Assembly: GCA_902793435.1 (NCBI GenBank)
Contig: CADBDF010000003.1
Span: forward strand, 26,167-90,166
Length of the DNA: 64,000 nt
Origin: an uncultured Pseudomonadota bacterium
GTDB taxonomy: Bacteria > Pseudomonadota > Alphaproteobacteria > Rs-D84
Reading direction: 5' to 3'
Positions 1 to 64,000 of this stretch are shown here, one piece after another (the stretch's first letter is position 1; every line of letters begins with the position of its first letter). Position numbers and translations under genes: made by a program. Below the pieces are notes generated by a model. That model saw only the letters and a program-made list of their open reading frames with translations. It searched no databases and was not told where the DNA came from.

Positions 1-304
1 ATCTTTACACGAAGATAAAGATGAAACCATTATTGAACCTGTGGCGACCAATTTAGACGAAACAGATTTGACATTGGAAAAATTAGCAAATGAATTTGTC
101 GAAAACCAAGACAAAATTGTCAATACCACGAAAAGTTCTGCGCGTGGTGGCAGAATTGGCAAGTTAAAAAATATTTTACCATTTAAAAAAGTTAAACATA
201 ATGACTCTGGTTTAATGGGTGACTTGTTTGGTTGGGCGGGTGTTGCCGCAAACGATGAAGAATTTGGCATACCTGACTTTTTCCCAACTGCCGCAAAAAA
301 ATAA
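1..304 (+). CDS. C-terminal part of a CDS entering from upstream; hypothetical protein
   Basis: The frame is open from base 2 to the stop at 302-304 (the track lists only 41-304). No motif recognised. Confidence 0.4.
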   Translation, partial: SLHEDKDETIIEPVATNLDETDLTLEKLANEFVENQDKIVNTTKSSARGGRIGKLKNILPFKKVKHNDSGLMGDLFGWAGVAANDEEFGIPDFFPTAAKK

Positions 305-316
305 GGCGAATAAACA

Positions 317-766
317 ATGCAAGACTTGGCTGAAATTGCACGAATATTAACCAAGGCAGGATATATTGTCAAAGACTGTCAGTTAGGTTTTATTTGCATC
401 GTTGATCCAACATGTATTTGGCCACCGTTGATGGATTTTATAAAAAATGCATGGATTGTTTTAACCACTATCACAGGTGTTTTGTTGGCCGGATGGGCAG
501 CGGTTTTATTGCGTGGCGCAACAAACGATTATGCAAAAAATTTAAAAACGTTGGTTTTAATGTTTGGTTTTTTATCATTGGCACTGCCCGCCGTAGATTT
601 TTTGGGTGGTGGCAAATTTGTTGTAAATCAATGTAATACTATGAAAATATCTTTGTCCCAAGTTCAAGAATTATCAAAGGCACGCGAATTTACGCAAAAA
701 CCCGAAGAATACGAAATTTTTGAAGTTATTGATTCTGCAACAGATGATCCAGAATTTAATTTTTAA
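317..766 (+). CDS. hypothetical membrane protein
   Basis: 149 aa with hydrophobic helices (WIVLTTITGVLLAGWAAVLL, LVLMFGFLSLALPAV). Starts 12 nt after the previous stop, so probably co-transcribed. Confidence 0.5.
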   Translation: MQDLAEIARILTKAGYIVKDCQLGFICIVDPTCIWPPLMDFIKNAWIVLTTITGVLLAGWAAVLLRGATNDYAKNLKTLVLMFGFLSLALPAVDFLGGGKFVVNQCNTMKISLSQVQELSKAREFTQKPEEYEIFEVIDSATDDPEFNF

Positions 767-1446
767 AAATGAAATAAAGTTAAATCTTTGGCTGATGAAA
801 CTTTGTTTTTTGTGACCAATAAATGATCACGAACATTTATACCCAATGGTTTTAGTGTATTATATAAATCTTCTGTGGCATCTATGTCTGGGGCTGAAAA
901 ATTACCGATATCATTTGGATGATTATGAACCAGTAAAATATTTGTTGCATTTAATTCCAATGCATGTTTGACAATTTCACGTGTATATATCGATGAAGCA
1001 TCAATGGTACCCACACTATGAACCTCGTCTTGTAACAAACGTAAATCATCGTCCATGTATAAAACATGGAATTCTTCTATATTTTTATTTGCCAACATCC
1101 ACATACAATAATTACGCAATTCTGTATCATTATGAAATATTGGACGTTCAACCAATTCGTTTCTGTATCCGGTCAAAATTATATCATGTATCAATTTTAT
1201 AAATATCGCGATATTGCGACCAACCCCAGGGAACGCAATTAAATCATTATATTGTGCCGTCAATATGTTTGACAATGAACCAAAATGTTCCAACATAGCA
1301 TGCGCCAATGGTCGCATATCACGACGCGGAACAACATAACTCAACATTAATTCTAATTTTTCATATTCGGCAAGTTTGTTGTCTAAAAACTTTTGCCGTA
1401 ATCTTTCCCTGTGTCCATTACGAAATTGCAAATTCAATGTCGCCAT
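763..1446 (-). CDS. radC: RadC-family JAB/MPN domain protein
   Basis: 227 aa. N-terminal helix-hairpin-helix (AFPGVGRNIAIFIKL) and C-terminal JAMM-like motif (LLVHNHPNDIGNFSAPDIDATEDL). Confidence 0.85.
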   Translation of the reverse strand: MATLNLQFRNGHRERLRQKFLDNKLAEYEKLELMLSYVVPRRDMRPLAHAMLEHFGSLSNILTAQYNDLIAFPGVGRNIAIFIKLIHDIILTGYRNELVERPIFHNDTELRNYCMWMLANKNIEEFHVLYMDDDLRLLQDEVHSVGTIDASSIYTREIVKHALELNATNILLVHNHPNDIGNFSAPDIDATEDLYNTLKPLGINVRDHLLVTKNKVSSAKDLTLFHF

Positions 1447-1452
1447 TTGGCT

Positions 1453-2214
1453 TTACACCATCTTTTCTGTAAATATAGTCACACCATCTTCGGTGATTCC
1501 CAATGTGTGTTCCCACTGTGCAGACAATCCACCATCAACAGTACGCGCCGTCCAACCATCTGCATCAATTTTACATTTTGGCGAACCTGTATTTATCATT
1601 GGTTCAATCGTAAATACCAATCCGGGAACCATTTTAACCCTATCCCACATTTTATCGTAAAAATGAAATATTTGTGGGTCATCGTGCATAACTTTACCAA
1701 TACCATGTCCAACAAAATCACGCGATATAGAAAATCCATGTGGTTTAACAACAGCCTCTATGGTTTTTCCAATTTCAGACAAAGGCACCCCGGGGGCACA
1801 TACCGCAATAGCCGCATTTAACGCATCTTGGCATGTTTGCACCAATTCACGAGCCACTGGTGACACATTACCAATCATAAACATACGCGACGCATCACCA
1901 TGAAAACCTTTGAATTCTGCGGTTAAATCAACATTAATAATATCACCATCTTTTAATATTTCATTATCGTTTGGAATACCATGCACAATAACATCATTAA
2001 CCGATGTGCAAATGTTTTTTGGGTATCCTTGGTATCCCAAATCCGAAGAACGCGCGCCATTTGCATGCAAAAATTCTGCAACCAATCTGTCGATTTCACC
2101 GGTTGAAATCCCGGCGCGAATATACGGTGTAATATAATCAAAACAACGCGCCACCAAATCACCAACCACACGCAAACGTTTAAAATCTTTGGGTGCATAT
2201 ACAGATGCCAGCAT
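1453..2214 (-). CDS. map: methionine aminopeptidase, type I
   Basis: 253 aa with canonical MetAP motifs (VHGIPN, GDIINVDL, FHGDASRMF, FVGHGIG, TIEPMIN, QWEHT). Confidence 0.95.
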   Translation of the reverse strand: MLASVYAPKDFKRLRVVGDLVARCFDYITPYIRAGISTGEIDRLVAEFLHANGARSSDLGYQGYPKNICTSVNDVIVHGIPNDNEILKDGDIINVDLTAEFKGFHGDASRMFMIGNVSPVARELVQTCQDALNAAIAVCAPGVPLSEIGKTIEAVVKPHGFSISRDFVGHGIGKVMHDDPQIFHFYDKMWDRVKMVPGLVFTIEPMINTGSPKCKIDADGWTARTVDGGLSAQWEHTLGITEDGVTIFTEKMV

Positions 2215-3203
2215 TATTTCCTCCTCTTTTGAGCCATTCTGGTTGTTTTTAATGCCAATTTTAATGAAAAGTCACGCAATAAAATTTCTGGTGGCATACC
2301 AGTTGTGCGCAACTGACGTTCCAGTTCATTTAACCTGATTAAGACAGAGTCTATATCGGGTTCTGTCCATATTTTTGTGGCACGTTGAAATTTATCAGCA
2401 ACCTTCCAAAACAGGCGTGGAAACTGACCATCAACGACCGCCGTTAATAATCTTTTAAAATGAATATCCAACATACGAATTAACATATTTGGTTCGATGT
2501 TATCATACATTAACCTGTCCAGCGCAGTCATTGTTTGCGAAACATAACCCGCCGTCAAAGAATACAAATAATCATCAATATCCGACCCAGATGTATCAGG
2601 CAAACATTTTTCAACATCTTCCAATTCTACGATTTTTTTATCGCCAACATACAGTGCAATTTTTGTTAAAAAACCACGTGTAATACCGCGATCGCCACCC
2701 ATGTGTGTTGTCATATATTCCATGGCGTCTGGGGTTATTTGATCTATACCAGATGCGGCAGACAATGTTTCGCGTATTAAATTTGCCAATGTGCGTGCAT
2801 CATCAGTATAACATGGCAACGCCGCCAAATTATCATCATTTTCAAATAAAGCACGCAATCCACCGCCGGCACGCAATTCACCCGCACATACGATAACAGT
2901 CGCACACAGACCAGCATGTGTCACCAATTCGCCAATTGTTTTAGCCATTGCATCGCCAGCATTGGAAATAACAACCATTTTTTGACCACCGAACATAGAT
3001 GGACTGCAACTTTCAGCAAATATTGCATCTTGTTTATCACGAAATTCATCGGCGTCCAAAGAAAATAAATTATCCCGGTCAATCTGTAAAATTTCGATTG
3101 CTTTATCGCACAACTCATCAACCTGACCGGCATCAGGTCCATAAATTAAAACTGCGCGAATATTTTTTATTCCGCTTTTAAAATCGGCTTCTTTCCATTT
3201 CAT
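2214..3203 (-). CDS. holA: DNA polymerase III delta subunit
   Basis: 329 aa. N-terminus has AVLIYGPDAGQVDE and the length fits HolA. Overlaps lptE by 4 nt and map by 1 nt, matching the conserved lptE-holA order. Confidence 0.75.
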   Translation of the reverse strand: MKWKEADFKSGIKNIRAVLIYGPDAGQVDELCDKAIEILQIDRDNLFSLDADEFRDKQDAIFAESCSPSMFGGQKMVVISNAGDAMAKTIGELVTHAGLCATVIVCAGELRAGGGLRALFENDDNLAALPCYTDDARTLANLIRETLSAASGIDQITPDAMEYMTTHMGGDRGITRGFLTKIALYVGDKKIVELEDVEKCLPDTSGSDIDDYLYSLTAGYVSQTMTALDRLMYDNIEPNMLIRMLDIHFKRLLTAVVDGQFPRLFWKVADKFQRATKIWTEPDIDSVLIRLNELERQLRTTGMPPEILLRDFSLKLALKTTRMAQKRRK

Positions 3204-3661
3204 TTGTTGGTCTGGCGCCCTTTTGTTTCTGCGATTGCGCGACTGCTGATTTTATCAGCCAACACCGACACCGCGTTTTGAACCGCGTTATTATATGATG
3301 CGTTTGCTGCAACCAAATAACGCACAAATGTATATGATTCACCCGCAGACTCGTTCCCAGATGCAATCAATTCATCACCCGCATATAGTTTATAATGCGC
3401 AGTCAATTTTACCGCCTGCCATGTGGCAGTTCCAGTTGTATCCAAACCTTTATATGTTTTCAAAGGTTCGTCCAAATCCACAACCAATTTATACATAGAA
3501 TTATCAGGATGCGCACCACCAAACTTTGCATTTAACGCATTACGCAATTCTATACCATTTATTCCACTTATTTTATCAACATAAATGTCTGTGTCGTTTC
3601 CAGAAAACATTGGCGTAAAACCACACCCAGACAACAATAAAAATGCAAATAATTTTTTCAT
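3200..3661 (-). CDS. lptE: LPS-assembly lipoprotein LptE-like
   Basis: 153 aa with a canonical lipobox (LLLSGCGF). Sits immediately upstream of and overlapping holA, as in proteobacteria. Confidence 0.6.
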   Translation of the reverse strand: MKKLFAFLLLSGCGFTPMFSGNDTDIYVDKISGINGIELRNALNAKFGGAHPDNSMYKLVVDLDEPLKTYKGLDTTGTATWQAVKLTAHYKLYAGDELIASGNESAGESYTFVRYLVAANASYNNAVQNAVSVLADKISSRAIAETKGRQTNK

Positions 3662-3747
3662 AAATTTTACTTTTGTTTTTTTGAAATGGTTTTCCTGTTG
3701 CTTTTTATGTTTATATTACCTACACTTTTTACAAATCGCAAGGGGGA

Positions 3748-4977
3748 ATGATGAATATTTTTTTAACGCTTTTGGTTGCTTTGTTTCTGGGGGCGTATTA
3801 CATATTTTCTGCGCCATCGGTGCGAACCCCCGCACAAGAGGCCGAATACGCGGTAAAATATGCAGACTTGCGTGCGATTATTGAATGTACCGCGGCGGTG
3901 CATAATGCAAATTTGCATAATACCGTATTCCAAGATGTATGTGTTGAACAAAACGGTATTCAATCTGATATTATCTGTTTAGACAGACGTATGAATATTA
4001 CCGGTTGTGCAGGAAACACAACATATAATTATGTTGTCACAACATCTGGGGTAATACCAAACAGTCAATTCAATAATACAATGACTATATTGGAAAAAAA
4101 TTTTGCCGATGCCGGCAGTTTCGGTATTTTCCAAGATGGATATATTATATCTGGTTCAACCGTCACTAAACGCGCAATACCAAAATCTTTGATAAATCAA
4201 ATGCACATAATGGACGGCCAATTGGTATATGTGACACAATTTGCGCAAACAGACCCCGCCGCACAATTTATCGCACCAAATGTTGATGATGTTGTGTGTC
4301 CGGTTGGAACATCAAAAATATTGCGTTTTGGTCGGTGGCAATGTGTTGGATACAATACAAAAACCAGTTGCCCCGGGGATACGGTATGGGATTATACAAC
4401 AAATTCTTGTGTTGCAGATGATACAACAAAGCCATTATGTAATTCTGTACAGACGGCTATTATGGTTGATGGAATTTGGGAATGTGTTGATCCGTTCCCC
4501 AGTCGCAAATGCGATGCAAATACTATGGCCAAGTTAAATTATACAACAATGACGTGGGAATGTGTGACAGACCCAAATAAAACTGCAACAAACACAAAAT
4601 GTTCGCATGTAAAGATGCCTGTTAGTCCTGGTCGTGGTGGTGCAACGATGAGTTTTAGAAAATTAACATGCACATCGTGTGAAAAAATGATTGTTGATGA
4701 AAACACATGTATCGCACATTGTGTGCCCGATACGACCAAGGTAAATGATGCCAACTGTTATCCAGGTGATGCGACAACATGTGTTGGCGAAAACATGGGA
4801 TTATATTTTGGTTTTCCTGATACAAAATATATTACATTTGTCCCAGATGTTGCTGGCAAAACAATTATTATGGGTACCGAACATTCACAAAACAGAAAGT
4901 TTAATTGTATGGATTGTGGCGAACGCGGTGTGGATACAGAATTATCATTTCCGCCATTTGTGACAGTGTGTAATTAG
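3748..4977 (+). CDS. Cys-rich secreted or membrane-anchored hypothetical protein
   Basis: 409 aa with an N-terminal hydrophobic segment (MMNIFLTLLVALFLGAYYIF) and more than 25 Cys. Motif W-x-C-V occurs three times (GRWQCVGY, GIWECVDP, MTWECVTDP). Confidence 0.6.
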   Translation: MMNIFLTLLVALFLGAYYIFSAPSVRTPAQEAEYAVKYADLRAIIECTAAVHNANLHNTVFQDVCVEQNGIQSDIICLDRRMNITGCAGNTTYNYVVTTSGVIPNSQFNNTMTILEKNFADAGSFGIFQDGYIISGSTVTKRAIPKSLINQMHIMDGQLVYVTQFAQTDPAAQFIAPNVDDVVCPVGTSKILRFGRWQCVGYNTKTSCPGDTVWDYTTNSCVADDTTKPLCNSVQTAIMVDGIWECVDPFPSRKCDANTMAKLNYTTMTWECVTDPNKTATNTKCSHVKMPVSPGRGGATMSFRKLTCTSCEKMIVDENTCIAHCVPDTTKVNDANCYPGDATTCVGENMGLYFGFPDTKYITFVPDVAGKTIIMGTEHSQNRKFNCMDCGERGVDTELSFPPFVTVCN

Positions 4978-5645
4978 TGTTGCCTTGTATTCGCGTCACC
5001 ACGCATTTTGTTTTTGTTATTTTCTGCGATTAACACAGATAAATAATTTTTAAAATCCACAAAACCCAACAGTTGTTCACAACAATTATTCAGCCGAGAA
5101 TTGTACATTTCCAATATGCGGTTATAATCATCAACTTCTTCGTCTTTTTCATACCTGGACATAGATTGATATGCCGCAGACGTTTGCCAACTAATAGCTT
5201 CATTGACTTCATGTATTTTTAATAACAATTGAAAAACCTCTTTTAACAAACCCAAAATAACAGACTGTTGTTGGATATTGTATAAATTTTCAAGTTGGTT
5301 TTGTATGTCTTGGTGTTGTTTAGAAAAATTATCATATTGGTCTGTATAAAACCCAACCAATTTATTATCGCCACGCACAGTATTTAATTCACCATCACCG
5401 TTGAAAACAAATCTGTCATATTCGTGCATAATCTGCATCATTTTGCCAGACAAAAATTCTTTTTTATTTTTCAACGCAGTTATTTTTTTATTAATATCTT
5501 GAATATTTGGAGACACGCGCTTTTCAAAATATTTAATCAAATTTTGCACATTATCAACAATTACGTTTTGTGATAACGCCTTTGTTTTTGTATCATTAAA
5601 TTTGTTTGTATCTGCCACGATTCTTTCCTTTATCACTTTACACAT
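4974..5645 (-). CDS. hypothetical protein (probable coiled coil)
   Basis: 223-aa ORF rich in K/E/Q/N heptad-like stretches. No recognisable domain. Overlaps the convergent gene by 4 nt. Confidence 0.45.
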   Translation of the reverse strand: MCKVIKERIVADTNKFNDTKTKALSQNVIVDNVQNLIKYFEKRVSPNIQDINKKITALKNKKEFLSGKMMQIMHEYDRFVFNGDGELNTVRGDNKLVGFYTDQYDNFSKQHQDIQNQLENLYNIQQQSVILGLLKEVFQLLLKIHEVNEAISWQTSAAYQSMSRYEKDEEVDDYNRILEMYNSRLNNCCEQLLGFVDFKNYLSVLIAENNKNKMRGDANTRQH

Positions 5646-5702
5646 TATATGTAATACATTTTGCGCTTTTTGTCAATATATTATTTCTTTTTATTCTTAG
5701 TT

Positions 5703-5750
5703 TGTCAAGATATAGTGTTTTAACATAAAACCAAACACTACATTTTGTGT
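5703..5750. promoter_or_regulatory. distal pair of NrdR boxes upstream of nrdD
   Basis: tgtcaagatatagtgt (5703-5718) and acactacattttgtgt (5735-5750) match the 16-bp NrdR palindrome acaCwAtATaTwGtgt at 12/16 and 14/16. Their centres are 32 bp apart, the usual tandem-box spacing. Confidence 0.6.
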
Positions 5751-5931
5751 TTTTTTACATATTTCGAATCGTGTTTTTTTATATTTTTTTGTATTTTTAC
5801 ATACAAATACGTGTTTTGTGTCAATTTTATAACGATTCGTAGTAAAAAAAATGGCGGATTTTATGCCTTTTTTTAATGCAAGTAAAAAAATATAAAAAAT
5901 TGTTTTTTTCTGGGTTGAGATTATTTTCTAT

Positions 5932-5979
5932 ATACTATATATTGTTATCAACAAAATCAAAAAACACTATATATAGATT
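5932..5979. promoter_or_regulatory. proximal pair of NrdR boxes upstream of nrdD
   Basis: atactatatattgtta (5932-5947) and acactatatatagatt (5964-5979), centres 32 bp apart, ending 14 nt before the nrdD ATG. Confidence 0.6.
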
Positions 5980-5992
5980 TAAGGAAAGAAAG

Positions 5993-7987
5993 ATGGGTGA
6001 ATTGAATTTTATTACAAAACAAACAAAAATTGTTAAACGTTCTGGCGAAACGGTCGATTTTGATGCCAACAAAATTTATAATGCGGTTTCCAAGGCCGTT
6101 GCTGCAACTGGCGAATTAAATGATGCCCAGGTTTTTACAATTACTCAATTTGTATTGAATAAATTGGATATCGCGTTTGTTGATAAAATTCCAACTGTCG
6201 AACAAATCCAAGATACAGTTGTTCAAACCCTGATGGATTCACGCGCATACAAAACAGCCGAGGCATATGTTATATATCGCCAAAAACGCAGTGAAATTCG
6301 CGATGCGTCCATTGATGCCGTTGATGTTATCGATGGTTATGTGACCGAGGCTGACTGGCGTGTCAAAGAAAACGCAAACATTGGTTATTCTATTGGTGGG
6401 TTAATTTTACGCACCAGCGAACGCGTGACCGCAGAATATTGGTTGCACCTGTACCCCCAAGAAATCGCGGCGGCACACAAACGCGCATCTATACATATTC
6501 ACGATTTAGGTTGGTTGTCTGGTTATTGCGCGGGTTGGTCTTTGCGCGAATTGTTATACGAAGGATTCAATGGGGTCCCAGGTTATTTACAATGTGGTCC
6601 TGCAAAACACATGGCGACAGCTATTTCGCACATGGTGAATTTCTTAGGCACATTACAAAATGAATTCGCAGGTGCTCAGGCGTTTTCATCTGTTGATACA
6701 TATTTGGCACCGTATGTTCGTTTAGACAAGTTGTCATACGAAGATGTTAAAAATTCTATGCAGACATTGATATTTAATTGTGCTGTGCCATGCCGTTGGG
6801 GAACACAAACACCATTTATCAACTTTACATTTGATTGGACATGCCCAACAGATTTGCGCCCACAACGTCCATTTGTCGGTGGCAAACAGGTTGATTTCAC
6901 ATATGGTGATTTGCAGGAAGAAATGGATATGATTAACAAAGCGTTTTTGGAAGTCATGACCGAAGGTGATGCAATGGGTCGTCCATTTACATTCCCTATT
7001 CCAACATACAATATCACACCTGATTTTCCATGGAATCACCCAAATGTAAAACCTTTGTTTGATTTGGCGGCGAAATACGGTATTCCAAACTTTCAAAACT
7101 TCTTGAATTCCGATTTGAACCCAACAGATGTTCGCTCTATGTGTTGCCGGTTGCGTTTGGACGTTCGTGAATTGTTAAAACGTGGTGGCGGTTTATTTGG
7201 TTCGGCGGAAAAAACTGGTTCTATTGGTGTGGTCACAATTAACTTGGCACGTTTGGGTTATTTACACAAAGGCGACCGCGAAGGTTTGTTCCGCGAATTA
7301 CAATCTTTGTTATTCATGGGGCGCGATGCATTGGAAATCAAACGCAAAATTATTTCCAAGAATATGGAACGCGGTTTGTATCCATTTACCAAACGTTATT
7401 TGGGTAATTGGAATCATCACTTTTCTACAATCGGTGTAAATGGCGCAAATGAAATGGTTGCAAACTTTACAAACGGTGCGGAAAATATCGCAACAGTGTT
7501 TGGTAAAAAACTGGTCTTGGACGTTATGGATTTCATCCGTGAAAACTTGGCAAACTTCCAAGAAGAAACTGGCAACCTGTATAATTTAGAGGCTACTCCA
7601 GCCGAGGGATGTTCATATCGTTTCGCAAAAACAGATAAAAAGAACTATCCGGATATTATTACCGCTGGGACCCCAGATGCCCCATACTATACAAATTCAA
7701 CCCAGTTGCCTGTGAATTATACAGACGATCCGTTTGTGGCATTGGAACACCAAGAAGAATTACAACGCAAATATACAGGCGGAACAATGTTGCATCTGTA
7801 TATGGGCGAACCTGTATCAAATGGCGAAGCGGCACAGAAAATCGTACGGACTATATTTGAAAATTATAAAGTGCCATATATGACATTGACACCAACATTT
7901 TCAATATGTCCAAAGCATGGTTATTTGCCTGGACGTCATGAGTTTTGTCCAAAATGCGATGCGGAACGCGGCGCAAACGACAAATAA
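5993..7987 (+). CDS. nrdD: anaerobic ribonucleoside-triphosphate reductase (class III), large part lacking the glycyl-radical domain
   Basis: N-terminal ATP-cone (IVKRSGETVDFDANKIYNAV), then a NrdD core and the first Zn-ribbon Cys pair (FCPKCD) just before the stop. Start placed at ATG 5993 (AAGGAAAG 6 nt upstream), because the track start at 5876 would read through the NrdR boxes. Confidence 0.9.
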   Translation: MGELNFITKQTKIVKRSGETVDFDANKIYNAVSKAVAATGELNDAQVFTITQFVLNKLDIAFVDKIPTVEQIQDTVVQTLMDSRAYKTAEAYVIYRQKRSEIRDASIDAVDVIDGYVTEADWRVKENANIGYSIGGLILRTSERVTAEYWLHLYPQEIAAAHKRASIHIHDLGWLSGYCAGWSLRELLYEGFNGVPGYLQCGPAKHMATAISHMVNFLGTLQNEFAGAQAFSSVDTYLAPYVRLDKLSYEDVKNSMQTLIFNCAVPCRWGTQTPFINFTFDWTCPTDLRPQRPFVGGKQVDFTYGDLQEEMDMINKAFLEVMTEGDAMGRPFTFPIPTYNITPDFPWNHPNVKPLFDLAAKYGIPNFQNFLNSDLNPTDVRSMCCRLRLDVRELLKRGGGLFGSAEKTGSIGVVTINLARLGYLHKGDREGLFRELQSLLFMGRDALEIKRKIISKNMERGLYPFTKRYLGNWNHHFSTIGVNGANEMVANFTNGAENIATVFGKKLVLDVMDFIRENLANFQEETGNLYNLEATPAEGCSYRFAKTDKKNYPDIITAGTPDAPYYTNSTQLPVNYTDDPFVALEHQEELQRKYTGGTMLHLYMGEPVSNGEAAQKIVRTIFENYKVPYMTLTPTFSICPKHGYLPGRHEFCPKCDAERGANDK

Positions 7988-8037
7988 AAACAATCAAAAT
8001 TAACAAAAAAAACACAACCAAAGGAAGGAGGAAAATT

Positions 8038-8229
8038 ATGACTAACACAAACTGCAACTGCGACAGAACAAAATGCGAAGTATTTTCACGTTCTATGGGC
8101 TTTATTCGTCCTGTATCGAACTTTAACATTGGAAAATATAGCGAATTTTGCGAACGCAAGACTTTTACAGAAGCAAACAGTTTGACGGCTGGTCAAAGAC
8201 ACTCTGACCTGATGAAAAGAGCGGCTTAA
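8038..8229 (+). CDS. stand-alone NrdD C-terminal glycyl-radical domain (63 aa)
   Basis: MTNTNCNCDRTKCEVFSRSMGFIRPVSNFNIGKYSEFCERK matches the NrdD C-terminus (second Cys pair plus the SRxxG(Y/F)xRPVxxxNxGKxxEF radical loop). Different frame from nrdD. GGAGG at 8027-8031 lies 6 nt before the ATG. Confidence 0.75.
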   Translation: MTNTNCNCDRTKCEVFSRSMGFIRPVSNFNIGKYSEFCERKTFTEANSLTAGQRHSDLMKRAA

Positions 8230-8233
8230 TATT

Positions 8234-8935
8234 ATGCGCGAAATTCAAATTGGGGGATTGGTTTCTTTTACCACTATCGATTATCCTGACAAATTGGCTG
8301 CTGTGCTGTTTTTGGTTGGGTGCCCGTTAAGATGTGCGTATTGTTCCAATCCTCATTTAATTGATGTTGGCGATGGTCCATACGACCCTGAAAAGATGTT
8401 TGATTGGATTAAATCACGTGTCGGTCGTTTAGAGGCCATCGTTTTTTCTGGTGGCGAGGCATTAATGCAAGGTGATGCCACAATTGGTTATATGCAACGT
8501 GTGCGTGATTTAGGGTTCGCGATTGGATTGCATACAAACGGTTTTTATCCAGATTTGTTAAAACGCGCCGAACCATTGGTCGATTGGATTGGATTGGATT
8601 ACAAGGCCACACGCGAAAAGTATGAATCTTTGGTGGGAAAAGGTATTGCATACGACCAAATGATAAAATCTTTGGATTTTTGGATTGGAACCGGCAAAGA
8701 TTTAGAGGTTCGCGTGACGTGTGACCCACGTTTTATAACACTGGACGATTTGCGTAAAATTATTGACGATTGTGCGGTGCGTGGTGTAAAAAAAATCGCG
8801 ATACAAAAATATCAACCACATTTCGAAGATGCAGAACACGCAACCACCCCAGAAGCACGCGACCAGTTTTTCAAAGATGACGATTTACGCAATTATATAA
8901 ATTCAAAATTTGAATCTGTAATTTGGCGGGAATAA
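8234..8935 (+). CDS. nrdG: anaerobic ribonucleotide reductase activating protein (radical SAM)
   Basis: 233 aa with the CxxxCxxC cluster motif (GCPLRCAYCSNPH) and a GGE motif (FSGGEALMQ). Directly follows nrdD. Confidence 0.85.
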   Translation: MREIQIGGLVSFTTIDYPDKLAAVLFLVGCPLRCAYCSNPHLIDVGDGPYDPEKMFDWIKSRVGRLEAIVFSGGEALMQGDATIGYMQRVRDLGFAIGLHTNGFYPDLLKRAEPLVDWIGLDYKATREKYESLVGKGIAYDQMIKSLDFWIGTGKDLEVRVTCDPRFITLDDLRKIIDDCAVRGVKKIAIQKYQPHFEDAEHATTPEARDQFFKDDDLRNYINSKFESVIWRE

Positions 8936-8938
8936 TAT

Positions 8939-9397
8939 ATGCAAAAAGAAATTAAATTTTGTACACCATCTGGACCTTATTGGTTTTTATCACCGCTGGC
9001 TTTGTTCCCCATCAAAATGCATGTAGATGGCCAGGATTTTGTTTTTCCATCGGTAGAGCATTATTACCAAGCGATGAAATTTTACGCATCTGACCCGCGT
9101 TTTAATACTATTTTACAACTAAAAAACCCTGATGATGCGCGGTTATTGACCAAGACACCAGAATACAAGGTTAATCGTCGGGAAAATTTTGATAATGATA
9201 AATTCGATATTATGGAACGCGGATTGCGTGCAAAGTTTGCACAAAATCCCGACGCCGCAGAATTATTAAAATCCACAGGCGATGCGATTTTAATAAAATC
9301 TTGTCCGGTATGCTATAAATGCGGATTTGGAATCGGCAGTGGCACAAACCGTATTGGGAAAATATTGATGGATATACGCCAAAATTTGCAAAAATAA
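8939..9397 (+). CDS. NADAR (YbiA-like, DUF1768) domain protein
   Basis: 152 aa with FLSPLALFPI, FPSVEHYYQAMKF and RAKFAQNPDAAELLKSTGDAIL, typical of the NADAR family. Starts 4 nt after nrdG. Confidence 0.7.
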   Translation: MQKEIKFCTPSGPYWFLSPLALFPIKMHVDGQDFVFPSVEHYYQAMKFYASDPRFNTILQLKNPDDARLLTKTPEYKVNRRENFDNDKFDIMERGLRAKFAQNPDAAELLKSTGDAILIKSCPVCYKCGFGIGSGTNRIGKILMDIRQNLQK

Positions 9398-9580
9398 TTA
9401 TTTTTTGCGTTCTTTTTCGGCGGCAGCCAATTCCGCCAATAATTGTTCACGTGCAGAAATATTTTTAATTTTATGAAACTGGTTATTATCTGTATCGACT
9501 TTGACTTTGCGTTTTCTCTTTGGACCGCTGACTTTGATAACTCGGCCACTTTGTTTAATGGTTGTTGTGTATCTGCGCAT
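9398..9580 (-). CDS. small basic hypothetical protein
   Basis: 60-aa ORF rich in K/R, without a convincing Shine-Dalgarno. Coding status uncertain. Confidence 0.25.
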   Translation of the reverse strand: MRRYTTTIKQSGRVIKVSGPKRKRKVKVDTDNNQFHKIKNISAREQLLAELAAAEKERKK

Positions 9581-9694
9581 AACAAATACTTTTCAATTTT
9601 TTATATTATCAAACAAATAGATAAAGTCAATATTCGGCAAAAATACTTGACACAAGGAATTTTTTTATATAAAATTTGTCGGCAATAGAGTTTT

Positions 9695-9769
9695 GGCCCC
9701 ATCGTCTAATGGTTAGGACACCGCCCTTTCAAGGCGAGAATCCCGGTTCGAATCCGAGTGGGGCTGCCA
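9695..9769 (+). tRNA. tRNA-Glu (anticodon UUC)
   Basis: GGCCCCATCGTCTAATGGTTAGGACACCGCCCTTTCAAGGCGAGAATCCCGGTTCGAATCCGAGTGGGGCTGCCA is close to E. coli tRNA-Glu. Anticodon loop is CTTTCAA and CCA is encoded. I count a G1-U72 wobble and two stem mismatches (27-43, 50-64). Confidence 0.85.
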
Positions 9770-9779
9770 AAATAAACAA

Positions 9780-9803
9780 ATCGGGTTTTATGCCCGATTT
9801 TTC
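9780..9803 (+). terminator. rho-independent terminator after tRNA-Glu
   Basis: atcggg / cccgat stem followed by a T-run. Confidence 0.7.
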
Positions 9804-9877
9804 TTTGTTTTCCAATACTTTCAGCAGTTCGTAAGTCGGGCATCAAAAAACATACCCGTTTCACACATTTACGAACT
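9803..9877 (+). repeat. A repeat copy 1 (conserved leader plus nested hairpin)
   Basis: ctttgttttccaatactttca, then outer stem agttcgtaagt (9826-9836) / atttacgaact (9867-9877). Inner stem is cggg/cccg, with a 3' bulge tttcacac. Confidence 0.8.
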
Positions 9878-9987
9878 TTTAAAAAGAAAAGGTTAGAAAT
9901 CTAACCTTTTTTTGTATATATTGTTTTTTGCTTGAATTTTTCTGGTTTTTATTTCAATATTTTGTTTGTTGAAAAAGGGGATATTTA

Positions 9988-10698
9988 ATGAAAATCATAG
10001 ATAATATCAATGTGTTTGGTGATTCTTTGTCAAAAGGAATTGTTTTAGATGATGACTCTAAAAAATATAAAATATCAGATAACAATGCCGTAGATGTGTT
10101 TAGTCGTAATATGCCTGTTTCTGTAAAAAATTATTCCAGATTTGGTTGTACAACAGATAAAGCTGTAAAAATAGCAGATGGTGTATTTAATAACGGATTA
10201 GAAAACGATTTGTTTTTGGTTGAATTTGGTGGAAACGATTGCGATTTTAATTGGGATATTGTTGCAGAAAATCCGACCAACAAAGATATTAAACCAAGTG
10301 TTTCATTAGAACAGTTTAAGGTAAATACTCAAACTATCATTGATAAATTACGCAAATTAGGAAAACGTATTGCTATAATGTCTTTGCCACCAATTGATGC
10401 AAATAAATATTTTAAATGGATTTCCAAGGGTGATAAGCAACGTGCCGCAAATATTTTGCAATTCTTGGGGGATGTGAATTTTATATACAGACATCAAGAA
10501 TTGTATGCAGTTGCATTTAAACAAATTGCCATAGATAACAATATTCCTGTGGTGCCTGTTCGTGAAACCTTATTAGGCATTCATAAATTAAGTGATTACA
10601 TTTGTGAAGATGGAATACATCTAAATGAACAAGGGCAAGCGGTTGTAGAGAGTGTTTTTGAAAATACATATTTACAATATCACCCTGAAACAAAGTAA
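9988..10698 (+). CDS. SGNH/GDSL-family hydrolase
   Basis: 236 aa with block I (NVFGDSLSKG), block III (EFGGNDC) and block V (CEDGIHLN). Confidence 0.7.
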   Translation: MKIIDNINVFGDSLSKGIVLDDDSKKYKISDNNAVDVFSRNMPVSVKNYSRFGCTTDKAVKIADGVFNNGLENDLFLVEFGGNDCDFNWDIVAENPTNKDIKPSVSLEQFKVNTQTIIDKLRKLGKRIAIMSLPPIDANKYFKWISKGDKQRAANILQFLGDVNFIYRHQELYAVAFKQIAIDNNIPVVPVRETLLGIHKLSDYICEDGIHLNEQGQAVVESVFENTYLQYHPETK

Positions 10699-10704
10699 TG
10701 TGTA

Positions 10705-10787
10705 TCCAAAAACACCTTAATTTCTTTCCCGAATGACAACAAATCACGCATAAACTCAGTTCGTGAATTGCACAGATGGCCCTGCCA
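10705..10787 (+). repeat. B repeat copy 1 (ends in a tRNA-3'-end mimic)
   Basis: tccaaaaacaccttaatttctttcccgaatgacaacaaatcacgcataaactcagttcgtgaattgcacagatggccctgcca. Its end resembles T-loop + acceptor + CCA (compare ggttcgaatccgagtggggctgcca). Confidence 0.75.
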
Positions 10788-10797
10788 AAAAAACAAA

Positions 10798-10819
10798 ATC
10801 ACCTTTTGGTGATTTTTTT
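10798..10819 (+). terminator. hairpin plus T-run following B1
   Basis: atcacc tttt ggtgat then seven T. Same position relative to TGCCA as the tRNA-Glu terminator, but with a different, still complementary, stem sequence. Confidence 0.6.
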
Positions 10820-11030
10820 ATTTTGCTAAAACCTTTCACGAAGGATTTGAACCGGGATGGGTCAGAGCACCTGGCGCGGATACGCGCCACACGAAAACGA
10901 AGTTTTTGTGAAATATGGGTGCGCATGACCAATACGAGAATACACAATTAGAAAAATCATAAAAACGGAGTTTGTGTCCCCACGAGTTTTTATAGATTTT
11001 TATTATTGCGTATCGAAGAGGCGAGTGAAA

Positions 11031-11055
11031 AATCCGAGTGGGGCTGCCAAAATAA
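11031..11055 (+). repeat. displaced copy of the tRNA-Glu 3' end (att-type direct repeat)
   Basis: aatccgagtggggctgccaaaataa is identical to 9751-9775. It is followed by a hairpin (11060-11081) and A repeat copy 2, as after the intact tRNA. Confidence 0.85.
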
Positions 11056-11082
11056 CAAAACCGCATTTTTGCGGTTTTTTTG

Positions 11083-11156
11083 TTTGTTTTCCAATACTTT
11101 CATGAGTTCGTAAGTTAGGTGTTGAAAACAGACACCATTTCACACATTTACGAACT
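11083..11156 (+). repeat. A repeat copy 2
   Basis: Same leader and outer stem (11105-11115 / 11146-11156) as A1, but the inner stem is ggtgt/acacc instead of cggg/cccg. Confidence 0.8.
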
Positions 11157-11206
11157 TGCGTTTTTCTTAATTCATATTAAAATTTATTCTGAACAAAAGG
11201 AATGCA

Positions 11207-11503
11207 ATGATTATAACAATCTGCGGTAGCATGCGATTCAAACAAGAAATGATGAAAATCACCCAGGACATGACCCTTAACGGGCATTGTGTACTGACAC
11301 CTGTGTTTTCAATTGATGAACAAAGAGATTATACACCAGAACAAAGACAAAAACTAAAATCCGCACATTTAAAAAAGATTGATTTGTCTGATGCGATACT
11401 GGTTGTAAATGTAAATAACTATATCGGCGATTCAACAAATGCGGAAATAGAATACGCAAAACAAAAAAACAAACAGATTTTATATTATACCGATTTAATA
11501 TAG
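11207..11503 (+). CDS. small nucleoside 2-deoxyribosyltransferase-like (DUF4406-like) protein
   Basis: 98 aa. MIITICGSMRF, HLKKIDLSDAILVVN and YIGDSTNAEIEYAKQKNKQILYY resemble the stand-alone NDT-like fold family. AAAGGAA lies 5 nt upstream. Confidence 0.45.
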   Translation: MIITICGSMRFKQEMMKITQDMTLNGHCVLTPVFSIDEQRDYTPEQRQKLKSAHLKKIDLSDAILVVNVNNYIGDSTNAEIEYAKQKNKQILYYTDLI

Positions 11504-11543
11504 ACACTGGAAAAATAAATTTATTTTCTGTGTGGAACATTTC

Positions 11544-11610
11544 TGTAAAAATATTCTTATTTCTTTCCCGAACAACAACAAATCATGTATGTAATTAGTT
11601 CGTGAATTGC
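11544..11610 (+). repeat. B repeat copy 2 (lacks the TGCCA end)
   Basis: tgtaaaaatattcttatttctttcccgaacaacaacaaatcatgtatgtaattagttcgtgaattgc. Confidence 0.7.
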
Positions 11611-11716
11611 TTAAGCGGTGTTTTGATATTGCTTTTTTATGCGATTTATGATATAATATAGGCAATTTGACAGACGGCATTTTGCCGTCTTTTTTATTTA
11701 AACAAAGGAGTTATAA

Positions 11717-12322
11717 ATGGAACCTATCTATATATCCGCATTTCCAGGAATTGGTACAACCAGAATGTATGTTGGAAACGATGGAAATATTTATGAGTTT
11801 AGTGGCGGAAGTCGAGCATGGCGTAATAATAATCCCGGCAATTTGGAATATGGCAAATTTGCACGTGATAATGGAGCGATTGGAACAGACGGCAGATTTG
11901 CAATATTCCCAGATACTGCGACAGGTTTTAATGCTATGGCTGGTTTATTATCAACAAATGCTTATCAAAAACTAACAATAGAAGAAGCAATAAATAGATA
12001 TGCCCCACCAAACGAAAATAATGTTGAAGATTATTTAAAATCTATAGAACGACAGACTGGTTTTTCGCGTTCTACACCAATGAATAACCTTTCCAAAGAT
12101 AATTTATTAAAATTGGCGAAAGCAATGACAAAACATGAAGGAAATATGTCTGGAAAAAAACGTTTGGTTCCTAGAAACGAAAAATATATTTGGGTCACAG
12201 TTGGTGATGATAAAGTTCGACCAGAACATGAAATACTGGACGGAGAGATAAGAACATGGTATGATACACCACATCCAGGAGAAGAATATGGATGCAGGTG
12301 CCATGCAGAAAGCGCTGATTAG
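11717..12322 (+). CDS. hypothetical protein with a C-terminal phage MuF/SPP1-gp7-like motif
   Basis: 201 aa. The C-terminus DDKVRPEHEILDGEI...PHPGEEYGCRCHA resembles the MuF-family signature (D..R..H..LDG ... hP.CRC). The N-terminal part carries WRNNNPGNLEYG, which I cannot assign. Confidence 0.5.
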   Translation: MEPIYISAFPGIGTTRMYVGNDGNIYEFSGGSRAWRNNNPGNLEYGKFARDNGAIGTDGRFAIFPDTATGFNAMAGLLSTNAYQKLTIEEAINRYAPPNENNVEDYLKSIERQTGFSRSTPMNNLSKDNLLKLAKAMTKHEGNMSGKKRLVPRNEKYIWVTVGDDKVRPEHEILDGEIRTWYDTPHPGEEYGCRCHAESAD

Positions 12323-12800
12323 TTTTTTTGTTTTGTTATTATGTACGGCTTGTTCAAGACAAGTTGAATATACTGGTGTTTTTTCTGACGGTCTGCCAAC
12401 ACCAGATAAAACCGAATATTTTGATTTGTCAGACGAATACGGAATAAAACAAATAGATACCTTCTATATTGATGTTAATAATAACGGTATCAAAGACACA
12501 ATTAAACGTGGTCGTTTTGTGACGGGAACTGCGCACTCTTACACTTATTATGATATATATTTGGATAATGGTGAAAAACTTGCACGATTAACAACTCATG
12601 AGGGAGCAGATTGTGTTTTGCGCGCTTATAAATTCCAAATACAACCGTTCGTAATAACAAGTGCATCAAGAAATGTTGGTGCTGATTATACAGAACCCAC
12701 AAAAGCAAAAATTGAAAACCTTGAAATTATAAATAATAAAATAGAATCTGTATCATCCAAAGAACATAAACCAATTTGTGATGTCAGGTATTTATTGTAA
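12288..12800 (+). CDS. secreted protein or possible lipoprotein, hypothetical
   Basis: Start chosen at ATG 12288 (AGGAG 6 nt upstream), overlapping the previous gene by 35 nt. Signal-like N-terminus MDAGAMQKALISFFVLLLCTAC. Confidence 0.5.
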   Translation: MDAGAMQKALISFFVLLLCTACSRQVEYTGVFSDGLPTPDKTEYFDLSDEYGIKQIDTFYIDVNNNGIKDTIKRGRFVTGTAHSYTYYDIYLDNGEKLARLTTHEGADCVLRAYKFQIQPFVITSASRNVGADYTEPTKAKIENLEIINNKIESVSSKEHKPICDVRYLL

Positions 12801-12807
12801 ATAAGTA

Positions 12808-12890
12808 TTCAAAAACACCTTAACATCTTTCCCAAATAACAATAAATCGTGCATAGTATCATCTCGTGAATTGCGCAGATGGCCCTGCCA
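12808..12890 (+). repeat. B repeat copy 3 (with tRNA-3'-end mimic)
   Basis: Roughly four-fifths identical to B1 by eye, ending in the same gcagatggccctgcca. Followed by hairpin 12900-12922 (accggcc/ggtcggt). Confidence 0.75.
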
Positions 12891-12920
12891 AAAATTTAAA
12901 CCGGCCTTTTGGTCGGTTTT

Positions 12921-12996
12921 TTGTTTGTTTTTCAATACTTTCACAAGTTCGTAAGTTAGGTGTTGAAAACAGACACCTTTTTGCTGACTTTCGAAA
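12921..12996 (+). repeat. A repeat copy 3 (3' half degraded)
   Basis: Same leader, 5' outer stem (12946-12956) and ggtgt/acacc inner hairpin as A2. The 3' outer arm is replaced by ctttcgaaat. Confidence 0.7.
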
Positions 12997-12999
12997 TTT

Positions 13000-13266
13000 T
13001 CATTTCATCGTAGACTGCAAACTATCACGATATTGCCTGATTTGTTCTTTTGTTTGTAGATATTCTTTATAATATGGCAAAGCTTGCTCATATTGCTTTA
13101 CTTTATTATCAATAACAGATTGTTTGGCTTTTTCTTTATCTTCTTTTATACCCCTTGGTATTAAAACACCAAATATCATATAAGCACTGAGACCAGATAA
13201 AACAACAATCGCACCAATACCAAAACGATTATATTTTATGTTTCGTTTTTCTTCTTCTGGTGTCAT
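13000..13266 (-). CDS. small single-pass membrane protein, hypothetical
   Basis: 88 aa with one hydrophobic helix (FGIGAIVVLSGLSAYMIFGVLI) and a charged C-terminal tail. Confidence 0.4.
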   Translation of the reverse strand: MTPEEEKRNIKYNRFGIGAIVVLSGLSAYMIFGVLIPRGIKEDKEKAKQSVIDNKVKQYEQALPYYKEYLQTKEQIRQYRDSLQSTMK

Positions 13267-13315
13267 ACGCTATCCTTTTTTGGCATTGTAGCAAGACTTA
13301 TCTGCAATTGCAAGT

Positions 13316-13398
13316 TGTAAAAATATTGTAATATCTTTCCCAAATCGCAACAAATCACGCATAAACTCTACTTGTGAATTGCACGAGTCGCCTTGGCA
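13316..13398 (+). repeat. B repeat copy 4 (degenerate TGGCA end)
   Basis: tgtaaaaatattgtaatatctttcccaaatcgcaacaaatcacgcataaactctacttgtgaattgcacgagtcgccttggca. Overlaps the last ~10 codons of the deaminase gene on the other strand. Confidence 0.7.
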
Positions 13399-13952
13399 AA
13401 ATAATTTCTTTTTGGTTTATAAATTATGTGGCCTTGGGTCACATAATCTTGCAAAACCTGTTCGCCTGCATCCGTTTCGATTTGACCATATACGGTTATA
13501 CCGCGTTTTTTAAATTCATTAAACCAATCTGGTTTAAATCCTTCATCAAATCCGGTAATTTTGGTGACACGTTTAGAAGGCACACCATAATAAACCTCTT
13601 TGATTCCAGACCATATAATCGCCCCCAAACACATCATACATGGTTCCGATGTCACATATATACTTAAATCATACTTTGACAAATCATAAGTCCTCAGTTT
13701 CTTTTCTGCCAATTTTATCGCGTTCATTTCTGCATGATTGTGACTGCAAGATTTATTGACAACACTGTTGGCAGCCTTGGCAATCAAATTACCTTTTGAA
13801 TCATAAATTGCCGCCAAAAATGGACCATGCCCCGTATTAATATATTTTTTTAATTCGTGTTGTAATTCCAATATAATTTTACTGGCATTATCCAATTTAG
13901 ATTTATCGATTTTTTTATTAGCAATCACAGATAATGTTTTACTTTTTTGCAT
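13368..13952 (-). CDS. CDA-superfamily nucleoside/nucleotide deaminase (guanine-deaminase or TadA-like)
   Basis: 194 aa with zinc motifs HAEMNAI and SEPCMMCLGAIIWSGI. Confidence 0.75.
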   Translation of the reverse strand: MQKSKTLSVIANKKIDKSKLDNASKIILELQHELKKYINTGHGPFLAAIYDSKGNLIAKAANSVVNKSCSHNHAEMNAIKLAEKKLRTYDLSKYDLSIYVTSEPCMMCLGAIIWSGIKEVYYGVPSKRVTKITGFDEGFKPDWFNEFKKRGITVYGQIETDAGEQVLQDYVTQGHIIYKPKRNYFAKATRAIHK

Positions 13953-14061
13953 TTTCTTTCCTTTTATAAAATTATGGCATAAATTACATTAAATTGCAAA
14001 ACAAGTATAAAAAAACACCGCCTAATTTGACGGTGTATGTCAAGTATCCTTTGGCAAAAGA

Positions 14062-14310
14062 TTATCTTTCAATTTGTTTGGAATCCGGAAACATATCTGC
14101 AAATTGGTCGGCGGTTGTATGTGTTGCCGTCAAAACTTTGGATATTGTTTCCATGGACAACCAACGTGGCTGACCATATTTAGATGCCCTTTTGGATTTA
14201 TTAAATGTTGTTGGATCTAAACCACTGGCGCGAGCCAGACCACTGCACGTCATATTGTTCTTGCGCGCAAGAATTTCGATAGCATTCCATAAGTCTTCAT
14301 GAGTAAACAT
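14062..14310 (-). CDS. short helix-turn-helix DNA-binding protein (phage-repressor N-terminal-domain-like)
   Basis: 82 aa. NMTCSGLARASGLDPTTFNKSKR...RWLSMETISKVL resembles stand-alone HTH domains of S24/CI-type repressors. Confidence 0.55.
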   Translation of the reverse strand: MFTHEDLWNAIEILARKNNMTCSGLARASGLDPTTFNKSKRASKYGQPRWLSMETISKVLTATHTTADQFADMFPDSKQIER

Positions 14311-14388
14311 ATTTTTATCTCCCTTGGTTATAGCTATCCGTTCACAATAGGTATTTTAACAAAGGGATAAGTATTTATTCAATTAGAC

Positions 14389-14895
14389 CTAAATCCTATT
14401 TTTTATTTCTGGAAAATTTGCTTCAATGTTAAATTTGCGCAACCGTGGCATGTCAAAAAAACGCGTCGATGCGATACATATAACATAATCACCATGACGC
14501 ATAAATTGACGACAACGCGCAAATGCCCCCAACCGAAATATCGCGTTCATAAATGTCCGCGTACGAATTCTTTCTTTTTTATTACGAGCCTCGGGCAAAT
14601 TTATTATGCGCAAATCCCGCGATTCTGGAATTTCACAATCTTGGTTTGCATCGGCAATATCAATACCAACACGTCCATTTGATGCCGCAGCAACCACAAC
14701 AATATCATCACATGTAGCGTGTGATGTATATTTTTTACCAGATGCCACCACCATTAAACGTTCCAAAACAAATTGCGATTTTTGCCGATTATCCCTATAT
14801 TTCAATGCGCGTGCGCGATGGCGCGGCGATAATAATTCCGCATATAAATCTGGATTTTGACTAATCAAATTAATATTGGCTATATAAACTTTCAT
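14389..14895 (-). CDS. degenerate 4'-phosphopantetheinyl transferase-like protein
   Basis: LLSPRHRARALKYRDNRQKSQFVLERL and SHATCDDIVVVAAASNGRVGIDIA resemble Sfp-type PPTase N-terminal motifs. The C-terminal W..KEA..K motif is absent. Start set at ATG 14895 (the track start is TTG). Confidence 0.3.
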   Translation of the reverse strand: MKVYIANINLISQNPDLYAELLSPRHRARALKYRDNRQKSQFVLERLMVVASGKKYTSHATCDDIVVVAAASNGRVGIDIADANQDCEIPESRDLRIINLPEARNKKERIRTRTFMNAIFRLGAFARCRQFMRHGDYVICIASTRFFDMPRLRKFNIEANFPEIKNRI

Positions 14896-14941
14896 GCTGT
14901 GATTATAAAACAAAATTTAACAAAGGCAAATTTTTGACATT

Positions 14942-15685
14942 TTATTTATGATGAGTATATTTACATTTTGGATAATTTGAACAACCAAAAAATTCCCCGT
15001 ATTGTCCTTGGCGTAAAACCAGACGACCGTTGCACACAGGACAAATGTTTGCTGATATTTTTTTATGACGCGCCGCAACCGCATCTTCTACATCGCGAAT
15101 ATGCTGACGATTAGATACCAATTTATATTTTTTTATTTTTTGAATTTGGTCTGCAATTTCATTGGCACGTTTTGCCGATAACTTTATGTCATGATAACAC
15201 TTTATTTTGCCTGCGACCTGGGGGATATATACAACCGACGACGGCAATTGATGAAACATTAATCGACCCCGCGTGGAAAACGCAATTACCGATATAAATT
15301 TTGATGTCGGTATATTTAATTTATGCGACAACGCATTTATATGCCCAGCATTTTGTGTGATTGGATTAAAGAATTCATAGCGACGTCCATTATCAGTCTT
15401 GGTCCAATTTTCACCGTGTTCCGTTCCGGTAATAATGCCAGATATATTTTTAGTTTCCACCACAAAAATACCGTATTGCGACACGACAATATGGTCAATT
15501 TGCACACTGCCCCGCCCTGTTTTTAACATAACATCGTTGAATACGGCGTATTTATTGGACGGCAAAGATTTTAATCGACGCGCGACAGTTCCTTCGCCAA
15601 TATCACCACGAATTGGCGACGCAAAAGCCATCCAAATCAAGAAAACCACAATGGCAACCGCCCAAAAAGTTGTTTCTATATCCAT
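14942..15685 (-). CDS. NERD-domain protein with a C-terminal topoisomerase-type zinc ribbon
   Basis: N-terminal TM, then a NERD-like core (GEGTVARRL...VQIDHIVVSQYGIFVVETKN). C-terminus is CPVCNGRLVLRQGQYGEFFGCSNYPKCKYT. Confidence 0.7.
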   Translation of the reverse strand: MDIETTFWAVAIVVFLIWMAFASPIRGDIGEGTVARRLKSLPSNKYAVFNDVMLKTGRGSVQIDHIVVSQYGIFVVETKNISGIITGTEHGENWTKTDNGRRYEFFNPITQNAGHINALSHKLNIPTSKFISVIAFSTRGRLMFHQLPSSVVYIPQVAGKIKCYHDIKLSAKRANEIADQIQKIKKYKLVSNRQHIRDVEDAVAARHKKISANICPVCNGRLVLRQGQYGEFFGCSNYPKCKYTHHK

Positions 15686-15811
15686 GTCTGGTAATTATAT
15701 CACAAAATTTGATAAAAAGGAATCGTATGATAATTTTACATTTGCGTTGTCAAAAAAATAATATATAATGACAGCATTGTTCGTTTGAGAAAGAACGATT
15801 TATGAGGTTTT

Positions 15812-15901
15812 GGATGGTTGGCAGAGCGGTCGAATGCGACGGTCTTGAAAACCGCTGACGGGGTAACTCGTCCGGGGGTTCGAATCCCTCACCATCCGCC
15901 A
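15812..15901 (+). tRNA. tRNA-Ser (anticodon UGA)
   Basis: 90 nt. Acceptor GGATGGT/ACCATCC, anticodon loop CTTGAAA, long variable arm (TGACGGGGTAACTCGTCC), T-loop TTCGAAT, encoded CCA. Closely parallels E. coli serT. Confidence 0.95.
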
Positions 15902-16183
15902 GTATTCTGGCATGTATGCCGATACAGATGAAACGCCCGCGGTTCTGCGGGATTTTTCATACATTGACTTCGGTATGGGCGAAAATTGCCCTTTTTTACG
16001 CCATAATATCCTGCTTCCTATACACCCCCCATTTTCCGATAGTCAATACCTTGAAAAATAGCCAGAAAACCCTATATAAACACCGTAATAAAATTATAAA
16101 ACACAGGAGAAAAAATCGCTTTTTTTCATTGAAAACACAAGGTTTTTGTATTACATTTTTCATGAAAATTTATGAGGACAATT

Positions 16184-16357
16184 ATGAAAGAAACAGTAAA
16201 AAATCAAATAAACATCAATAAGGTGGGTAAAAACTCTGTTGTCGCAAATGGTGATACTGCAGTTGCTATTGGTAAAACAGAAAAAAACATAAATAAAAAA
16301 TCTTTTTGGGCTTCGTTAATAGAGGCAGTATCACGAGTATTTAAAATATTTTGCTAA
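16184..16357 (+). CDS. small protein sharing an N-terminal motif with the downstream giant protein
   Basis: 57 aa from ATG 16184 (GAGG 8 nt upstream). KNSVVANGDTAVAIGK parallels QDSVVANGELAVAAGR of the next ORF. Stop lies 7 nt before that ORF. Confidence 0.55.
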   Translation: MKETVKNQININKVGKNSVVANGDTAVAIGKTEKNINKKSFWASLIEAVSRVFKIFC

Positions 16358-16364
16358 ATAAAAG

Positions 16365-19300
16365 GTGTGTAATTTGGCACTAGATAAAATCGAAAATCAC
16401 GCAGATGTTCTTCTATCTACCAAAAAGATACAAGATAGTGTAGTGGCCAATGGTGAACTGGCTGTTGCAGCAGGTCGCGATGTCAATATTTACGTACAAA
16501 TGCCGGCAAATCCGACCCCTGCAATCATGGAAGATTCGTCTTCAAGGGATTGTAAATTTAACAAAATTTTGCATAGGAATATAGATGTCGTAAAAGAATT
16601 GTTAAATACTGGTCAACCGGACAAAGCTTTGGATGAAATATTAAAAATTGAAACAATATATGAGGGCGAATTAAAGGAACCTGATGCAAAAAGACGTTTG
16701 TTACTTAATAAAGGGACTGCATTAATTCTATTAAATCGTCCATTAGAGGGTGCAAATTCTTATTTGGAGGGCTATTACTGTTCGCCGGACAATGAACTTT
16801 CTAACGCATTGCGTATAAAAGCATATTTTATCAAAAAAGATATTGCAGGACTAAAAAAAGCAATTTCTGAAGTTCCCGAAATTCATCGTACAAGCAGGGT
16901 AATCGCTGGACGTATACTTGAAGCAATTCAACTTGACATAAAAAACTTCCCCACAATGCCAGCAGAAATAAACGAAGTGTGTTTTGACGATGTTGCAAAC
17001 TGTCTGATAGCAAGCAAATTTTATTCTGTACGTGGAGATGAGACCAATGCCGCGAAATTTTTTAATCAAGCGAAAGATATAAATCCTGACGATTGGCAGA
17101 TTTTGGCTTGGGAAGGTACGCGATATATGGGAGATGAGCCACAAAAACAGCCCATAGGTGCGATTAGATCAGCCAAAGATTCACTAGAAAAAGCATGGAA
17201 TTTAATTAAAAATCAGACCAATGTACCGTTTGCCGAATTGTTATATATCCCCATAAACTTAGCTAGTGCGTACAGATTACTGAACATGCAAAAAGAGGAA
17301 CGCGACCTTATAGAAAATCTATATTCACGTTTCCCTGAAGATCCAGATGTATTGTTAAAAAAAATCCTTAACGCCGATGATTGTGCGGAAGCGGCACAAT
17401 TATCAGACAAACTTGATGTCAATAAAGGCTTTTATTATGCAGGATTGGCAGCGATATCATACATCAATAATAAGCAATATAATAAAGCATTATCTGTGTT
17501 ACAAAAAGCTCCGCACGACGCGAATTACGACCAATTAGAAATCGATTTAAGAACCTGCATATGTTACAAAGAGTTAAATAATATTACAGCGGTTGACAAT
17601 ATTATTAAAAAACAAAAATCGGTCGCTGCAAAGAAATTACTTATGCATATAAAAACTGGCAACGTGCGAGATTTAATTCAAGCACGCCGATTTCTGAAAC
17701 CCACAGATTGTGTATATATCAAAACAGAAATTGCGACAAGATTATATAAGGCACAATTATATACAGAAGCATCACCTGTGTACAAAGAAATAATCAAGAT
17801 TGTTGGTTTACACGATGTCATTTTATCACATTATTTAGATTGTTTACATAGGACATCTGATGTTTCGGGCATGTATAAAGTATTATCATCTGTTCCCAAT
17901 GAATACATTAATAATACTATATTGCAATATTGGGCTTTTTATCATGAGACTATGGGAGACAATGAAAAAGCCACATTATTTTTCAAAAAAGTATTCGACC
18001 AACAACCAGAAAATTCGAGAGTTGCAGTAAATCTGGCTATTATGTATCACCGGAACGATAATGAAGAAGCTTTGTTAAAACTATTGGATAAATTACCATC
18101 AAATTTAAATAAAATGTTTGGTGATGTCAAAGCTAAATGGCAGTTGCTTCACCTTATGTACGAACACAAGTTTGCAATGGAAACTCTCCCACAAAAAGCG
18201 TATGAATTAATAACTGAAAATCTTTATGATGAAGAATCTTGGAAAAACTATTTTACGTGGTTTATGACATGTTTAGCTGATTTCAAAATCGTAAACAATA
18301 AAACAGGTTTTATTTTGCACGACGAAGCAACCAATACCAACGAAATTTATATTATTGAAGATGACCCAAATATAAAAACCAACAAATTCTTTAATGTATT
18401 GCGAAGTTCCGATGTGTTCACAAAAAAATTAATGATGGCGGAAGAAAATTCCAATATCCAACTCGGACAAAATGGAATTGAATGCAAAGTTATTAATATT
18501 AACAATAAATACGTAACTGTAGGATGTATCATTCGCGACCAAATTTTTATACAATTTCCTGACTGTGATATAATTAGAATTGATGGGAAAACACCAGAAG
18601 AAGCCGTAGAAAAATTAAAACGACTGTTTAATTTTCAAAATCAGACACAGGATTTAATTAAAAATTATTATAAAGAAAAATATTTGCCAATATCCACGTT
18701 AGCAAATATGTTGGGAAAAGATGTAATAAGTCTAATGGAATTCCTTGCTACGGAAAAACTGATTGTATCGGAAGGGAGCGTAGTAGAGCAAAAGGATACC
18801 CAAAAACTGGTTAATAAACAAGCCGGATACATTATAGATGCGATTACTATTTTTAATGCATTTTGGTTCCATGTGGAGACCATGTTGGCAAATGTTGTTA
18901 AAGATAATCTTTACGTATCACAAAAAACCATAGATATTTTCAAATCGCTGAAAGAAGAGGAAATGCGATTCTTAAAAATGCGCGGTGGACGGCTTTTCAA
19001 AACTAATTCTGAAGACCAAAAATTGACATTTGCATCGCATGAAGACTTGAAAGACTATCAAAAAAATAAAATTAAAATGTTGGATGATATTCTTACATGG
19101 TTAGGTGAGAACGCAAAGATTATAATTCCATCTGGTGCATCAAAATTGTCTGACAACAAAGAACAGTTGCTTTCATTTTTTCAAGAAAAAGATTTAGAAA
19201 CAGCTTCTGTCATACGGTTAGCTAAGGATAAAAACTTAAACTTGTTGTCTGACGATTATATGCTGCGGGCAATGGCGAAAAAACAATTTGAAATAGATGG

Positions 19301-19721
19301 ACTATGGCTTCAAGGATTATTCATGTACAGCCCTTTTGCCAATAGTAATGAATATGTGGAATACGTTGTAAATTCTATAAAAAATAACCATAGCTTTATA
19401 AGTTTTAACTCTGCCAATCTATTTAAAATTTTTATCAAAGGGGGACCGGACATAAAAACTTTAGTAAACCAAATGAGAGCATGTTCATCAGAAAGCGCTA
19501 TAATAGTCGCAACAGAATTTTATAGTAAATTGATAACATTTGACAAAAACACACCACAAATTGCGTTTATGTTGATAGATGCTGTCTTGAATAGTGGCAC
19601 GCATACAGAATATAATATCAGATTAAGAGGCATGTTGGCAATTGCAAAGCACGATGCAATCTTTGACCGAGCACTACATGATTGGTGTACGGGACACTGT
19701 TTACCATATCCACAGGAATAA
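16365..19721 (+). CDS. 1118-aa TPR-repeat protein with a GreA/B C-terminal-like domain and a PIN-like domain
   Basis: TPR-like repeats over about residues 70-620 (e.g. ATLFFKKVFDQQPENSRVAVNLAIMY). Residues ~650-715 (EIYIIEDDPN...SSDVFTKKLMMAEENSNIQLGQNGIECKVININ) fit the GreA/B C-domain pattern. Residues ~815-1010 (GYIIDAITIFN...ETASVIRLAKDKNLNLLSDDYMLRAMA) look PIN-like. Start codon (GTG 16365 or TTG 16374) is uncertain. Confidence 0.7.
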   Translation: MCNLALDKIENHADVLLSTKKIQDSVVANGELAVAAGRDVNIYVQMPANPTPAIMEDSSSRDCKFNKILHRNIDVVKELLNTGQPDKALDEILKIETIYEGELKEPDAKRRLLLNKGTALILLNRPLEGANSYLEGYYCSPDNELSNALRIKAYFIKKDIAGLKKAISEVPEIHRTSRVIAGRILEAIQLDIKNFPTMPAEINEVCFDDVANCLIASKFYSVRGDETNAAKFFNQAKDINPDDWQILAWEGTRYMGDEPQKQPIGAIRSAKDSLEKAWNLIKNQTNVPFAELLYIPINLASAYRLLNMQKEERDLIENLYSRFPEDPDVLLKKILNADDCAEAAQLSDKLDVNKGFYYAGLAAISYINNKQYNKALSVLQKAPHDANYDQLEIDLRTCICYKELNNITAVDNIIKKQKSVAAKKLLMHIKTGNVRDLIQARRFLKPTDCVYIKTEIATRLYKAQLYTEASPVYKEIIKIVGLHDVILSHYLDCLHRTSDVSGMYKVLSSVPNEYINNTILQYWAFYHETMGDNEKATLFFKKVFDQQPENSRVAVNLAIMYHRNDNEEALLKLLDKLPSNLNKMFGDVKAKWQLLHLMYEHKFAMETLPQKAYELITENLYDEESWKNYFTWFMTCLADFKIVNNKTGFILHDEATNTNEIYIIEDDPNIKTNKFFNVLRSSDVFTKKLMMAEENSNIQLGQNGIECKVININNKYVTVGCIIRDQIFIQFPDCDIIRIDGKTPEEAVEKLKRLFNFQNQTQDLIKNYYKEKYLPISTLANMLGKDVISLMEFLATEKLIVSEGSVVEQKDTQKLVNKQAGYIIDAITIFNAFWFHVETMLANVVKDNLYVSQKTIDIFKSLKEEEMRFLKMRGGRLFKTNSEDQKLTFASHEDLKDYQKNKIKMLDDILTWLGENAKIIIPSGASKLSDNKEQLLSFFQEKDLETASVIRLAKDKNLNLLSDDYMLRAMAKKQFEIDGLWLQGLFMYSPFANSNEYVEYVVNSIKNNHSFISFNSANLFKIFIKGGPDIKTLVNQMRACSSESAIIVATEFYSKLITFDKNTPQIAFMLIDAVLNSGTHTEYNIRLRGMLAIAKHDAIFDRALHDWCTGHCLPYPQE

Positions 19722-19733
19722 TTGCTTTTTGAT

Positions 19734-21362
19734 TTAACATCCATAAAACGCAGATTCTTGTTTATCAAAATCTGCGTATTTTTGTGCGATACCGAACAAG
19801 GTTTGCAGGTTCACGTGTGCAGGTACTTCGCCTTCCAGTATGTCGCCAATTATTTTAGGTGACAGGTATGCCAGGTTCATGTATTTATATACCGTTCTAT
19901 CGGCACGATGTTCTGTGCGTTTAATCTGGTCAACCGGAACACCGGCTTCGTATTGCTTTTTATATTTCCATCCGAATGCCAGTGCCTTGGTCAATATCTG
20001 TGCGTTTTCTGTTTTTGTATGTATTGATACTTCGCCACCATCACATCGGTGGTTTATACAGGTTCGCGTATTCACATAGAACTGTGTTTCCACAACCGCA
20101 TATTTACCATCGTTGGTTATATACATATGCATAGGTTCTACTTTTGAATTTATGGTGTCTGTTTTGAATTGTTCCAGATAACCCATGTCGTCAATCTTGA
20201 TGAATATTGCCAGGGCATTTTTGTTAAACACTATTTTATCAACCATTTGTTGCATCAATTCGTCTGAATAACAAGTTTGTTTGAATTCTAATCGCTTGGC
20301 TTCCGGTATAGCAATCATATCAGAATCCAAGAATCTTTTTATCGTATCTGTAACAATCTGTTCCACATCGCCAGCCGGTAATGATATTTTATCGGCTTTG
20401 TAATAGCGGTATTTTTTCAATCTGTTATCTTTGTTGCTTTGTTGGTTCTTGAATATCTGGCCATCCGGTGTTTGTATCTTATTATGCAACAATGATTTAC
20501 CGATGGTGTAACCCGCATTTTTGTGATTGTTGCCATCGTGCAGTTTCTGTTGCACATCGTTAAATAATTTTTCATCAAGTATCGCTTCATGCAATCCGTT
20601 AAATGTCTCTTTGCTTCGCTTGTTTGCAATCTTGCCAATATATACCGGATTTTTCAGGATTCTGTCCAATGAACTGGTGGCTATGATTGTACCACCTTTT
20701 TGTTGGCCTTTGTTGGTTGTCCATGTCTTTCCGCGTATTCCCATATCAATCAGTCGCAAGCGGCAATCTGACATACCAGTACTTATCATATATGTATTAA
20801 ATATCCGGCGGACTGTTTCGGCTTCGGTTTCATTTACCACCAACTTCCCATCGATAACATCGTACCCAAGCGGTGGTATTCCACCAATCCACATCCCCTT
20901 TGCTTTTGTGGCACGGATTTTATCACGCACACGTTCCCCAGACACTTCGCGTTCAAATTCTGCGAACGATAGTAGCATGTTCAGGGTTAGTTTGCCCATG
21001 GCAGTGCTAGTATCGAATGATTGCGTTATGCTGACCAGATTGCAGTTATGTGGTTCAAAATCTTCCTTCATCATGCGTTTAAAGTCATATATGCTACGCG
21101 ACAATCTGTCGATTTTATAAACCAGAACACATTGTATTCGACCAGCTTTGATATCGGCCAGCATTTCCTGTAAACCTGGACGGGCCATCGTTCCGCCAGA
21201 AATCGCCGCATCACTGTAAGTCTTGTAATATTGCCAACCATTAAACGATTGGGAAGCAATATACGCTTTACAAGACTCTTCTTGGTTTTGCAGAGAATTA
21301 AACTCCTGTTCCAATCCATGTTCAGTTGATTTACGCGTATAAATAGCACATCTAATCGTCAT
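19734..21362 (-). CDS. large serine recombinase
   Basis: 542 aa. N-terminal resolvase catalytic domain (CAIYTRKSTEHGLEQEFNSLQNQ, VLVYKIDRLSRS), a recombinase domain (GGIPPLGYD) and a long C-terminal extension. Confidence 0.9.
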   Translation of the reverse strand: MTIRCAIYTRKSTEHGLEQEFNSLQNQEESCKAYIASQSFNGWQYYKTYSDAAISGGTMARPGLQEMLADIKAGRIQCVLVYKIDRLSRSIYDFKRMMKEDFEPHNCNLVSITQSFDTSTAMGKLTLNMLLSFAEFEREVSGERVRDKIRATKAKGMWIGGIPPLGYDVIDGKLVVNETEAETVRRIFNTYMISTGMSDCRLRLIDMGIRGKTWTTNKGQQKGGTIIATSSLDRILKNPVYIGKIANKRSKETFNGLHEAILDEKLFNDVQQKLHDGNNHKNAGYTIGKSLLHNKIQTPDGQIFKNQQSNKDNRLKKYRYYKADKISLPAGDVEQIVTDTIKRFLDSDMIAIPEAKRLEFKQTCYSDELMQQMVDKIVFNKNALAIFIKIDDMGYLEQFKTDTINSKVEPMHMYITNDGKYAVVETQFYVNTRTCINHRCDGGEVSIHTKTENAQILTKALAFGWKYKKQYEAGVPVDQIKRTEHRADRTVYKYMNLAYLSPKIIGDILEGEVPAHVNLQTLFGIAQKYADFDKQESAFYGC

Positions 21363-21792
21363 GTTTTTTCCTTTTGTTTATACCAAAGAAGAAATTACCA
21401 GACATTTTCATGCCTGCGATTTTAGTTGCAACTGCCGACAATGTTGAATATTTGTCACCGTTATATGAAAAACTGCCATCATCATTGACTAAGATGGTGT
21501 ATTTTATACCCTTGAAATATCGGGTTAAAATTGTGCCTGGGACAAAGTTATATTTATTTGGACATGCATGGTCTAAACATTGTTCTGGATTATCCTTGTA
21601 TTTTCGAATTTTTACCAAATATTTATGTTCAATTCGTAGGTTTAAGCGATCACATTGAATATAATACCAAAGCGACCGCAGTTGCCTTTTAAATGGATAT
21701 TGTGAGTATTTTGCCCATAATCGAACTCGTTCATCAAAAGACAATGCTTTCAACTCATCCATCGTCTTTGGCATGTTATCTTTATATGACAT
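21352..21792 (-). CDS. DUF2924-family protein (usual upstream partner of large serine recombinases)
   Basis: 146 aa. GTILTRYFKGIKYTILVNDDGSFSYNGDKYSTLSAVATKIAGMKMSGNFFFG matches the DUF2924 C-terminal pattern. Overlaps the recombinase gene by 11 nt. Confidence 0.7.
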   Translation of the reverse strand: MSYKDNMPKTMDELKALSFDERVRLWAKYSQYPFKRQLRSLWYYIQCDRLNLRIEHKYLVKIRKYKDNPEQCLDHACPNKYNFVPGTILTRYFKGIKYTILVNDDGSFSYNGDKYSTLSAVATKIAGMKMSGNFFFGINKRKKHDD

Positions 21793-21941
21793 ATCGGCTC
21801 CTTTATAACGTCACGCAATTACCGCTCTAAAGTTGCCGAAAGTCAAGTTAATAAGCCCCTTGTTTTTTATTTTACAAAAATATTTATGTATGATACTATA
21901 CAAGAAAGCGATAAAAATATTAATATAAAGGCTTTGACATT

Positions 21942-22814
21942 ATGGATTATGAAAATATTTTCAAGGATTTTTTGGATTTAATTTATCACAATGACATTTT
22001 GCCAAATGAAATTGTTTGTGTTTTAGAAAAATATAGCAAAAACAGAGATTTTCGGTTAATTTGTGATTTATTGTATTATAAAGAGAAGTATTGTAAAACT
22101 GCTGGCGATCCAAGGACACAACAATTTTATACGGAATTGACTATGCATGCTCGCGCTTTACAGGACATCAATATTTGGCGAGACGCAATGTCGTTAAATA
22201 ATTTAAGCTATTTGAAAGCCGCTCTTAATAATGACGCTCATAATGATACTCATAGGTCGGATCCTGCAATTATTAAACCGATGATGCAACAATTGATAAG
22301 GGCAGCCAACTTAAAACCTGATGGATATCTCATTAATAATATCGATAAAAAATATACGCAAAACACTACAAATCTAAACTCAGATAAAATACTTACACTA
22401 GATAATTTAAAAATTGGTGATGAAGTAGATCATCATTTTTTACGTGATCATTTTAAAATCAATATTCAACGAGGTATGCACTTTAAACAAAAGATAATTT
22501 TAATATCTAAATTTTCTGCTTATGCGGATGAAGAAAGAGACGGCATATTACATTATTTGGGACATAATATTGTAAACGATCATGGAGGTAAATTTAATCA
22601 AACACGAACCGGAGAGAATGAGAGATTTTGTGATGCGATTGATAATTTTAAAAAGGGCGGCCAGGTTTCGTATTTTAAAATTTTTCAAAAAAGAAACAAA
22701 TGGATGTACAAAGGAGAATACGCTCTGATAGATTATAATTATACAGGTTCTAAAAATCCAAATGATATAAATTCTGATAGAAAAGTATATGAATTCTTAT
22801 TACGAAAAAAATAG
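21942..22814 (+). CDS. hypothetical protein; C-terminal half possibly an SRA/PUA-like modified-base reader
   Basis: 290 aa. GILHYLGHNIVNDHGGKFNQTRTGENERFCDAIDNFKKGGQVSYFKIFQKRNKWMYKGEYALIDY loosely follows the Y.G.GG...Q.l..gN.al...g.pv.vf.....y.Y.G.Y pattern of SRA-type readers. Weak call. Confidence 0.3.
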   Translation: MDYENIFKDFLDLIYHNDILPNEIVCVLEKYSKNRDFRLICDLLYYKEKYCKTAGDPRTQQFYTELTMHARALQDINIWRDAMSLNNLSYLKAALNNDAHNDTHRSDPAIIKPMMQQLIRAANLKPDGYLINNIDKKYTQNTTNLNSDKILTLDNLKIGDEVDHHFLRDHFKINIQRGMHFKQKIILISKFSAYADEERDGILHYLGHNIVNDHGGKFNQTRTGENERFCDAIDNFKKGGQVSYFKIFQKRNKWMYKGEYALIDYNYTGSKNPNDINSDRKVYEFLLRKK

Positions 22815-22823
22815 GCAATTTGA

Positions 22824-24107
22824 ATGAAGTTGCAAGAAAAATTAAATAATATTTCAAAAACATCAAAATTATCTTTATTGAAAGACGGCCGGTCGGTTGA
22901 TTTGGATGAGTTTTGGACCACATTTATAGAACCTTTTCTTCCGCCCAAAAAAGCAGTTGAGGGTTGGCATAAAATTTTGAAGAAATATATAAACGAAAAA
23001 AATGCTATTTTTTCGATACGGAAGTTTGGTAGTTATCGTGATAACAAAACAAAAGATCGCAAAACGTTGAGGCGCGGGTTCCTTAACCTAACAAATCTTG
23101 GTATTAACGCATTTTTTATTGATAATTTTTTTACATCGTATTTCTTTTCAATGGCTTATGATGGTTATGTGCCTGATTATAATGATTTCAAAGAAATGAT
23201 GCTCTCTAGAAAATTTCCGTGTGGCTATATTGTTACCAAAACAGAAACTGCACTCGCCGCATTTCATAAAGGAAAAGATCCACGTATTCAATATAAAGGT
23301 TATAAAATAGCACATATTCATGACGCTGGTCGTGATTTTAATATATCAAATATCAAGACAGTTGGTGATTTTTGTAAATTGTTTTTCCCATTAGGAGAAT
23401 ATGATGATTGGAAAGCCATAAAAAAAGATAAAAATGGACCTTATCACTATAGAAATTTATCGATAAAAAAAGACGACCAAAAACTTGTAAAACAGTTTCT
23501 GGTTGCGCATTTTTTACGAACGGTTCATCCCATAAATTATTTCTTGGTTCCTAAACAATTTTGTATTTCCTTTGTTAATGATAAGGGTGAAACCAAATAC
23601 GAAATTGGCGAATACGAACCCCTTATTAAATATGTAAGACAAAAAATCAAACAACGATACGGTGCAATTTATAATCAATATCTTGCATTAATTAAACGTA
23701 TCGATGACGAACAAACAGAGCAAGAAAACATTATTATAAATGCGGTTTATGGTTTAAATGGTTTTAGAAAAAACAAATCTAAAAAAACAACAAAAAAAAT
23801 TAAAACATTGAAAAAATCTAGCGGTTCATCAGGCATAGGGAAAATTGTACGAGAAACACTAATTCCTGGTCTGAACAAAATTCCGTCGGCAGAGATCAAA
23901 AAACTGCAAACTAAACAGTATTCCAAGAATACTTTTGATATAAATTATCCTCTTTTATCTAAAAATAGATTTGATAGCAATGGTCGTCCACGTTATTACG
24001 CTACACCAATACGAATTAATGGTGCTGATTGGTATGTTTGTCAGGAATGGTATGCCAGATGTGAACCCAAATTAAGGGTATGGTTAGCATTACATAACAT
24101 AGGTTAA
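22824..24107 (+). CDS. hypothetical protein; possible His-Me finger (HNH-like) nuclease
   Basis: 427 aa, starting 10 nt after the previous gene. KIAHIHDAGRDFNISNIKTV and LVAHFLRTVHPINYFLVP resemble H-N-H cores lacking Cys ligands. Has a Lys-rich linker and a C-terminal RPRYYATPIRINGADWYVCQEWY module. Weak call. Confidence 0.3.
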   Translation: MKLQEKLNNISKTSKLSLLKDGRSVDLDEFWTTFIEPFLPPKKAVEGWHKILKKYINEKNAIFSIRKFGSYRDNKTKDRKTLRRGFLNLTNLGINAFFIDNFFTSYFFSMAYDGYVPDYNDFKEMMLSRKFPCGYIVTKTETALAAFHKGKDPRIQYKGYKIAHIHDAGRDFNISNIKTVGDFCKLFFPLGEYDDWKAIKKDKNGPYHYRNLSIKKDDQKLVKQFLVAHFLRTVHPINYFLVPKQFCISFVNDKGETKYEIGEYEPLIKYVRQKIKQRYGAIYNQYLALIKRIDDEQTEQENIIINAVYGLNGFRKNKSKKTTKKIKTLKKSSGSSGIGKIVRETLIPGLNKIPSAEIKKLQTKQYSKNTFDINYPLLSKNRFDSNGRPRYYATPIRINGADWYVCQEWYARCEPKLRVWLALHNIG

Positions 24108-24121
24108 CTAATATAATATTA

Positions 24122-24694
24122 TCAGTTGTATTCGCTTGCTAATTTGGTGAAAAAGCATTCGTCGTGGTATATGCCGTCGGGCGTCAATAAATATTGGCGG
24201 TTTATTCCATCAAGGTGATAGCCTGATTTAATTATAGAATTATATGAACGGATGTTGTCTTTGATACATTGGCGGCATATTCTGTTCGCCCCCAGTTGTT
24301 CAAAGGCGATTTTTTCTATTGTTCTGTGGATTTCTTGATTAAACCCGTTTCCCCAGTATTTTCGCGCCAACCAAACAGATGAACATTCAAGTGTTTTATT
24401 ATCCGGACAATAATATATTCTTTGATAGCCAATTAGTTCATTATTAAAAAACACAAACCAATCTATCCCCCTGTTTTGACAACGATTATGATAATATTGC
24501 ATTACATGCAATGTGTCTTCTTGTGATGTTGGTAAAATACTTTCCAGTCTTGAAGAATAAATAAAATCATCTGGATTTTCATTTTTTAATACGTTCCACA
24601 CTAATAGTGCATTTTCTTCATTTGGTTCAAGAATACGCATTTCCAAACGCTCTGTTTTTATATTATGACCAAATAACTCAAAAAACTTTTCCAT
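24122..24694 (-). CDS. GNAT-family N-acetyltransferase (RimJ/RimL-like)
   Basis: 190 aa. WGNGFNQEIHRTIEKIAFEQLGANRICRQCIKDNIRSYNSIIKSGY fits the acetyl-CoA-binding core of the Acetyltransf_3 type. Confidence 0.7.
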   Translation of the reverse strand: MEKFFELFGHNIKTERLEMRILEPNEENALLVWNVLKNENPDDFIYSSRLESILPTSQEDTLHVMQYYHNRCQNRGIDWFVFFNNELIGYQRIYYCPDNKTLECSSVWLARKYWGNGFNQEIHRTIEKIAFEQLGANRICRQCIKDNIRSYNSIIKSGYHLDGINRQYLLTPDGIYHDECFFTKLASEYN

Positions 24695-24705
24695 TTGTGT
24701 TTCCT

Positions 24706-25047
24706 CTATTTTTCAGGAATATCTCTTAATGTATATTCTGGTATATTATTGCCACATTTTTCTTTTAAAATAGCACGAAAATCTGTTGCAAATCTGTCTG
24801 GAATATCTCTATTTACGTTTTCATCATCTGGCATTTCATCAGAAAAAATGTAATCCACTACGCATTTACAAGTTTTTTTGTTGTCTGCCAATTTTATGTC
24901 TTTGAATTCTTGTGCCGCATGTTTTACACAATCTTGGTATTCTTGTTTAGCTATATCATCAATCATTTTATTCCAGGCGTTTTTAGTATCGTTACTGTTA
25001 TCACAAGCACATATAAACAAAGATAATATTATAAATATTTTTTTCAT
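24706..25047 (-). CDS. small secreted protein or possible lipoprotein
   Basis: 113 aa with N-terminus MKKIFIILSLFICACDN. Lies 11 nt upstream of the GNAT gene. Confidence 0.5.
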   Translation of the reverse strand: MKKIFIILSLFICACDNSNDTKNAWNKMIDDIAKQEYQDCVKHAAQEFKDIKLADNKKTCKCVVDYIFSDEMPDDENVNRDIPDRFATDFRAILKEKCGNNIPEYTLRDIPEK

Positions 25048-25082
25048 AACACCCCCTTTTTATTCGGCAATATACCATAAAT

Positions 25083-26552
25083 TTATTTGTTCGTATAGGT
25101 AAATATTACATCCAACAATCGAACCATTGCCAAGGTATCTTGCCCGCAATATTCACGCAGATTTTTCATCATTTCTTCTGTTTCCTGTGGCGTTTGATTT
25201 CTGTTCATAAAATCTAAAAATTGGCTGCTGGCTTCTGTTCCGTTATGAATCCCCAGGGTTTCATAGGACAATTCCGGAACAAACGTGGGCAATGTTTTTT
25301 TGATTGATACACTACCGTTTTGACAAGGACAATACAGACCACGATTTTTAAATGGTTCTTCTAAATCTAAAATGCGTTCATTTATTGATGATAGTTTTTT
25401 GGCAAACTCTGGAAAATCAAAAGCCATTTCACAGTTACGGCCTTTTTCAAATGTTTTGTGATAGACGACTACTGAACCCGTATCACCGATTACATCACAT
25501 AACTTTTTCAATAGTCCTGGTCTAGGGTCTGTTTCTGGGTTGTCGTGTAAATATTCATAATGTTCCAATTTGCCGCCAGGCGTCCTTTGCACATGTAATG
25601 AAAATTGAAAACAAATTTGTTGATAGGCGTGCGAATTATCAAATATCGGCACCGCCGACATAATTGTTTCATAATCAAGAAAGTATAAAGGCCATTGCAA
25701 ATTATTCGTAAATTGTTTCAAGATGTTTAGATTGATTACATCTATATTATCTAAAAACGCTTCTATATCCCCGGAATGCTGTTGTTTATAGTAAATATCG
25801 ACAGGAACATTATGCAAATCAGCACCATATTTTGCATAAATTTCGTCTGCCAATTTTCCTTTGAATGCATCAAAAACTGAATACTGTGGCAAATCTTTCC
25901 AACAATGACATTTATATTCGCATTTATAGAATTTATTGTTACATTTCGTCTTAGAAATAGCGATGCCAAGTTCTGGACCAGACAGAAATGCGCGTATACG
26001 ATTTATTTCCGATTGCACCGTTTCCATATCTTGCATTTTACCGGCTACATCGTGCAAAGCGAACAACTGTGCCAAATCTAAATCACCATGGCGAATATAT
26101 TCTTTATTTAGTGTCATTACAAAGCAATTACGAACCTTGATTCCACAGTGGTTTAATACATACCTCTGAAAAGAAACATCTAAATAGTGATATTCATGTG
26201 GTTCTGGATTCGATTTTACCTCTATAATATCCCATGTTCCGTCATTGTTGTTTTGTAAAATATCAACAGCACAATATTCATCAGTATCGGTGCAAAATGT
26301 CGCTTCATAGATGTATGACGCATTTTGTGTGATGGCTTTTTGGGTTTGTTCTATGGCTTCTGGTTCCCAAGGCTTTGCAGTGATGCGAACGCCTCCAGGG
26401 AATCTGTCACATGCTAATTCACCAACAGCAGTTCCAGCATCCAATATTGCTTGATTTTTGTCGGATTCTATATCTTTACGATATTTTTTGAACCACAACG
26501 CATTCGGGCATTTAATTCCAGTTACATAATCAGACTTTGATATTTTTATCAT
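25083..26552 (-). CDS. DUF2779-family protein (Cas4/PD-(D/E)xK-like N-terminal nuclease plus C-terminal domain)
   Basis: 489 aa. The N-terminus MIKISKSDYVTGIKCPNALWFKKY is the characteristic DUF2779 start. DIIEVKS fits a PD-(D/E)xK core. Cys cluster CNNKFYKCEYKCHC. Confidence 0.6.
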   Translation of the reverse strand: MIKISKSDYVTGIKCPNALWFKKYRKDIESDKNQAILDAGTAVGELACDRFPGGVRITAKPWEPEAIEQTQKAITQNASYIYEATFCTDTDEYCAVDILQNNNDGTWDIIEVKSNPEPHEYHYLDVSFQRYVLNHCGIKVRNCFVMTLNKEYIRHGDLDLAQLFALHDVAGKMQDMETVQSEINRIRAFLSGPELGIAISKTKCNNKFYKCEYKCHCWKDLPQYSVFDAFKGKLADEIYAKYGADLHNVPVDIYYKQQHSGDIEAFLDNIDVINLNILKQFTNNLQWPLYFLDYETIMSAVPIFDNSHAYQQICFQFSLHVQRTPGGKLEHYEYLHDNPETDPRPGLLKKLCDVIGDTGSVVVYHKTFEKGRNCEMAFDFPEFAKKLSSINERILDLEEPFKNRGLYCPCQNGSVSIKKTLPTFVPELSYETLGIHNGTEASSQFLDFMNRNQTPQETEEMMKNLREYCGQDTLAMVRLLDVIFTYTNK

Positions 26553-26563
26553 AATGATTCCGT

Positions 26564-27250
26564 TTATTTTATCTCCAGTTTAATACCTGTTATTCCTTTT
26601 TCACGCCAATTTCCTAAATACCCGGTGTGCAAATTACCGCTTAAACTGGAAGTTGGTTTAAAATTGTTAACTTGCCATACATGTTGGGTTGCTGATTTAT
26701 TCGTATAAAACAAAGTAACAAAAACCGTGCATATGGAGGTGTCGCGCAGATGTTTTTCAAATTCTTTACCAGAACATTCGCGACCGTGTAAAAAGTATTT
26801 TTTGTCTAGAGCTGTTGATTCATGAACATTTTTTATACTGGCCGTTTTTGTTGTGTGTGTTCGTTTTTTTGCATTTTTGATGCTTTCTGCCTTGTATACA
26901 AAAAAACTTTCATCTATTTTGCCATCATCGTATTTTCTGTGGCATTCTTCACATAAAAAATGAAAATTTGCAAGATCCTTTGAAAAATTTACAAAAGATT
27001 CTTCGAATCTATCTAAATCGACATGACAAATATCTCCTTCTTTTGAATATGTTGATTCTTCAAAAAAGTTTCTTACTAAATCCTTTCTTTCAAAGCCATG
27101 TTTGTGTGCGGATTGAATTTCTTTTTCTTTTGTACCACAACATGCACAAATACCAGATTTATATTTTTGTGTTAAATCTCGTGTTTTATTACGTGCATAT
27201 CCATCAAAAAATTTTTTAAACGTTTTATAATCACCTACGAACATATTCAT
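26564..27250 (-). CDS. HNH-motif endonuclease-like protein with an unknown C-terminal domain
   Basis: 228 aa with ICACCGTKEKEIQSAHKHG and FHFLCEECHRKYD (CxxC...H...CxxCH). Confidence 0.55.
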   Translation of the reverse strand: MNMFVGDYKTFKKFFDGYARNKTRDLTQKYKSGICACCGTKEKEIQSAHKHGFERKDLVRNFFEESTYSKEGDICHVDLDRFEESFVNFSKDLANFHFLCEECHRKYDDGKIDESFFVYKAESIKNAKKRTHTTKTASIKNVHESTALDKKYFLHGRECSGKEFEKHLRDTSICTVFVTLFYTNKSATQHVWQVNNFKPTSSLSGNLHTGYLGNWREKGITGIKLEIK

Positions 27251-27273
27251 TATGCATCCTTTTATTTAAAAAA

Positions 27274-27444
27274 CTAATTTCCTATTTGTCCTGTTTCATT
27301 ATCATACAATACTATGCGGCCGAAACTTGCGCAATTTGTTTCTTCTAATTTACGCAATTGCTCTTTGGCTGCGTCATACGAAAAATAAATTTCAGGTAAA
27401 ACACAGTTGTTAAATATAATTTTCCATGCTGTACAAGTTGCCAT
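27274..27444 (-). CDS. 56-aa hypothetical protein (below the ORF-track cutoff)
   Basis: My translation is MATCTAWKIIFNNCVLPEIYFSYDAAKEQLRKLEETNCASFGRIVLYDNETGQIGN. AAGGGGA lies 6 nt before the ATG. About 23 nt gaps to both neighbours. Confidence 0.45.
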   Translation of the reverse strand: MATCTAWKIIFNNCVLPEIYFSYDAAKEQLRKLEETNCASFGRIVLYDNETGQIGN

Positions 27445-27467
27445 TGTTTTCCCCTTTGGTTGTTAAT

Positions 27468-28915
27468 TTAAAAACCTATTTTTGTTTGTTTTTTATGTAA
27501 ATCTTTGACCTGTTGTTCCTGACGTAATCTGGATAACAGTTCAGATTTATCTGTAATTCCTAGTAAATCTGCTTGTTTTTTTACAACAGCAAAATCACCA
27601 GGTGCTAAATTCGTTAAATCAGCAATTTCTTCCTTGGAAATTTGTTGATTAAAAAAATCTTGAAAAGCCATAATGACTTGGTCAGGTTTTAAGAATTCGT
27701 ATTTAACCTTGAACGAAAACCTGCGAAGCGCGGCTTTATCTATATTGTCCATCAAATTAGTCGTGCAAACAAACGGATAGTCCGCATTTTCCATCTGAGC
27801 CAACATTTCGTTTACAGAACAGACTTCCCAAGAACGCGCTGCTCGGGTTCTGTCCATAAGGAAACTGTCTGCTTCATCGAAAACCAGCATTACTTTTTTT
27901 GCACGTGCTTCCGCAAACGCACGGGCAATATTCTTTTCTGTTTGACCTACATACATACCGTTTATATCGCTGGCACGTTTTTTTATTATGTTTATGCCCA
28001 ACAAATCAGCCAGATGTTCACAAAATGCGGTTTTCCCTGTTCCTGGTTTGCCGTATAACAAAATGTTTATACCAGTTTTTTTGAGTTAATACCACCCGTT
28101 AAAATATCTGATATCTTGTCAAAATCATCGACCATATAATCAAAATTGTCGCGTTTTAAATTCGCGGATAAAGAGGCACCAATCAAGACATCGCGAACGT
28201 CCTTGCACTTGTCAAAATTCATGGTTAGTAAATTCAAAAACATTGAACTGAATGAATTATCACCATAGCGATGTTTTTATATCCCCGATTCTGCCAATAC
28301 GCCAGTTTGAGACATGATTTCTTTGACTTTTTCCGACGGTATTTTACATATTGCAGATACAAAATCTGCATTTATATCGTCCATAAAATCATTACTGATT
28401 CCATCATTGAAACAACAAAGTAATCTGCGTAATTGAGAATTTTTTTTAATAAACACCAAAAATTGCAATAAAATTCGACTATCGTTCGGCAAATCAAAAG
28501 TATCACAAATTATGGTAAAATTTTTATCAAAATCTGGATTGGTAATATCGGTGTCAAAATCTGATTTGCGGACATCAAAAATATTAGACACACGTTCATA
28601 CAAAGCATCTTCGGCTAGTAAACTGTTCCGACATAATTTGCCATTTAGTAAATTTATAAGGAATTCAGCCTTTTCGTTTGCAGAAACACGTTTTTCACCA
28701 CTATTAATCAGGTCACGCAAATTAAACCCAAACAAATCGGTCGAATGCCTTGACAGATGATGAAAGAACATATCTGTATCATCTGGTTCGTATTCGCTAC
28801 TCGTTACATTTTTCAAATAATGCATCGCCAGTTGTCTGTCTTTTATATTCATATTTACGCCTTTTTTCGGGGTTCGTGGGTAATATAAATACCATGCTGG
28901 ACAAAAACGGTCCAT
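27468..28915 (-). pseudogene. AAA+ ATPase gene interrupted by one nonsense codon and one frameshift
   Basis: The 28277-28915 ORF ends at TAA (28277-28279), but the same frame stays open for 69 more codons. At the A7 run (28076-28082) adding one A joins ...TGGINSKK to TGINILLYGKPGTGKT (Walker A), with VMLVFDEAD (Walker B) and the rest of an AAA+ core following. Confidence 0.7.
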
Positions 28916-28926
28916 TTTTTCCTTGC

Positions 28927-28946
28927 GTATAGAAAAATTTTGATAC
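28927..28946. promoter_or_regulatory. imperfect palindrome between the AAA+ operon and the WYL remnant (candidate operator)
   Basis: gtatagaaaaattttgatac (GTAT-N12-ATAC). A related site, gtataaaaaaattttttgatag, lies at 31080-31101 upstream of the intact WYL gene. Confidence 0.45.
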
Positions 28947-28989
28947 TGTTATAATAAATCAATATAAAAAGCCTAAATCGGGAGTAAAT

Positions 28990-29133
28990 ATGCCAGAATC
29001 ACGCAATAGTTATAAAAAATCAGATATTCATTTAGAACTTATCAATGAATTACGCAAAAGATATATGACACTTACAGATATTCGTGACTTTTTATTTGTT
29101 AATATTTTAAATTTGGCATTGTTTTTTTATTAA
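28990..29133 (+). pseudogene. truncated N-terminal remnant of a WYL-type regulator
   Basis: MPESRNSYKKSDIHLELINELRKRYMTLTDIRDFL aligns with MAEARDNYKKTDLKLELINELRSRSMTRNDIKTFL of the 31125 gene (about 20 of 35 identical). Similarity is lost after ~35 codons, where the convergent 29099-29833 gene begins. Confidence 0.65.
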
Positions 29134-29833
29134 GTTCAACTTTATGTGACAATAATTTATCAACTGTTGATAACATGTCCATTTTTATGACCTTTATACA
29201 ATTTTTACAAAAGTATGTTTTATACATATCGATACTTTTGGGGTCATTTGAATCTTTTGTGTTTACAACTATTGTTATTTCATAACCAGGTATTTTCAAA
29301 CAATATGCATATTTTCCAGCAAATCTACCTGGGGACATACCGGTTGCATAATTTGATGGGTGTTCTACCTCTTTTTTACAAATTATTGGCAAAAACAAGT
29401 CTGGTTGTATTTGTACTTTATCTGTTAATATATCGAATGCAATTTGTTGATATTTTTTTAAATCGACTCTTTTAGAAGAAATGCCACAACGCCATAAAAC
29501 AGACACAAAGAATTTATAAAGTTTTTCATAATCAAATTTATCGGACTGAATATTATATATATTAAATCCATCGCTTATATCTGTTGATGCATTTGGTATA
29601 ATATCGTAAAAGAATTTTTTGGCATAATTATCAAAAACACCGAGTTTGTTATCACAATCTGCACATAAAAGACATTCTTTATAACCATTTTGTGCATTAG
29701 GGTTCATATCAAATTTTGTGGTTGCATTTATCCCAACCATTCTACCTTGGTTTGTTGCATGTAAACACTTTGGTATAATGTGTGATTGTACCAATTGTTT
29801 TTCTTCGCCACAAAATTTACAAATTCCTAACAT
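29099..29833 (-). CDS. hypothetical protein with N-terminal CxxC...SHIIPK motif
   Basis: 244 aa. MLGICKFCGEEKQLVQSHIIPKCL plus a second Cys pair (CLLCADCDNKLG). No family assigned. Confidence 0.5.
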   Translation of the reverse strand: MLGICKFCGEEKQLVQSHIIPKCLHATNQGRMVGINATTKFDMNPNAQNGYKECLLCADCDNKLGVFDNYAKKFFYDIIPNASTDISDGFNIYNIQSDKFDYEKLYKFFVSVLWRCGISSKRVDLKKYQQIAFDILTDKVQIQPDLFLPIICKKEVEHPSNYATGMSPGRFAGKYAYCLKIPGYEITIVVNTKDSNDPKSIDMYKTYFCKNCIKVIKMDMLSTVDKLLSHKVELNKKTMPNLKY

Positions 29834-30245
29834 TTTGGTATCTGCCTTGCCTAAATAACATGATATTTCAAATTAAAAAAGAAAGTCAAATATAATAGTG
29901 GCAAATTCCCTGTTAATATAAAATAATTCTCTGCTTTTTGAATAGGGAATTTTGAATAAAAGTGGCGTGTTACAAGCCTTGCAGTAGCATGATTTACGGC
30001 AAAACAACATATTTTTCATAAAAATTCCCTGTAAATACCCTGTAAATTGGATATCTAACACCGTCAAATATTACAACACCGCCATAAAAATTAAATGCCC
30101 GCTTGGGCATTTTATTTTTATCGTGATTGGCATTGGGTTGGACACTGCAACAAAGTTGCCGGTTGGGTTCGACAACAAGTAGATTTCACAAATGTTAATG
30201 CTGTGAAATCGTTACGGTTGCAACGCGGGCACAAAGAGCCAAGAT

Positions 30246-30265
30246 AATCCCTCACCATCCGCCAG
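30246..30265 (+). repeat. right-hand direct repeat of the tRNA-Ser 3' end
   Basis: aatccctcaccatccgccag is identical to 15883-15902. Confidence 0.9.
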
Positions 30266-30352
30266 ATTAAAATTTAAAAAAATTGCCAAGGGTGTTTTTT
30301 TATTTTATTTTTCTTTCTGTTTTATTATCATATACCGGGCAAAGGAGATTTT

Positions 30353-30958
30353 ATGGAATATCTTGATATTTATGACGAATATATGAATAAAATCGGCACC
30401 GAGACCCGAGACATAGTTCATCAAAATGGTTTATGGCACAAGACTGTTCATTGTTGGATGTATGACGATGATGGAAATGTATATTTTCAAATTCGTGCAG
30501 ATTCTGGTAAGCTATATACTACCGCATCTGGGCATGTATTGGCGGGGGAAACAGTGCGAGATGCTTTCCGTCGCGAAATATTCGAAGAAATCGGTATTAA
30601 CACCGATGCATCAAATGCTGTCGCATTAGATATCGTATTTTGGCGTCAAGATAAACCACAAAAAAACTGGCACGATCGTGCATTTGCGCATATTTATGCA
30701 AATAAACTGCCGATTGACTTTACAGATTTTCATTTTCAGCCCGATGAAGTTGCTGGATTGGTTCGTATAAACGCAAAAGATTGTCTTGATTTGTTAATGG
30801 ATAAACATACTTCTGTCCGTGCAATAAAAATTACAGCCGATAAATCAACAGATATCGATATTACAAAAAACGATTTTCTGGCTGCGTCTAATGAAACACC
30901 TATTGTAAAATATGGTTTTGTATTGCAAAGCATCATCCAACAAAATTCGCATATTTAG
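30353..30958 (+). CDS. NUDIX hydrolase
   Basis: 201 aa with the Nudix box GHVLAGETVRDAFRREIFEEIGI. Confidence 0.85.
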   Translation: MEYLDIYDEYMNKIGTETRDIVHQNGLWHKTVHCWMYDDDGNVYFQIRADSGKLYTTASGHVLAGETVRDAFRREIFEEIGINTDASNAVALDIVFWRQDKPQKNWHDRAFAHIYANKLPIDFTDFHFQPDEVAGLVRINAKDCLDLLMDKHTSVRAIKITADKSTDIDITKNDFLAASNETPIVKYGFVLQSIIQQNSHI

Positions 30959-31079
30959 GTATGGAAATTTGTGCAACAGAATTATAGTCCGCCAGAAAAA
31001 TCAAATGTCCTTTTGGGGCATTTTTTTGTTTTATTATTTTTGAATTTATTTGGACAAAATTGGTCCAGATACAACTTGT

Positions 31080-31101
31080 GTATAAAAAAATTTTTTGATA
31101 G
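31080..31101. promoter_or_regulatory. AT-rich near-palindrome upstream of the WYL gene (candidate operator)
   Basis: gtataaaaaaattttttgatag, related to 28927-28946. Confidence 0.4.
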
Positions 31102-31124
31102 CATATCTTTTAAAAGAGGCAATT

Positions 31125-32186
31125 ATGGCAGAGGCACGCGATAACTATAAAAAAACAGATTTAAAACTGGAACTTATTAACGAATTACGTTCCAGAAGTA
31201 TGACACGTAATGATATTAAAACATTCTTGTCAAACCAACGCAAGATGTTAGGCAAAGTTCCTGTGACATGTATGAATCCTGAAAAATACAAAGTTAGCGA
31301 TAAAACCGTAAAACGCATAATTGATTCTATTGATGAATTGTATGGTGACCAATTAGATTTTAACCCTGAATTTAAAACATACAAATTGGATTTACACGAT
31401 TTTCCAGACACTATCAATGAAACAGAAATTCAGGCTTTGGATGTTGCTTTACAAAAAATGAAAAACAACACAAATGCACGCAAATCATTAGAAAATTTAA
31501 AAGCAAAATTATCAACCAGGTTATACCGAAAAATAAAACACACCGAACCCACCAGTGCAATCCGTAAAATATATGATGCCGAACAAAATATAAATTCGAA
31601 CTATGCAATTGTTGGTCCGCAATTAATTGTAAAATTTGACGAAAGCGTTAAAACTTTGTTAGATAATGCCATTTCTAAACGACACGAGGTTCAATTTAAA
31701 TATTACAACAAAAATGTCACTGTTCAGCCCGTAGGAATTATACACAGTTCAAACAATGTATATTTAATCGCATTTGAAAAAAACGCAAAAAAAGATATAG
31801 ACAAACCGCGACATTATAAACTGGCCGAAATTTCCAATTTAATTGATACAAAACAATGGTTCCCAGATGACCGTCATTTTTCATTACAAGAATATGCAAA
31901 TTCTATGTTTGGGGTGTATAATGATGGGAAAACATATGATATAGACTGGTTAATCACAGACCCACAAATCATTAGTGTTGCAAAACAATATATGTTTCAC
32001 CCGACACAACAATTTATCGAAAATCCAGATGGCAGTTTAACAATTAAAATGCATACCGGCGGATTGCGGGAAATCAGTTGGTTTTTGATAACATGGAACG
32101 GAAAAATTGTCCCAACCGCACCCACAGAATTAATTGATGAATATAAAAAAATATTATCCAGTTGTTGGGACAGTGTAAAAAAATAA
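31125..32186 (+). CDS. WYL-domain transcriptional regulator (HTH-WYL-WCX architecture, CapW/BrxR/PafBC-like)
   Basis: 353 aa from ATG 31125 (AAGAGG 7 nt upstream). N-terminal HTH-like segment. Central VQFKYYNKNVTVQPVGIIHSSNNVYLIAFEK...PRHYKLAEISNLI fits the WYL pattern. C-terminal DGSLTIKMHTGGLREISWFLITWNGKIVPTAPTELI fits WCX. Confidence 0.75.
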   Translation: MAEARDNYKKTDLKLELINELRSRSMTRNDIKTFLSNQRKMLGKVPVTCMNPEKYKVSDKTVKRIIDSIDELYGDQLDFNPEFKTYKLDLHDFPDTINETEIQALDVALQKMKNNTNARKSLENLKAKLSTRLYRKIKHTEPTSAIRKIYDAEQNINSNYAIVGPQLIVKFDESVKTLLDNAISKRHEVQFKYYNKNVTVQPVGIIHSSNNVYLIAFEKNAKKDIDKPRHYKLAEISNLIDTKQWFPDDRHFSLQEYANSMFGVYNDGKTYDIDWLITDPQIISVAKQYMFHPTQQFIENPDGSLTIKMHTGGLREISWFLITWNGKIVPTAPTELIDEYKKILSSCWDSVKK

Positions 32187-32532
32187 TCCGCATAAAGCGG
32201 ACTATTTTTTATCAGGATTCAATGGGAGTTGTATTCGGGGCCAAAACCTTAAAAAGCCTTTACAAAAAAGAATCCCTATAATTTGGTAGTCAAAGCATAC
32301 TTACTTTGTCCATTAATCATTATTTCATAATTCTGTATGGGATTCTGTAAGACTGTTTTCGTATATTTTTATCGTGATTGTGTTTATTTTCTTGGCAACA
32401 TCTGCATCAGTTTTAGTTTTGGCAAAATCATTTAATTTTATACGTAGCCTTTCAGTCAATATTGATACATCGCCATCAACAAACATGCGAATATTAAATT
32501 CCCCAGATTCAATTGATGGAATAATTTTTGTT

Positions 32533-33360
32533 TTAAAAATGCGATTTATGTTTGTTTTGGTTATATAAAAATATTGAATAAATAAATATAGCCAAACCAA
32601 CCATAAACAACACCCCAGAGAGCAATTGTCCCATGGTTAATCCCCACGATGTCAAAAATCCAATTTGTGCATCAGGCGCCCGGAAAAATTCGCAAACAAC
32701 GCGTATAATCGCATACAGCATGCCCATTATACCGGCAATTGCGCCAGGACGTTTTTTTAAGTTTGTATATTTATACAACAACAACATCGTTGTAAATAAA
32801 ACTATGCCTTCGCCAAAGGCCTCGTATAACGGACTGGGGTGACGGGGCGCAATTTCGTTTTGTCCGTTAAAAACAACTCCCCATGGCATATTGGTTTCGC
32901 GACCCATGACCTCCATATTTATAAAATTTGCAATACGACCAAAAAATAGTCCCATTGGCGCAACCACGGCCGCCAAATCCAGCATGCGTAAAAAACTGAC
33001 TTTTTCATGATATGCAAACAGTAATGTGACCAATATAACACCAGTTAGCCCGCCATGAAAACTCATACCGCCATGCCACAGCGCAAATATTTCCAATGGA
33101 TGTGCAATAAAAAATGGCAAATTATAAAATAAAACATAACCTAACCTGCCCCCTAAAACAACACCCAAAATCACCCATGTCATATAATCGTCATATTGTT
33201 TTTTGGATAATTTCAACCCAGAATCTGGGGCGCGTGCCAATTTTGCAAACAACCAAAACACCAATATAAATGAAACGATATATGCCAGCGCATACCAACG
33301 AACATCAATACCAAATACAGAAAACGCGACCGGCGATATAGGATTTATAACGATTGCCAT
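32533..33360 (-). CDS. lgt: prolipoprotein diacylglyceryl transferase
   Basis: 275 aa polytopic membrane protein with WHGGMSFHGGLTGVIL and GRIANFINMEVMGRETNMPWGVVF. Confidence 0.9.
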   Translation of the reverse strand: MAIVINPISPVAFSVFGIDVRWYALAYIVSFILVFWLFAKLARAPDSGLKLSKKQYDDYMTWVILGVVLGGRLGYVLFYNLPFFIAHPLEIFALWHGGMSFHGGLTGVILVTLLFAYHEKVSFLRMLDLAAVVAPMGLFFGRIANFINMEVMGRETNMPWGVVFNGQNEIAPRHPSPLYEAFGEGIVLFTTMLLLYKYTNLKKRPGAIAGIMGMLYAIIRVVCEFFRAPDAQIGFLTSWGLTMGQLLSGVLFMVGLAIFIYSIFLYNQNKHKSHF

Positions 33361-33457
33361 TTTTTATTTCCTTTCTTGCCACAAGTGTAAAAATATACAG
33401 ATAAAAACACAATAAAAAAACACCGAAAAAATTCGGTGTTTTTTTATAAATCATATT

Positions 33458-33742
33458 TTACATATATTGTTTATAGTTGATACCCAAACGCACCAATTCA
33501 TCACGAGCACGACGTGCGGATTCGACCCAGCCCAACACGCGACTTTCATAATCTTTGGCCTTTTGTGTGTCGCCGGATTTCCTGATTTCGTTCCATTTTG
33601 CGTGAAATGCAGATACGCATTCCATTGCATCACAAAATTGGCGGATTCTGTCCCCAGATGTATGCGTATGAATATTTTCTTTTAATGTATTCAACGGTGT
33701 CACCGGAGTTATCCCCCTAAACTTTCTTGCATCTTTTGCCAT
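33458..33742 (-). CDS. hypothetical protein
   Basis: 94-aa ORF with AAGAGGGAAATAA directly before the ATG and a bidirectional terminator downstream (33413-33445). No recognised domain. Confidence 0.45.
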   Translation of the reverse strand: MAKDARKFRGITPVTPLNTLKENIHTHTSGDRIRQFCDAMECVSAFHAKWNEIRKSGDTQKAKDYESRVLGWVESARRARDELVRLGINYKQYM

Positions 33743-34003
33743 TTATTTCCCTCTTGGTTTTTGTTATTACATAGCGTAATATAATACAAAATATTTGTTT
33801 TGTCAAGCATTAGTTGAATAAAAAATTTTTCAATATGCCTTTGCCGACAAAAAAAGCCAGAAACACAAACAATACCGAGCCACAGTATTAAAATTTCTTA
33901 GTTATGCAATTCGTGTGCAATAACTAAATTTTGTGTTTTATTCTTGAATTTTTGGGGTAATTGTATTATATATCACACGATATAAACAAAGGAGAAAAAA
34001 AAC

Positions 34004-34693
34004 ATGAAACAGGCTGTAAATAATATGGACCGGTATTTAAAGAAAATATTTGCATTAATGTTTGGTGCGGTTGCTTTGACCGCGGTTGCAACATATTTAA
34101 CAATATGGGGTGGCGGATTGCGCTATTTAATCAGTGATGGTGGTTTTTCGGTTTTATATTATGTGTTGCTGTTTGGTGGTTTGGCTTTTTCAATTTGGGC
34201 CCAGGTGCGTGCATTTTCGATGAAGCCTGCAACGGCGGCATTGATGCTGATGATTTATGCGGCAATTATTGGAATTACAATGACACCATTGATTGCGGTT
34301 AGTTTGGCAATTCACCCTGCGGCGATTTTATATGCGTTTATATTGGCATCTGCTATGTTTGCATGTATGGCATTGTTTGGATATAAAACCGTCAAGAATT
34401 TATCTGGATTGGGTATATTCTTGTTCATGGGAATGATTGGTTTGATTTTGGTTGGTATTGCATCAATGATTTGGCCATTGGGTTCGACATTTTCTATGAT
34501 TGTATGCTATATCGGCGTTTTGGTATTCGCGTTATTCACTGCGTATGATATGCAAAATTTAAAGAACGCATACAACACATTGGGTAATGATGAAACACAA
34601 AAAAATCAGTTGGCTGTGTTGGGGGCTTTACATTTATACATTTCGTTTATTGCGATGTTCCAATATCTGCTGAGTTTATTTAACCGCGATTAA
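34004..34693 (+). CDS. BAX inhibitor-1/YccA-family membrane protein
   Basis: 229 aa with seven hydrophobic helices and the family-typical FTAYDMQNLK near the C-terminus. Confidence 0.8.
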   Translation: MKQAVNNMDRYLKKIFALMFGAVALTAVATYLTIWGGGLRYLISDGGFSVLYYVLLFGGLAFSIWAQVRAFSMKPATAALMLMIYAAIIGITMTPLIAVSLAIHPAAILYAFILASAMFACMALFGYKTVKNLSGLGIFLFMGMIGLILVGIASMIWPLGSTFSMIVCYIGVLVFALFTAYDMQNLKNAYNTLGNDETQKNQLAVLGALHLYISFIAMFQYLLSLFNRD

Positions 34694-34711
34694 AAACAAA
34701 AGGATTATATA

Positions 34712-34894
34712 ATGGCTTATAAAATTGATTCATCAAAATGCATTGGTTGTCATACATGTATGGGTATGTGCCCAGCGGGTGCGATTTCCACAAGTGCAGA
34801 CGGCAAATGCGTAATTGATACAGCAAAATGTATGTCGTGCGGAACATGTGCATCTGTTTGCCCAATGGGTGCGATTGTTCCAGAAAACAAATAA
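34712..34894 (+). CDS. 2x[4Fe-4S] ferredoxin
   Basis: 60 aa with two CxxCxxCxxxCP motifs (CIGCHTCMGMCP, CMSCGTCASVCP). Confidence 0.85.
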   Translation: MAYKIDSSKCIGCHTCMGMCPAGAISTSADGKCVIDTAKCMSCGTCASVCPMGAIVPENK

Positions 34895-34923
34895 TTAAAA
34901 TTATAATTACAAGGGAATAAAAA

Positions 34924-36285
34924 ATGTCAAATGTCACCATTAACGATATTGTTGCACTGTGTAAGCGACGCGGTTTTATTTTTACAGGGTCCGAAATTTA
35001 TGGGGGATTGCCTGGTGCGTATGATTACGGTCCATACGGTGTGGAATTGATGCGCAATATTCGCAATGCGTGGTGGAACACTATGATTTATTCCCGCGAT
35101 GATATCGAAGGATTGGATGCGGCGGTTATTACAAATCGCATGATGTGGAAATATTCTGGACACGAGGCGAATTTTTCCGACCCATTGGTCGAATGTAAAA
35201 AATGTGGTGCCCGCATGCGCCAGGATAAAATGCGCGATGCAACAAAATGTGATAATTGTGGTTCCACAGATTTAACCGAACCACGCGCATATCAGTTGAT
35301 GATGGGGTTGTCCATTGGGGCGGTTGCCGGTGGCGAAATAAACGCCTATCTGCGCCCGGAAACCGCAACAACTACATATATCAATTTCAAAAATGTGTTA
35401 GACGCAAAACCACACAAATTGCCATTTGGAATCGCACAAATTGGCAAGGCTTTTCGTAACGAAATTTCCCCACGCGGATTTGTTTTTCGTATGCGCGAAT
35501 TTGAACAGGCGGAAATGCAATATTTTGTAAATCCTGATGAAGATGAAAAATACTTTGAAATGTGGAAAGAACAACGCATGGCTTGGTGGGTAAATGTTTT
35601 GGGAATACCGGCAGAAAAATTACGTTTCAAACCACATGATAAATTGGCGCACTATGCCAAGGCCGCATGTGATATTGAATACGAATTCCCTGACGGTTTT
35701 GACGAGGTCGAAGGTATCCACAATCGCCAAGACTTTGATTTGGGTTCGCATACAAAATCACAAAACGAATTCAAATTACATGCCAATGTTTTGGAAAATA
35801 AAGATAGTGTCATAAAACTGTCTTACAGCGACCCCCAAGCAGGAACAAATTTCATTCCATATGTTATTGAAACCGCAATGGGCGTAAATCGAACAATGTT
35901 AGCAGTTATGTTAAACGCATATACTGTCGAAGATTTAGGGGACGGCAAAACACGTATTGTGTTAAAATTAAAGCCATGGTTATCACCGGTCAAAGCGGCA
36001 GTTATCCCATTGGCACGAAACGTCCCGGAATTACAAGATATCGCATCACAGGTTGAAAATTCTTTGCGCAAATTGGCAATTGGACGAATTGAAATGGAAA
36101 ATTCTGGAAATATCGGTAAAAGTTATCGCCGTCACGATGAGATTGGAACCCCGGTATGTATCACGATTGACCATCAAACATTAGAAGATAATACCGTCAC
36201 GTTGCGCTATCGCGACACAATGGAACAAGAACGCATACCTGTCGCGGATGTCCCAATGAAATTGCGACAAATTGTGAGCATGTAA
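34924..36285 (+). CDS. glyQS: glycine--tRNA ligase (homodimeric class II type)
   Basis: 453 aa with GFIFTGSEIYGGL, LRPETA, FRNEISPR and FEQAEMQYF, plus an anticodon-binding C-terminus. Confidence 0.95.
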   Translation: MSNVTINDIVALCKRRGFIFTGSEIYGGLPGAYDYGPYGVELMRNIRNAWWNTMIYSRDDIEGLDAAVITNRMMWKYSGHEANFSDPLVECKKCGARMRQDKMRDATKCDNCGSTDLTEPRAYQLMMGLSIGAVAGGEINAYLRPETATTTYINFKNVLDAKPHKLPFGIAQIGKAFRNEISPRGFVFRMREFEQAEMQYFVNPDEDEKYFEMWKEQRMAWWVNVLGIPAEKLRFKPHDKLAHYAKAACDIEYEFPDGFDEVEGIHNRQDFDLGSHTKSQNEFKLHANVLENKDSVIKLSYSDPQAGTNFIPYVIETAMGVNRTMLAVMLNAYTVEDLGDGKTRIVLKLKPWLSPVKAAVIPLARNVPELQDIASQVENSLRKLAIGRIEMENSGNIGKSYRRHDEIGTPVCITIDHQTLEDNTVTLRYRDTMEQERIPVADVPMKLRQIVSM

Positions 36286-36316
36286 TAAAAAAACACCGTC
36301 CAAACGGACGGTATTT

Positions 36317-38047
36317 TTATTGATTTTCCTTGACCACAGACATATTTGGAATAATCACAGGGTCATTATATTTTGATAAAAAGCGCTGTCCCGTTTCACA
36401 TACAACGTTATTCAAAGAATCTTCGTATTCACGAGATGCCGCAATCCAACGATTTTGAATTTCCGCATTGGCACCACTAACCCCCGACAAAGCGCCCAAT
36501 GCCGCACCACCGCCCGCACCAATCAAAGTTGATTTTGCGCGCGCACGATTTGAAAAATCAACCATATCGCCATCTTCGGCACTTTGTGCAGACGGATAGA
36601 AATTATCTATATTTATTTTAACTTCTTCGCCATCTTTGTTGGTCAAAGGTTTGCCCTGGATATCATATATGCGAGCTTCCGCATATTTTGAACTAAATTT
36701 TGCCGTCCAATCCAAATGTTTAATACCAAACATCCCCTGGGAATCTTTAAATTCTATCATCGCAGGAACATGACGACCAACCTTTTGTGCAGACGATATC
36801 TTAACCAAATCACCCACACCATTACCACGTGTTATCTTTTTATCTTCATATCTGTATTTTGTTACACTTTCTGCCTTTAAAACTTTCGTTTCGCAATCGT
36901 CCGAAACAGTTTGTTTTGGTTCGCATGTTTTATTGGAACTATCAACATCAGTGAATTGTATTTGTGTTAATGATATTGTTGTACAACCTGTCCAAGTATT
37001 CTCGCTTTGGTCTGTACATTTGTATGATTGATGAGTTTTGTAATCATAAAACACATTATCCGTCACAGTGTTATCAATACCATCATCGCCACCAATATCA
37101 TACGCACCATACAAACACACCGTTTCATTACCAGTTTGAACAGGTGTTTTTGTGTTTTCACCAGATTCACCAGATTTACTATCTGTATTATCGCTTGATT
37201 GGTTTGTATTTTGTGAATTCAATGGTTTTAATATACATTTATCTATTTTTAATACATCATCGCCAGATGCCATTAAATTTCCCGCAACCGCACCCGCCGC
37301 CGCATTTATACCAGTTGACATAATTGTTGAGCCAACTTTGTAATTATTACTTTGTGTGCTGGCGGTCATCAATGCCGCACCACCCGCCGCACCAATTGCA
37401 GTTGAAACCAATTTTTCTTTATTTGTTCCCAATGGAGAATCAGAACCGGCATCAGCCTTGCCAACCAAATTTCCACCAATACCACCAACCACAGCCGCTG
37501 CCAAAATCTTCATTCCGGCATTTGCTTTTTGTTCTTGCGCCATTACTTTTTCAACATCTTCAACTGTTGGTGCCGCATCTGCTGGGTACGTGAAAGATTT
37601 ACCATTAGGTGTAAAATCATGGAAATTATCCACATTACATTTAATACTGTCACCTGCCGCCAAATATGCAGATGCCAAAACATTATAATCAGTGTTTTTG
37701 TATGACCGTAATTCAACCAATGCCGCGCATGTCGCAGGCCCACCACGTTTTGAGCCCGTTGTTGGTTTTATCCAATCAAATACACCATTTGGATAAATTG
37801 CACTGCATGCGTCCATATCAGAGGCTGATATAGTTTGAACATCACCATTATCATTTGTGATAACGCGCGCCGGTTGTGGTTCATATGCCTGCATGGCGCT
37901 ACGCGCCGCCGATGCCGCCGCTGCAGATTGCGATTGCATCAAAGAAGAATTATTTATGCGCAATGCCGCAACCGCCGGACTTCCATGAAAAACAGTCGCC
38001 AACGCCGGTAAAGACAAAATTAAATAATTCAGTTTCGATGTTTTCAT
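36317..38047 (-). CDS. secreted hypothetical protein with glycine-zipper-like segments
   Basis: 576 aa. Signal peptide (LILSLPALATVFHGSPAVAA) and four Gly/Ala-rich segments (AAAVVGGIGGNLVG, AIGAAGGAALM, GINAAAGAVAGNLM, LIGAGGGAALGALSG). Confidence 0.55.
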   Translation of the reverse strand: MKTSKLNYLILSLPALATVFHGSPAVAALRINNSSLMQSQSAAAASAARSAMQAYEPQPARVITNDNGDVQTISASDMDACSAIYPNGVFDWIKPTTGSKRGGPATCAALVELRSYKNTDYNVLASAYLAAGDSIKCNVDNFHDFTPNGKSFTYPADAAPTVEDVEKVMAQEQKANAGMKILAAAVVGGIGGNLVGKADAGSDSPLGTNKEKLVSTAIGAAGGAALMTASTQSNNYKVGSTIMSTGINAAAGAVAGNLMASGDDVLKIDKCILKPLNSQNTNQSSDNTDSKSGESGENTKTPVQTGNETVCLYGAYDIGGDDGIDNTVTDNVFYDYKTHQSYKCTDQSENTWTGCTTISLTQIQFTDVDSSNKTCEPKQTVSDDCETKVLKAESVTKYRYEDKKITRGNGVGDLVKISSAQKVGRHVPAMIEFKDSQGMFGIKHLDWTAKFSSKYAEARIYDIQGKPLTNKDGEEVKINIDNFYPSAQSAEDGDMVDFSNRARAKSTLIGAGGGAALGALSGVSGANAEIQNRWIAASREYEDSLNNVVCETGQRFLSKYNDPVIIPNMSVVKENQ

Positions 38048-38065
38048 TATTCATAAACCATTGTT

Positions 38066-39148
38066 TTAGAATTGCAAACGCAACCGCGCACCAACATCAA
38101 CGGTGCTGAGATTCGCGCTTTCTGTCCAATTTGTATAATGTGCAACCGATGGATACGCATTTTCACCACCCAAACCGTCCGCAATCCATTCGTCTTGGGT
38201 TAAAACGATACTGCCAGATGACTGAACTTTACCCAGGTGCATATAACGGACAAACAAATCCAATTTCATGCCATTACCCAATTCTGTACTGACACCACCT
38301 TCCAAAGCCAAAGCCAAACGTTCCGATGTTCCGCCATTATGATATGCGTTTATGTTCGATACCGCGGTTGGATCGCCTTGGTTTGATGTTGATGGGTCGG
38401 CTTCGGAATAAAATGTTGAATCCAAAACATTATAATCACTGACCGTATTTAACGAAATACCAATACCGGCACCAATATATGGACGCAACGAACCGCCCGC
38501 CATATATCCAGTATAAGAATCAATATTATAATACAAATTTAACATCGCCGCATTTGCCGTCACCGCACCACCGGTCGCACGCGCGGTCACAAAACCACCG
38601 GCACCGTCCGCCGTTTGAACACTTTGTGGGTATGAAATGTTGCTGTAACGGGTATAAGAAAAGTCTATGCGCAAATCACTGTTGATTGTGGCACCCAATG
38701 ATAATTGCAACGGAATAACTGTATCCGATTCAAAACCAGAAAACTGGAACGAACCAGGAACCAAATATGCACCATCTTCCCCGGAATAATCCGCAGAAAA
38801 TTCGCCCATAATACTGACCGAATATGCGGCAGACAAACCGATGTACAAACCGCTGTCGGCAAGCCTGTCAAAATCCGCCGATTGATAATAACGGCGACCC
38901 GCATTAACCGCAGAATTTCCAACACGTGGCAATGCCCCCGTCACACGCGTTGGCGCAGATGCCGCCACAGAATTCGTCATAACAACCCCACCATTTGCGG
39001 TCGGCAATAATATTGCACGATTGGCATTGGCAGCCCCCAGACTCGGTTGGCCATTATAACCAGAATATACAGGATATGCGGCATGGCCGGATATCGACAA
39101 TCCCGCAAACAAAGTGGCAAAAAGCCCAAAAACCTTGAATTTTTTCAT
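38066..39148 (-). CDS. outer-membrane beta-barrel protein
   Basis: 360 aa with a signal peptide, alternating beta-strand pattern and C-terminal ...GARLRLQF. Confidence 0.7.
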   Translation of the reverse strand: MKKFKVFGLFATLFAGLSISGHAAYPVYSGYNGQPSLGAANANRAILLPTANGGVVMTNSVAASAPTRVTGALPRVGNSAVNAGRRYYQSADFDRLADSGLYIGLSAAYSVSIMGEFSADYSGEDGAYLVPGSFQFSGFESDTVIPLQLSLGATINSDLRIDFSYTRYSNISYPQSVQTADGAGGFVTARATGGAVTANAAMLNLYYNIDSYTGYMAGGSLRPYIGAGIGISLNTVSDYNVLDSTFYSEADPSTSNQGDPTAVSNINAYHNGGTSERLALALEGGVSTELGNGMKLDLFVRYMHLGKVQSSGSIVLTQDEWIADGLGGENAYPSVAHYTNWTESANLSTVDVGARLRLQF

Positions 39149-39283
39149 TCTCTGTCCATATTTATTTTATATTATTATACCATAAAAAAGCCCCATAAAA
39201 AAGTATTTATTGTAATAAAAAAATCCCCCCGACATATTGCCGGGGGAAATGTCCAATATAAAGTTTATTTTCTGTTTCAGTTT

Positions 39284-40318
39284 TTAGAAGCGAACGTTCG
39301 CACGAACACCCATTTCTAATTTCGCATCTGTACCATTTTGAGAATTTGGATGCGATTTATCAAATGTGTATTCTGTAACCAACGATAATTGTACAGATTC
39401 TGTAATTTGATTAGAAACCACAGCCGTCAAAACATATTCTTGCCAGCCATCGTCCATATCTGCGGTTTGAGCCAACAAGCCGTCAATAACCTGTTGTCTT
39501 TGCGCTTGTTGTGCAGCAGGCAATTGAACCATTGGGGTATGAATGGATTTTACACCATTGTCAGAGTGTTCTACGAATTTGAATGTTCCACCAAATGACC
39601 ATCTGTCGTTTGCCTCATAGAAACCAGACAAACCAATAGTTGTTTCGTTTGTAGATTTTAAATCAACAGAAATCAATTTTGGAAATCCTAAGTCTGTGGC
39701 ATTTACCGCACCAACACCTGGAATATCAAATCTGTTTAATTCGATTTCATTGTTGTGATTGCCGATTGTTTGTAAATATTCAGCAAACATAGATGCAGTG
39801 AATTTATCCCATGTTTTACCAAAACGTGTTCCAGCGATACCGCCCCAACGACCGTTAGAGAAGTTTTTGTATGTAAAACCATCAACGTCATACGAACCTC
39901 TCATTGGGGAAACACCCGACATATACAATTCGCCATAGATGTCCCAAACAAAATCGGTTGCGTCTTCAAAAATACGATAACCAAAACCTAAACGACCACG
40001 ATGCATACCCCTGCGGTCAATATCGCCGTTATACGTATAACCCAAAGACAAATATGTTACTAATCTGTCTGTGATACCATAACCAAAATCTTCGGTTGCA
40101 CGCCATACAGGGAATTCATCAAAACCATCATGATTTTTCAGTTTTAACGCATCTGTATGATCCGCACGTTTATACATCAAAGCCGCGCCAGTTTTTGAAA
40201 AATATTCGCCAGATTTTGGCGCAAACAATGGATTTTCCATGTTCGTTGTTCCAGCAATCGCCCCAGTCGTAATCATTGACGCTGTTGCAATCGCCAAAGT
40301 TTTCAAAGTTTTTTTCAT
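39284..40318 (-). CDS. outer-membrane beta-barrel protein
   Basis: 344 aa with a signal peptide (LAIATASMITTGAIAG) and C-terminal ...MGVRANVRF. Confidence 0.7.
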   Translation of the reverse strand: MKKTLKTLAIATASMITTGAIAGTTNMENPLFAPKSGEYFSKTGAALMYKRADHTDALKLKNHDGFDEFPVWRATEDFGYGITDRLVTYLSLGYTYNGDIDRRGMHRGRLGFGYRIFEDATDFVWDIYGELYMSGVSPMRGSYDVDGFTYKNFSNGRWGGIAGTRFGKTWDKFTASMFAEYLQTIGNHNNEIELNRFDIPGVGAVNATDLGFPKLISVDLKSTNETTIGLSGFYEANDRWSFGGTFKFVEHSDNGVKSIHTPMVQLPAAQQAQRQQVIDGLLAQTADMDDGWQEYVLTAVVSNQITESVQLSLVTEYTFDKSHPNSQNGTDAKLEMGVRANVRF

Positions 40319-40356
40319 CGAATACTCCTTATATTTTTTTGATGAAATTACTGACC

Positions 40357-40406
40357 CCCATTATTGGCAAGATCAGCGTTATACCCGTACCACCCATTAT
40401 TGGCAA
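40357..40406. repeat. two direct copies of cccattattggcaa in a divergent intergenic region
   Basis: Copies at 40357-40370 and 40393-40406, spaced 36 bp start to start, upstream of the OMP gene. Confidence 0.6.
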
Positions 40407-40561
40407 TAGCACGCTTTGTGGTATAACAAACGAATTATGTTATATACATTAACCGATGTCAAAATAATCTTTTACTTGACAGGTGGGTTGAAAATTAAAT
40501 TTTGTTTCCTATATATACTGTGTGATGGGTAATAAGCCCAATAAAACCAAAGGGGGCGACG

Positions 40562-41092
40562 ATGGAACAAACAAACACCTTTGATAAAAAATATAATCCT
40601 GAAAAATGGTTATTAAATGCAATGCCACTGACCGAAAAGCAAAAACAAAATATCAAAACACAAATCGAATTGATGTATAAAGGTTTGACTTTGGTAAATT
40701 GGGCAAAACGCGGTACAAAGTTAGGGACCGCAAAATTAAAAGCATTGGAACAAGTCGAAACTTTTGCACAAACATTGGACGATAACAAAAAACAAAACAA
40801 CAACAATGCGGTGGTTGCAGAAATATCTAGAACTGTGGCGGAATTAAAAAAGAAAATTTCAAAACAGATTATGGAATCAAAAACCTCCGAAATGACTGTG
40901 CCTGAAAAGTTGGCTGAAAAATACAAAGAACATGGCACAGGTTTGGCGGAAACAAATATGCGAGATTTACGTAAATTGGTTATGCAAGATTCCAAACGCG
41001 TTCAAACAAACGAAAAACAGGCAAACAAATTTGCAAAACCAAATCAAATACTACTGATGCAAATTATGGCACTGCGTGCCAAAGCGGCATAA
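40562..41092 (+). CDS. hypothetical protein (Lys/Gln-rich, probably helical)
   Basis: 176 aa with AAAGGGGG 6 nt before the ATG. The overlapping antisense ORF (40495-40995) is low-complexity. Confidence 0.5.
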   Translation: MEQTNTFDKKYNPEKWLLNAMPLTEKQKQNIKTQIELMYKGLTLVNWAKRGTKLGTAKLKALEQVETFAQTLDDNKKQNNNNAVVAEISRTVAELKKKISKQIMESKTSEMTVPEKLAEKYKEHGTGLAETNMRDLRKLVMQDSKRVQTNEKQANKFAKPNQILLMQIMALRAKAA

Positions 41093-41125
41093 TCAAAAAA
41101 ATCGCCCATGTATTTGGGCAATTTT

Positions 41126-42382
41126 TTATTTATGTTTGTATGCCAAAATATATTTTTCCATTTGTGGTAAATACTGTGCAGGTATTAATTCACGCGATAT
41201 AAGGCATGCATTTCCCTGGCCTGCGGACATTTTGGGCATTTCTGTACCGTTTTTAGCATTGATGATTTTATCTAATTTTAATGTAAATTTATCGCGTGGT
41301 AATAAAAACGTTATTTCATCACCTGCACGAATTTCGTTACGCAATTCAAATGCGATATTTTTATCATCAATATCCGTCACCACACCGGCGGCATGGTACA
41401 TCGAATCCGATTTTGTCGTTTCATAATTATGTGCCGTCGCAGGCAACCCACCATCAAAGAACGCCGTTGTATAACCGCGGGTTTCCAACACATTTAAATC
41501 CGCCATAAATTCATCAGGATTAAAGTGTTTTGGGTCACGCGCCCACGCGTCGATTGCATTGCGATATGCACGAACCACAGAACCAACATAATATTCACTG
41601 CGGTTACGACCTTCTATCTTTAATGAATCCGGCGATGATTCCAAGACTTCGCCCAAACGTGGCATCAAACACAAATCTTTGGAATTCATAATATACGCAC
41701 CATGTTCGTCTTCATCAATTGGCATTTCAATACCTGATTCAACCTCGCGCAAGATTACATCATATTTCCACCGGCACAGTTGCGCACACGCACCACGATT
41801 TGATGGACGACCGGTTATATAATTCGATAACAAACAACGGCCAGAATACGCCATGCACATTGCGCCATGGACAAAGATTTCCAATTTTATGTCTGGGCAT
41901 GCGGCGCGGATTTTACAAAATTCAGGATGTGAAACCTCACGCGCAAGGACACACAGCGATGCGCCCGCGTTTTGCCAAAACTTTACAGATGCCGCCGAAC
42001 AAATATTCGCCTGGGTCGAAACATGAATTGGCATATTTGGAAAATTATCGCGCACCCACATCATGACCCCGGCATCCGCCACAATCAGCGCGTCAGGTTT
42101 CAAATATTCGATAATTTCACGAACACGTGGCATATTTTGAAAATCCCGGTCATGTGCAAACAGGTTAAAAGCCAAATAAACCTTTTTGCCATGCTCATGA
42201 GCAAATTCAATACCCTGCTTCACGCCCTCTATATCGATTTTGGCACGTGCGCGCATAGAAAAACCCGGCAGTCCAGCATAAATCGCATCTGCACCATATA
42301 AAATTGCCGTTTTAAAAGCATCCAAAGTGCCCGCCGGCGCCAACAATTCAGGTATTTTTTTCGTATTCATAATATTTTCCAT
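41126..42382 (-). CDS. peptidase U32 family protein
   Basis: 418 aa with PELLAPAGTLDAFKTAILYGADAIY and the U32 core (EIFVHGAMCMAYSGRCLLSNY). Confidence 0.85.
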   Translation of the reverse strand: MENIMNTKKIPELLAPAGTLDAFKTAILYGADAIYAGLPGFSMRARAKIDIEGVKQGIEFAHEHGKKVYLAFNLFAHDRDFQNMPRVREIIEYLKPDALIVADAGVMMWVRDNFPNMPIHVSTQANICSAASVKFWQNAGASLCVLAREVSHPEFCKIRAACPDIKLEIFVHGAMCMAYSGRCLLSNYITGRPSNRGACAQLCRWKYDVILREVESGIEMPIDEDEHGAYIMNSKDLCLMPRLGEVLESSPDSLKIEGRNRSEYYVGSVVRAYRNAIDAWARDPKHFNPDEFMADLNVLETRGYTTAFFDGGLPATAHNYETTKSDSMYHAAGVVTDIDDKNIAFELRNEIRAGDEITFLLPRDKFTLKLDKIINAKNGTEMPKMSAGQGNACLISRELIPAQYLPQMEKYILAYKHK

Positions 42383-42451
42383 ATAAATTTTACCAAATTA
42401 TAATTTTATACTTGAAATTATCAAATAAAAAATATATTATTGACTCACATT

Positions 42452-42527
42452 GCCAGTTTAGCTCAGCTGGTAGAGCATCTGATTTGTAATCAGAGGGTCG
42501 TTGGTTCAAGTCCGACAACTGGCACCA
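42452..42527 (+). tRNA. tRNA-Thr (anticodon UGU)
   Basis: 76 nt. Acceptor GCCAGTT/AACTGGC, anticodon arm TCTGA-TTTGTAA-TCAGA, T-loop TTCAAGT, encoded CCA. Confidence 0.95.
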
Positions 42528-42532
42528 GAATT

Positions 42533-42556
42533 TCGCGGGAATCCCGCGATTTTTTA
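42533..42556 (+). terminator. rho-independent terminator after tRNA-Thr
   Basis: tcgcggg aat cccgcga followed by a T-run. Confidence 0.75.
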
Positions 42557-42636
42557 TTTGTTTTTATGCAAAAAATAATTGACAAATTGTATTTTTAGTA
42601 TTACTATTATACCATAATAAAAACTAAGAGGATATC

Positions 42637-44955
42637 ATGGGTGATTCAAAAGAATTGTTACAGGATATAAGTTTATTGGGGTTACCAAGCAACGAGGAAA
42701 TTACAAACCTTGTCACAAAAACCTTAGAACGAATTATACAGATAAAAACCGCTATTAAATTTACTGACGATATTGAATCAATTGATGACGCGGTTAAATT
42801 TTTAATCGACACCGACGCTGTGATTTGCGGTCCTGGGAATTTACCATATTCCAACGGACAAAAAAATACCGACTTTGTTTTTATTGCTGATGCAGAACAA
42901 ATATATTCCGTATTAAAAAATTCCGATCCAAAAATTACCAACCATATAAAATTGTTTGATTACAGTTTGAGACATACGGACCATTTTAAAAAAATGCACC
43001 ATGATGCACAAATGGATAACAAATTGGTATTGGAAGATTTTACTTTGATACGCGATAAAATCAATTTTATTTATTCGTTGGCTGCAAATGATATAAATAC
43101 TGTGTCCCAAGACCCCTGGGTAAAATTATCTTACAAAATATTCCAAAAATTTATTTTAACCAAAATAAAAGACATCGAATCACAATCTGGTCCAGAATTA
43201 CAAAATCAAATGATTGATAATTTGATGAATCACACCATTATTTTGGATAAAATATTAAAAGAAAAACATGATTCTTTTTTTGAAGATTTAGGAAAACCAA
43301 GACAAACCATACCTGCAACTTGCAAAGTTTTGTTAAGTGATTGCACATATGCTGATTTGTTTGGCTTAAACAAAGACAAACATTACAAAATTATGCATTC
43401 CATAGATGCTTCAAAATTAAGACAAGATTTTGATTTTTCCACGTTTGATATAAATGGTGATTTTATTTGTATAAATTCCAAAAAAGCAACCATCAAATTT
43501 CCTAAGCAAATTAATGGCGCGTTCGATTTAACAGGTTGCAAATTTACTTTGAATCGTATTCCAAATGGCGCAACAACCGTTAATTTATCACATACAACAA
43601 TTAAAAACTTTATCGATTTACAGACAATCAATTTTCCTGATACAACCACAGAAGTGGTTTTGGATACGGCAATAATAAAAAATATATTAAAGTTATTAGA
43701 AAACAAAAATAATACAGACCCAGAAATTATCGCTTACAAAAAGTTCATCCAAAAACATCCAAAAATACAGGTTGTAAATCATGGACGTAATTTAATTTTA
43801 CAACAAGAATTGGAAAACAAACAAAGCGCATTGCCACAGGTAAAAGATACTACACAAAATGTATCTGTGCCTGCACAGGTAGTAATACCTGAAAAAACAG
43901 ATGATTGGTTGGCACCCGAAGAATTAAAAGAAATATTGTTGGCATTATATCCTGAATTAGAATCTGTTGATGATTTGGACAGACTGATTCAACGCGCACG
44001 CAATTTAAACAGCAAAGTTCAAAAAAGCACAATGAAATACAATGGCATACAGGTTATTTGTGTTCATAAAAATTCTGTTCATCAAGTAATGGAAAATATT
44101 CGCGATATTAATGCAAAAACACCTAAACATATAATACATGTCCAGAAAAAACAATCGGTCGAAAAGGCCGAACCAAAACAGGCAACTGTAAAAAAATTAA
44201 AAGGTATTAAATATAAAAAATATATACCGACATCTGTTTATAAACAAATTAAATCTGCATGTGGCGACAGTATGCAGTTATTTATCTCTGTGTTGGAACG
44301 GATTTCCATGATAAACACAAATTATTCAACAACGCAAAACAATATTCCATTACAATACATTGATAAAGACGGTCAAACACACAACATACCAAATACAACA
44401 CATAAACTTTACAAGGCCGCAACAACATCTATTACAAGTTTGGATAACAGACGAATTGTTTTGACCATCAACCCAGATGATAAAATCATAGTCGCAACGG
44501 CTTTCTTTGCCGACCATGTTAATAACAGCAAAAACGATAAAAAATATAATGACATCGCAATTCCTAATGCGGCATCGGGTTTATTGATGGACGGAAAAAC
44601 ACCTGTGACACGCGATTTAATAAAATCTGGGGATTTTATTGATATTGATGCAAAGTTAAAAGAGTTAAAAGTAAAAGATAATGTCGTTGTTAAAACAACC
44701 GAAGTTATAAAAACAAAAACTATCACAACAACAACTGTTATCACAGAAACCGTTAAACAACATCGCCCACGCAAACGCATAAACGCCGGTTATGTTGATG
44801 TGAAATTAACTGCAAATATTTTAGAAAATGCAATTACAGAAATATACGCACAGTTAGATAAAATATCCAAAACCACAAAAATACAAGGGACAAAAAAAGA
44901 TTTGCGTTTGGCTGCATTGGAAATTGTAAAACACAGATTAGAAAAAGGAATGTAA
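42637..44955 (+). CDS. large hypothetical protein (772 aa)
   Basis: Long uninterrupted ORF with AAGAGG 6 nt before the ATG and a terminator at 44959-44985. Asn/Lys/Ile-rich. No domain recognised. Confidence 0.6.
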   Translation: MGDSKELLQDISLLGLPSNEEITNLVTKTLERIIQIKTAIKFTDDIESIDDAVKFLIDTDAVICGPGNLPYSNGQKNTDFVFIADAEQIYSVLKNSDPKITNHIKLFDYSLRHTDHFKKMHHDAQMDNKLVLEDFTLIRDKINFIYSLAANDINTVSQDPWVKLSYKIFQKFILTKIKDIESQSGPELQNQMIDNLMNHTIILDKILKEKHDSFFEDLGKPRQTIPATCKVLLSDCTYADLFGLNKDKHYKIMHSIDASKLRQDFDFSTFDINGDFICINSKKATIKFPKQINGAFDLTGCKFTLNRIPNGATTVNLSHTTIKNFIDLQTINFPDTTTEVVLDTAIIKNILKLLENKNNTDPEIIAYKKFIQKHPKIQVVNHGRNLILQQELENKQSALPQVKDTTQNVSVPAQVVIPEKTDDWLAPEELKEILLALYPELESVDDLDRLIQRARNLNSKVQKSTMKYNGIQVICVHKNSVHQVMENIRDINAKTPKHIIHVQKKQSVEKAEPKQATVKKLKGIKYKKYIPTSVYKQIKSACGDSMQLFISVLERISMINTNYSTTQNNIPLQYIDKDGQTHNIPNTTHKLYKAATTSITSLDNRRIVLTINPDDKIIVATAFFADHVNNSKNDKKYNDIAIPNAASGLLMDGKTPVTRDLIKSGDFIDIDAKLKELKVKDNVVVKTTEVIKTKTITTTTVITETVKQHRPRKRINAGYVDVKLTANILENAITEIYAQLDKISKTTKIQGTKKDLRLAALEIVKHRLEKGM

Positions 44956-44958
44956 AAA

Positions 44959-44985
44959 ATCGCCCATAACCATGGGCGATTTTTG
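44959..44985. terminator. bidirectional hairpin terminator
   Basis: tcgcccat aacc atgggcga flanked by an A-run and a T-run, between convergent genes. Confidence 0.7.
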
Positions 44986-44998
44986 TTTGGCAAAACAA

Positions 44999-45457
44999 TT
45001 ATTTTTTACGTTTTCTTTTTCGGTTAGATTTTGAATCTTCGGTTTCCCAATCTGTGACTTCTGGAAACATTTCACGCAACAATTCTTTTAACTTTGGGTT
45101 TTTAGATATATAATACCGCACGCCATACAATGATAATATTGTTATATAACGTTCTATGTCATCACGTGTCATTTTTTCAGCCAATTTTTCACGCAGATGC
45201 CCCCACGCATCATGAACCGCCCCACGCGCACGATTAAAAAATCTGTTGCGATACATTGATATAATTGTTTCTATCCACATCCATATCAACGACAATACAC
45301 CTGGAATAACTATACATGCAACAAAATAACGAAACCAATCTTGGCATGCCGTCATTCCAAACATAGATTCGCATGTATATTCACAATGCAATAACATTAC
45401 AGCAATAATTTCATATAAAAAAACAACTGTGATATAAATTTTTGGTTTTAATAACAT
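44999..45457 (-). CDS. hypothetical membrane protein
   Basis: Start set at ATG 45457 (AAAGGA 8 nt upstream); the track start is TTG. Three hydrophobic helices and a charged C-terminal tail. Confidence 0.5.
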   Translation of the reverse strand: MLLKPKIYITVVFLYEIIAVMLLHCEYTCESMFGMTACQDWFRYFVACIVIPGVLSLIWMWIETIISMYRNRFFNRARGAVHDAWGHLREKLAEKMTRDDIERYITILSLYGVRYYISKNPKLKELLREMFPEVTDWETEDSKSNRKRKRKK

Positions 45458-45562
45458 TTGTGTATCCTTTGGTTTATTTGATTTTATTTTGACACAAATG
45501 TTATAAATACGCACCAAGAACAAAAACCTAAACAAAAAAACCGAATTAAATCGGTTTTTTGT

Positions 45563-46330
45563 TTATTCTTTATCAGCCGCACGTGCCGATGTTTCAATTT
45601 GCAACAACTGGTTTTCCAGCGCAGTTCGTTCCGATGATTTATAACCGGTACTGTCATCGGTCCGCGGACTTGATGTTTTTGTGACGGTTGCCTGTGTCAC
45701 ATTTTTATCATCTGGCTTGCGCGGTTCTCCTGTTTTTATATCATTTACAGCCGATACCGCCGGATTAATTAAATTTTTATAAATCTCATCGGCCTGTTTG
45801 GTTCCGGCTATATCACGCGCCAACAATTTATTTTCGGGTCCAGGCACAAACCATGAATCCAATTTTGCGGCTGTCAATTGCATTATTGGACGCGTGCGCG
45901 CGTTTTCCATCCAACGTGGCATACGTGGCATATCCGAAAAATACCACAAAGATACCCAATACACAATTCCCATAACCACGATTCCACGTATTATACCGAA
46001 TATAACCCCCAGTGTATGATCTGTGACGTTCATCATAGATTCTTGGATTTTATCGCGCAGTTTTTGATTCACAAAACTGACCAACAATAATATACAGAAA
46101 AATACCACAAAGTATGACGCAACCAATGTGACAACCGTTGAATCAGGTAATTTAAACCATGATTGAAACATACTGTCCAGCCAAGGCGATGTAAAACGCG
46201 CCGCGATTGCCGCCACAACCCACGACAAAGTCGCAATTGTTTCATATACACCACCGCGAATTGTCGCCCACACAGTTGATGCCAACAACACGATGATATA
46301 GACATAATCTAAACTTGTTAAATCAAACAT
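45563..46330 (-). CDS. cvpA: CvpA (colicin V production) family membrane protein
   Basis: 255 aa. The N-terminus MFDLTSLDYVYIIVLLASTVWATIRGGVYE and four helices are typical of CvpA. Has a hydrophilic C-terminal extension. Confidence 0.7.
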   Translation of the reverse strand: MFDLTSLDYVYIIVLLASTVWATIRGGVYETIATLSWVVAAIAARFTSPWLDSMFQSWFKLPDSTVVTLVASYFVVFFCILLLVSFVNQKLRDKIQESMMNVTDHTLGVIFGIIRGIVVMGIVYWVSLWYFSDMPRMPRWMENARTRPIMQLTAAKLDSWFVPGPENKLLARDIAGTKQADEIYKNLINPAVSAVNDIKTGEPRKPDDKNVTQATVTKTSSPRTDDSTGYKSSERTALENQLLQIETSARAADKE

Positions 46331-46351
46331 AATTTAAAAGCCTTTATCAAT

Positions 46352-46933
46352 TTATTTTCTAGAATTCTTACGTGCTGATGAAATGCTGAATCCAACAATT
46401 ATCAAGCCTAAAACTATCAAAATCCATGATGCTAATTTATTGTCAGATGCATTAGTTTTTTTTTCATCTGTTGCATCATCGCCAGTGGCAGAATATTCCG
46501 TCACCGTCGCAACAGGTGTTGGATGTTCAGCACGATACGCGTCACCATTTTCTGCAATAGATTTTTTCACATCAGCCGCAGATTGTTTTGCCGCATCGTC
46601 CATATCAACCTCTATCGCGGAACGCATATCGTCCGCCATACTTTCTGCGAAGCCCTGGAAACATTTGTCGCCAATTTTTATCACAGGCACGCCACCAGAT
46701 GCAAAATCACATTGTTTTAACACATCAATAAACATCGCACGATGCGCCGGTTCGACCACATTTACAAATGTCACATTGATTGTTGGATATTCATAAATAA
46801 AATTATTTTTTGTGTAATCTTGGGCATGATGACAATGCGGACATGTTGGTGAATAATAAATTGTGATGTCCGCCGCATTTGCCATACCAATAAAACCAAA
46901 AGCCGCAATCGCAGATAAAAATATTTTTTTCAT
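46352..46933 (-). CDS. periplasmic thioredoxin-fold thiol:disulfide oxidoreductase with a C-terminal membrane anchor
   Basis: Start set at the internal ATG (MKKIFLSAIAAFGFIGMANA signal peptide). Has a CPHC active site (YYSPTCPHCHHAQ) and a terminal helix ILIVLGLIIVGF. Confidence 0.6.
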   Translation of the reverse strand: MKKIFLSAIAAFGFIGMANAADITIYYSPTCPHCHHAQDYTKNNFIYEYPTINVTFVNVVEPAHRAMFIDVLKQCDFASGGVPVIKIGDKCFQGFAESMADDMRSAIEVDMDDAAKQSAADVKKSIAENGDAYRAEHPTPVATVTEYSATGDDATDEKKTNASDNKLASWILIVLGLIIVGFSISSARKNSRK

Positions 46934-47026
46934 AAATAATCTCCTTTCATACAAATTTAATGATTTGATTATAGAAAAACATATATATTTTTCGCAAGAT
47001 AATTTTATGAAAATTTGCATTTATTT

Positions 47027-47323
47027 TTATCGCGAATTCATCAAACGAACATCATCAAATTCAGGGTGTCCCGCAAATACATTTAATGTTGATGGACAAA
47101 TAGATAAAATTTTTCTGTGTTGTTCGCGTGCCAAATTTACAACCATACTGACCAACCGAAATTCAATTGGTAATCGTTGATATGCAACATCTATAAAAGT
47201 ATGGTCAATCATCAGTTTATCCAGACCGATTTTTATAAAAGTTATTTCGCCTATATTTTTGCCATTAAACTTCGCACAGAATCCGCACCCGCCTGGCAGA
47301 CTTTCGTATTCAATGTTGTTCAT
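47027..47323 (-). CDS. small GNAT-like N-acetyltransferase (YjdJ type)
   Basis: 98 aa. MIDHTFIDVAYQRLPIEFRLVSMVVNLAREQHRKILSICP fits the short GNAT_acetyltran family. Confidence 0.6.
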   Translation of the reverse strand: MNNIEYESLPGGCGFCAKFNGKNIGEITFIKIGLDKLMIDHTFIDVAYQRLPIEFRLVSMVVNLAREQHRKILSICPSTLNVFAGHPEFDDVRLMNSR

Positions 47324-47391
47324 AGTGTTGCCCTTTGTTTTAACATCACTATAAACAACCGATAATCGTTAATAAATACGATTAAAATCCA

Positions 47392-48315
47392 TTAAATATT
47401 GTTATAATTCTTTTTTATTATACGGCCACTTTGTCGCAATGCCACAGTTTCCATGGACGACAAACGAGGGGTTAAAACCTGTATCGCACCGTCCATACCG
47501 ACAATTGTCGGCAAAGACATCGCCAGGTTTGTTTTCGGCGCACATGTTGATACTGTTAAAATTCTTTTTTCATCGTTGATTATGCAACGCAGTAAATCAT
47601 TTACAGCCGCCGCAATTCCGTCCCATGTTGCACCGCGACCTTGGATTATTTCATACGCGGCCGTTTGCACGCGATGTTCAATTGTGCGACGCGTTGTTTG
47701 TGGTAATGGTAATTTTGTAGATTTACAAAAATCGTTTAATGGAATCGCACCAACACTTACAGATTCCCAATTTACCACAGATGAATCACCATGTTCGCCC
47801 AATACATACGCATTTATCGATAATGGCGACACGTCCAAATGACGCGACAAAATTGTACGCAGGCGTGCAGAATCCAACATTGTACCGGTTCCAATTACAC
47901 GATTTGCCGGCAACCCAGATAATTCGCGTGCCAACATTACCATTACGTCCAAAGGATTGGTGACGACAATTATTTTGACGCGCTTGGGGTCTGTATTTGC
48001 CATGACACGCGGTATAATATCGCGAATAACACTCGCGTTTGCCGATAATAAATCTGTGCGTGTTTGCCCAGGTTTTTGATTTGCCCCTGCGGCAACAATT
48101 ACTATTTCAGAGCCTTTGATTTCACGATAATTACTGGCGGCTGTAATCTTGACATCAAAAGAAAAGACAGATGCATGCCCCAAATCTAATGCTGCGGCTT
48201 GACTTCTTACTGCATCGCGGTCAAACAATACAATTTCATGAACCAAACCTGAATTTTTAATTGCGGTCGCCACAGCCGCACCAACCGTCCCAACACCAAT
48301 AATTGCAACTTTCAT
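47392..48315 (-). CDS. ldh: L-lactate/malate dehydrogenase family enzyme (LDH-like)
   Basis: 307 aa with the Rossmann motif MKVAIIGVGTVGAAVA, plus VVTNPLD and LGEHGDS. Confidence 0.8.
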   Translation of the reverse strand: MKVAIIGVGTVGAAVATAIKNSGLVHEIVLFDRDAVRSQAAALDLGHASVFSFDVKITAASNYREIKGSEIVIVAAGANQKPGQTRTDLLSANASVIRDIIPRVMANTDPKRVKIIVVTNPLDVMVMLARELSGLPANRVIGTGTMLDSARLRTILSRHLDVSPLSINAYVLGEHGDSSVVNWESVSVGAIPLNDFCKSTKLPLPQTTRRTIEHRVQTAAYEIIQGRGATWDGIAAAVNDLLRCIINDEKRILTVSTCAPKTNLAMSLPTIVGMDGAIQVLTPRLSSMETVALRQSGRIIKKNYNNI

Positions 48316-48409
48316 TAAAATCCCCCTATCTCGTTTTTTATTATTATTATATCATATTTCAGTGGGATTTATTTAATAAAAAAACAGGGGATAATTCCCC
48401 TGTGTGTTT

Positions 48410-49846
48410 TTAATATGATTTTGCGACATACACAAATGTTGGGTCATCTTTATCCAAACATCTGCGAGAGATTTTATATTTTTCAATCAAGCCATCAAAT
48501 TCCGCATTTAATGTTAAATCATATTTGATACGGAAAAATCCAGTTGTGCCGCGTTCCAGTTCGCGTTCCAAATCCGCCAATGTTGCAACATCATGCATTT
48601 GTGCATTTTGACGTGCCAATGCACGTTCGTACATTTCAACTTGGATTTTTTTCATTAAATCAGGCGCCATATTCAACAATTCATCAACAGATACAGTTTG
48701 TTTAGAATCTTTGCCCAAATCACGACGGGTAATTGTGACAGTGCCGTTTTCCATTTCGCGACCACCTATTTCGACACGCAACGGCACACCACGTTTAATC
48801 CATTTCCACATTTTGTCAGGGGCGCGCATATCGGTTGTATCAACCAATACACGTAAATCCAACGCACGCAATTTTTCGCCTAATTTTTCAGCGTATTCAT
48901 TTAAAGTGTTTGTGTTTTCTTCACGAACAATTGGTATAATCACAATTTGATACGGTGCAACCGCCGGAGGCAAAACCAAACCGTCATCGTCACTGTGAAT
49001 CATAAACAAACCACCCATCATACGTGTTGATGTTCCCCAAGATGTCGTCCATGCATATTGCAATTTTCCATCGGTTCCTAAATATTTAATATCAAAAGAT
49101 TTTGCAAAATGTTGTCCCAAATCGTGCGATGTACCAGCCTGTAATGCCTTGCCGTCTTGCATAATTTGTTCAACGGTGTATGTGTGGTCGGCACCGGCAA
49201 ATCTTTCCTCGGGTGTTTTTTCCCCGGCAATCACAGGCGCCGCCAAAACATTCTTCATATATTCTGCATAAACGGCATGCATTTTTTTCGCATCAGCATT
49301 TGCTTCTTCGTGGGTTGCAAAAACATTATGACCTTCTTGCCAATTAAATTCCGATGTGCGCAAAAACATACGCGGCCGCATTTCCCAGCGCATAACATTT
49401 ACCCACTGATTCAACTTCATCGGTAAATCACGCCAAGATTGCACCCAACGCGACATAGCCTCGCCAATGATGGTTTCAGATGTTGGACGAATAACATAAG
49501 GGTCTGTTAATTCGGCATCTGGGTCCGGTTGTAATTTACCGTCAATCATTTTCAAACGATAATGTGTGACAACGGCAGCCTCTTTTGCAAAACCGGCAAC
49601 ATGTTCTGCTTCTTTGTTAAAATATGCAATAGGTATCAGCAATGGAAAGTTTGCGTTTTGCACACCATTGGCCTTAATCCGTTTATCCATTTGGTCGCGC
49701 ATCAGTTCCCATATTGCCCAACCATACGGTTTAATTGTCATGCAACCACGCACAGGTGCATTTTCAGCCAAATCGGCTGCAACAATTAAGTTTTGATACC
49801 ATTCGCTAAAATTTTCTTCACGTGTTGGTGTTATTGCTGTTTTCAT
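48410..49846 (-). CDS. proS: proline--tRNA ligase (short archaeal/eukaryote-like type ending in Tyr)
   Basis: 478 aa with class II motifs (FRLRPTSE-like IRPTSET, WEMRPRMFLRTSEFNWQEGH, GTSHDLG). No bacterial INS editing insertion. C-terminus is ...VAKSY. Confidence 0.9.
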   Translation of the reverse strand: MKTAITPTREENFSEWYQNLIVAADLAENAPVRGCMTIKPYGWAIWELMRDQMDKRIKANGVQNANFPLLIPIAYFNKEAEHVAGFAKEAAVVTHYRLKMIDGKLQPDPDAELTDPYVIRPTSETIIGEAMSRWVQSWRDLPMKLNQWVNVMRWEMRPRMFLRTSEFNWQEGHNVFATHEEANADAKKMHAVYAEYMKNVLAAPVIAGEKTPEERFAGADHTYTVEQIMQDGKALQAGTSHDLGQHFAKSFDIKYLGTDGKLQYAWTTSWGTSTRMMGGLFMIHSDDDGLVLPPAVAPYQIVIIPIVREENTNTLNEYAEKLGEKLRALDLRVLVDTTDMRAPDKMWKWIKRGVPLRVEIGGREMENGTVTITRRDLGKDSKQTVSVDELLNMAPDLMKKIQVEMYERALARQNAQMHDVATLADLERELERGTTGFFRIKYDLTLNAEFDGLIEKYKISRRCLDKDDPTFVYVAKSY

Positions 49847-50685
49847 CTCGTTATCTCTTTATCTTTTAATTCCATATATTTGTTCGATACTATTTCATGC
49901 AATTTTGTTGCAATTTCTTTACGATTCATACCAGATACAGAAACGGGTTCCAATGCCCATATATGCACCGTCATTCCACCCAGTTGCGCGATATGAAATA
50001 TTTGACCAAACGCACTGCGTTCGACCTCGCACTTTGGACCCTGGGTCTGTTTCACATTATCAAAGTATGCATAATCGTTTGCCAAAACCTGGTCATTAAC
50101 GCATTTATTGCGACGCGTGCGATATGTAATGACCATCGGTTGAATTGTTAAATTATCAATTTCTTCGACCATATTAAACATTGCAGATTTAAATTCACGA
50201 ACATACGCACCATTGGTGGTTGTTCCTTCGGGGAAAATCACAACGGGATATGATGCAGAATTCATTTGTTTTGTCATTGCATCAATCGCCTCGATGGCAT
50301 GCGATGGACGTCTATCCACAAAAACCACACCGAATTTTTTTGCAATCCAACCAACCAAAGGGTAAGATGCGATATCAATTTTTCCAACAAACGAACAACC
50401 ATACGCCACAGGCATTGTCATTAATTCAAATACAGAAATATGATTACAGATGCACAACAACGGACGGTTTTTCGATAATTTACCATGCCGACGAATACGC
50501 AGACCTGTGGTGGCACTCAAACTCCACATGAAAAAGCGCATATATTTTACAGAAAAACGTCCGCGTGGAATTAAAAAAATTATTGGAACCTGGATTAAAA
50601 CAACAAATACGAATAATATCGCACGAACCAGCGCAATTGCAGTATCAAAAATATTAACCCGACATTTATCCGCCATTATTTTCAT
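49843..50685 (-). CDS. olsA: lysophospholipid / lyso-ornithine-lipid acyltransferase (PlsC family)
   Basis: 280 aa with an N-terminal TM, NHISVFE (variant of HxxxxD) and FPEGTTTNG. Overlaps the upstream OlsB-like gene by 1 nt. The olsA assignment is by context. Confidence 0.6.
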   Translation of the reverse strand: MKIMADKCRVNIFDTAIALVRAILFVFVVLIQVPIIFLIPRGRFSVKYMRFFMWSLSATTGLRIRRHGKLSKNRPLLCICNHISVFELMTMPVAYGCSFVGKIDIASYPLVGWIAKKFGVVFVDRRPSHAIEAIDAMTKQMNSASYPVVIFPEGTTTNGAYVREFKSAMFNMVEEIDNLTIQPMVITYRTRRNKCVNDQVLANDYAYFDNVKQTQGPKCEVERSAFGQIFHIAQLGGMTVHIWALEPVSVSGMNRKEIATKLHEIVSNKYMELKDKEITR

Positions 50686-51656
50686 TATTCTTGCCTTTCG
50701 TCTTCGTCTGTTTTATCTGGGTCTTGGATTAATTCCGCATCAGCCGCATCTTCGCGTAATAAAAATGCAAATACAGAACGCATTACACGCATTGCGCCCT
50801 TGGCAGGTGACGCAATAATTTTACCCAATGTTTGAATAAAGTTAGATGGCAATTCAAAATCTTCGCCTTCGAAACTTTCATTTGTACCAAAGAAATGTTT
50901 TCTGTAAAGTGCGTCCATATCTTTTGTGCGCAACATCACAAATACGTCGTATGAATTAAATGGCTTATCAATAAATACACCACGTCCAAACGTTGCATTT
51001 ATACGCAAATACCCCTTTACCAATGGTGTCATTTGACGACGCGCAATATTCGCATCAACAAAAACCTCGGGCAAGATATTCATGCGTGTCAATTTTGGAT
51101 TTACCCCAGGTACCAATTTTGTTGATTCAACCGTTGCACGCAAACTGAGTGGTGATAAATGATTATAATACAAATATGAAATCGCCTGTGCCGATTCCGC
51201 CGGATTTGTCCCCGTCCATGACGCAACCCCAAACACTATACCGATTTTATGACGCATAATATATTCGCCCAATCCCGCCCATAACAGACGCATAACCAGC
51301 GCATTTTCACGATATTCCGGTGCCACACATGCGCGTGACATTTCCACAATATTTGCACCAGATTTTTTTATTTTTGAAATATCAAATTCGGTTTCTGTAT
51401 AAAATCCGCCCATTTTTTCCGCTGCATCACGGTTGATAATGCGATATGTACCAACAACGCGACCTTCGTGAAAAACGCCCAGATATTCAGCAAATCTGTC
51501 ATAAGAATCATACTCTTCGCGTAAATTTTTTTGTTCTTCGGTTGCAGATGCACCCTCTTCTTCGACAAAAACACGATAACGAAGTGCGCGCACCTGGCGA
51601 CGTTCTTCTTTGGTACGAGTCATACGCACCTCGAAATCACGAACTTTTATACTCAT
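50685..51656 (-). CDS. olsB: OlsB-like N-acyltransferase (hemolysin-like GNAT, Acetyltransf_5 type)
   Basis: 323 aa. RALRYRVFVEEEGA...DSYDRFAEYLGVF...GTYRI and MSRACVAPEYRE are typical of ornithine-lipid OlsB homologues. Confidence 0.65.
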   Translation of the reverse strand: MSIKVRDFEVRMTRTKEERRQVRALRYRVFVEEEGASATEEQKNLREEYDSYDRFAEYLGVFHEGRVVGTYRIINRDAAEKMGGFYTETEFDISKIKKSGANIVEMSRACVAPEYRENALVMRLLWAGLGEYIMRHKIGIVFGVASWTGTNPAESAQAISYLYYNHLSPLSLRATVESTKLVPGVNPKLTRMNILPEVFVDANIARRQMTPLVKGYLRINATFGRGVFIDKPFNSYDVFVMLRTKDMDALYRKHFFGTNESFEGEDFELPSNFIQTLGKIIASPAKGAMRVMRSVFAFLLREDAADAELIQDPDKTDEDERQE

Positions 51657-51721
51657 TTCTGTTTTATCCTTTTATATACTGGGGTTAAGGATAACAAAGA
51701 AAAACCACTATATCAACAGAT

Positions 51722-52756
51722 TTATTTTAATTTACCAGATAATTCACCAATGGCGATTGCATACCAATTTGAATTATTCCACTTTTTGATTCTATAAAAA
51801 TTTGGATATGTTAAATACGCAATGCGAACCATCGTCATATCAATATCTGCATCGGGAGATATTGCATATACCGTATCCGCTTTATCATCCGTATCAGCAA
51901 CTAAGCCAACAACCGTATCATCAGTCATCAAAGGCGTGCCATCAGCATTTAAGACCCCCAAGGTTGCCCAATATGATACAGGATATTTTTTATCGCCATT
52001 TATTAAATCATCGTCTATGTCCGATGGAATTAAAACACGTGTGACAATTTTTTCGTCCGGGCGCCAACCCAATTTATTCAAATAATTCCCCGCACTGAAC
52101 ATTGCATCACTGATATTATTTATTATATCAATTTTTCCGTCACCATTGCCGTCTGCACCATATGATGCCAATGTTGTTGGGATAAATTGAAAATGCCCCA
52201 TTGCACCAGCCCAACTGCCGTAAATACTGTTTATATCCAGATTATTTTTATCTGCAATTTTCATCAATGCCAATAACTGGTTAGTGAAAAATTTTTCACG
52301 ACGCCCGTCATACATTAATGTAAAAAACGCGTCTTTTAATTTATATGCCTTTTTGACAGTTCCATAATTTGATTCCATACCCCAAAACGCCAAAATCACA
52401 TGACGCGGAACACCATATTTTGTTTCGGTTTTTCCCAACAAAGTTGGATATTTACGTGCCATATTTTGACCACTGCGCACACGTTCGGTATTCACCGTTC
52501 GCGACAAATAATCACGCAAAGTTAATTTAAATTCCGATTGATTTTTATCGTTATAAACTATACGCGGAATAAACACAGAATTTTTCAAAGTTGCATCAAT
52601 TGTTGCATTTGAAATACCGTCCGCCATTGCGGTTGCACGTACAGATGATTGTATTGCGTTCCAACGTTCAAAATCAAATTCACCACGCGATGCAAATGCC
52701 ATATTGGACACAACCGAAAACAATGCGCACGAAACCATTACGCCAAAATGTTTCAT
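51722..52756 (-). CDS. lytic murein transglycosylase (MltB/SLT_2 family)
   Basis: 344 aa with a signal peptide, then ILAFWGMESNYG and GAMGHFQFIPTT. Confidence 0.85.
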   Translation of the reverse strand: MKHFGVMVSCALFSVVSNMAFASRGEFDFERWNAIQSSVRATAMADGISNATIDATLKNSVFIPRIVYNDKNQSEFKLTLRDYLSRTVNTERVRSGQNMARKYPTLLGKTETKYGVPRHVILAFWGMESNYGTVKKAYKLKDAFFTLMYDGRREKFFTNQLLALMKIADKNNLDINSIYGSWAGAMGHFQFIPTTLASYGADGNGDGKIDIINNISDAMFSAGNYLNKLGWRPDEKIVTRVLIPSDIDDDLINGDKKYPVSYWATLGVLNADGTPLMTDDTVVGLVADTDDKADTVYAISPDADIDMTMVRIAYLTYPNFYRIKKWNNSNWYAIAIGELSGKLK

Positions 52757-52782
52757 ACCATAACCCCATTATTTTATTAAAT

Positions 52783-54255
52783 TTAAAACGCGTATTTTAA
52801 TCCCAAATGCAAACTAAATGATTGCCATGTTGCCTCTTTCAAAGCATCTGTCACACGTTCAGTATATGCCGGATATGTTTTTGCGACATAATCAAATGCA
52901 TTGGGATCAACATTGCTGGGAACCTCGGTATATTCGGTGTATTCAGCCCAATAAATTTCACCACCGATTTTACCCACATGGAAATAATTTGTGTCCGCCT
53001 TTAACGATAATTGCAAACGGTCAGATAAACGCATCGAATATTCCATTTCCAATTCATACGCAAAGGCATCATTATCACCCTCGTCCAAGAAACTGGGGTG
53101 TTGTTGCCAATCTGTCCGGTTTGGCCATATACCTTCGGACGAATATTTCGGCATACTGACCTGGCCATAAAAGCGCAATTTATCAGTTAATGTTAATTGT
53201 TTTTCAATTTCCAATCCAATATAAAATCCAGACCATGTTGTATTATATTCATGTGTTTTGCCAGACACCAATATTGGGCCATCGCCGCCAATTATAACAC
53301 ATTCATCATAGCCAACACCCCATGGTGCATATGGATTTGCCGCATCATAAACATAATCATTTATCGACAATGCACCTGTTAATGGATCAACCGAACCAAC
53401 ATTGATTTGTTCGGGCGACACACATACCTGGTACCATTTTTCAGCAGCCGCTTCGGCCTGATCAATAGGAACATCATAGTAAATTCCTAAATCTTCGGGG
53501 TCACCAAAAACATAATCGCCGTCCTGGGTCATTAATGGAATATATACACCCTGGTTTGGATAATAATGGTCGGCCATTTGCAAATTATGTTTAAATATTT
53601 CATAACCAAATACAGGTGTTAATTTCCAACCCGCAATATCCCATATATTGTGCGCACCGATTCCAAACTTCATGTGATTTGTGTCACCAGATTGGTCACC
53701 AACAGATATCGTGAAAATTCCTTCGTATGGACGCGCAACATCATACGGCAACAAATCATAATCCATGGACAGACCGCCACTTTCCATTTTACCGTATGTA
53801 AATTCACCAAATGCCATCATATCAAAGTTGCGCAATGTAAAATTATAACGCGCACCAGCCTTTAATTCATTAAACACCATATCGTCCCATTCCAAAACGG
53901 AATTTACAGATGTTGTAAATTGGAAATCTGCAAAACGACGACCATACCCGCCATAGATATAAAAACCATTTTCATCAGCCGTTGGTATTGACACACCGTT
54001 TGCCGTCATTGTTCCAGGATATGATGCAACCTGGGGCGCCGCAGGCACACGATATGTATATGTGTTTGACGAAACAACTTGTTTAGAACCAGACCCAACA
54101 TAATTTTGATAACCACGATTTTGATACGAACCGTATGCGGCACGATTCATCGATGTGGATTGTTGTTGATAGTATGATGGAACACCTTCGTTGCTGGCCC
54201 AAGCCGGCAGCGACACGCAGATTCCAAGCAAAATCGTGATTTTATCCTTCCTCAT
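52783..54255 (-). CDS. outer-membrane beta-barrel protein, hypothetical
   Basis: 490 aa with a signal peptide (ILLGICVSLPAWA), Tyr/Gly-rich strands and C-terminal ...HLGLKYAF. Confidence 0.65.
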   Translation of the reverse strand: MRKDKITILLGICVSLPAWASNEGVPSYYQQQSTSMNRAAYGSYQNRGYQNYVGSGSKQVVSSNTYTYRVPAAPQVASYPGTMTANGVSIPTADENGFYIYGGYGRRFADFQFTTSVNSVLEWDDMVFNELKAGARYNFTLRNFDMMAFGEFTYGKMESGGLSMDYDLLPYDVARPYEGIFTISVGDQSGDTNHMKFGIGAHNIWDIAGWKLTPVFGYEIFKHNLQMADHYYPNQGVYIPLMTQDGDYVFGDPEDLGIYYDVPIDQAEAAAEKWYQVCVSPEQINVGSVDPLTGALSINDYVYDAANPYAPWGVGYDECVIIGGDGPILVSGKTHEYNTTWSGFYIGLEIEKQLTLTDKLRFYGQVSMPKYSSEGIWPNRTDWQQHPSFLDEGDNDAFAYELEMEYSMRLSDRLQLSLKADTNYFHVGKIGGEIYWAEYTEYTEVPSNVDPNAFDYVAKTYPAYTERVTDALKEATWQSFSLHLGLKYAF

Positions 54256-54338
54256 TTGGTTTTATTATGAAACAATTTCAATATTTAATGCAACTAAAAA
54301 AAAATGATTTACTGGATTTTTTTATTCTTTGTTTTAAT

Positions 54339-55400
54339 ATGACCCGTATGATTGCGCCACACAACATTTATATTCATGTTCCGTATTGCATTTCCAAGTG
54401 CAATTATTGTGCTTTTTTTTCACGTGCAATTTCACCAGATTGGGATTCATATTGTAATCAAATTTGTAATGAAATAGATTATTGGTTTAATAAACTGGGA
54501 CACATAAATGTTCCAACTGTTTTTTTTGGTGGCGGCACCCCCAGTTTAATGCCAATAAATGTTTTCCAAAAAATCATACAACATTTAAACCACAATTTTG
54601 ATTTATCACATTGCGATGAAATCACACTTGAATCAAATCCTGGGACAATCACATACGATAAATTACAAGAATTTGTTGCAAATGGCATGACACGTTTATC
54701 AATCGGCGTGCAATCGTTTGATGATGACGAACTGCAATTCTTGGGACGCAAACACAACGCACAAACAGCAATAGATTTGATAAACGATGCACAAAAATCT
54801 GGTATCAGGGTCAGTGCAGATTTTATATATGGACTGCCAAATCACAATGTAAAAAATGTAATCAATTTATGCACACAAATAAATGATATTGGATTACAAC
54901 ACGCATCTTTGTACGAATTAACCATCGAACCAAACACTCCGTTTGGACATATGAATTTAAATATGCCGTCCAATGATGAAATGGCAGAAATGTATTTAAC
55001 CATACAAAGTCATTTAAATTTATCACGATACGAGGTTTCTAATTATTCCGCACCCAATCAACAATGCAGACACAATCAAAACGTATGGGACGGTGATGCC
55101 TATATTGGTTTGGGCAACGGTGCAATGGGACGCGTATTGATTGACGGCGATTGGTTTGAACAATCTGGGGGAGATATAAAAACAACCAAGATAGATACAA
55201 ATACGCGTGCCACAGAACGCATTATTACAGGATTGCGCACAACACGTGGTGTGTTAATTGATGATACAATAAAAAATATAGTTGATATAGATTTTATAAA
55301 TTCTAATAATGAATTGGTCCAAATCAAAGATAATCACATAATCGCAACACCAAAAGGATTATTGACATTAGACAATTTAATTTTACATATAATAAAGTAA
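54339..55400 (+). CDS. hemW: HemW/HemN-like radical SAM protein (heme chaperone, oxygen-independent coproporphyrinogen oxidase family)
   Basis: IHVPYCISKCNYCAFFS (CxxxCxxC) and FFGGGTPS. Start set at the internal ATG 54339, because the track start adds 24 non-conserved codons. Confidence 0.8.
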   Translation: MTRMIAPHNIYIHVPYCISKCNYCAFFSRAISPDWDSYCNQICNEIDYWFNKLGHINVPTVFFGGGTPSLMPINVFQKIIQHLNHNFDLSHCDEITLESNPGTITYDKLQEFVANGMTRLSIGVQSFDDDELQFLGRKHNAQTAIDLINDAQKSGIRVSADFIYGLPNHNVKNVINLCTQINDIGLQHASLYELTIEPNTPFGHMNLNMPSNDEMAEMYLTIQSHLNLSRYEVSNYSAPNQQCRHNQNVWDGDAYIGLGNGAMGRVLIDGDWFEQSGGDIKTTKIDTNTRATERIITGLRTTRGVLIDDTIKNIVDIDFINSNNELVQIKDNHIIATPKGLLTLDNLILHIIK

Positions 55401-55407
55401 AGAATAA

Positions 55408-57390
55408 ATGGAACACAAACTTTTAAACATAATTGGAATCTGTGCAGTTGCCATCACTTTGGCATTGGCCGGTTTTATACACAAGGAGAACAGCATGACA
55501 ATAGGTTTAGATATTAAAAATATGGACACCAGGATTGCCCCCGGGACAGATTTTTATGATTACGCAACACGTGGCTGGCGCGTGGCCCACCCTATTCCAA
55601 ACGACTATGCAAGATATGGGACATTTGAATTACTGGCCGAACAAAACGATAAACGCGTTCGTGAAATCGCCGAAACAGACACCGGTAAAGTTGGTAAATT
55701 GTTTAGAATTGCTATGAACGAAAGACAATTAAACACCGAAACTGTGCGTCCTGTGCGTCCATATTTGGCAGATATCAGCGAAATAACATCTGTTGCCGAT
55801 TTGCCAAGTGCGTTGGGAAAATTGCACAGTTTTGTTGATGGATTTTTTGCCGATACTGTTGAGTTAGACGAAAAAGACAGTTCATATTATTTATATCACA
55901 TTGTGCAATCTGGCACCGGTTTGTCACGTGATTATTATTTTGACAAAGATGAAAAATCCGAACAGGTTCGCGAAAAATATATTGAATACTTGGATAAATT
56001 GATGACCGCATTTGGTGTGTCTGGCGATGCACAAAAAATATTTAATCTGGAAAAAAAATTAGCCAAGGCTTTTTATAGAAAAGAAGATTTGCGCAATCCA
56101 TTGAAAAATTACCACAAAATGTCAATCCAAGAATTCAACGATACTTTTGTTGGTTTTGATTGGGATAAATATTTTGCAGCACGCGAAATCAACCCGAAAT
56201 CAATTAGTGTTGCACAGCCCGAGGCTTTGACAGAGGCTATTAACATTATAAACAATACAGATATAGATTTATTAAAAACTTATTTAAAGGTTCGTATGAT
56301 TTCTGGGGCAACATCATATCTGGACGACAGAACATACGATATTGCATTTGAATTTAACAAGGTTTTAACCGGTCAAAACGACAAGAAACCACGTTGGAAA
56401 CGCGCCATTGGTATTGTCGATGGTTCTTTGGGTGATTTGGTTGGTAAAATATTCACAGAAAGATTTTTCCATGCAGATGCAAAACACCGCATGCAAGATT
56501 TGGTAAAAAATTTACAATCTGCATTAAAGATGCGAATTGAAAAACTGGATTGGATGTCCGCCGACACAAAACAAGAAGCTTTGAAAAAATTAAGCACTTT
56601 CCATGCAAAAATTGGTTATCCAGATGTATGGCGCGATTATTCAAATCTGGAAATATCAAACAACGATTCGCTGTATGATAACATGGTTCGTATTTGGAAA
56701 TTTCATGACAGATTCTGGTTGGATAAAATCGACAAACCACGCGACCCAAACATTTGGTATATGAACGCACACGAGGTTAATGCATATTACGACCCATCAA
56801 CAAATGAAATATGTTTTCCAGCCGGTATTTTGCAATACCCGTTCTTTGATATGCGGGCAGATGACGCATTTAATTATGGCGCAATCGGTAGCATAATCGG
56901 TCATGAAATGACACATGGGTTTGACGACAGTGGTCGTCACTTTGACGCAGACGGCAATATGCGCGATTGGTGGAATGCCGATGACACACGCGAATTTAAC
57001 AAAAGAACAAATGTATTACGCGAGTTCTTTAACAATATAACGGTTGCAACAGACACACGTGCAAACGGAACATTTACATTGGGCGAAAATTTAGCCGACT
57101 ATGGTGGTGTGACTGTTTCATTTACCGCATTTACCCAATTTGGTAATCGCACAGAACCAATCAATGGATTGACTGATGCACAAAGATTCTTTATTGCATA
57201 CGCAATGGGATTCACACAGAATATTCGTGATGCCGAGGTTTTACGATTAACCAAAACAAACGAACATTCTTTGGGACGTTGGCGCGTAAATGGAATATTG
57301 CCACATATTGACGCGTGGTATGATGCTTTTAAAATAAACGATAAATCGAAAATGTATATTGCACCGAATAAACGCGTAAAGATTTGGTAA
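55408..57390 (+). CDS. pepO: M13-family zinc metalloendopeptidase (PepO/neprilysin-like)
   Basis: 660 aa with an N-terminal anchor, HEMTHGFD (HExxH), ENLADYGG and NAYY motifs. Confidence 0.9.
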   Translation: MEHKLLNIIGICAVAITLALAGFIHKENSMTIGLDIKNMDTRIAPGTDFYDYATRGWRVAHPIPNDYARYGTFELLAEQNDKRVREIAETDTGKVGKLFRIAMNERQLNTETVRPVRPYLADISEITSVADLPSALGKLHSFVDGFFADTVELDEKDSSYYLYHIVQSGTGLSRDYYFDKDEKSEQVREKYIEYLDKLMTAFGVSGDAQKIFNLEKKLAKAFYRKEDLRNPLKNYHKMSIQEFNDTFVGFDWDKYFAAREINPKSISVAQPEALTEAINIINNTDIDLLKTYLKVRMISGATSYLDDRTYDIAFEFNKVLTGQNDKKPRWKRAIGIVDGSLGDLVGKIFTERFFHADAKHRMQDLVKNLQSALKMRIEKLDWMSADTKQEALKKLSTFHAKIGYPDVWRDYSNLEISNNDSLYDNMVRIWKFHDRFWLDKIDKPRDPNIWYMNAHEVNAYYDPSTNEICFPAGILQYPFFDMRADDAFNYGAIGSIIGHEMTHGFDDSGRHFDADGNMRDWWNADDTREFNKRTNVLREFFNNITVATDTRANGTFTLGENLADYGGVTVSFTAFTQFGNRTEPINGLTDAQRFFIAYAMGFTQNIRDAEVLRLTKTNEHSLGRWRVNGILPHIDAWYDAFKINDKSKMYIAPNKRVKIW

Positions 57391-57416
57391 AAACACCCGC
57401 AAATGCGGGTGTTTTT

Positions 57417-57707
57417 TTAATCTTTATTTCCAACACGCTGTCTAAATTCTGTACTTGGACGAAATGTTGCAACACGACGCGCAGAAATAACCGCAGGAAC
57501 ACCTGTTTTAGGATTACGACCAATACGCGCCGGTTTTGTCAAAATTTTGAAAGTTCCAAAACCAGAAAATTTGACATCATTTCCATTAACCAACGATTCA
57601 CCAATTTCTGCAAAAATAACATCTATCATTTTATATGCATCGGTTGCGGTTAAACCAAATTTATCACGCAAGCGAGTTGCCAAATCATTTCGTGTAATTG
57701 TTGCCAT
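57417..57707 (-). CDS. HU/IHF-family DNA-binding protein (IHF alpha-like)
   Basis: 96 aa with FGTFKILTKPARIGRNPKTGVPAVISARRVATFRPS, characteristic of IHF/HU arms. Confidence 0.85.
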   Translation of the reverse strand: MATITRNDLATRLRDKFGLTATDAYKMIDVIFAEIGESLVNGNDVKFSGFGTFKILTKPARIGRNPKTGVPAVISARRVATFRPSTEFRQRVGNKD

Positions 57708-57829
57708 TTTTTAATTTCCCTTTGTTTTTCCTTGATTATTATATCGACGCGCAATAAAAAAGCAACATTTATTTGTTTTTTTGCAAAATATTGATTTTGT
57801 GTTTTAATTTGTTTAAAATGTTTGTGTAT

Positions 57830-57905
57830 GTCCCCATAGTTCAACTGGATAGAACGGGGGTTTCCTAAACCTCTGATGCTGGTTCGATTCCTGCTGGGGA
57901 TACCA
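57830..57905 (+). tRNA. tRNA-Arg (anticodon CCU)
   Basis: 76 nt. Acceptor GTCCCCA/TGGGGAT (G1-U72), anticodon arm GGGGT-TTCCTAA-ACCTC, T-loop TTCGATT, encoded CCA. One U-U mismatch in the T stem. Confidence 0.85.
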
Positions 57906-57916
57906 AACAAAGTTTA

Positions 57917-58264
57917 ATGAAGAAGAATAGTATGAAAAACAAGGCTGTTAAATTTGGGATTATCGCAACATTATTACCACATCTGTTTTGTTGCGTATTA
58001 CCGATTGTGTTGGCTATTTTAAGTTTATTCGCACCAGAGGTTGCACATTCATCGTATTTTATGCCAGATTGGTTGGAACCATGGCTGTTTGTGATTTCGG
58101 CTTTGATGTTGGGGTTGTCTTGGGTGTTTGTTATACGCGATTGTCATTGCGATTGTGACATGTGCCACACGCACGAAAAACACACCCCACAAAAAATCAT
58201 TTTATCTGTTATAACGATTTTATTTATTGTTAGTGTTGTTTTGCACATTATCGCACATCATTAA
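57917..58264 (+). CDS. small membrane protein with Cys/His-rich motifs (possibly MerC-like metal-binding)
   Basis: 115 aa with four helices, LPHLFCCVLP and RDCHCDCDMCHTHEKH. Confidence 0.45.
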   Translation: MKKNSMKNKAVKFGIIATLLPHLFCCVLPIVLAILSLFAPEVAHSSYFMPDWLEPWLFVISALMLGLSWVFVIRDCHCDCDMCHTHEKHTPQKIILSVITILFIVSVVLHIIAHH

Positions 58265-58421
58265 CAACGTTCAATTTTCAGTGTGCAAAGTTCAGTTGAT
58301 ACGTCGGTATGTGACCAACAACTTTTTACCACCCTATACAGATGTCAATATGACTTATTTTTTATTTGTTTTATGCCACCGAATATGATAAAATAAATCA
58401 TAAAAGGTAGGAGTGATATTG

Positions 58422-60653
58422 ATGAAAAGATTAGTCGTTGTTTTAAGCAGTTTGTTGGTTTTACCCGCATTTGCCGAGGTTTCACCGTCGCAAATTGATA
58501 CAGAAAATATGTTTTCTGGGGTTGAATTTGACGATGCGACAACTGGTGCGGTCGAAGAAATTGTTGCAGACGAAGAAGTATCTGCACCGGTTGCAAAACC
58601 ACAGGCAAACACATCTGGCCGTATGATTGGAACAGGTACCGCGGGACGTGTGGCGGCGGGTCGTTCGGGCATCAGTCGCGCCAGCAATGTGGCCAGTCCC
58701 AGAACAAATTCTGTGCGGTCACGCAGTATTTCTGTCCGCAGTGCAACGACACCTGTGCGCACAACATCGGTGACAACACGTCGCGCCGACAGCATTGGAA
58801 CCACCCAACGTCAAGGTGTTGCGGCACGTGCATCAACATTGAATTCCACCCAAACAGTTTATAATCCCAATACAACCAGTGGTGTTCGCGCATCTGTGAC
58901 ATCACGTGGCATGCGTGCGGCAACAATTGTTCCCGCCACAACAACAGTTCCAACAGCGGAATCTGCGGTGGAAACAACGGCTGAATTGAACGCAATTAAA
59001 TCTTTGACCGAATATTGCCAAGCACAATATGCGTCTTGTATGGATAATTATTGTAATGTTTTGGACGACAACCAAGGTCGTTGCACATGTTCCAAAAACA
59101 TTTCTAACTATGAAAAGACCGAGGCTGCATTAGCAAACGCGACCGAGGCTTTACAAGATGTCGCACGCAGTATTCAATACATTGGTTTGCCTGCGGATCA
59201 AATTAATACATTATTCACAGAAACCGAGGCAGAATTAACAATGAAAGATTCCAAAGATAATTCTGCAATTCGTTCAAGTTTGGATAAAGTAAAACGTATG
59301 ATTGTCGATGTTAAAACTGGCACGGCATCTGCGGTTGAAACAAACAGTACGATGAATTTTGATTTGTCGGGATTGTTGAATTTTGATATCGGCAGCACAG
59401 GATTTGATTTGTCCAGCTTTATGGGAACAACATCAAACACTAACAGTATTTCAAATCAACGCGGTGAATCATTGTATAAAACAGCGACCGCACGTTGCAA
59501 GGCATCAGTATTGAATTCTTGCACCGCCCAAGGTGTTGATGCCGCGGTCGTGACAAATTCATACGATTTGGAAATCGATAAATCATGTTTGGCATACGAA
59601 CGCGCTTTGACAGATTCAAACGCACAAATGGCACAAACAGTTGCAAACGCCAAAGAAGTTTTGAAAAAGGCACGTTTGATGGTTGCGCAAAACAAAAATT
59701 CTTATGATTTGCGCGGTTGCGTCAGTGCGTTGGAATCATGTATGCAAGACGATTATGTTTGTGGTAACAGTTACGAAAGCTGTCTGGATCCAACCGGCCA
59801 ATATATCGTAAATGGTTCGGTTGTTATCGGCAGTATGCCTGGTAATAATACCGAGGGATCCGATATCAGCTCTACATATTCACATGAAAATTTGTTCAGC
59901 ACATGGACCGCACCTGATGGAACCAAAAATCCATGGGCGACTTCAAATTCTAGTGATCCTAAATACATAACATTGGTTGATTATATCGATGCCACGGTGA
60001 CAAATTCTGCGGCCAAAAACGCTTCGGACAAAATGTCACAATATTTGCAGAACAAAATTGGCTATCATGATAACAGCACAAATAAAGACTTTGGTATGTG
60101 CATGTCTATCTTGAATAAATGTCAAAACTATACATACGATAAAAAAGGCAAATACGACCCAGAAAACGAGGTTGTAAAGCAATTCTTGCAACGTGCATTG
60201 GTTCAAATTAAAACGGCCCAAGATGAATTGTTGGCATCGTATGCAGAAAGTTGCATCAGTGATGTTTCCAGTTGTTTGGCATCCAATAACTATGATTCTG
60301 CAAACCCAGAGGGTACAAAATCCAGAACAGCAATCAATGCTTGTTATTCACAAATCAAAACATGTTTGTCTGTGAATGGTAACATTTATGGTTCTGTGAC
60401 ACCTGCGGTATTGCAAAGTTGGGTGACGGGTAATTATGGTTCGGTTGAAACATATACATCTACGAATGAAATTATCAACGACTGTGCCCAGATTACTGAC
60501 CCCACAGAATGCGGACAAAAATGGGGTTATTGCCTCAGCTCTAATGGTTCACCCAGAACGACATTGTCCGCGGGTATGTGCACATGGACAACAAATTCCA
60601 ACCTGCCTAATGGCGGAACTTGTGGCAGATCAGGCAGTGTGTCATGCAACTAA
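58422..60653 (+). CDS. large secreted Cys-rich hypothetical protein
   Basis: Start at ATG 58422 (GGAG upstream). Signal peptide MKRLVVVLSSLLVLPAFA, then a ~150-aa Ser/Thr/Arg/Val-rich low-complexity region. A Cys-rich body follows (YCQAQYASCMDNYCNVLDDNQGRCTCS). Confidence 0.6.
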   Translation: MKRLVVVLSSLLVLPAFAEVSPSQIDTENMFSGVEFDDATTGAVEEIVADEEVSAPVAKPQANTSGRMIGTGTAGRVAAGRSGISRASNVASPRTNSVRSRSISVRSATTPVRTTSVTTRRADSIGTTQRQGVAARASTLNSTQTVYNPNTTSGVRASVTSRGMRAATIVPATTTVPTAESAVETTAELNAIKSLTEYCQAQYASCMDNYCNVLDDNQGRCTCSKNISNYEKTEAALANATEALQDVARSIQYIGLPADQINTLFTETEAELTMKDSKDNSAIRSSLDKVKRMIVDVKTGTASAVETNSTMNFDLSGLLNFDIGSTGFDLSSFMGTTSNTNSISNQRGESLYKTATARCKASVLNSCTAQGVDAAVVTNSYDLEIDKSCLAYERALTDSNAQMAQTVANAKEVLKKARLMVAQNKNSYDLRGCVSALESCMQDDYVCGNSYESCLDPTGQYIVNGSVVIGSMPGNNTEGSDISSTYSHENLFSTWTAPDGTKNPWATSNSSDPKYITLVDYIDATVTNSAAKNASDKMSQYLQNKIGYHDNSTNKDFGMCMSILNKCQNYTYDKKGKYDPENEVVKQFLQRALVQIKTAQDELLASYAESCISDVSSCLASNNYDSANPEGTKSRTAINACYSQIKTCLSVNGNIYGSVTPAVLQSWVTGNYGSVETYTSTNEIINDCAQITDPTECGQKWGYCLSSNGSPRTTLSAGMCTWTTNSNLPNGGTCGRSGSVSCN

Positions 60654-60751
60654 AATAAAATATTTGCAAAAAAAAATCCCCGAAAAAATCGGGGATTTTT
60701 TTTATTCCGCCCCGGCCAAGGTGACGGCGCAACCTTGGGGTTTGGCAAATA

Positions 60752-61195
60752 TTATATGATTAAATTTGGACGGGTTGCACGCAGGTTTTCCAAAGATTTT
60801 TCTTGTGCCACACGAAAATCCGCCGGATTCCAAATTTGAAAAGAATTACCACGACCGACAAACAATGCCGTATCCCCTATTCCCGCATGCGCCAATAAAT
60901 CCGCCGGGATAATAATGCGTCCGGTCACATCAAATTGCAATGGACGCGCATCTGCAAACAGCATAGCAGATAAATCGTCCAAATTACCGTCAAAAACACC
61001 CATTTTATCGGTTGCAGACGCTAATTGTTCCATACGTGACATAGATAGCCCTTCGATACATTTATTTGTAAAAGAACGGTAAAGAACCACACCAGCAAAT
61101 TTTTCATTATTTAGTGCGGCACGAAAAGAAGCCGGCACAGAAATACGCCCTTTGGTATCCAAACGATTTTCATAAGACGAGAGAAACAATGACAT
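60752..61195 (-). CDS. mraZ: transcriptional regulator MraZ
   Basis: 147 aa with duplicated SpoVT/AbrB-like halves (LDTKGRISVPASFR and FDVTGRIIIPADL). Confidence 0.9.
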   Translation of the reverse strand: MSLFLSSYENRLDTKGRISVPASFRAALNNEKFAGVVLYRSFTNKCIEGLSMSRMEQLASATDKMGVFDGNLDDLSAMLFADARPLQFDVTGRIIIPADLLAHAGIGDTALFVGRGNSFQIWNPADFRVAQEKSLENLRATRPNLII

Positions 61196-61572
61196 TTTAT
61201 CCTTTGAATTTTTTGGGGTTTTACCGGCATCAACCGCACCACGAAAATCAGTCTAGCACGTGATTTTTTATATGTCAATGACATTTCATAATCAATTTAT
61301 GGGATTTTATGGTTTTACAAGACAAATTGCACTTTTTTTAAATAAATTTAAAATATTTTATTTTTTCTCTTGACCTGCGATTCGTTTTTGTTTTAAGATG
61401 TTTGTATAGACAAAAGGCACCCGTCTAAAATTACCAAAATCGCCCGGATTTCTGGTAAAAAACAAACAAAAAACAACCAAACGATGGCCGACTTTTTGTA
61501 AATACGATTGTAAATACAGGAAAAAGTCATCAAAACACACACAACAAACCCAAGAAAGGAGGGACCCACACA

Positions 61573-61905
61573 ATGCAAAAGAATATCAAACAGATAATGA
61601 TTGCACTGGACCAGGTTTTGAGCACAACCGTTTGGGTAAATCAAGATAGACAAATCATTTCATTAAGTGATGAATTGCATGTTGGCAACAACAATGCACC
61701 ACGTTCTATCGAAGATTTGCCACGCGCATCATTGGTCGGCGCATATGTATCATTACAAATTAGAACAGACAATTTTGATGTTGCGGCTGAAACATTGGAA
61801 ACACATGATTTGGCATTAAAGGTCAAAGAAATGGTGTTTGCCGAGGCTAAGAAAATCATGGATAACGATACAGAATCCATGGAACGTCATGTAAAGGCTG
61901 CATAA
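61573..61905 (+). CDS. hypothetical protein
   Basis: 110 aa with AAGGAGGG 8 nt before the ATG and a terminator hairpin at about 61937-61976. No domain recognised. Confidence 0.5.
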   Translation: MQKNIKQIMIALDQVLSTTVWVNQDRQIISLSDELHVGNNNAPRSIEDLPRASLVGAYVSLQIRTDNFDVAAETLETHDLALKVKEMVFAEAKKIMDNDTESMERHVKAA

Positions 61906-61976
61906 AAAAACACAGTTTCCGGATTACCGGAAGGAGAGGAGAAACCGCCAACAAGTAATTGTTGGCGGTTCGTTTT

Positions 61977-62177
61977 TTACCGGTCACGACTGCGCGGCAA
62001 CATTTTTATATTGTTTTCTGGGGTTATTCCCGCAGATTCCATAATTTTTACCAATTTAGCCTGGGACACAACCCAATGCTTTGCGTTTGCAATTTTCTTA
62101 GATTCTTGTTTTTCTGTGCGCGTTTTGTGTGGCGCAGTTTTGTTTTTATGCCATGTAGATTTCTTTTTTTGAATCAT
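61977..62177 (-). CDS. small basic hypothetical protein
   Basis: 66 aa, Lys-rich, with AAAGGACG upstream of the ATG. Coding status uncertain. Confidence 0.3.
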   Translation of the reverse strand: MIQKKKSTWHKNKTAPHKTRTEKQESKKIANAKHWVVSQAKLVKIMESAGITPENNIKMLPRSRDR

Positions 62178-62271
62178 ATTTTCGTCCTTTGGTTATACAT
62201 ATAAATATTATAAATTTTGGGCGCAACATTTTGTATCTGTATGAATTCCCTTTTGACAACAAAAAATACCC

Positions 62272-62543
62272 TTGCATAAAAAATTAATATCGTGATATAA
62301 TAATTTTGTCAGTGGGTGTTCCACTGATGAGGTGTCAAGACCTGCCAATAAAACAGCGTTCGTAATTATGCGAACGAAATACTCCAACCGTAAAATTGGT
62401 TGGAGGGTTGCGAATAATACCCCGACCGGTAAAATAAGCACACAATTTTCTGTTTTAAATTGTCTTGAACCTCCAACCGCCTATGTAATTTGGTGGTTTT
62501 TTTCATTTTGTGCGTAGCACAAAATGAAAAAACAAGGGGGAGT
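62272..62543 (+). promoter_or_regulatory. promoter plus ~235-nt structured leader with terminator/antiterminator alternatives
   Basis: TTGCAT (62272-62277), 18 nt, TATAAT (62296-62301). Four leader segments follow: S1 ctccaacc (62382-62389), S2 ggttggagg (62398-62406), S3 cctccaacc (62470-62478) and S4 ggtggtt (62492-62498). Confidence 0.6.
62475..62503 (+). terminator. intrinsic terminator inside the leader
   Basis: aaccgcc / ggtggtt stem (one G-U), 10-nt loop, then seven T. Lies 40 nt upstream of the start codon. Confidence 0.6.
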
Positions 62544-63776
62544 ATGAAAAAGTTTTTATCATCTTTACTGCTTGCGTTTACGACAATGTGCGCCCTGCCC
62601 GCGTTTGCCGATGATTTGTGCAAAAATTTATTTGATAAAAACACCATAGCAACTGGTGGTTATATTGATAGCACTAGCGGTTCTTGGGTCCCTTCTAATT
62701 ATAATGAAAGTGATTTTATACCTGTGATTCCTGGCGCAACATATGTAAAACAAGGCGATATGTTTGCTGGTGAAAACTCGTGTGTGTTTTATGATGCAAA
62801 TAAAAATTGGATTTCAAGTCGTTATTGGTTTTCTTCTAGGGGTATAGTTACTGTACCATCTGGTGCCGCATATATGCGTATGTTGGTACGTAATGAATTT
62901 TTGAACACAACCCAACTGGAACGTGGTTCCACAGCAACCAGTTATGTTCCGTACAATCCACTCTGTGCGACATGCCAGGGGATAATAAAAACATACGAAT
63001 CGGCGGTGGGGACAGTTTCACAAAACGGCACACCAACCCCAACGAATCCGGTTGAGCCAACTTTTTATCAACAAGGTGATATGATATTACGCAAAGTCGG
63101 CAACTATGCCGACAGTTATGATGCGACAACAGGCAAGATTACACGAAGAGTGGGTGTGAAAGTGTTGAATAGTACGGCTAATTATACGTTTGATGAAGTT
63201 GGTGATTATTATAGAACTACAGTTAGCACCGGTGACTCAAAATATTCTAATGATTCACAGACTGGGCTAAGTACACACTTTCCGTACAGATGGCAATGGA
63301 GTCCTGTGAGGGCGGAAGCATTTCATAATGGGGTAAGTATCACCAGTGCTAGAAATTTATTTTTCTTTGAATTTTTAAAAACAACATTTGAAAGCCCGGA
63401 AGATTGGAAAACATGGCTTGCCGAACAGGAGGCCAATGGAACACCGGTGACGGTTTATTATCCTTTGGCGACGGAAACCACAGAAGACATTGGAACAACA
63501 TATTGCGCACCGAATATAAAAATCGCGACGACGGCATACAATTCGGCGCGATTTAACCCGGTGAAAACAGATTTAGATAGCGCGGTGGCAACTATACGTG
63601 AAATCGTCACAAAAACGATAAATCAAACCGCCGCAATCGCCAGTTTGCAAGCGGACAAGCAGACCCGTCCGGAAGATGCTTGTCCTGCGGGCAAAAAATG
63701 TTTATTGGTTGAAACCGAAGAAAACGGTGTTATTGTTCCACACTGGTTCCCGATAATTGAGGCACCAGAAGAATAA
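62544..63776 (+). CDS. secreted protein with tail-fibre or carbohydrate-binding-module-like features
   Basis: 410 aa from ATG 62544 (AAGGGGGAG upstream). Signal peptide MKKFLSSLLLAFTTMCALPAFA. ...NTTQLERGSTATSYVPY is a phrase common in phage receptor-binding proteins. Confidence 0.6.
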   Translation: MKKFLSSLLLAFTTMCALPAFADDLCKNLFDKNTIATGGYIDSTSGSWVPSNYNESDFIPVIPGATYVKQGDMFAGENSCVFYDANKNWISSRYWFSSRGIVTVPSGAAYMRMLVRNEFLNTTQLERGSTATSYVPYNPLCATCQGIIKTYESAVGTVSQNGTPTPTNPVEPTFYQQGDMILRKVGNYADSYDATTGKITRRVGVKVLNSTANYTFDEVGDYYRTTVSTGDSKYSNDSQTGLSTHFPYRWQWSPVRAEAFHNGVSITSARNLFFFEFLKTTFESPEDWKTWLAEQEANGTPVTVYYPLATETTEDIGTTYCAPNIKIATTAYNSARFNPVKTDLDSAVATIREIVTKTINQTAAIASLQADKQTRPEDACPAGKKCLLVETEENGVIVPHWFPIIEAPEE

Positions 63777-63900
63777 AAAATCACCTATATATTTTGTTTG
63801 GTTAAAAAATTAAAAACAATAAATATTTCAATGCGTTTTTTACTTGCGTATATGTTTTTTATTTTTATACAATCATTATAATAAAAGGGGGAGATATCCT

Positions 63901-64000
63901 GTGCAAGACCGCATAGAACCGCCAATTTTAATGTCGCGTTTAATGACCTTTGTATTGGCCACTTCGTTGGTCGTGCTGGCTGTGTTGGTTTGGACATTGG
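63901..64000 (+). CDS. 5' end of a membrane protein CDS running off the window
   Basis: GTG 63901 preceded by AAGGGGGAG. VQDRIEPPILMSRLMTFVLATSLVVLAVLVWTL contains a TM helix. The antisense ORF 63785-63997 looks spurious. Confidence 0.4.
   Translation, partial: MQDRIEPPILMSRLMTFVLATSLVVLAVLVWTL

Follow-up and report, generated by a model that had tools for sequence, protein, structure and literature searches.

Does a class III ribonucleotide reductase gene that stops before its glycyl-radical loop represent a damaged gene, or does this gut bacterium, an uncultured member of the Pseudomonadota, supply the radical glycine from a separate gene? We addressed this question in a window of 64,000 nucleotides (the whole stretch of DNA analysed; assembly GCA_902793435.1, contig CADBDF010000003.1, positions 26,167 to 90,166 of the forward strand), in which nrdD (5993-7987, + strand, 664 aa) ends as ...FCPKCDAERGANDK* without such a loop. 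A 63-codon ORF (8038-8229, +) lies 50 nt downstream in another frame (offset +2) and encodes only the loop (..CEVFSRSMGFIRPV..), and nrdG (8234-8935, +) starts 4 nt after its stop codon. The split noticed in the preliminary description is real, and the coordinates and sequences given there were all correct. The same layout is conserved in many Proteobacteria, including Pseudomonas aeruginosa and Cupriavidus necator, yet we found no paper that describes it in the literature we read, which did not include Siedow et al. 1999 on the pHG1 nrdD (PMC93980).

We first asked whether the two ORFs together make up a complete NrdD. The large chain matched PF13597 over positions 1-530 of 562 (E 1.4e-170) and NF006126/PRK08270 over positions 3-650 of 684 (1031 bits against a cut-off of 548), while the small chain matched only the last ~37 positions of the same models (PF13597 526-562; PRK08270 643-682), so that together they cover the NrdD model with no loss. 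The large chain carries an ATP-cone (6026-6295, aa 12-101; PF03477, E 9.4e-21), the catalytic barrel, and the finger-loop motif SMCCRL with Cys384-Cys385 (7142-7147), which is invariant in a 36-row alignment and equivalent to the SCCR motif of T. maritima NrdD (PMC4493059). Its core as predicted by AF2 matched the solved class III reductases 4COI (TM 0.74) and 1HK8 (TM 0.75), and a fold match was also obtained with 9D3X. The small chain carries RSMG21F, and the codon of Gly21, the predicted radical site, lies at 8098-8100. This glycine aligns with the RVxGY motif of fused NrdD, and in an alignment of 38 diverse homologues the residues R10, C13, E14, R18, M20, G21, R24, F29, N30, G32, K33, E36, E39, R40 and F43 were invariant. 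Two homologue searches with the small chain returned 304 and 1694 small homologues, whereas searches against PDB with the small chain, alone and as a profile, gave no true hit. The 50-nt spacer (7988-8037) is A-rich, contains an A8 run and carries the Shine-Dalgarno GGAGG at 8027-8031, 6 nt before the ATG at 8038; no terminator or above-chance promoter was found here. The product of nrdG matched TIGR02495 (NrdG2; 158.7 bits against a cut-off of 131.15) and PF04055, and is the radical-SAM activase expected beside a class III reductase.

The interpretation offered in the preliminary description was only partly supported. It had placed the first Cys pair of the zinc ribbon on the large chain and the second on the small ORF, but alignment with P. 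copri NrdD (8P23; CLDC...CPKC), with fused relatives (C-x2-H-x9-C-P-x-C) and with the T. maritima motif CxxxHx6CxxC (PMC4493059) showed that the complete ribbon, C639-P-K-H642-x9-C652-P-K-C655 (7907-7957), lies on the large chain, which ends 9 residues after it. The C, H, C and C of this ribbon are invariant in the 36-row alignment. The supposed second Cys pair of the small ORF (C6, C8) is absent in 59 of 77 congeners, and of the small-chain cysteines only C13 is conserved. The Phe after the Gly, pointed out as unusual, is a genus-level conservative change (F in 69 and Y in 8 of 77; Y in other families). On the other hand, its view that the split is genuine was supported; the small ORF is a separate gene under selection, inferred to be separately translated, and a radical domain supplied in trans as the only radical source is the best reading.

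To examine whether the split is peculiar to this genome, as the preliminary description had proposed to check, we looked for it in related genomes. It was found in 129 of 151 genomes of the order, always as a 56-65-aa ORF. Of 20 order genomes without the small gene, 18 have no NrdD, one has NrdD cut at a contig end and one has a different, fused NrdD. In all 77 analysable loci, from 77 Candidatus Enterousia species, the split was present with a gap of 20-59 nt, frame offsets of 0/1/2 in 30/27/20 species, and a Shine-Dalgarno in 76 of 77, an arrangement far beyond chance. The dN/dS of the small ORF was 0.06 at dS 1.4, and that of the last 120 codons of the large chain was 0.016, indicating purifying selection on both parts. 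In one genome (G067) the order is small gene-437 nt-nrdD-390 nt-nrdG, so the small gene is an independent cistron. Our own genome, which is 97.8% complete, has no PF02867 and no PF01228 protein; it has no class I/II reductase and no other glycyl-radical enzyme.

A homologue search with the large chain returned only congeners at 89% identity or more and gave no contrast between fused and split forms, and a scan of genome contigs returned only Enterousia loci; we therefore searched genome collections directly, and the organisms of the other lineages were taken from exact look-ups and a plasmid collection. The split was found in at least 20 alphaproteobacterial families and in Beta- and Gammaproteobacteria (P. 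aeruginosa, S. stutzeri, Halomonas, C. necator pHG1, R. solanacearum); it is not a peculiarity of this genome but an old and widespread state that includes model organisms. The same operon occurs in high-GC Beta/Gammaproteobacteria, the small protein is annotated in P. aeruginosa (48 aa, more than 1000 contigs), S. stutzeri, Halomonas and Massilia, and plasmid pHG1 of C. necator H16, where nrdD is needed for anaerobic nitrate growth, carries a 676-aa CDS, a 66-aa CDS (H16_RS32675) and the activase. In P. aeruginosa PAO1 the 48-codon ORF lies between nrdD and nrdG. In the tree all 32 split large chains fell in one 100/100 clade. Two fused lineages, however, lie inside this clade, so fusion is not strongly disfavoured. 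The gene break sits in a clade-specific insert of 17-48 aa between the zinc ribbon and the Gly loop, which carries a new conserved (E)RQxC motif.

We consider it very likely that the locus encodes an obligate two-subunit class III ribonucleotide reductase, transcribed as one operon of the large nrdD chain, the small nrdD chain and nrdG, and providing the only route of this cell to deoxyribonucleotides. In this view, the small chain, of 7 kDa beside the 76-kDa large chain, is translated from its own Shine-Dalgarno and ATG, NrdG abstracts the H atom from Gly21 either on the free peptide or on the complex, and the loop then sits in the barrel next to Cys384/385 as in single-chain NrdD, held non-covalently. 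What the comparative data show directly is the division of the NrdD model between two ORFs, its conservation, the selection on it, its distribution and the absence of another reductase; expression, radical formation, docking and NTP reduction are inferred, and the retention of a roughly 45-residue loop in the barrel is inferred from homology only. AF2 modelling says nothing either way on docking: a pseudo-fusion (L059 read with TAA=G, 36-row alignment) gave a mean pLDDT of 71.9 with the small-chain part and the finger loop below 50, but a natural fused viral NrdD run as a control with the same rows fell below 50 in the same two regions.

The studied single-chain enzymes (phage T4 1H78/1HK8, T. 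maritima 4COI/4U3E, P. copri 8P23, S. thermophilus 9D3X) share with this system the homologous barrel, ATP-cone, finger-loop cysteines, zinc ribbon, RxxG[YF] loop and adjacent NrdG2-type activase, but all solved and biochemically studied NrdDs carry the glycine on the same chain; the fused proteobacterial relatives differ only by the linker. GrcA/YfiD of E. coli and Y06I of phage T4 are likewise small free-standing proteins consisting only of a glycyl-radical loop; they are activated by the cognate activase and act in trans on a large barrel protein, as is inferred here, and a phage-borne version exists in both cases (PMC13450708). GrcA, however, is homologous to the C-terminus of pyruvate formate-lyase (PF01228) and backs up an enzyme with its own glycine, whereas the present peptide hits only PF13597 at E up to 0.1 and its partner has no glycine loop at all. 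P. aeruginosa, which also carries the present split, has a class II reductase encoded by two adjacent genes, NrdJa/NrdJb (PMC4860495), but that is a B12-dependent class with a different break point, and the P. aeruginosa papers that we read call class III simply nrdDG and single out only class II as split. In class I reductases the stable radical is stored, as is inferred here, on a polypeptide separate from the catalytic barrel, but this is an unrelated ferritin-like beta subunit with a tyrosyl or metal radical and long-range radical transfer, while here a homologous loop presumably inserts directly into the barrel. All structural and mechanistic work on class III reductases has assumed that the radical glycine is tethered to the barrel and that the whole glycyl-radical domain must flip out to meet the activase; a natural enzyme in which the loop is a free peptide would give a direct experimental handle on activation, docking and oxygen damage. 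It would also follow that the NrdD of P. aeruginosa, C. necator H16, R. solanacearum, Bradyrhizobium and many gut Alphaproteobacteria would be inactive if expressed without an often unannotated ORF of 48-66 codons, which surveys that filter reductase sequences by length discard.

An artefact or decay, by a sequencing or assembly indel or a recent pseudogenising mutation, is refuted by the comparative data. Although the source is a metagenome-assembled genome and the spacer contains a homopolymer, hundreds of independent assemblies, including closed genomes and plasmids, show the same split, both parts are under purifying selection and this is the only reductase of the genome. Recoding by a programmed frameshift, read-through or bypass across the short A-rich spacer, which the A8 run and the fused relatives with a linker at this place might suggest, is close to refuted as well, since all three frame offsets occur, the spacers are not conserved in sequence apart from the Shine-Dalgarno, several carry multiple in-frame stops, the Shine-Dalgarno and ATG are conserved, the small gene lies upstream of nrdD in G067, and lone copies exist in phages. 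A split intein would require intein halves flanking the break (about 100 aa and about 35 aa), but the large chains end 9-20 variable residues after the ribbon, the small chains have 5-12 variable residues before the conserved loop and no extra domains are present. A partnership of the small chain with another glycyl-radical enzyme was rejected, as the genome has none. It also remains very improbable that the small protein, whose docking is inferred only, serves another role, such as a regulator or decoy of NrdG, while the large chain obtains its radical otherwise: the radical motif and flanking residues conserved in every NrdD are invariant in it, the large chain keeps the finger-loop Cys pair but has no Gly loop, the two genes co-occur as counted above, and no alternative radical source is known for class III reductases.

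A more far-reaching possibility, which extends rather than excludes the two-subunit reading, remains speculative and in our view unlikely on present evidence, namely that in a large share of Proteobacteria the radical sits on a free 48-75-residue peptide which NrdG can charge off the enzyme and which is exchangeable, the selective reason for the split being that the oxygen-cleavable peptide could be replaced without remaking the 76-kDa body, with extra paralogues and phage-borne copies supplying fresh radical cartridges to the radical-less catalytic body of the host. If true, this would be the first spare-part or auxiliary radical subunit outside pyruvate formate-lyase; a 2026 review states that spare parts are known only for formate-lyases and calls their occurrence elsewhere an open question (PMC13450708). 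Against this, our genome and nearly all Enterousia have a single copy, so here the small chain is simply the regular subunit, and turnover and oxygen effects are conjecture. Some families, however, carry 3-5 copies per genome, with unlinked copies, and one copy sits in a prophage beside lysis and tail genes. All 54 lone phage copies were most like host split-type small chains, although the viral scan used patterns taken from split-type sequences, which biases this result. These 54, out of 80 viral loci, carry the small gene alone, next to tail-fibre or terminase genes, and 30 such phage records, 15 of them at least 90% complete, all lacked an NrdD body; lone copies in complete phage genomes suggest a new kind of auxiliary metabolic gene.

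The sequence of this locus is as the preliminary description reported it, and its central observation, that nrdD stops short and the glycyl-radical loop is carried by a separate small ORF, is confirmed. nrdD runs from 5993 to 7987 (664 aa), matches PF13597 at positions 1-530 of 562 and NF006126/PRK08270 at positions 3-650 of 684 (1031 bits), and terminates with ...SICPKHGYLPGRHEFCPKCDAERGANDK followed by the stop codon. It is followed by a 50-nt A-rich spacer with GGAGG at 8027-8031, after which an ATG at 8038 opens a 63-codon ORF in another frame. This ORF matches only the last ~37 positions of the same NrdD models and contains RSMG21F. nrdG (8234-8935), with a TIGR02495 score above the cut-off of that model, starts 4 nt after the stop of the small ORF, and neither a terminator nor a promoter match above chance was found separating the three genes. 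A NADAR-domain protein (PF08719, E 1.3e-22) is encoded at 8939-9397, 4 nt after nrdG on the same strand, and may belong to the same operon. Upstream of nrdD (5703-5979), four NrdR-box-like 16-mers had been listed in a preliminary reading of the sequence, and a promoter-like site at 5915-5943 lies between them.

The split is real and under selection. A search with the small ORF found 304 proteins of 57-93 aa, many of them on contigs above 100 kb. Among 151 genomes of the same order, 129 have a match, and all matches lie in short open frames. In 77 species loci of the genus Candidatus Enterousia, from gut and rumen MAGs, the spacer is 20-59 nt, the frame offset between the two ORFs is 0, 1 or 2 in 30, 27 and 20 cases, a Shine-Dalgarno precedes the ATG in 76 of 77, the small ORF is 56-65 codons and nrdG usually starts 2-6 nt after its stop. 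The pairwise dN/dS of the small ORF is 0.06 at dS about 1.4, while the end of the large chain gives 0.016. Of 20 genomes of the order without the small gene, 18 have no NrdD at all (G048, G090, G120, G036, G054, G066 and 12 others in our numbering, including 3 of the same genus at 95-97% completeness), one has NrdD cut by a contig end and one has a different, canonical fused NrdD. The two pieces therefore co-occur strictly. The genome under study (898 kb, 97.8% complete) has no class I or II reductase (PF02867) and no PFL-type glycyl-radical protein (PF01228). Thus the split enzyme is its only ribonucleotide reductase, and the small chain has no other possible partner.

The preliminary description had placed the break inside the zinc ribbon, which is not so. 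In the alignment with P. copri NrdD, CPKH and CPKC of the large chain pair with CLDC and CPKC. Fused proteobacterial relatives read VCDTHGYLSGEQPECPRCRAKTKVWTRVMGYFRPV, that is C-x2-H-x9-C-P-x-C followed 12 residues later by the glycine, and T. maritima NrdD binds zinc with CxxxHx6CxxC, located between the last barrel strand and the radical loop (PMC4493059). The ribbon C639/H642/C652/C655 (7907-7957) is therefore complete on the large chain. The N-terminal cysteines of the small ORF, C6 and C8, are missing in 59 of 77 congeners, and only C13 (8074-8076) is conserved. This cysteine, three residues before the W/F of the EVW/EVF motif and within (E)RQxC, is invariant in split-clade small chains and in the fused members of the clade but absent from the outgroup fused NrdDs; it may be a metal ligand or may have a redox or docking role. 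Every member of the clade that contains the split genes, including its three fused members, has an insert of 17-48 residues between the ribbon and the loop, which ends in (E)RQxC-EVW. The gene break sits in this insert, and nothing is missing from the two-chain version except the covalent link.

We next examined how widely the split is distributed. Sampling of 401 alphaproteobacterial genomes gave 47 with a match, of which about 32 are in short frames (53-128 aa), spread over at least 20 families, and about 15 are in long, fused frames. The loci retrieved show the operon nrdD-small-nrdG throughout. A tree of 45 large chains puts all 32 split ones in one 100/100 clade together with three fused ones, while the remaining ten fused sequences, which have no ATP-cone, form the other clade, so that at least two changes of state are required. 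In the fused relative L032 (genome G355), an in-frame ATG preceded by AGAAAGG 7 nt upstream lies in the linker (codons 674-704) exactly where small chains start (MDAHLPDDQRQKCEVW...). This is compatible with re-fusion but is not proof; it may be a relic of re-fusion, or an internal start that still makes a free small chain.

The same operon also occurs in high-GC Beta- and Gammaproteobacteria. Exact look-ups of the small proteins identified them in Pseudomonas aeruginosa (48 aa, on more than 1000 contigs, labelled 'anaerobic ribonucleoside-triphosphate reductase' or 'oxidoreductase'), Stutzerimonas stutzeri (55 aa), Halomonas/Vreelandella (54 aa), Massilia/Pseudoduganella (59 aa), Pelomonas/Piscinibacter (74 aa) and Sulfuricystis (57 aa). 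In a plasmid collection the small gene was found on 163 records, including Ralstonia solanacearum megaplasmids, Bradyrhizobium, Paracoccus and Allochromatium. On Cupriavidus necator H16 pHG1 (NC_005241.1; positions 771-3847 of the retrieved locus L184), RefSeq annotates a 676-aa 'ribonucleoside triphosphate reductase', a 66-aa 'nrdD' and the activase in a row, so that the gene name nrdD is given to the 66-aa ORF while the catalytic chain is left unnamed. In many R. solanacearum megaplasmid records the small ORF is not annotated at all. Furthermore, a profile search of 1.84 billion cluster representatives gave 1137 hits at E up to 1e-10, and the best 150 clusters are all proteins of 54-153 aa.

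Some alphaproteobacterial genomes (~2 Mb; loci L035, L036, L037, L039 and L047 in genomes G168, G348 and G478, and loci L185 and L187-L190) have 3-5 copies of the small gene, one in the operon and the others unlinked. One unlinked type lies between an autotransporter gene and a phospholipase gene (phospholipase C), and another lies in a prophage beside lysozyme, a 3384-aa ddrB-ParB/ART-PolyVal polyvalent protein and tail genes. Of 80 IMG/VR loci, 54 carry the small gene alone, 22 carry a fused NrdD with NrdG and 4 carry a split pair. The lone genes (among loci L192-L270, for example L194 at 3989-4222, L199 at 3980-4159 and L212 at 3929-4321) have tail-fibre and terminase genes as neighbours, and those of L194, L199 and L204 have the Enterousia-like motif CEVFSRSMG[YF]IRP. 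In 30 such phage records, 15 of them at least 90% complete and 10 with terminal repeats, the only NrdD-model match is positions ~530-562, and no catalytic body is present. All 54 lone phage copies are most similar to host split-type small chains, with a median of 77.6 bits against 61 and 57 for fused C-termini, although the scan patterns favoured that type. In one IMG/VR locus (L255, 2-3937), a viral split NrdD has a large chain ORF of 1311 aa, about twice the usual length, which may be a fusion or contain an intein, and which is followed by a 61-aa small chain.

The system is a class III reductase in every tested feature except that the radical loop is not on the catalytic chain. It works like GrcA/YfiD with PFL in that a small protein carries the radical, a role that is inferred here from sequence, but it is not a member of that family, since it has no PF01228 homology and its partner has no glycine of its own. 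A June 2026 review states that spare-part proteins are known only for formate-lyases and that it 'is yet to be determined' whether others exist (PMC13450708), and a P. aeruginosa paper calls class III 'nrdDG' and singles out only class II as split (PMC4860495). We found no description of the two-chain arrangement in the open literature, although prior mention cannot be excluded, since subscription papers, including the 1999 paper on pHG1 nrdD, fell outside this search. Many of the small ORFs are already called by genome annotation pipelines.

The interpretation offered in the preliminary description is supported only in part, as the proposal of a radical subunit supplied in trans is right while the claim about the ribbon is wrong and the split is not a peculiarity of this genome. 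The sequences themselves demonstrate two conserved, separately initiated cistrons plus the activase, with all residues that define the radical loop on the small chain, the ribbon and finger-loop cysteines on the large chain, and no alternative reductase in the genome. It is by inference that NrdG generates the radical on Gly21 and that the loop occupies the barrel as in single-chain NrdD, held non-covalently. We hold with high confidence that the two chains form a functional enzyme. To support docking we ran AF2 on a pseudo-fusion, made from a congener whose two ORFs are in frame and read with TAA=G. The core folded like solved class III reductases, while the small-chain part and the finger loop had pLDDT below 50, but a natural fused control failed in the same regions, so that these models do not inform on docking. 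A recoding event that joins the two chains could not operate in one genus of the same family (G067; locus L271, G067:C14:5500-12500, positions 1788-5693), where the small gene has moved upstream and the order is small chain (67 aa), 437 nt, nrdD (673 aa), 390 nt, nrdG. It is possible that the free peptide is also exchangeable, in the manner of a spare part, and the extra paralogues and lone phage genes point that way; however, the genome under study has one copy, and we regard this reading as unlikely on present evidence. After the conserved loop the C-terminal tails of the small chains (8170-8226; columns 55-73 of the small-chain alignment) are family-specific but conserved within families (..LMKKAA in Enterousia, ..D[IV]AAE in other families), and they may be an extra docking element.

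Follow-up and report, generated by a model that had tools for sequence, protein, structure and literature searches.

The minimal mobile elements of Neisseria are slots whose genes differ by strain or species and are swapped by homologous recombination in the conserved flanks, which are housekeeping genes, without a dedicated recombinase. In the SCC islands at orfX of staphylococci and the pdif modules of Acinetobacter plasmids, recombinase-less modules lie in tandem at a specific site; the recombinase is encoded elsewhere (Ccr and XerCD, respectively) and the sites are short and well defined. Inverted XerC/D sites lie on either side of each pdif module. Here we analyzed an array of small cassettes, mostly of one gene each, arranged in tandem behind a tRNA-Glu gene in a 64-kb stretch of DNA (the window). 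No published description of such a tRNA-Glu cassette array was found. We favor, with moderate confidence, an origin by accretion followed by homologous flux that continues today. The conserved modules with swappable genes would then form a gene-exchange platform in a gut bacterium with a small genome and in some 80 species related to it.

Architecture of the array behind tRNA-Glu

Five units were found behind tRNA-Glu(UUC) (9695-9769, + strand, CCA encoded), which anchors the array and is preceded by a putative promoter (TTGACA-17-TAAAAT, 9647-9675, + strand) with 11 of 12 consensus matches. The canonical unit opens with an A-run and a terminator whose stem varies, continues with the palindromic A module (55 nt) and one or two genes, and closes with a B module of ~80 nt. 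The 5′ module, H (~110 nt), comprises the A-run, the terminator, a conserved block and the 55-nt A core with its two inverted T-loop-like motifs, while the 3′ module, usually B, terminates in CTGCCA, and B mimics the T-loop, acceptor and CCA of tRNA-Glu over ~36 nt at its 3′ end. The overall layout is the tRNA, n repeats of H-gene-B, and the flank.

In cassette 1, H1 (9770-9878, + strand) carries the conserved block TTTGTTTTCCAATACTTTCA and the A core (9824-9878, 55 nt, inverted AGTTCGTAA and TTACGAACT), and is followed by a second, bidirectional terminator-like hairpin (GGTTAGAAATCTAACC, 9884-9913), which recurs after A in many related loci. The cargo is an SGNH/GDSL hydrolase gene (9988-10698, + strand, 236 aa; Pfam E=4e-15), and the cassette closes with B1 (10708-10787, + strand), whose terminus AGTTCGTGAATTGCACAGATGGCCCTGCCA mimics the tRNA end. 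A junction with an A-run and a bidirectional terminator (10788-10825) has no A module after it and leads into the C element (10826-11049, + strand), which is conserved, ORF-less and without a family match in Rfam. The T-arm of tRNA-Glu recurs within this element in inverted orientation (10843-10858), and the 3′ end of the element copies that of tRNA-Glu: 11031-11055 is identical to 9751-9775 (AATCCGAGTGGGGCTGCCAAAATAA), that is, 19 nt of the tRNA end and 6 nt downstream, exactly the 25-nt copy described in the initial annotation.

H2 (11050-11157, + strand; A core 11103-11157) precedes a gene for a 98-aa protein (11207-11503, + strand). B2 (11547-11620, + strand) lacks the TGCCA end and runs straight into the promoter region of the gene that follows, a fusion kept in several species (L011, L033, L060, L078, L083, L093 and L099). 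This region (11623-11699, + strand) consists of a promoter-like site, TTGATA-18-TATGAT, and a terminator-like hairpin (11672-11690), and is conserved upstream of the MuF gene in related loci. The Phage_Mu_F-motif gene (11717-12322; Pfam E=7e-10) and its overlapping partner (to 12800; both + strand) form one cassette type (group C) in 6 related genomes. B3 (12811-12890, + strand; terminus ..GAATTGCGCAGATGGCCCTGCCA) is followed by H3 (12891-12998, + strand), whose A core (12944-12998) has a degenerate 3′ arm. The last cargo gene (13000-13266, - strand) encodes a predicted membrane protein of 88 aa and has its own promoter-like site (TTGCAA-17-TACAAT, 13313-13285) adjoining B4. This last B module (13319-13398, + strand) is degenerate (..TTGGCA) and adjoins the conserved flank without an intervening H. 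B4 overlaps the final 10 codons of a cytidine/deoxycytidylate-type deaminase gene (13368-13952, - strand), and related loci share this B-deaminase junction; the deaminase family was found in 16 loci. The conserved distal flank also holds a Cro/C1-type HTH gene (weak match).

Most features proposed by the initial annotation were recovered. All four junctions of ..CTGCCA, A-run, hairpin and T-run (ends at 9769, 10787, 11049 and 12890) were reproduced, and each hairpin is terminator-like (9778-9800, 10795-10816, 11057-11078 and 12898-12919) with the complementary stems reported (atcggg/cccgat, atcacc/ggtgat, accgca/tgcggt and accggcc/ggtcggt). A scan of 9.5-14.1 kb gave 14 terminator-like sites versus 3.1 +/- 2.0 in shuffles. 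The A repeat (three copies) and the B repeat (four copies) were confined to 9.7-13.4 kb of the window, with a chance expectation of 0 to 0.01, and the recurrence of AGTTCGTRA held, with 8 matches in the window (0.53 expected), 7 of them inside the array. The tRNA-like end of B also stood: the similarity score between the last 36 nt of B and the last 32 nt of tRNA-Glu was attained by only 1 of 5000 shuffles. B3, however, reads ATCTCGTGAATTGCGCAG.. and not AGTTCGTGA.. as written. No similarity to tRNA-Glu was found in the 5′ part of B. As for the cargo, Pfam supported the SGNH and MuF assignments, while the resemblance of the 98-aa protein to nucleoside 2-deoxyribosyltransferases was weak (E=0.0018, under the curated cut-off). 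The proposed secreted partner of MuF (170-179 aa, lipoprotein-like) and the transmembrane protein had no Pfam matches and are readings of the sequence.

Distribution and conservation in related genomes

A B-core scan of one genome per species returned 102 tiles of eight kb, 96 of which came from Candidatus Enterousia, gut Alphaproteobacteria with reduced genomes, or from uncultured gut Alphaproteobacteria MAGs (~83 MAGs). The array follows tRNA-Glu(UUC) or (CUC): in 52 of the 53 tiles that include a tRNA-Glu, this gene precedes all B copies and points the same way, and in the related tiles H was found after no other tRNA and B never occurred on both strands of one tile. Tiles held 1-5 B copies, and arrays, which continue across adjacent tiles, contained 1 to at least 5 cassettes. 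A single ORF was present in 79 of 101 A-to-B intervals (median interior 755 bp), more commonly on the opposite strand (47) than on the same strand (32). As expected by the initial annotation for a platform of cassettes, arrays at the same tRNA differed in length, content and order from species to species, and a given cassette type occurred at varying positions, with varying neighbors, in both UUC and CUC arrays. As a point against the favored account, the array was invariant in 7-8 contigs within the species of the window, except in L166 and L005 (a 144-bp deletion). The lineage gene pool, in genomes of <1 Mb, includes hydrolases, acetyltransferases, nucleotidyltransferases, lysozyme-like proteins and possibly toxin-antitoxin pairs, the last (HipBA) from the L166 scaffold only.

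Across cassettes with unrelated cargo, identity was 92.5% for CTGCCA, 92% and 82% for the A 5′ and 3′ motifs, 81% for the B core, 78% for block 4, 72% for the B 5′ part, 63% for the 7-nt segment before TGCCA, 62% for the A inner part, 58% for the terminator and 28% for the interiors. In 51 related cassettes the distance from TGCCA to AGTTCG ranged over 53-59 nt and was 56 nt in 37, and the A core was 55 nt long in 101 of 107 distinct copies. The array is a lineage-wide cassette array and neither a chance arrangement nor a dispersed repeat.

The palindromic, highly conserved repeat unit of ~190 nt (B-terminator-A) resembles a MITE- or REP-like non-autonomous element inserted between pre-existing genes, which would then not be cargo. 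We consider this very improbable: the array opens with one half of such a unit (tRNA/H) and closes with the other (B/flank), no copies were found elsewhere in the window, copies in relatives are always behind tRNA-Glu, terminal inverted repeats and target duplications were not seen, and the genes move jointly with their modules.

The modules could also be expression or insulation elements, with B, terminator and A forming an intergenic punctuation unit (bidirectional terminator, module-borne promoter and operator-like inverted repeats for a regulator) that is copied by local duplication, so that cassette turnover would be a mere by-product. The junction hairpins are predicted to be good bidirectional terminators, and an extended -10 box (TGATATAAT, opposite strand) is present in 60 of 180 B copies, in 48 of them at a fixed 34 nt from the B core and facing into the cassette. 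The fixed 55-nt A core has perfectly conserved inverted arms and no covariation between them, a pattern more in keeping with a protein bound to duplex DNA than with a folded RNA, and the HTH gene of the distal flank might provide a regulator. However, the polarity of the modules relative to the tRNA is constant whatever the direction of the cargo, the modules occur only behind tRNA-Glu with B ending in a copy of the tRNA 3′ end, cassettes with their modules recur, 98-100% identical, across arrays and species, and local duplication cannot account for >100 unrelated cargo genes framed alike. We therefore regard this explanation as improbable.

Cassette exchange and origin of the array

Recent transfers were mapped by comparing cassettes across species. 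The interior of the SGNH cassette was 98-100% identical in eight genomes, while the flanks were only 66-92% and the terminator segment 13-89% identical. Between the window and L164 the SGNH coding sequence was identical at 711 of 711 nt, whereas the flanks were 72-82% identical (nrdDG 77%, deaminase 82%, tRNA-Glu 70/75) and the two genomes differed in terminator allele, A inner part and 7-nt segment. Similarly, L067 and L030 shared 978 nt at 100.0% identity within flanks of 69-91%, and cassette N was 99.8% identical between the long array of L031 and position 1 of the tRNA-Glu(CUC) array of L039. The breakpoints of the mapped transfers fell within the conserved A and B modules and not at CTGCCA, and the junction segment (7 nt, TGCCA and terminator) was not co-transferred. 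Such breakpoints are a signature of homologous exchange rather than of site-specific excision and integration in trans, the mode of mobilization that had been proposed. Judged by these sequence patterns, cassettes appear to move today by homologous exchange inside the modules: A and B would serve as portable homology arms, carrying cassettes between species and between both tRNA-Glu loci, while the variable junction segment would stay with the recipient. The SGNH-cassette genomes all come from cattle-rumen data sets (RUG/STEW19), and identical cassettes could partly reflect assembly cross-talk; speaking against this, the exact stretches that the arms share do not reach the length of usual final k-mers.

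Cassettes might instead still be mobile as circles that re-insert at the tRNA-like site (B..CTGCCA/H), after tRNA-Glu or another cassette end, by an enzyme encoded elsewhere, such as the tRNA-targeting large serine recombinase family or a Xer-type recombinase. Several features agree with this. Polarity is constant, H modules and 3′ ends are equal in number, and the junction always follows CTGCCA, with which all four kinds of left-hand partner of H (tRNA, B, C and D) end. The three AGTTCGTRA motifs are fixed in their spacing and have the look of binding sites for a protein. In the window the SGNH cassette precedes the C element, whereas L030 has C immediately after tRNA-Glu and the SGNH cassette next, and the right end of homology is at TGCC. 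Moreover, the near-identical strain L166 has a HipBA cassette ending in ..GGACTGCCA right before H1, where the window has the tRNA end, so that an extra cassette may have been inserted exactly at the CTGCCA junction nearest the tRNA; the L166 scaffold, however, contains a gap of 10 Ns and could be a chimera via a shared terminator allele.

The window also shows that recombination at a tRNA end is at work nearby. The array and its immediate flanks lack an integrase, as the initial annotation stated, but a large serine recombinase gene (19734-21362) lies 6.3 kb beyond. It belongs to a separate 14-kb island integrated at tRNA-Ser, which also carries DUF2924 and is bounded by a 20-nt tRNA-end repeat. 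Both island and array target a tRNA 3′ end in the same genome, and the island repeat resembles the 25-nt repeat of the C element in running from the T-loop AATCC through CCA. The island shows that tRNA 3′-end integration, leaving CCA-spanning repeats, operates in this lineage. In contrast to the array, the island has its own recombinase and neither A nor B.

Against present site-specific movement, 100%-identical cassettes in different species differ in terminator alleles and 7-nt segments on both sides, so the halves of the proposed site do not travel with the cassette. Neither in the window nor in the 96 tiles from relatives did we find a recombinase gene in or adjoining an array, apart from one Xer-like gene and some small resolvases located outside the arrays, and the suggested search for integrases near similar sites placed 0 of 65 relatives of the window's serine recombinase at tRNA-Glu or with A or B. 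A and B were absent from viral contigs, and neither circular forms nor empty sites were observed. We consider ongoing site-specific mobility rather doubtful, though deserving of some weight.

For the origin, the tRNA-end copies, the constant polarity and insertion at the precise end of CCA suggest that site-specific integration took place in series. Units would have been laid down one after another directly behind the tRNA CCA by a recombinase encoded outside the array. This accretion is supported by the exact 25-nt copy, the mimicry in B, the four partners ending in CTGCCA, the L166 junction, the tRNA-Ser island and the last B meeting the flank without H. Homologous recombination alone leaves the first framing of unrelated genes by H and B unexplained. 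Because no recombinase is linked in any locus, we can only infer the site-specific step; since terminator alleles are linked to neither adjoining cargo, an original crossover could have fallen on either side of TGCCA. The tandem accretion put forward in the initial annotation is thus a reasonable account of how the array was first built, but not of recent transfers, and its picture of a recombinase-less platform at the tRNA-Glu 3′ end, with units bounded by tRNA-end mimics, stands.

Comparison with known systems

SCC composite islands and pdif modules share with the array the tandem piling of recombinase-less modules at a specific site, but SCC units are much larger, and no dif-like site is conserved here. 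Integrons and CALINs likewise have small, mostly single-gene cassettes at one reserved site, bounded by conserved recombination-type modules, with content that varies between relatives and possibly toxin-antitoxin cargo (here only HipBA in the L166 scaffold); CALINs, attC clusters lacking integrase, also have no integrase beside them. Integron membership was nevertheless rejected on each defining feature tested. The array has no IntI, its boundary is CTGCCA/AAA and not the attC-type G/TTRRRY, there is no support for a conserved folded structure, a tRNA gene and not attI serves as the anchor, cargo runs in both directions from its own or a B-borne promoter, and mapped transfers break inside the flanking modules.

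The minimal mobile elements of Neisseria resemble the array in having different genes per slot and recombination in conserved flanks, whereas here the flanks are short dedicated repeats, one of which mimics a tRNA end, and the slots are in tandem behind a tRNA. Finally, the CIMEs of streptococcal ICEs and the tycheposons of Prochlorococcus (bioRxiv 10.1101/2020.12.28.424599) share the tRNA 3′ end as site, the partial tRNA-end copies between units, newer units pushing older ones inward, integrase-less units with degraded relics, and a flexible island in a streamlined genome. Unlike those multi-kb elements, the units here are 0.3-2 kb with one gene, an integrase-bearing unit was seen in 0 of 96 tiles, the separators are conserved modules (80 and 110 nt) that are only partly tRNA copies, and present exchange appears to be homologous.

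Units of the array and their resemblance to tRNA-Glu

The tRNA-Glu(UUC) gene was placed at 9695-9769 by both ARAGORN and Rfam, and five units were found downstream of it. The 5′ module of a unit (H) consists of an A-run, a terminator, a block before A and the A core; the 3′ module (B) is about 80 nt long and usually ends in CTGCCA. Unit 1 begins with H1 (9770-9878), in which the A-run, the terminator (9778-9800) and the block TTTGTTTTCCAATACTTTCA precede a 55-nt A core (9824-9878) whose ends are the inverted motifs AGTTCGTAA and TTACGAACT. A second hairpin (9884-9913) follows the A core, and downstream of it lie an SGNH hydrolase gene (9988-10698) and B1 (10708-10787), with the terminus AGTTCGTGAATTGCACAGATGGCCCTGCCA. 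The end of B1 joined to H1, the single-cassette junction of a hypothetical circle, would read ..GATGGCCCTGCCAAAATAAACAAATCGGG. Unit 2 contains a terminator (10795-10816) and the ORF-less C element (10826-11049). In unit 3, H2 (11050-11157) precedes a 98-aa gene. The B module of this unit, B2 (11547-11620), has no terminal TGCCA and is fused with the unit 4 promoter. A MuF-motif gene with a lipoprotein-like partner (11717-12800) and B3 (12811-12890) make up unit 4. Unit 5 comprises H3 (12891-12998), then an 88-aa gene that is encoded on the opposite strand and has a promoter of its own (13000-13313), and lastly B4 (13319-13398). B4 is degenerate and directly adjoins the 3′ end of a conserved deaminase gene. 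The deaminase ORF overlaps B4 by 10 codons on the opposite strand (13368-13398), thus the last repeat of the array provides the C-terminus and stop codon of the deaminase.

Terminator calls were obtained for all four junction hairpins, in three cases on both strands. Another terminator-like hairpin (11672-11690) lies directly after the promoter-like site of the MuF-motif gene and ahead of its ribosome-binding site (region 11623-11699); this promoter-then-hairpin layout is kept in several species, and the hairpin may act as an attenuator or a 5′ stabiliser. One strain contig (L005), which is 99.8-100% identical to the window elsewhere, lacks 144 bp corresponding to 11095-11238 (at 5099-5101 of L005). 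The deletion takes out the A2 core as well as the beginning of the 98-aa gene, leaving a 3-nt overlap at its junction.

The A and B repeats occurred far above chance and were confined to 3.7 kb of the 64-kb window. Positions 11031-11055, the end of the C element plus 6 nt beyond it, are identical over all 25 nt to the tRNA-Glu end (9751-9775). The last 36 nt of B resemble the last 32 nt of tRNA-Glu with a score reached by one of 5000 shuffles, the exact identity spanning 6-11 nt only. The 5′ part of B showed no significant similarity to tRNA-Glu, and B as a whole pseudo-tRNA was rejected because the likeness is limited to its 3′ third. Given repeats beyond chance, hairpins called as terminators and a B end similar to tRNA-Glu, the initial annotation described the array correctly, apart from small corrections.

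Other identities were considered for the modules. Rfam searches of the window and four related loci, at gathering and permissive thresholds, returned tRNAs only and left A, B and the C element unmatched; the C element is neither a tmRNA nor a tRNA, since neither ARAGORN nor Rfam calls it. The inverted AGTTCGTAA arms of the A core suggested an attC-like or riboswitch-like fold, but no covariation between them was found (no convincing column pair; top mutual information, 0.30), and this idea was dropped. A Xer/dif site in B was rejected because the apparent palindrome is unconstrained in its left half. A phage or satellite origin was rejected because the A and B patterns gave only chance 15-mer matches in IMG/VR.

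The C element is kept across species in two sequence variants (window 10826-11049; L164 10560-10830; also L013, L015, L030 and others), frequently directly 3′ of tRNA-Glu. It carries a mini-ORF of eight conserved codons, M-T/A-N-T-R/Q-I/T-H/N-N-stop (window 10927-10953), and repeats the tRNA-Glu T-arm in inverted orientation. A relative of it lies downstream of tRNA-Ser in L164.

Distribution and anatomy of the cassettes in related genomes

A B-core scan with one genome per species yielded 102 tiles, so that the related loci were all selected for having B; no empty site occurred among them. Candidatus Enterousia or gut Alphaproteobacteria MAGs accounted for 96 of the 102 tiles (about 83 MAGs, from cattle, sheep, goat, yak, buffalo, deer, horse and chicken), and the remaining six had no B-like context besides the search pattern. 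Contigs encoding the same proteins as the window came from ruminant gut metagenomes. Enterousia, of the order Rs-D84, has a genome size of about 0.75-1.0 Mb (PMC12306168). Among the 53 tiles having tRNA-Glu (UUC or CUC), the tRNA was upstream of and co-oriented with all B copies in 52. The only tile with a B copy on the strand opposite to the adjacent tRNA-Glu was L053 (5194-6354), where that copy may represent an inverted cassette. In the related tiles, H was never found after any tRNA other than tRNA-Glu, and B never on both strands of one tile. Each 8-kb tile contained 1-5 B copies, and arrays extended over adjacent tiles.

A and B could have been scattered intergenic repeats, a case named in the initial annotation as one that would speak against its interpretation. 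They were instead limited to 3.7 kb of the window and to tRNA-Glu loci in the tiles of relatives, and dispersed MITE/REP-type repeats were rejected for this reason. The tRNA-Glu anchoring, the co-orientation and the restriction of B to a single strand likewise indicate that these are not ordinary dispersed repeats. A and B mark a conserved array behind both tRNA-Glu genes of the whole lineage. No description of a tRNA-Glu cassette array was found in the literature on Enterousia, tandem accretion, tycheposons or integron-like cassettes, and on this search the array is a previously undescribed, lineage-wide cassette system in reduced genomes.

From TGCCA to the first AGTTCG the spacing ranged over 53-59 nt and was 56 nt in 37 of the 51 cassettes; the A core was 55 nt long in 101 of 107 distinct copies. 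When cassettes with unrelated cargo from different genomes were compared, identity was 92.5% for CTGCCA, 92% for the A 5′ motif, 82% for the A 3′ motif, 81% for the B core (TCGTGAATTGCACAG), 78% for the block before A, 72% for the B 5′ part, 63% for the 7 nt before TGCCA, 62% for the A inner part, 58% for the terminator and 28% for the cassette interior. The 7-nt segment and the terminator occur as a few discrete alleles (e.g., ATGGCCC, TATGTCC, TATGCAC and ATGGGGC, the last being the tRNA sequence). To the left of H, four kinds of partner were found, all with a CTGCCA end: the tRNA, B, the C element and a “D” end (AGTTCGAAAGTCGTCCAGCTGGGGCTGCCA). A conserved insert of about 70 nt (CTATGAGTAGCAGAGCGATTTATCGCGATGCG..GCCGAGCGAAAC), present between TGCCA and the terminator after B in L022, L038, L041, L043, L063, L073, L105 and L107, resembles a shortened version of a longer C-like element in L007, L049 and L092.

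The last unit adjoins the distal flank with no H between, so the array can be written as tRNA, (H-genes-end)n, flank. As flank, UUC arrays have the deaminase gene, and the CUC array of L066 has the gyrA 3′ region; L017, L076, L082 and L090 have a post-TGCCA flank similar to that of L066. The same two modules enclose over 100 unrelated genes. The A-to-B intervals (median interior, 755 bp) contained a single ORF in 79 of 101 cases, 47 opposite to the array direction and 32 along it. The modules keep a constant polarity regardless of gene direction, so they are more than just 5′ and 3′ untranslated regions. Of 180 B copies, 60 had an extended -10 box reading into the cassette (TGATATAAT on the opposite strand), placed at one fixed distance in 48. 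Cargo families included GH108 lysozyme-like proteins, GNAT acetyltransferases, nucleotidyltransferases, the MuF-motif/lipoprotein pair and the SGNH hydrolase; a HipBA pair was found in the L166 scaffold only.

Cassette exchange, origin of the array and recombinases of the lineage

Content and order of the array vary among relatives, and the array is thus not the invariant one that the initial annotation had named as a further refuting case. When interiors were clustered, a given cassette type turned up at different positions, beside different neighbors and in both UUC and CUC arrays. The SGNH cassette of the window is 98% identical to that of L030, in which the C element precedes it, the reverse of the window order. 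In exact-protein look-ups the array was invariant within the species except in L166 and in L005 (the 144-bp deletion). Over 2.2 kb the identity of L166 to the window is 99.1%, and to the left of H1 L166 has a HipA/HipB cassette ending in ..AGTTCGAAACTTGCTAACTGTGGACTGCCA instead of the tRNA. Such a cassette would have been inserted precisely at the tRNA-proximal junction, a reading we take with caution because the scaffold has a 10-N gap and the terminator allele at the junction is common to many species.

The SGNH cassette gives the clearest evidence of how cassettes move at present. The SGNH coding sequence is identical between the window and L164 (711/711 nt), compared with 77% for nrdDG, 82% for the deaminase gene, 73% for the NERD gene and 70/75 for tRNA-Glu; the terminator allele, the A inner part and the 7-nt segment of this cassette all differ. 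L067 and L030 share 978 nt at 100.0% identity between flanks of 69-91%. Across eight genomes, the SGNH cassette interior is 98-100% identical and the terminator segment 13-89%. Another cassette (N) is 99.8% identical between the long array of L031 and position 1 of the CUC array of L039, with less similar ends. Identical interiors with differing junction segments indicate that the exchanged block starts in the region of the block before A and A and ends in B. The junction segment (7 nt, TGCCA, A-run and hairpin) is thus not co-transferred, a pattern expected, on these alignments, for double crossovers in short homology arms. Fixed-site excision and integration is disfavored, because the site halves would travel along with the cassette, yet they stay behind. 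In a crossover-side test, terminator alleles showed no association with left or right cargo, with too few informative pairs. The genomes in the SGNH comparison all come from cattle-rumen data sets (RUG, STEW19), and therefore transfer between co-resident species is plausible and assembly cross-talk also conceivable. Cross-talk is unlikely, because even the longest exact arm stretches fall short of the usual final k-mer length, and several contigs are very long. The initial annotation had proposed site-specific mobilization in trans; its cassette platform at tRNA-Glu with gain and loss was borne out, but not its active mobilization, and the mapped transfers favor homologous exchange.

Homologous exchange alone is insufficient, however, because unrelated genes are all framed by H and a tRNA-end copy and the array starts and ends with half junctions. 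The exact 25-nt copy in the C element, the constant polarity, these half junctions and the common framing form a classical footprint of such accretion and suggest that the array would have arisen by serial integration at the tRNA-Glu 3′ end, with newer units placed next to the ..CTGCCA terminus. The modules appear visibly derived from a tRNA attachment site; the accretion step we only infer, because no recombinase is linked to the array in 96 tiles and no serine recombinase locus lies at tRNA-Glu.

Recombinase genes were searched for by a non-exhaustive motif scan and tblastn. None was linked to the array in the 96 related tiles, strays lying outside arrays, and no Phage_integrase-type (intI) gene was present among the annotated window genes. 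An Xer-like gene occurred in a single tile (L081) and was rejected as the array recombinase on that ground. Small serine recombinases were found in 3 tiles and rejected as cassette-borne integrases, because in L011, the one examined, the gene lies outside the array end. Such proteins (about 198-205 aa) are encoded in L011 (1411-2028, just past the distal array end), L019, L036 (31-627, with Resolvase and HTH_7 domains) and L158 (8882-9478, beside a large recombinase).

The initial annotation stated that no integrase lies in or next to the array. This stands for the array and its immediate flanks, but a large serine recombinase is encoded at 19734-21362, in a separate 14.4-kb island at tRNA-Ser(UGA) (15812-30265). 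The island is bounded by an exact 20-nt repeat, AATCCCTCACCATCCGCCAG, at the tRNA-Ser end (15883-15902) and at 30246-30265, and is absent from the related contig L164. It also encodes a PIN-TPR-GreABC protein (16365-19721), a DUF2924 protein (21352-21792), a GNAT protein, a Cas4-like/DUF2779 protein and an AAA protein. Among relatives of this recombinase (L180-L259, L158-L160), the 3′ end of the gene faces a tRNA 3′ end in 62 of 65 metagenome loci with enough sequence, at a distance of 0.2-4 kb. The target tRNAs are Ser (48), Pro (7), Tyr (2) and Leu, Met, Lys, Arg and Val (one each), and a tRNA-end repeat lies past the recombinase gene in 12 loci. The cargo beside these genes is variable and defence-like (e.g., Cas9 and restriction-modification genes in L158). 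tRNA targeting is commoner among tyrosine integrases. None of the 65 loci is at tRNA-Glu and none has A or B; the large serine recombinase of the window was therefore rejected as the array enzyme and assigned to the tRNA-Ser island. A gene with Resolvase and Recombinase domains and a DUF2924 partner, facing the tRNA, and a far-border repeat were found together at this island and not at the tRNA-Glu array.

As judged from its borders, the tRNA-Ser island shows that integration at tRNA 3′ ends exists in the lineage. Its repeat and that of the C element both start at AATCC in the T-loop. Mini-units bordered by 11-15-nt repeats across the tRNA CCA end were also observed directly after other tRNAs (Ser, Pro) in L164 (10110-10600), L159, L158, L181 and L184; in L164 the repeat also takes in a duplicated terminator around a 110-aa gene. 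Given these CCA-spanning repeats, insertion exactly at tRNA 3′ ends seems to be general in the lineage.

Significance and comparison with known systems

It is possible, though at somewhat less than an even chance, that Enterousia and its relatives have a dedicated cassette-exchange platform without a cis-encoded integrase, in which the tRNA-Glu 3′ end serves as landing site and selectively maintained standard end modules serve as recombination handles, an integron analogue evolved independently from a tRNA attachment site. The end modules of each cassette, a tRNA-end mimic and a T-loop-like palindrome, would then be portable handles, acting either as homology arms or as sites for a trans-acting enzyme, and single genes would sweep across species. 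If true, the platform would be the source of most of the flexible genome in bacteria with genomes below 1 Mb. The array illustrates how genomes of 0.75-1.0 Mb (PMC12306168) keep an accessory gene pool common to several species, one hydrolase cassette being nucleotide-identical in several rumen species. Both layers, the accretion footprint and continuing homologous exchange, can be read from the sequence. In practice, the arms and the tRNA-Glu landing site could serve to place genes in these uncultured gut bacteria, and PCR priming on A and B could sample the cassette pool from metagenomes.

The origin of integron cassettes, and how genes gain standard mobile “ends,” is a long-standing question; the array is an independent natural system in which it is directly testable. 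In outcome the array works like an integron, with a reserved site, small cassettes, shuffling and possibly toxin-antitoxin cargo. The integron-like platform of the initial annotation holds for an array of small cassettes with content varying between relatives, but every testable feature that defines integrons fails. No IntI lies beside the array. Its boundary falls between ..CTGCCA and AAA.., compared with G/TTRRRY in attC, and there is no attC-type fold with R″/R′ boxes. Its cargo points both ways (47 against, 32 with) and has its own promoter-like sites, unlike promoterless cassettes expressed from Pc.

In tycheposons, successive integrations are parted by partial tRNA copies (bioRxiv 10.1101/2020.12.28.424599). 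The array resembles CIMEs and tycheposons in its co-oriented position at a tRNA 3′ end (52/53 tiles) and in having units parted by direct tRNA-3′-end repeats, with the 25-nt copy and CTGCCA at all unit ends. It differs from them in that the units are single genes, none with an integrase (0/96 tiles), and the separators are elaborate conserved modules. Of the tandem accretion first proposed, the tRNA-3′-end site and the tRNA-end repeats are therefore retained, but no integrase-bearing unit or neighbor accompanies them. Minimal mobile elements of Neisseria are cassette slots flanked by homology. The present dynamics of the array are similar, with recent exchange whose breakpoints lie inside conserved flanks; its arms, however, are not conserved chromosomal genes but short, dedicated, non-coding repeat modules of 80-110 nt in tandem.

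Follow-up and report, generated by a model that had tools for sequence, protein, structure and literature searches.

How a 20-bp direct repeat came to bracket 14.4 kb of DNA at a tRNA-Ser(UGA) gene is the question raised by this locus, which lies in a 64,000-nucleotide stretch of an uncultured Pseudomonadota genome (hereafter, the window). A repeat that covers a tRNA gene from the T-loop through the 3′ end is described as the classical signature of a tyrosine integrase (Williams 2002, as cited in a passage of PMC4383910), and the original prediction recognised only a large serine recombinase (LSR) within the interval. The most probable reading (with a probability of about 0.75) is that the interval, built up by accretion at the tRNA 3′ end, comprises three stacked elements: an LSR island of 14.2 kb, a gene-less unit of 181 bp and a small NUDIX cassette (Table 1).

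The repeat itself is as predicted. The 20-mer (AATCCCTCACCATCCGCCAG) is present in two exact copies, both on the + strand, and these are the only copies in the whole 898-kb genome. A third copy with two or fewer mismatches was not found in the window, and none of 100 shuffles contained any match. The suspected A+T-richness was borne out by a G+C content of 0.338 for 15902-30084, compared to 0.389 for the genome, a value in the bottom 0.1% for 14.2-kb windows (n = 702). The tRNA-Ser(UGA) gene is kept in 39 of 41 relatives. In two relatives (G015 and G023), which provide the empty site for comparison, the sequence from 30085 onward, beginning with terminator T1, directly follows the intact tRNA-Ser gene. 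The island end is placed at 30084, and not at 30265 as first proposed; for the present recombinase it is probably 30994.

Table 1. Features of the tRNA-Ser(UGA) locus, in window coordinates.
Feature	Position	Strand	Basis
tRNA-Ser(UGA) gene, integration target	15812-15901	+	ARAGORN
20-mer copy 1, T-loop A58 through tRNA 3′ end plus one base past CCA	15883-15902	+	Exact match
LSR core copy 1, CCGCCA (tRNA positions 71-76)	15896-15901	+	Junction comparison in 17 islands, dyad geometry
Island left end, P′ arm, clade-I type; ATTCTG at 15904-15909	15902-15958	+	Sequence reading
TPR protein with PIN domain, TPR-GreAB-C-PIN type, 1118 aa, cargo	16365-19721	+	PF20698 42.9 bits (cut-off 27.8), TPR families
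Large serine recombinase, 542 aa, intact ORF	19734-21362	-	PF00239, PF07508, structure-template alignments, tree, sliding identity
Chimera breakpoint between two LSR-island lineages	21150-21250	.	Sliding identity
DUF2924 (RAMA-like DNA-binding) putative partner	21352-21792	-	PF11149 E=6.5e-19
Two co-oriented cargo genes, 290 and 427 aa	21942-24107	+	No family match
GNAT acetyltransferase, 113-aa ORF, DUF2779/Cas4-like nuclease (25083-26552), 228-aa protein (weak HNH matches); cargo	24122-27250	-	
AAA+ ATPase pseudogene	27468-28915	-	Three-frame translation
244-aa protein (phrog_19960, function unknown) and 64-aa ORF at conserved right end	29099-30067	-	
Island right end, clade-II type	29909-30078	+	Comparison with G101 island and 17 islands
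LSR core copy 2, CCGCCA, right junction of clade-II-derived part	30079-30084	+	
Gene-less unit, 181 bp	30085-30265	+	Homology to units behind other tRNAs
Terminator T1 of unit	about 30085-30122	+	
Type-1 module of unit	about 30123-30245	+	Stem 1 at 30182-30190/30202-30210
20-mer copy 2, tRNA copy from T-loop A58 to 3′ end	30246-30265	+	
NUDIX cassette, 730 bp	30266-30995	+	PF00293; ORF 30353-30958
Clade-I-type P arm at NUDIX cassette end	30955-30988	+	CAGAAT at 30977-30982
Core copy 3, CCGCCA	30989-30994	+	G at 30995

The recombinase module and the ATPase, nuclease and TPR-PIN genes noted earlier are all present in the island, the ATPase gene being a pseudogene. Its reading frame is interrupted by a TAA near 28277 and shifts within an A-run near 28070, and the PF00004 and phrog_10401 matches of its C-terminal piece begin only at the Walker A motif; a paralogous locus on contig C10 extends over ~2 kb, or roughly 680 codons. 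The 290- and 427-aa cargo proteins have no match in Pfam, PHROG, PADLOC or NCBIfam. PADLOC detected no complete defence system in the interval, with single partial matches only to an IetA-like ATPase (the pseudogene), to a Cas4 domain in the DUF2779 nuclease and, weakly, to LmuC. The PIN-TPR-GreABC domain scores above its Pfam cut-off, and the defence system of that name is itself a predicted one. With partial matches and no complete system, the defence-island label is plausible but unproven.

The LSR is the sole recombinase of the island, as had been claimed, and no tyrosine recombinase (PF00589) was detected in the interval. It combines a catalytic domain (PF00239, E=3e-37) with a Recombinase domain (PF07508, E=5e-14). 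Residues 3-140 align with the catalytic domain of the TP901-1 integrase (3BVP, E=3.5e-25), including the YTRxST motif, and residues 164-321 with the A118 integrase (4KIS). The zinc-ribbon Pfam family (Zn_ribbon_recom) has no match in the protein, and by eye the stretch after the Recombinase domain is without the usual Cys pairs. The best NCBIfam match is CcrB (E=1.6e-39), at 136 bits against a cut-off of 900, and the cut-offs for CcrC (92.9 versus 900) and CcrA (91 versus 700) are also missed. The DUF2924 gene lies upstream and overlaps the LSR start by 11 nt, and its product has a weak RAMA match. A DUF2924 homologue adjoins the LSR in nearly all related loci, the window copy being 89-94% identical to those of one LSR-island lineage (clade II), and this protein may be a partner of the LSR, with the two forming what would be the integration module of the 14.2-kb island.

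LSR homologues occur in 64 of 151 family genomes, and their association with tRNA genes is pronounced. Among 62 fetched loci, which are Candidatus Enterousia-like, 53 have a tRNA gene in the same orientation 176-3836 bp from the LSR 3′ end, and 6 more are cut by contig ends; a second, overlapping set of named records has the arrangement in 62 of 80 loci, with 12 cut. Such proximity would be expected by chance in ~10% of cases by our own estimate (45 tRNA calls per 898 kb). On the LSR tree, the target amino acid changes 7 times, compared to 13.5 on average and at least 11 after shuffling (0 of 500 shuffles reach 7), and the window LSR has as its sister (support 97/91) an LSR of another genus that is likewise linked to tRNA-Ser(tga). 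The target tRNA follows the LSR clade, which may partly reflect vertical inheritance of resident islands. Stretches of the island are 87-96% identical between species whose core genes have diverged much further (~65% DNA and ~60% protein identity for the neighboring lgt), and transfer is therefore taken to be recent. The original prediction of an A+T-rich island gained by horizontal transfer is supported. The island of G009, at the same tRNA, has the same architecture and different cargo.

The right end falls inside the fetched DNA for only 17 of 75 distinct loci. The 17 islands mapped in this way are 4.9-17.4 kb long, and feature a conserved motif, a P arm and a core of 6-9 bp that is identical to the tRNA end. 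The conserved motif, CCCTGT, is found 36-70 nt from the core, and falls outside a normal LSR site (~50 bp). In the window, CCCTGT(A/T)AAT repeats form an inverted pair (29909-29975) and a tandem pair (30028-30048), and the P arm carries AATATTAC at 30067-30074. Over 204 nt (29881-30084) the window matches the G101 island right end at 95.6% identity, with homology ending at the core, and 29903-30272 are 80.6% identical to the G009 island. The left end includes a replacement terminator for tRNA-Ser at about 15933-15958, and has TCTGGC.TGT.TG in common with the left end of the G045 island. With an ungapped identity of just 10/30, these two clade-I P′ arms are only loosely alike. A remnant of a left end of the window type stands 3′ of the gene-less unit in G006.

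These junctions suggest that the LSR family would join an element site to the extreme 3′ end of a tRNA gene, giving products that share the 6-9-bp core. Here the shared CCGCCA corresponds to acceptor positions 71-72, the discriminator base and CCA, and the cut would be placed within the final 6-7 bases of the gene. Two dyads, CAGAAT-N14-ATTCTG (clade I) and AATATTAC-N10-GTAATATT (clade II), are both centred in silico on the first CC of CCGCCA, and this CC is the predicted 2-bp crossover, around which the inverted half-site motifs are symmetric. We infer an attP of the form …CAGAATTATAGT-CCGCCA-GTATTCTGG…, with the tRNA-Ser attB as its partner; the crossover position and the pairs of sites that would be active are likewise predictions. 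The element supplies few bases and a new terminator, and the tRNA therefore remains intact. Neither an excised circle nor a repaired attB was seen, and scans for attP patterns in metagenome and viral contigs gave no match. Tandem-array P-core-P′ junctions were detected in 5 other genomes, compared to 0 control matches; these chromosomal junctions fit tandem integration, and do not thereby prove current activity.

That LSR junctions share just 6-9 bp agrees with the earlier statement that this class makes no long direct repeats. Downstream of the intact tRNA, the LSR island ends in a tRNA fragment of just 6 bp, and the separate unit that follows in one of 20 bp. Similar units are found behind 13 of the 45 tRNA calls of this genome (one of which looks spurious), and units of the 20-bp type, also behind tRNA-Ser in relatives, are found without cargo or an LSR. 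This supports the assignment of the 20-mer to the 181-bp unit, with the LSR island sitting between the tRNA and the unit, and the suggestion that the repeat stems from a separate element appears essentially right. The unit would either have been behind the tRNA already or have arrived independently, and would be the source of the 20-mer.

It is very improbable that 15903-30245 is instead a single LSR element, with 20 bp of tRNA sequence in its attP and the 20-mer as the common core of the LSR, by analogy with SCC elements, which regenerate the 3′ end of rlmH. A pair of 20-mers does surround an LSR island at tRNA-Ser in G009, and a like arrangement is seen in L097 and L110. However, most of the 17 mapped islands end in a short core that is followed by flank or a terminator and no module, and the conserved right end stops at 30084 when compared to G101. 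In L111 the order runs tRNA, unit, island, and in G006 the unit is present in a genome without any LSR.

The loss of a tyrosine integrase, which the original prediction had considered, is scarcely credible. A crossover in the T loop would have made one 14.4-kb island with its 20-bp repeat before the integrase was lost, and the LSR would be cargo or a later arrival. The extent of the repeat matches the classical signature, and the genome holds two P4-like integrases elsewhere, one of which adjoins tRNA-Arg(tct). However, none of about 60 fetched homologous LSR islands contains a tyrosine recombinase, and the five mapped tyrosine-integrase islands of the family have exact repeats of 37-48 bp (longer with mismatches) that start in the anticodon stem-loop, as well as different, A+T-rich arms with tttgctacc repeats and no module. 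The 20-bp-type units that stand alone and cargo-free behind many tRNAs, and the internal junction at 30079-30084 that divides the island from the unit, also argue against it.

Whether the unit is itself mobile is a separate matter, and it is rather unlikely that it arose by local duplication, or serves as a small-RNA gene with a tRNA-like 3′ part, and is not mobile at all. The unit has no genes, its module is G+C-rich (44%), and G016 has two near-identical 178-bp units in tandem. In 8 of its 9 pairs, stem 1 of the module has undergone double compensatory changes; G-U-type pairs on the + strand are among these, and the pattern points to a structure formed by RNA or by a single strand. Egan and Landy reportedly described, in 1978, 178-bp repeats behind E. 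coli tyrT that each end in the last 19 bases of the tRNA. Against a non-mobile unit, the same module families occur behind different tRNAs, each fitted with the 3′ part of the matching tRNA, and behind one tRNA the unit is present in some relatives and absent in others. Between the tRNA and the module there is a strong terminator, and an Rfam search of the unit returned no family match. As a test for an integron or CALIN, an IntI-type integrase gene was sought near the unit and none was found, the four tyrosine recombinases of the genome being two Xer-like and two P4-like proteins.

The LSR island is itself composite. Judged by sliding identity, it is a chimera of the clade I and clade II LSR-island lineages: left of ~21200, identity is 55-78% to clade-I loci and 40-65% to clade-II loci (locally 79-80% near 20900), whereas to the right it is 82-92% to clade II and 34-64% to clade I. 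Clade I accounts for the LSR body, the TPR-PIN gene and the left end, and clade II for DUF2924, the start of the LSR (~55 codons), the P arm at 30084 and the rest of the cargo. Such a hybrid would likely have arisen by homologous recombination of two LSR genes in tandem, through their conserved 5′ ends. The NUDIX cassette, which is 93% identical in G007 and flanked by CCGCCAG there too, has LSR-type ends and lacks a recombinase. Its P arm is identical to that of the G045 island at 26/40 positions, compared to 10/40 for the 30084 junction, and forms the CAGAAT-N14-ATTCTG dyad together with the left end of the island. The P arm cognate to the present LSR is most likely the one at the end of the NUDIX cassette, and the excised unit, if the LSR is active, would most probably be 15902-30994 (15.09 kb).

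The island may still be mobile. It is possible, if on the whole doubtful, that it is an immobile relic, inherited vertically in a lineage that includes G009, with cargo swapped by homologous recombination and an LSR inactive on these ends. The mismatched arms (a clade-I LSR and a clade-II P arm at 30084), the decayed AAA ATPase gene, the tRNA…lgt arrangement that the window has in common with G009 and G007, and the LSR genes with stops or in fragments in several relatives are consistent with this. However, the LSR ORF is intact and its catalytic motif aligns with that of the TP901-1 integrase, an arm of the cognate type exists at 30955-30994, and the 87-96% identity to islands in otherwise divergent species also argues against a relic. 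This alternative bears on present activity only, and is compatible with the account of how the island arrived.

Several known systems resemble the stack in part. The phage and ICE large serine integrases (TP901-1, A118, SPbeta SprA, Bxb1 and phiC31) are like the window LSR in catalytic domain, Recombinase domain and size, and in having a short att core, inverted half-sites around a central dinucleotide and a single element-encoded enzyme. Here, however, the target consists of the terminal 6-9 bp of tRNA genes and not the interior of a protein-coding gene, and the LSR differs in its missing zinc-ribbon Pfam match, its constant DUF2924 partner and the distal CCCTGT motif. Targeting of tRNA genes by serine recombinases was not known as of a 2015 report, and tRNA goes unmentioned in the Durrant 2022 survey (PMC10083194). 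In SCCmec-type elements (CcrA/CcrB/CcrC), an LSR likewise inserts at the 3′ end of a housekeeping gene (rlmH) without inactivating it. Tandem and composite SCCmec arrays and recombinase-less relatives are known. Unlike SCCmec, the window island has a single recombinase that is not a Ccr, with DUF2924, a tRNA target and an alphaproteobacterial host.

Islander or P4-type tRNA islands have the same layout of tRNA, island and downstream tRNA fragment, with the tRNA restored, but here the enzyme is an LSR, the core is 6-9 bp and not 37-48 bp, and the crossover is at the acceptor end and not in the anticodon or T loop. By the Islander criteria, the interval has the tRNA and the downstream fragment, and no tyrosine-family integrase. 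True tyrosine-integrase tRNA islands are also present in these genomes. As in the CIME accretion model of ICESt1/ICESt3, recombinase-less elements with both att arms are stacked beside an autonomous element (the NUDIX cassette, a 3-kb element in G003 and the P-core-P′ junctions), although here the system is based on a serine recombinase and has no conjugation genes. Finally, in Wolbachia mobile elements, which belong to another alphaproteobacterial lineage, a DUF2924 gene lies immediately upstream of the recombinase gene (PMC10299305), as in the window; tRNA targeting is not reported there. DUF2924 partly matches the RAMA DNA-binding domain (PMC11342252).

A wider reading is offered tentatively, and is at present an unlikely one. 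It combines a DUF2924-partnered LSR family, specialised on the last bases of tRNA genes, with a second, uncharacterised recombination or RNA system represented by the 20-mer unit. The LSR family would so far be limited to Enterousia-like gut alphaproteobacteria, with tRNAs for Ser, Pro, Tyr, Lys, Val, Leu, Gln and Met as targets. The second system would consist of a structured module of ~130 nt with covarying hairpins, fused to a tRNA copy from A58 and with no linked recombinase; units of this type stand behind about a third of tRNA genes, and the module, folded as RNA or as a single strand, may direct recombination. If this reading is true, tRNA targeting would have evolved in serine integrases too, and conserved tRNA genes would hold short natural attB sites for these enzymes.

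The 20-bp direct repeat AATCCCTCACCATCCGCCAG (15883-15902 and 30246-30265) and the island behind tRNA-Ser are both real, as originally predicted. These are the only two copies in the whole 898-kb, 15-contig genome (G000); no further copy was found in the window at up to two mismatches, and shuffled sequences gave no match. Since ARAGORN places tRNA-Ser(tga) at 15812-15901, the first copy spans the T-loop A58 to one base beyond CCA. The A+T richness noticed by eye was also borne out, with a G+C content of 33.8% at 15902-30084 versus 38.9% for the genome, in the lowest 0.1% among 14.2-kb windows. The more interesting result is a family of large serine recombinases (LSRs) specific for tRNA ends, together with the structured units that carry the 20-mer.

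The nearest solved relatives of the island's LSR are the TP901-1, SPbeta and A118 integrases. No Pfam match to a zinc ribbon was obtained for this LSR, and by eye no cysteine pairs of the usual kind follow its Recombinase domain. Members of the family have in common a conserved C-terminal stretch, …WKY..YE……YKYLNLAYLSP.II.DIL.G. The pseudogenized AAA+ ATPase has a paralogous locus of ~2 kb in the same genome (C10:28635-30683), which is ~200 codons longer and 66% identical in the ATPase part. The description of the interval as a defence island is a plausible label and no finding, because PADLOC models gave only partial matches and no complete defence system in the island. A Candidatus Enterousia sp. 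contig (G009), from the same genus as the window's genome, carries at this tRNA an island of 17.6 kb in which the 20-mer pair and the LSR-DUF2924 placement are as in the window and the cargo is different. Besides lgt, only four stretches are common to the two: the tRNA, the DUF2924 gene, the 5' portion of the LSR gene, and the final 370 bp. The cargo mix in G009 is phage-satellite-like.

Features of the island, of the comparison island in G009 and of example units in the window's genome
Feature	Location	Strand
1118-aa TPR protein with TPR-GreAB-C-PIN-type PIN domain	window 16365-19721	+
LSR, 542 aa, Resolvase and Recombinase domains	window 19734-21362	−
DUF2924 gene, overlaps LSR start	window 21352-21792	−
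Two genes without family match	window 21942-24107	+
GNAT, 113-aa ORF, DUF2779/Cas4-like nuclease, weak HNH-like protein	window 24122-27250	−
AAA+ ATPase pseudogene (one in-frame TAA, one frameshift)	window 27468-28915	−
Two small genes of unknown kind	window 29099-30067	−
G009 island L035: TIR/SEFIR, two glycosyltransferases, reverse transcriptase, terminase-large-like, DUF5681, ParB-N6/N4 methylase, AAA_15 and AAA_14 ATPases	G009:C17 1130-18734	
Example unit, G000	C1:116291-116560	
Example unit, G000	C6:49851-50125	
Example unit, G000	C4:22790-23058	
Example unit, G000	window 9695-11100	

Homologues of the LSR were detected in 64 of 151 family genomes; the record titles of homologous loci name Candidatus Enterousia and alphaproteobacterial genomes recovered from gut metagenomes of animals and humans. 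Several alphaproteobacterial contigs with such loci (L142-L148, L166 and L185) stand in records titled Muribaculaceae, Bacteroides fragilis, Oscillospiraceae or Clostridia, which are probably labelling or binning errors. All 62 fetched loci were oriented alike beforehand; in 53 a tRNA end lies 176-3836 bp from the LSR 3' end, in the orientation found in the window, and a contig end truncates six of the other nine. In a second set from named records, which overlaps the first, a tRNA is present in 62 of 80 loci, and 12 of the 80 are cut. The target tRNAs are Ser (tga, gga, cga), Pro, Tyr, Lys, Val, Leu, Gln and Met. A maximum-likelihood tree of 62 LSRs requires seven changes of target amino acid, a value reached in none of 500 label shuffles (mean 13.5, minimum 11), and the sister of the window's LSR is a tRNA-Ser(tga)-linked LSR of another genus. 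A 14-nt match to a tRNA-Arg end within the LSR gene of one genome (G054) was treated as chance.

The original prediction had offered two explanations for the occurrence of a long repeat with a serine recombinase, the first being that a tyrosine integrase had been lost. The genome encodes four tyrosine recombinases (two Xer-like and two P4-like), none of them on the window's contig. Neither tblastn with these four nor a PF00589 search of 49 genomes detected a tyrosine recombinase within any fetched LSR island, and all nearby Xer-like genes in these loci are located 5' of the tRNA. Judged from these loci, a loss repeated across all LSR islands is not credible, and this explanation fails.

The right ends of the islands point instead to short cores. 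Seventeen distinct islands (4.9-17.4 kb) end in tandem CCCTGT(A/T)AAT..CCCTG, followed after 36-70 nt by a core of 6-9 bp that exactly repeats the final bases of the adjacent tRNA. The window's junction reads …ATTACAACA followed by CCGCCA, with the core at 30079-30084. The sequence after this core, TAAAAATTAAATGCCCGCTTGGGCATTTT…, directly follows an intact tRNA-Ser in G015 and G023, which provide the empty site proposed as a check among relatives. For the tRNA-Pro islands several "empty site" flags are ambiguous, since the element has a terminator of its own that is similar to the native one. The right end that the window shares with G009 recurs in G101, G147 and G091, where it stops at …ATTACAAC followed by TCCGCCA, or at …GCAAC followed by TCCACCA, and unrelated flank comes directly after. 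A first reading, in which the 20-mer was carried by the LSR attP, was dropped, as these three right ends have a 6-7-bp core and no module of the kind described below. The CCCTGT(A/T)AAT copies (29909-30052 in the window, and in the 17 right ends) form one tandem pair and one inverted pair. At 36-70 nt from the core they lie beyond a normal LSR site, and may be bound by the DUF2924 partner or a regulator.

The 20-mer does not belong to the island itself, because the LSR junctions have short cores and the second copy lies in a separate 181-bp unit (30085-30265), which consists of a terminator, a conserved module and a tRNA copy from A58 on. The second original explanation, that the repeat stems from an earlier element in which the serine-recombinase element is nested, thus holds in modified form: the repeat does belong to something separate, namely this unit. 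Similar units are located 105-231 bp downstream of eleven other tRNA genes of the genome and farther off in the case of tRNA-Glu (1280 bp) and of tRNA-Ser(tga) itself; unit-bearing tRNAs make up 13 of 45 ARAGORN calls, of which one, tRNA-Asp atc, looks spurious. The partial tRNA copy usually starts at T-loop A58, with terminator and module preceding it, and although there are at least three module families, the tRNA part of each copy matches the tRNA ahead of it. Units are also found behind tRNA-Ser in G006, G007, G015 and G016, in the last as two in tandem; no LSR match was obtained in G006, and G007, G015 and G016 lay outside the LSR search. An LSR junction followed by at least one unit is present in the window, G009, L097, L110 and the tRNA-Pro islands L072 and L078, and in L111 the unit lies between tRNA and island. 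For the majority of the 17 mapped islands, the core runs directly into flank or a terminator.

We also considered whether the modules are the P arms (element DNA beside the core) of the family's P4-like tyrosine integrases. The tyrosine-integrase islands of the family lie at tRNA-Met and tRNA-Asn; they have A+T-rich arms without the module, and repeats of 37-48 bp, longer when mismatches are counted, that start in the anticodon stem-loop. This reading was rejected, as both repeats and arms differ. The 20-mer class thus makes up a third type of junction, unlike both the LSR cores and the tyrosine-integrase repeats. The two P4-like integrase genes of the window's genome are at C11:1916-3337 and C5:48489-49712, one of them beside tRNA-Arg(tct), and loci of relatives are L134-L141.

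The type-1 module (30123-30245 in the window) is composed of GGTTCGAMAACAAGTAG, a hairpin, CGTTACGGTTGCCCCGCAG, a second hairpin and CGAGGGAAT. Eight copies were found by a strict regular expression, and nhmmer gave 33 matches, of which ~20 are unique. Stem 1 shows double compensatory changes in eight of nine pairs (15 copies) and is the only stem recovered by RNAalifold. Stem 2, visible by eye, varies complementarily (GGC/GCC, GGTGGC/GCCACC, CGGC/GCCG), and its variable length leads to misalignment. The module may be structured as RNA or as single-strand DNA. An Rfam scan of 29800-31100 gave only chance-level matches and no family. A tRNA-like or tmRNA-like gene made up of module and 20-mer was rejected, as by eye there is neither a 5' acceptor strand nor a T-stem partner, and ARAGORN made no call.

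By its sequence the island is chimeric. Two LSR lineages, clades I and II, are represented: from 19700 to ~21200, which covers LSR codons ~55-542, clade-I loci are the closer match (55-78% identity), whereas ~21200-21800, with DUF2924 and the first LSR codons, shows 82-92% identity to clade-II loci, and sliding identity places the switch near 21200. The island's left end (GTATTCTGGCATG… behind the tRNA) is a clade-I-type end, and the P arm at 30084 a clade-II-type one. Beyond the 181-bp unit lies a 730-bp NUDIX cassette (30266-30995), which is 93% identical in G007 (L002, G007:C1) and has CCGCCAG flanks there too, although the lgt proteins of the two species are only ~60% identical. In G007 the cassette comes after what is left of another tRNA-like 3' end (TTCGAATATCTTCTGACCCGCCAG). 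In the window it ends in GGTATGGAAATTTGTGCAACAGAATTATAGT followed by CCGCCA, a third core, and the P arm here matches that of the G045 island at 26 of 40 positions, versus 10 of 40 for the 30084 junction; the LSR of the G045 island is the closest homologue of the window's LSR.

Joining the NUDIX arm to the left end of the window gives CAGAAT-N14-ATTCTG, the clade-II counterpart of which is AATATTAC-N10-GTAATATT. The centre of each dyad is the first CC of CCGCCA (tRNA positions 71-72), from which we infer that this CC is the putative crossover dinucleotide and that the cognate pair of the present LSR would be 15896-15909 with 30977-30994, bounding a 15.09-kb composite. In the first predicted pair, attB-a would be tRNA…CCATCCGCCA joined to GAAAAATCAAATG and attP-a …CAGAATTATAGTCCGCCAGTATTCTGGCATG…, together giving a 15.09-kb excision. 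In the second, attB-b would be tRNA…CCGCCA joined to TAAAAATTAAATGCCC and attP-b …ATTACAACACCGCCAGTATTCTGG…, with a 14.18-kb excision. A simple origin of the chimera would be two tandem islands, followed by homologous recombination between the conserved LSR 5' ends.

The exact clade-II attP-type pattern had no match in metagenome and viral contigs. A looser attP pattern gave seven matches in 299 family genomes, versus none for controls; one is the tRNA itself, and the other six, in five further genomes, are junctions of P arm, core and P' arm in tandem arrays, with TCCGCCAG joining the two arms. Among these genomes are G003 and G014, where the junctions lie within tandem arrays that follow tRNA-Ser(gga) and include elements with no LSR or only fragments of one. 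Because island parts are 87-96% identical across species, whereas the adjacent lgt is ~65% identical in DNA and ~60% in protein, island DNA passed between species recently, and the island may still be mobile. Most relatives compared with window 15812-33360 (L026, L036, L083, L088 and others) have lgt immediately upstream of tRNA-Ser(tga), with both genes on one strand. The window, G009 and G007 differ in that the tRNA, together with the array behind it, is inverted with respect to lgt, as tRNA(+)…lgt(−).

In a reference work on genomic islands, tyrosine integrases are named as the only kind known to target tRNA genes (PMC4383910), and serine-recombinase elements have been described as having very short flanking repeats and disrupting their target genes (Guédon et al. 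2017, PMC5704250). The word tRNA is absent from an LSR survey (Durrant et al. 2022, PMC10083194), and the 2025 TIGER/Islander announcement does not cross-tabulate integrase type and tRNA targets (PMC12424338). In the literature covered, neither this LSR family nor any serine integrase directed at tRNA ends was found described, and a description elsewhere is possible. DUF2924 has a partial match to the RAMA DNA-binding domain (PMC11342252), and in Wolbachia a DUF2924 gene precedes a recombinase gene (PMC10299305).

Because only tyrosine integrases were known at tRNA genes, Islander-type finders need a tyrosine integrase and a long tRNA fragment, and the LSR family, with a fragment of only 6-9 bp, would escape them. 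The recombinase-less look of gene arrays behind tRNAs in these tiny genomes may reflect LSRs of this family missed by such finders. A clean long direct repeat at a tRNA, in turn, need not bound the element between its copies. The LSR family offers a natural series of related serine integrases whose attB sites at tRNA 3' ends differ from one another, are very short and are highly conserved, and which have a constant small partner, putatively DNA-binding; this combination is of interest for LSR site choice, directionality and integration tools.
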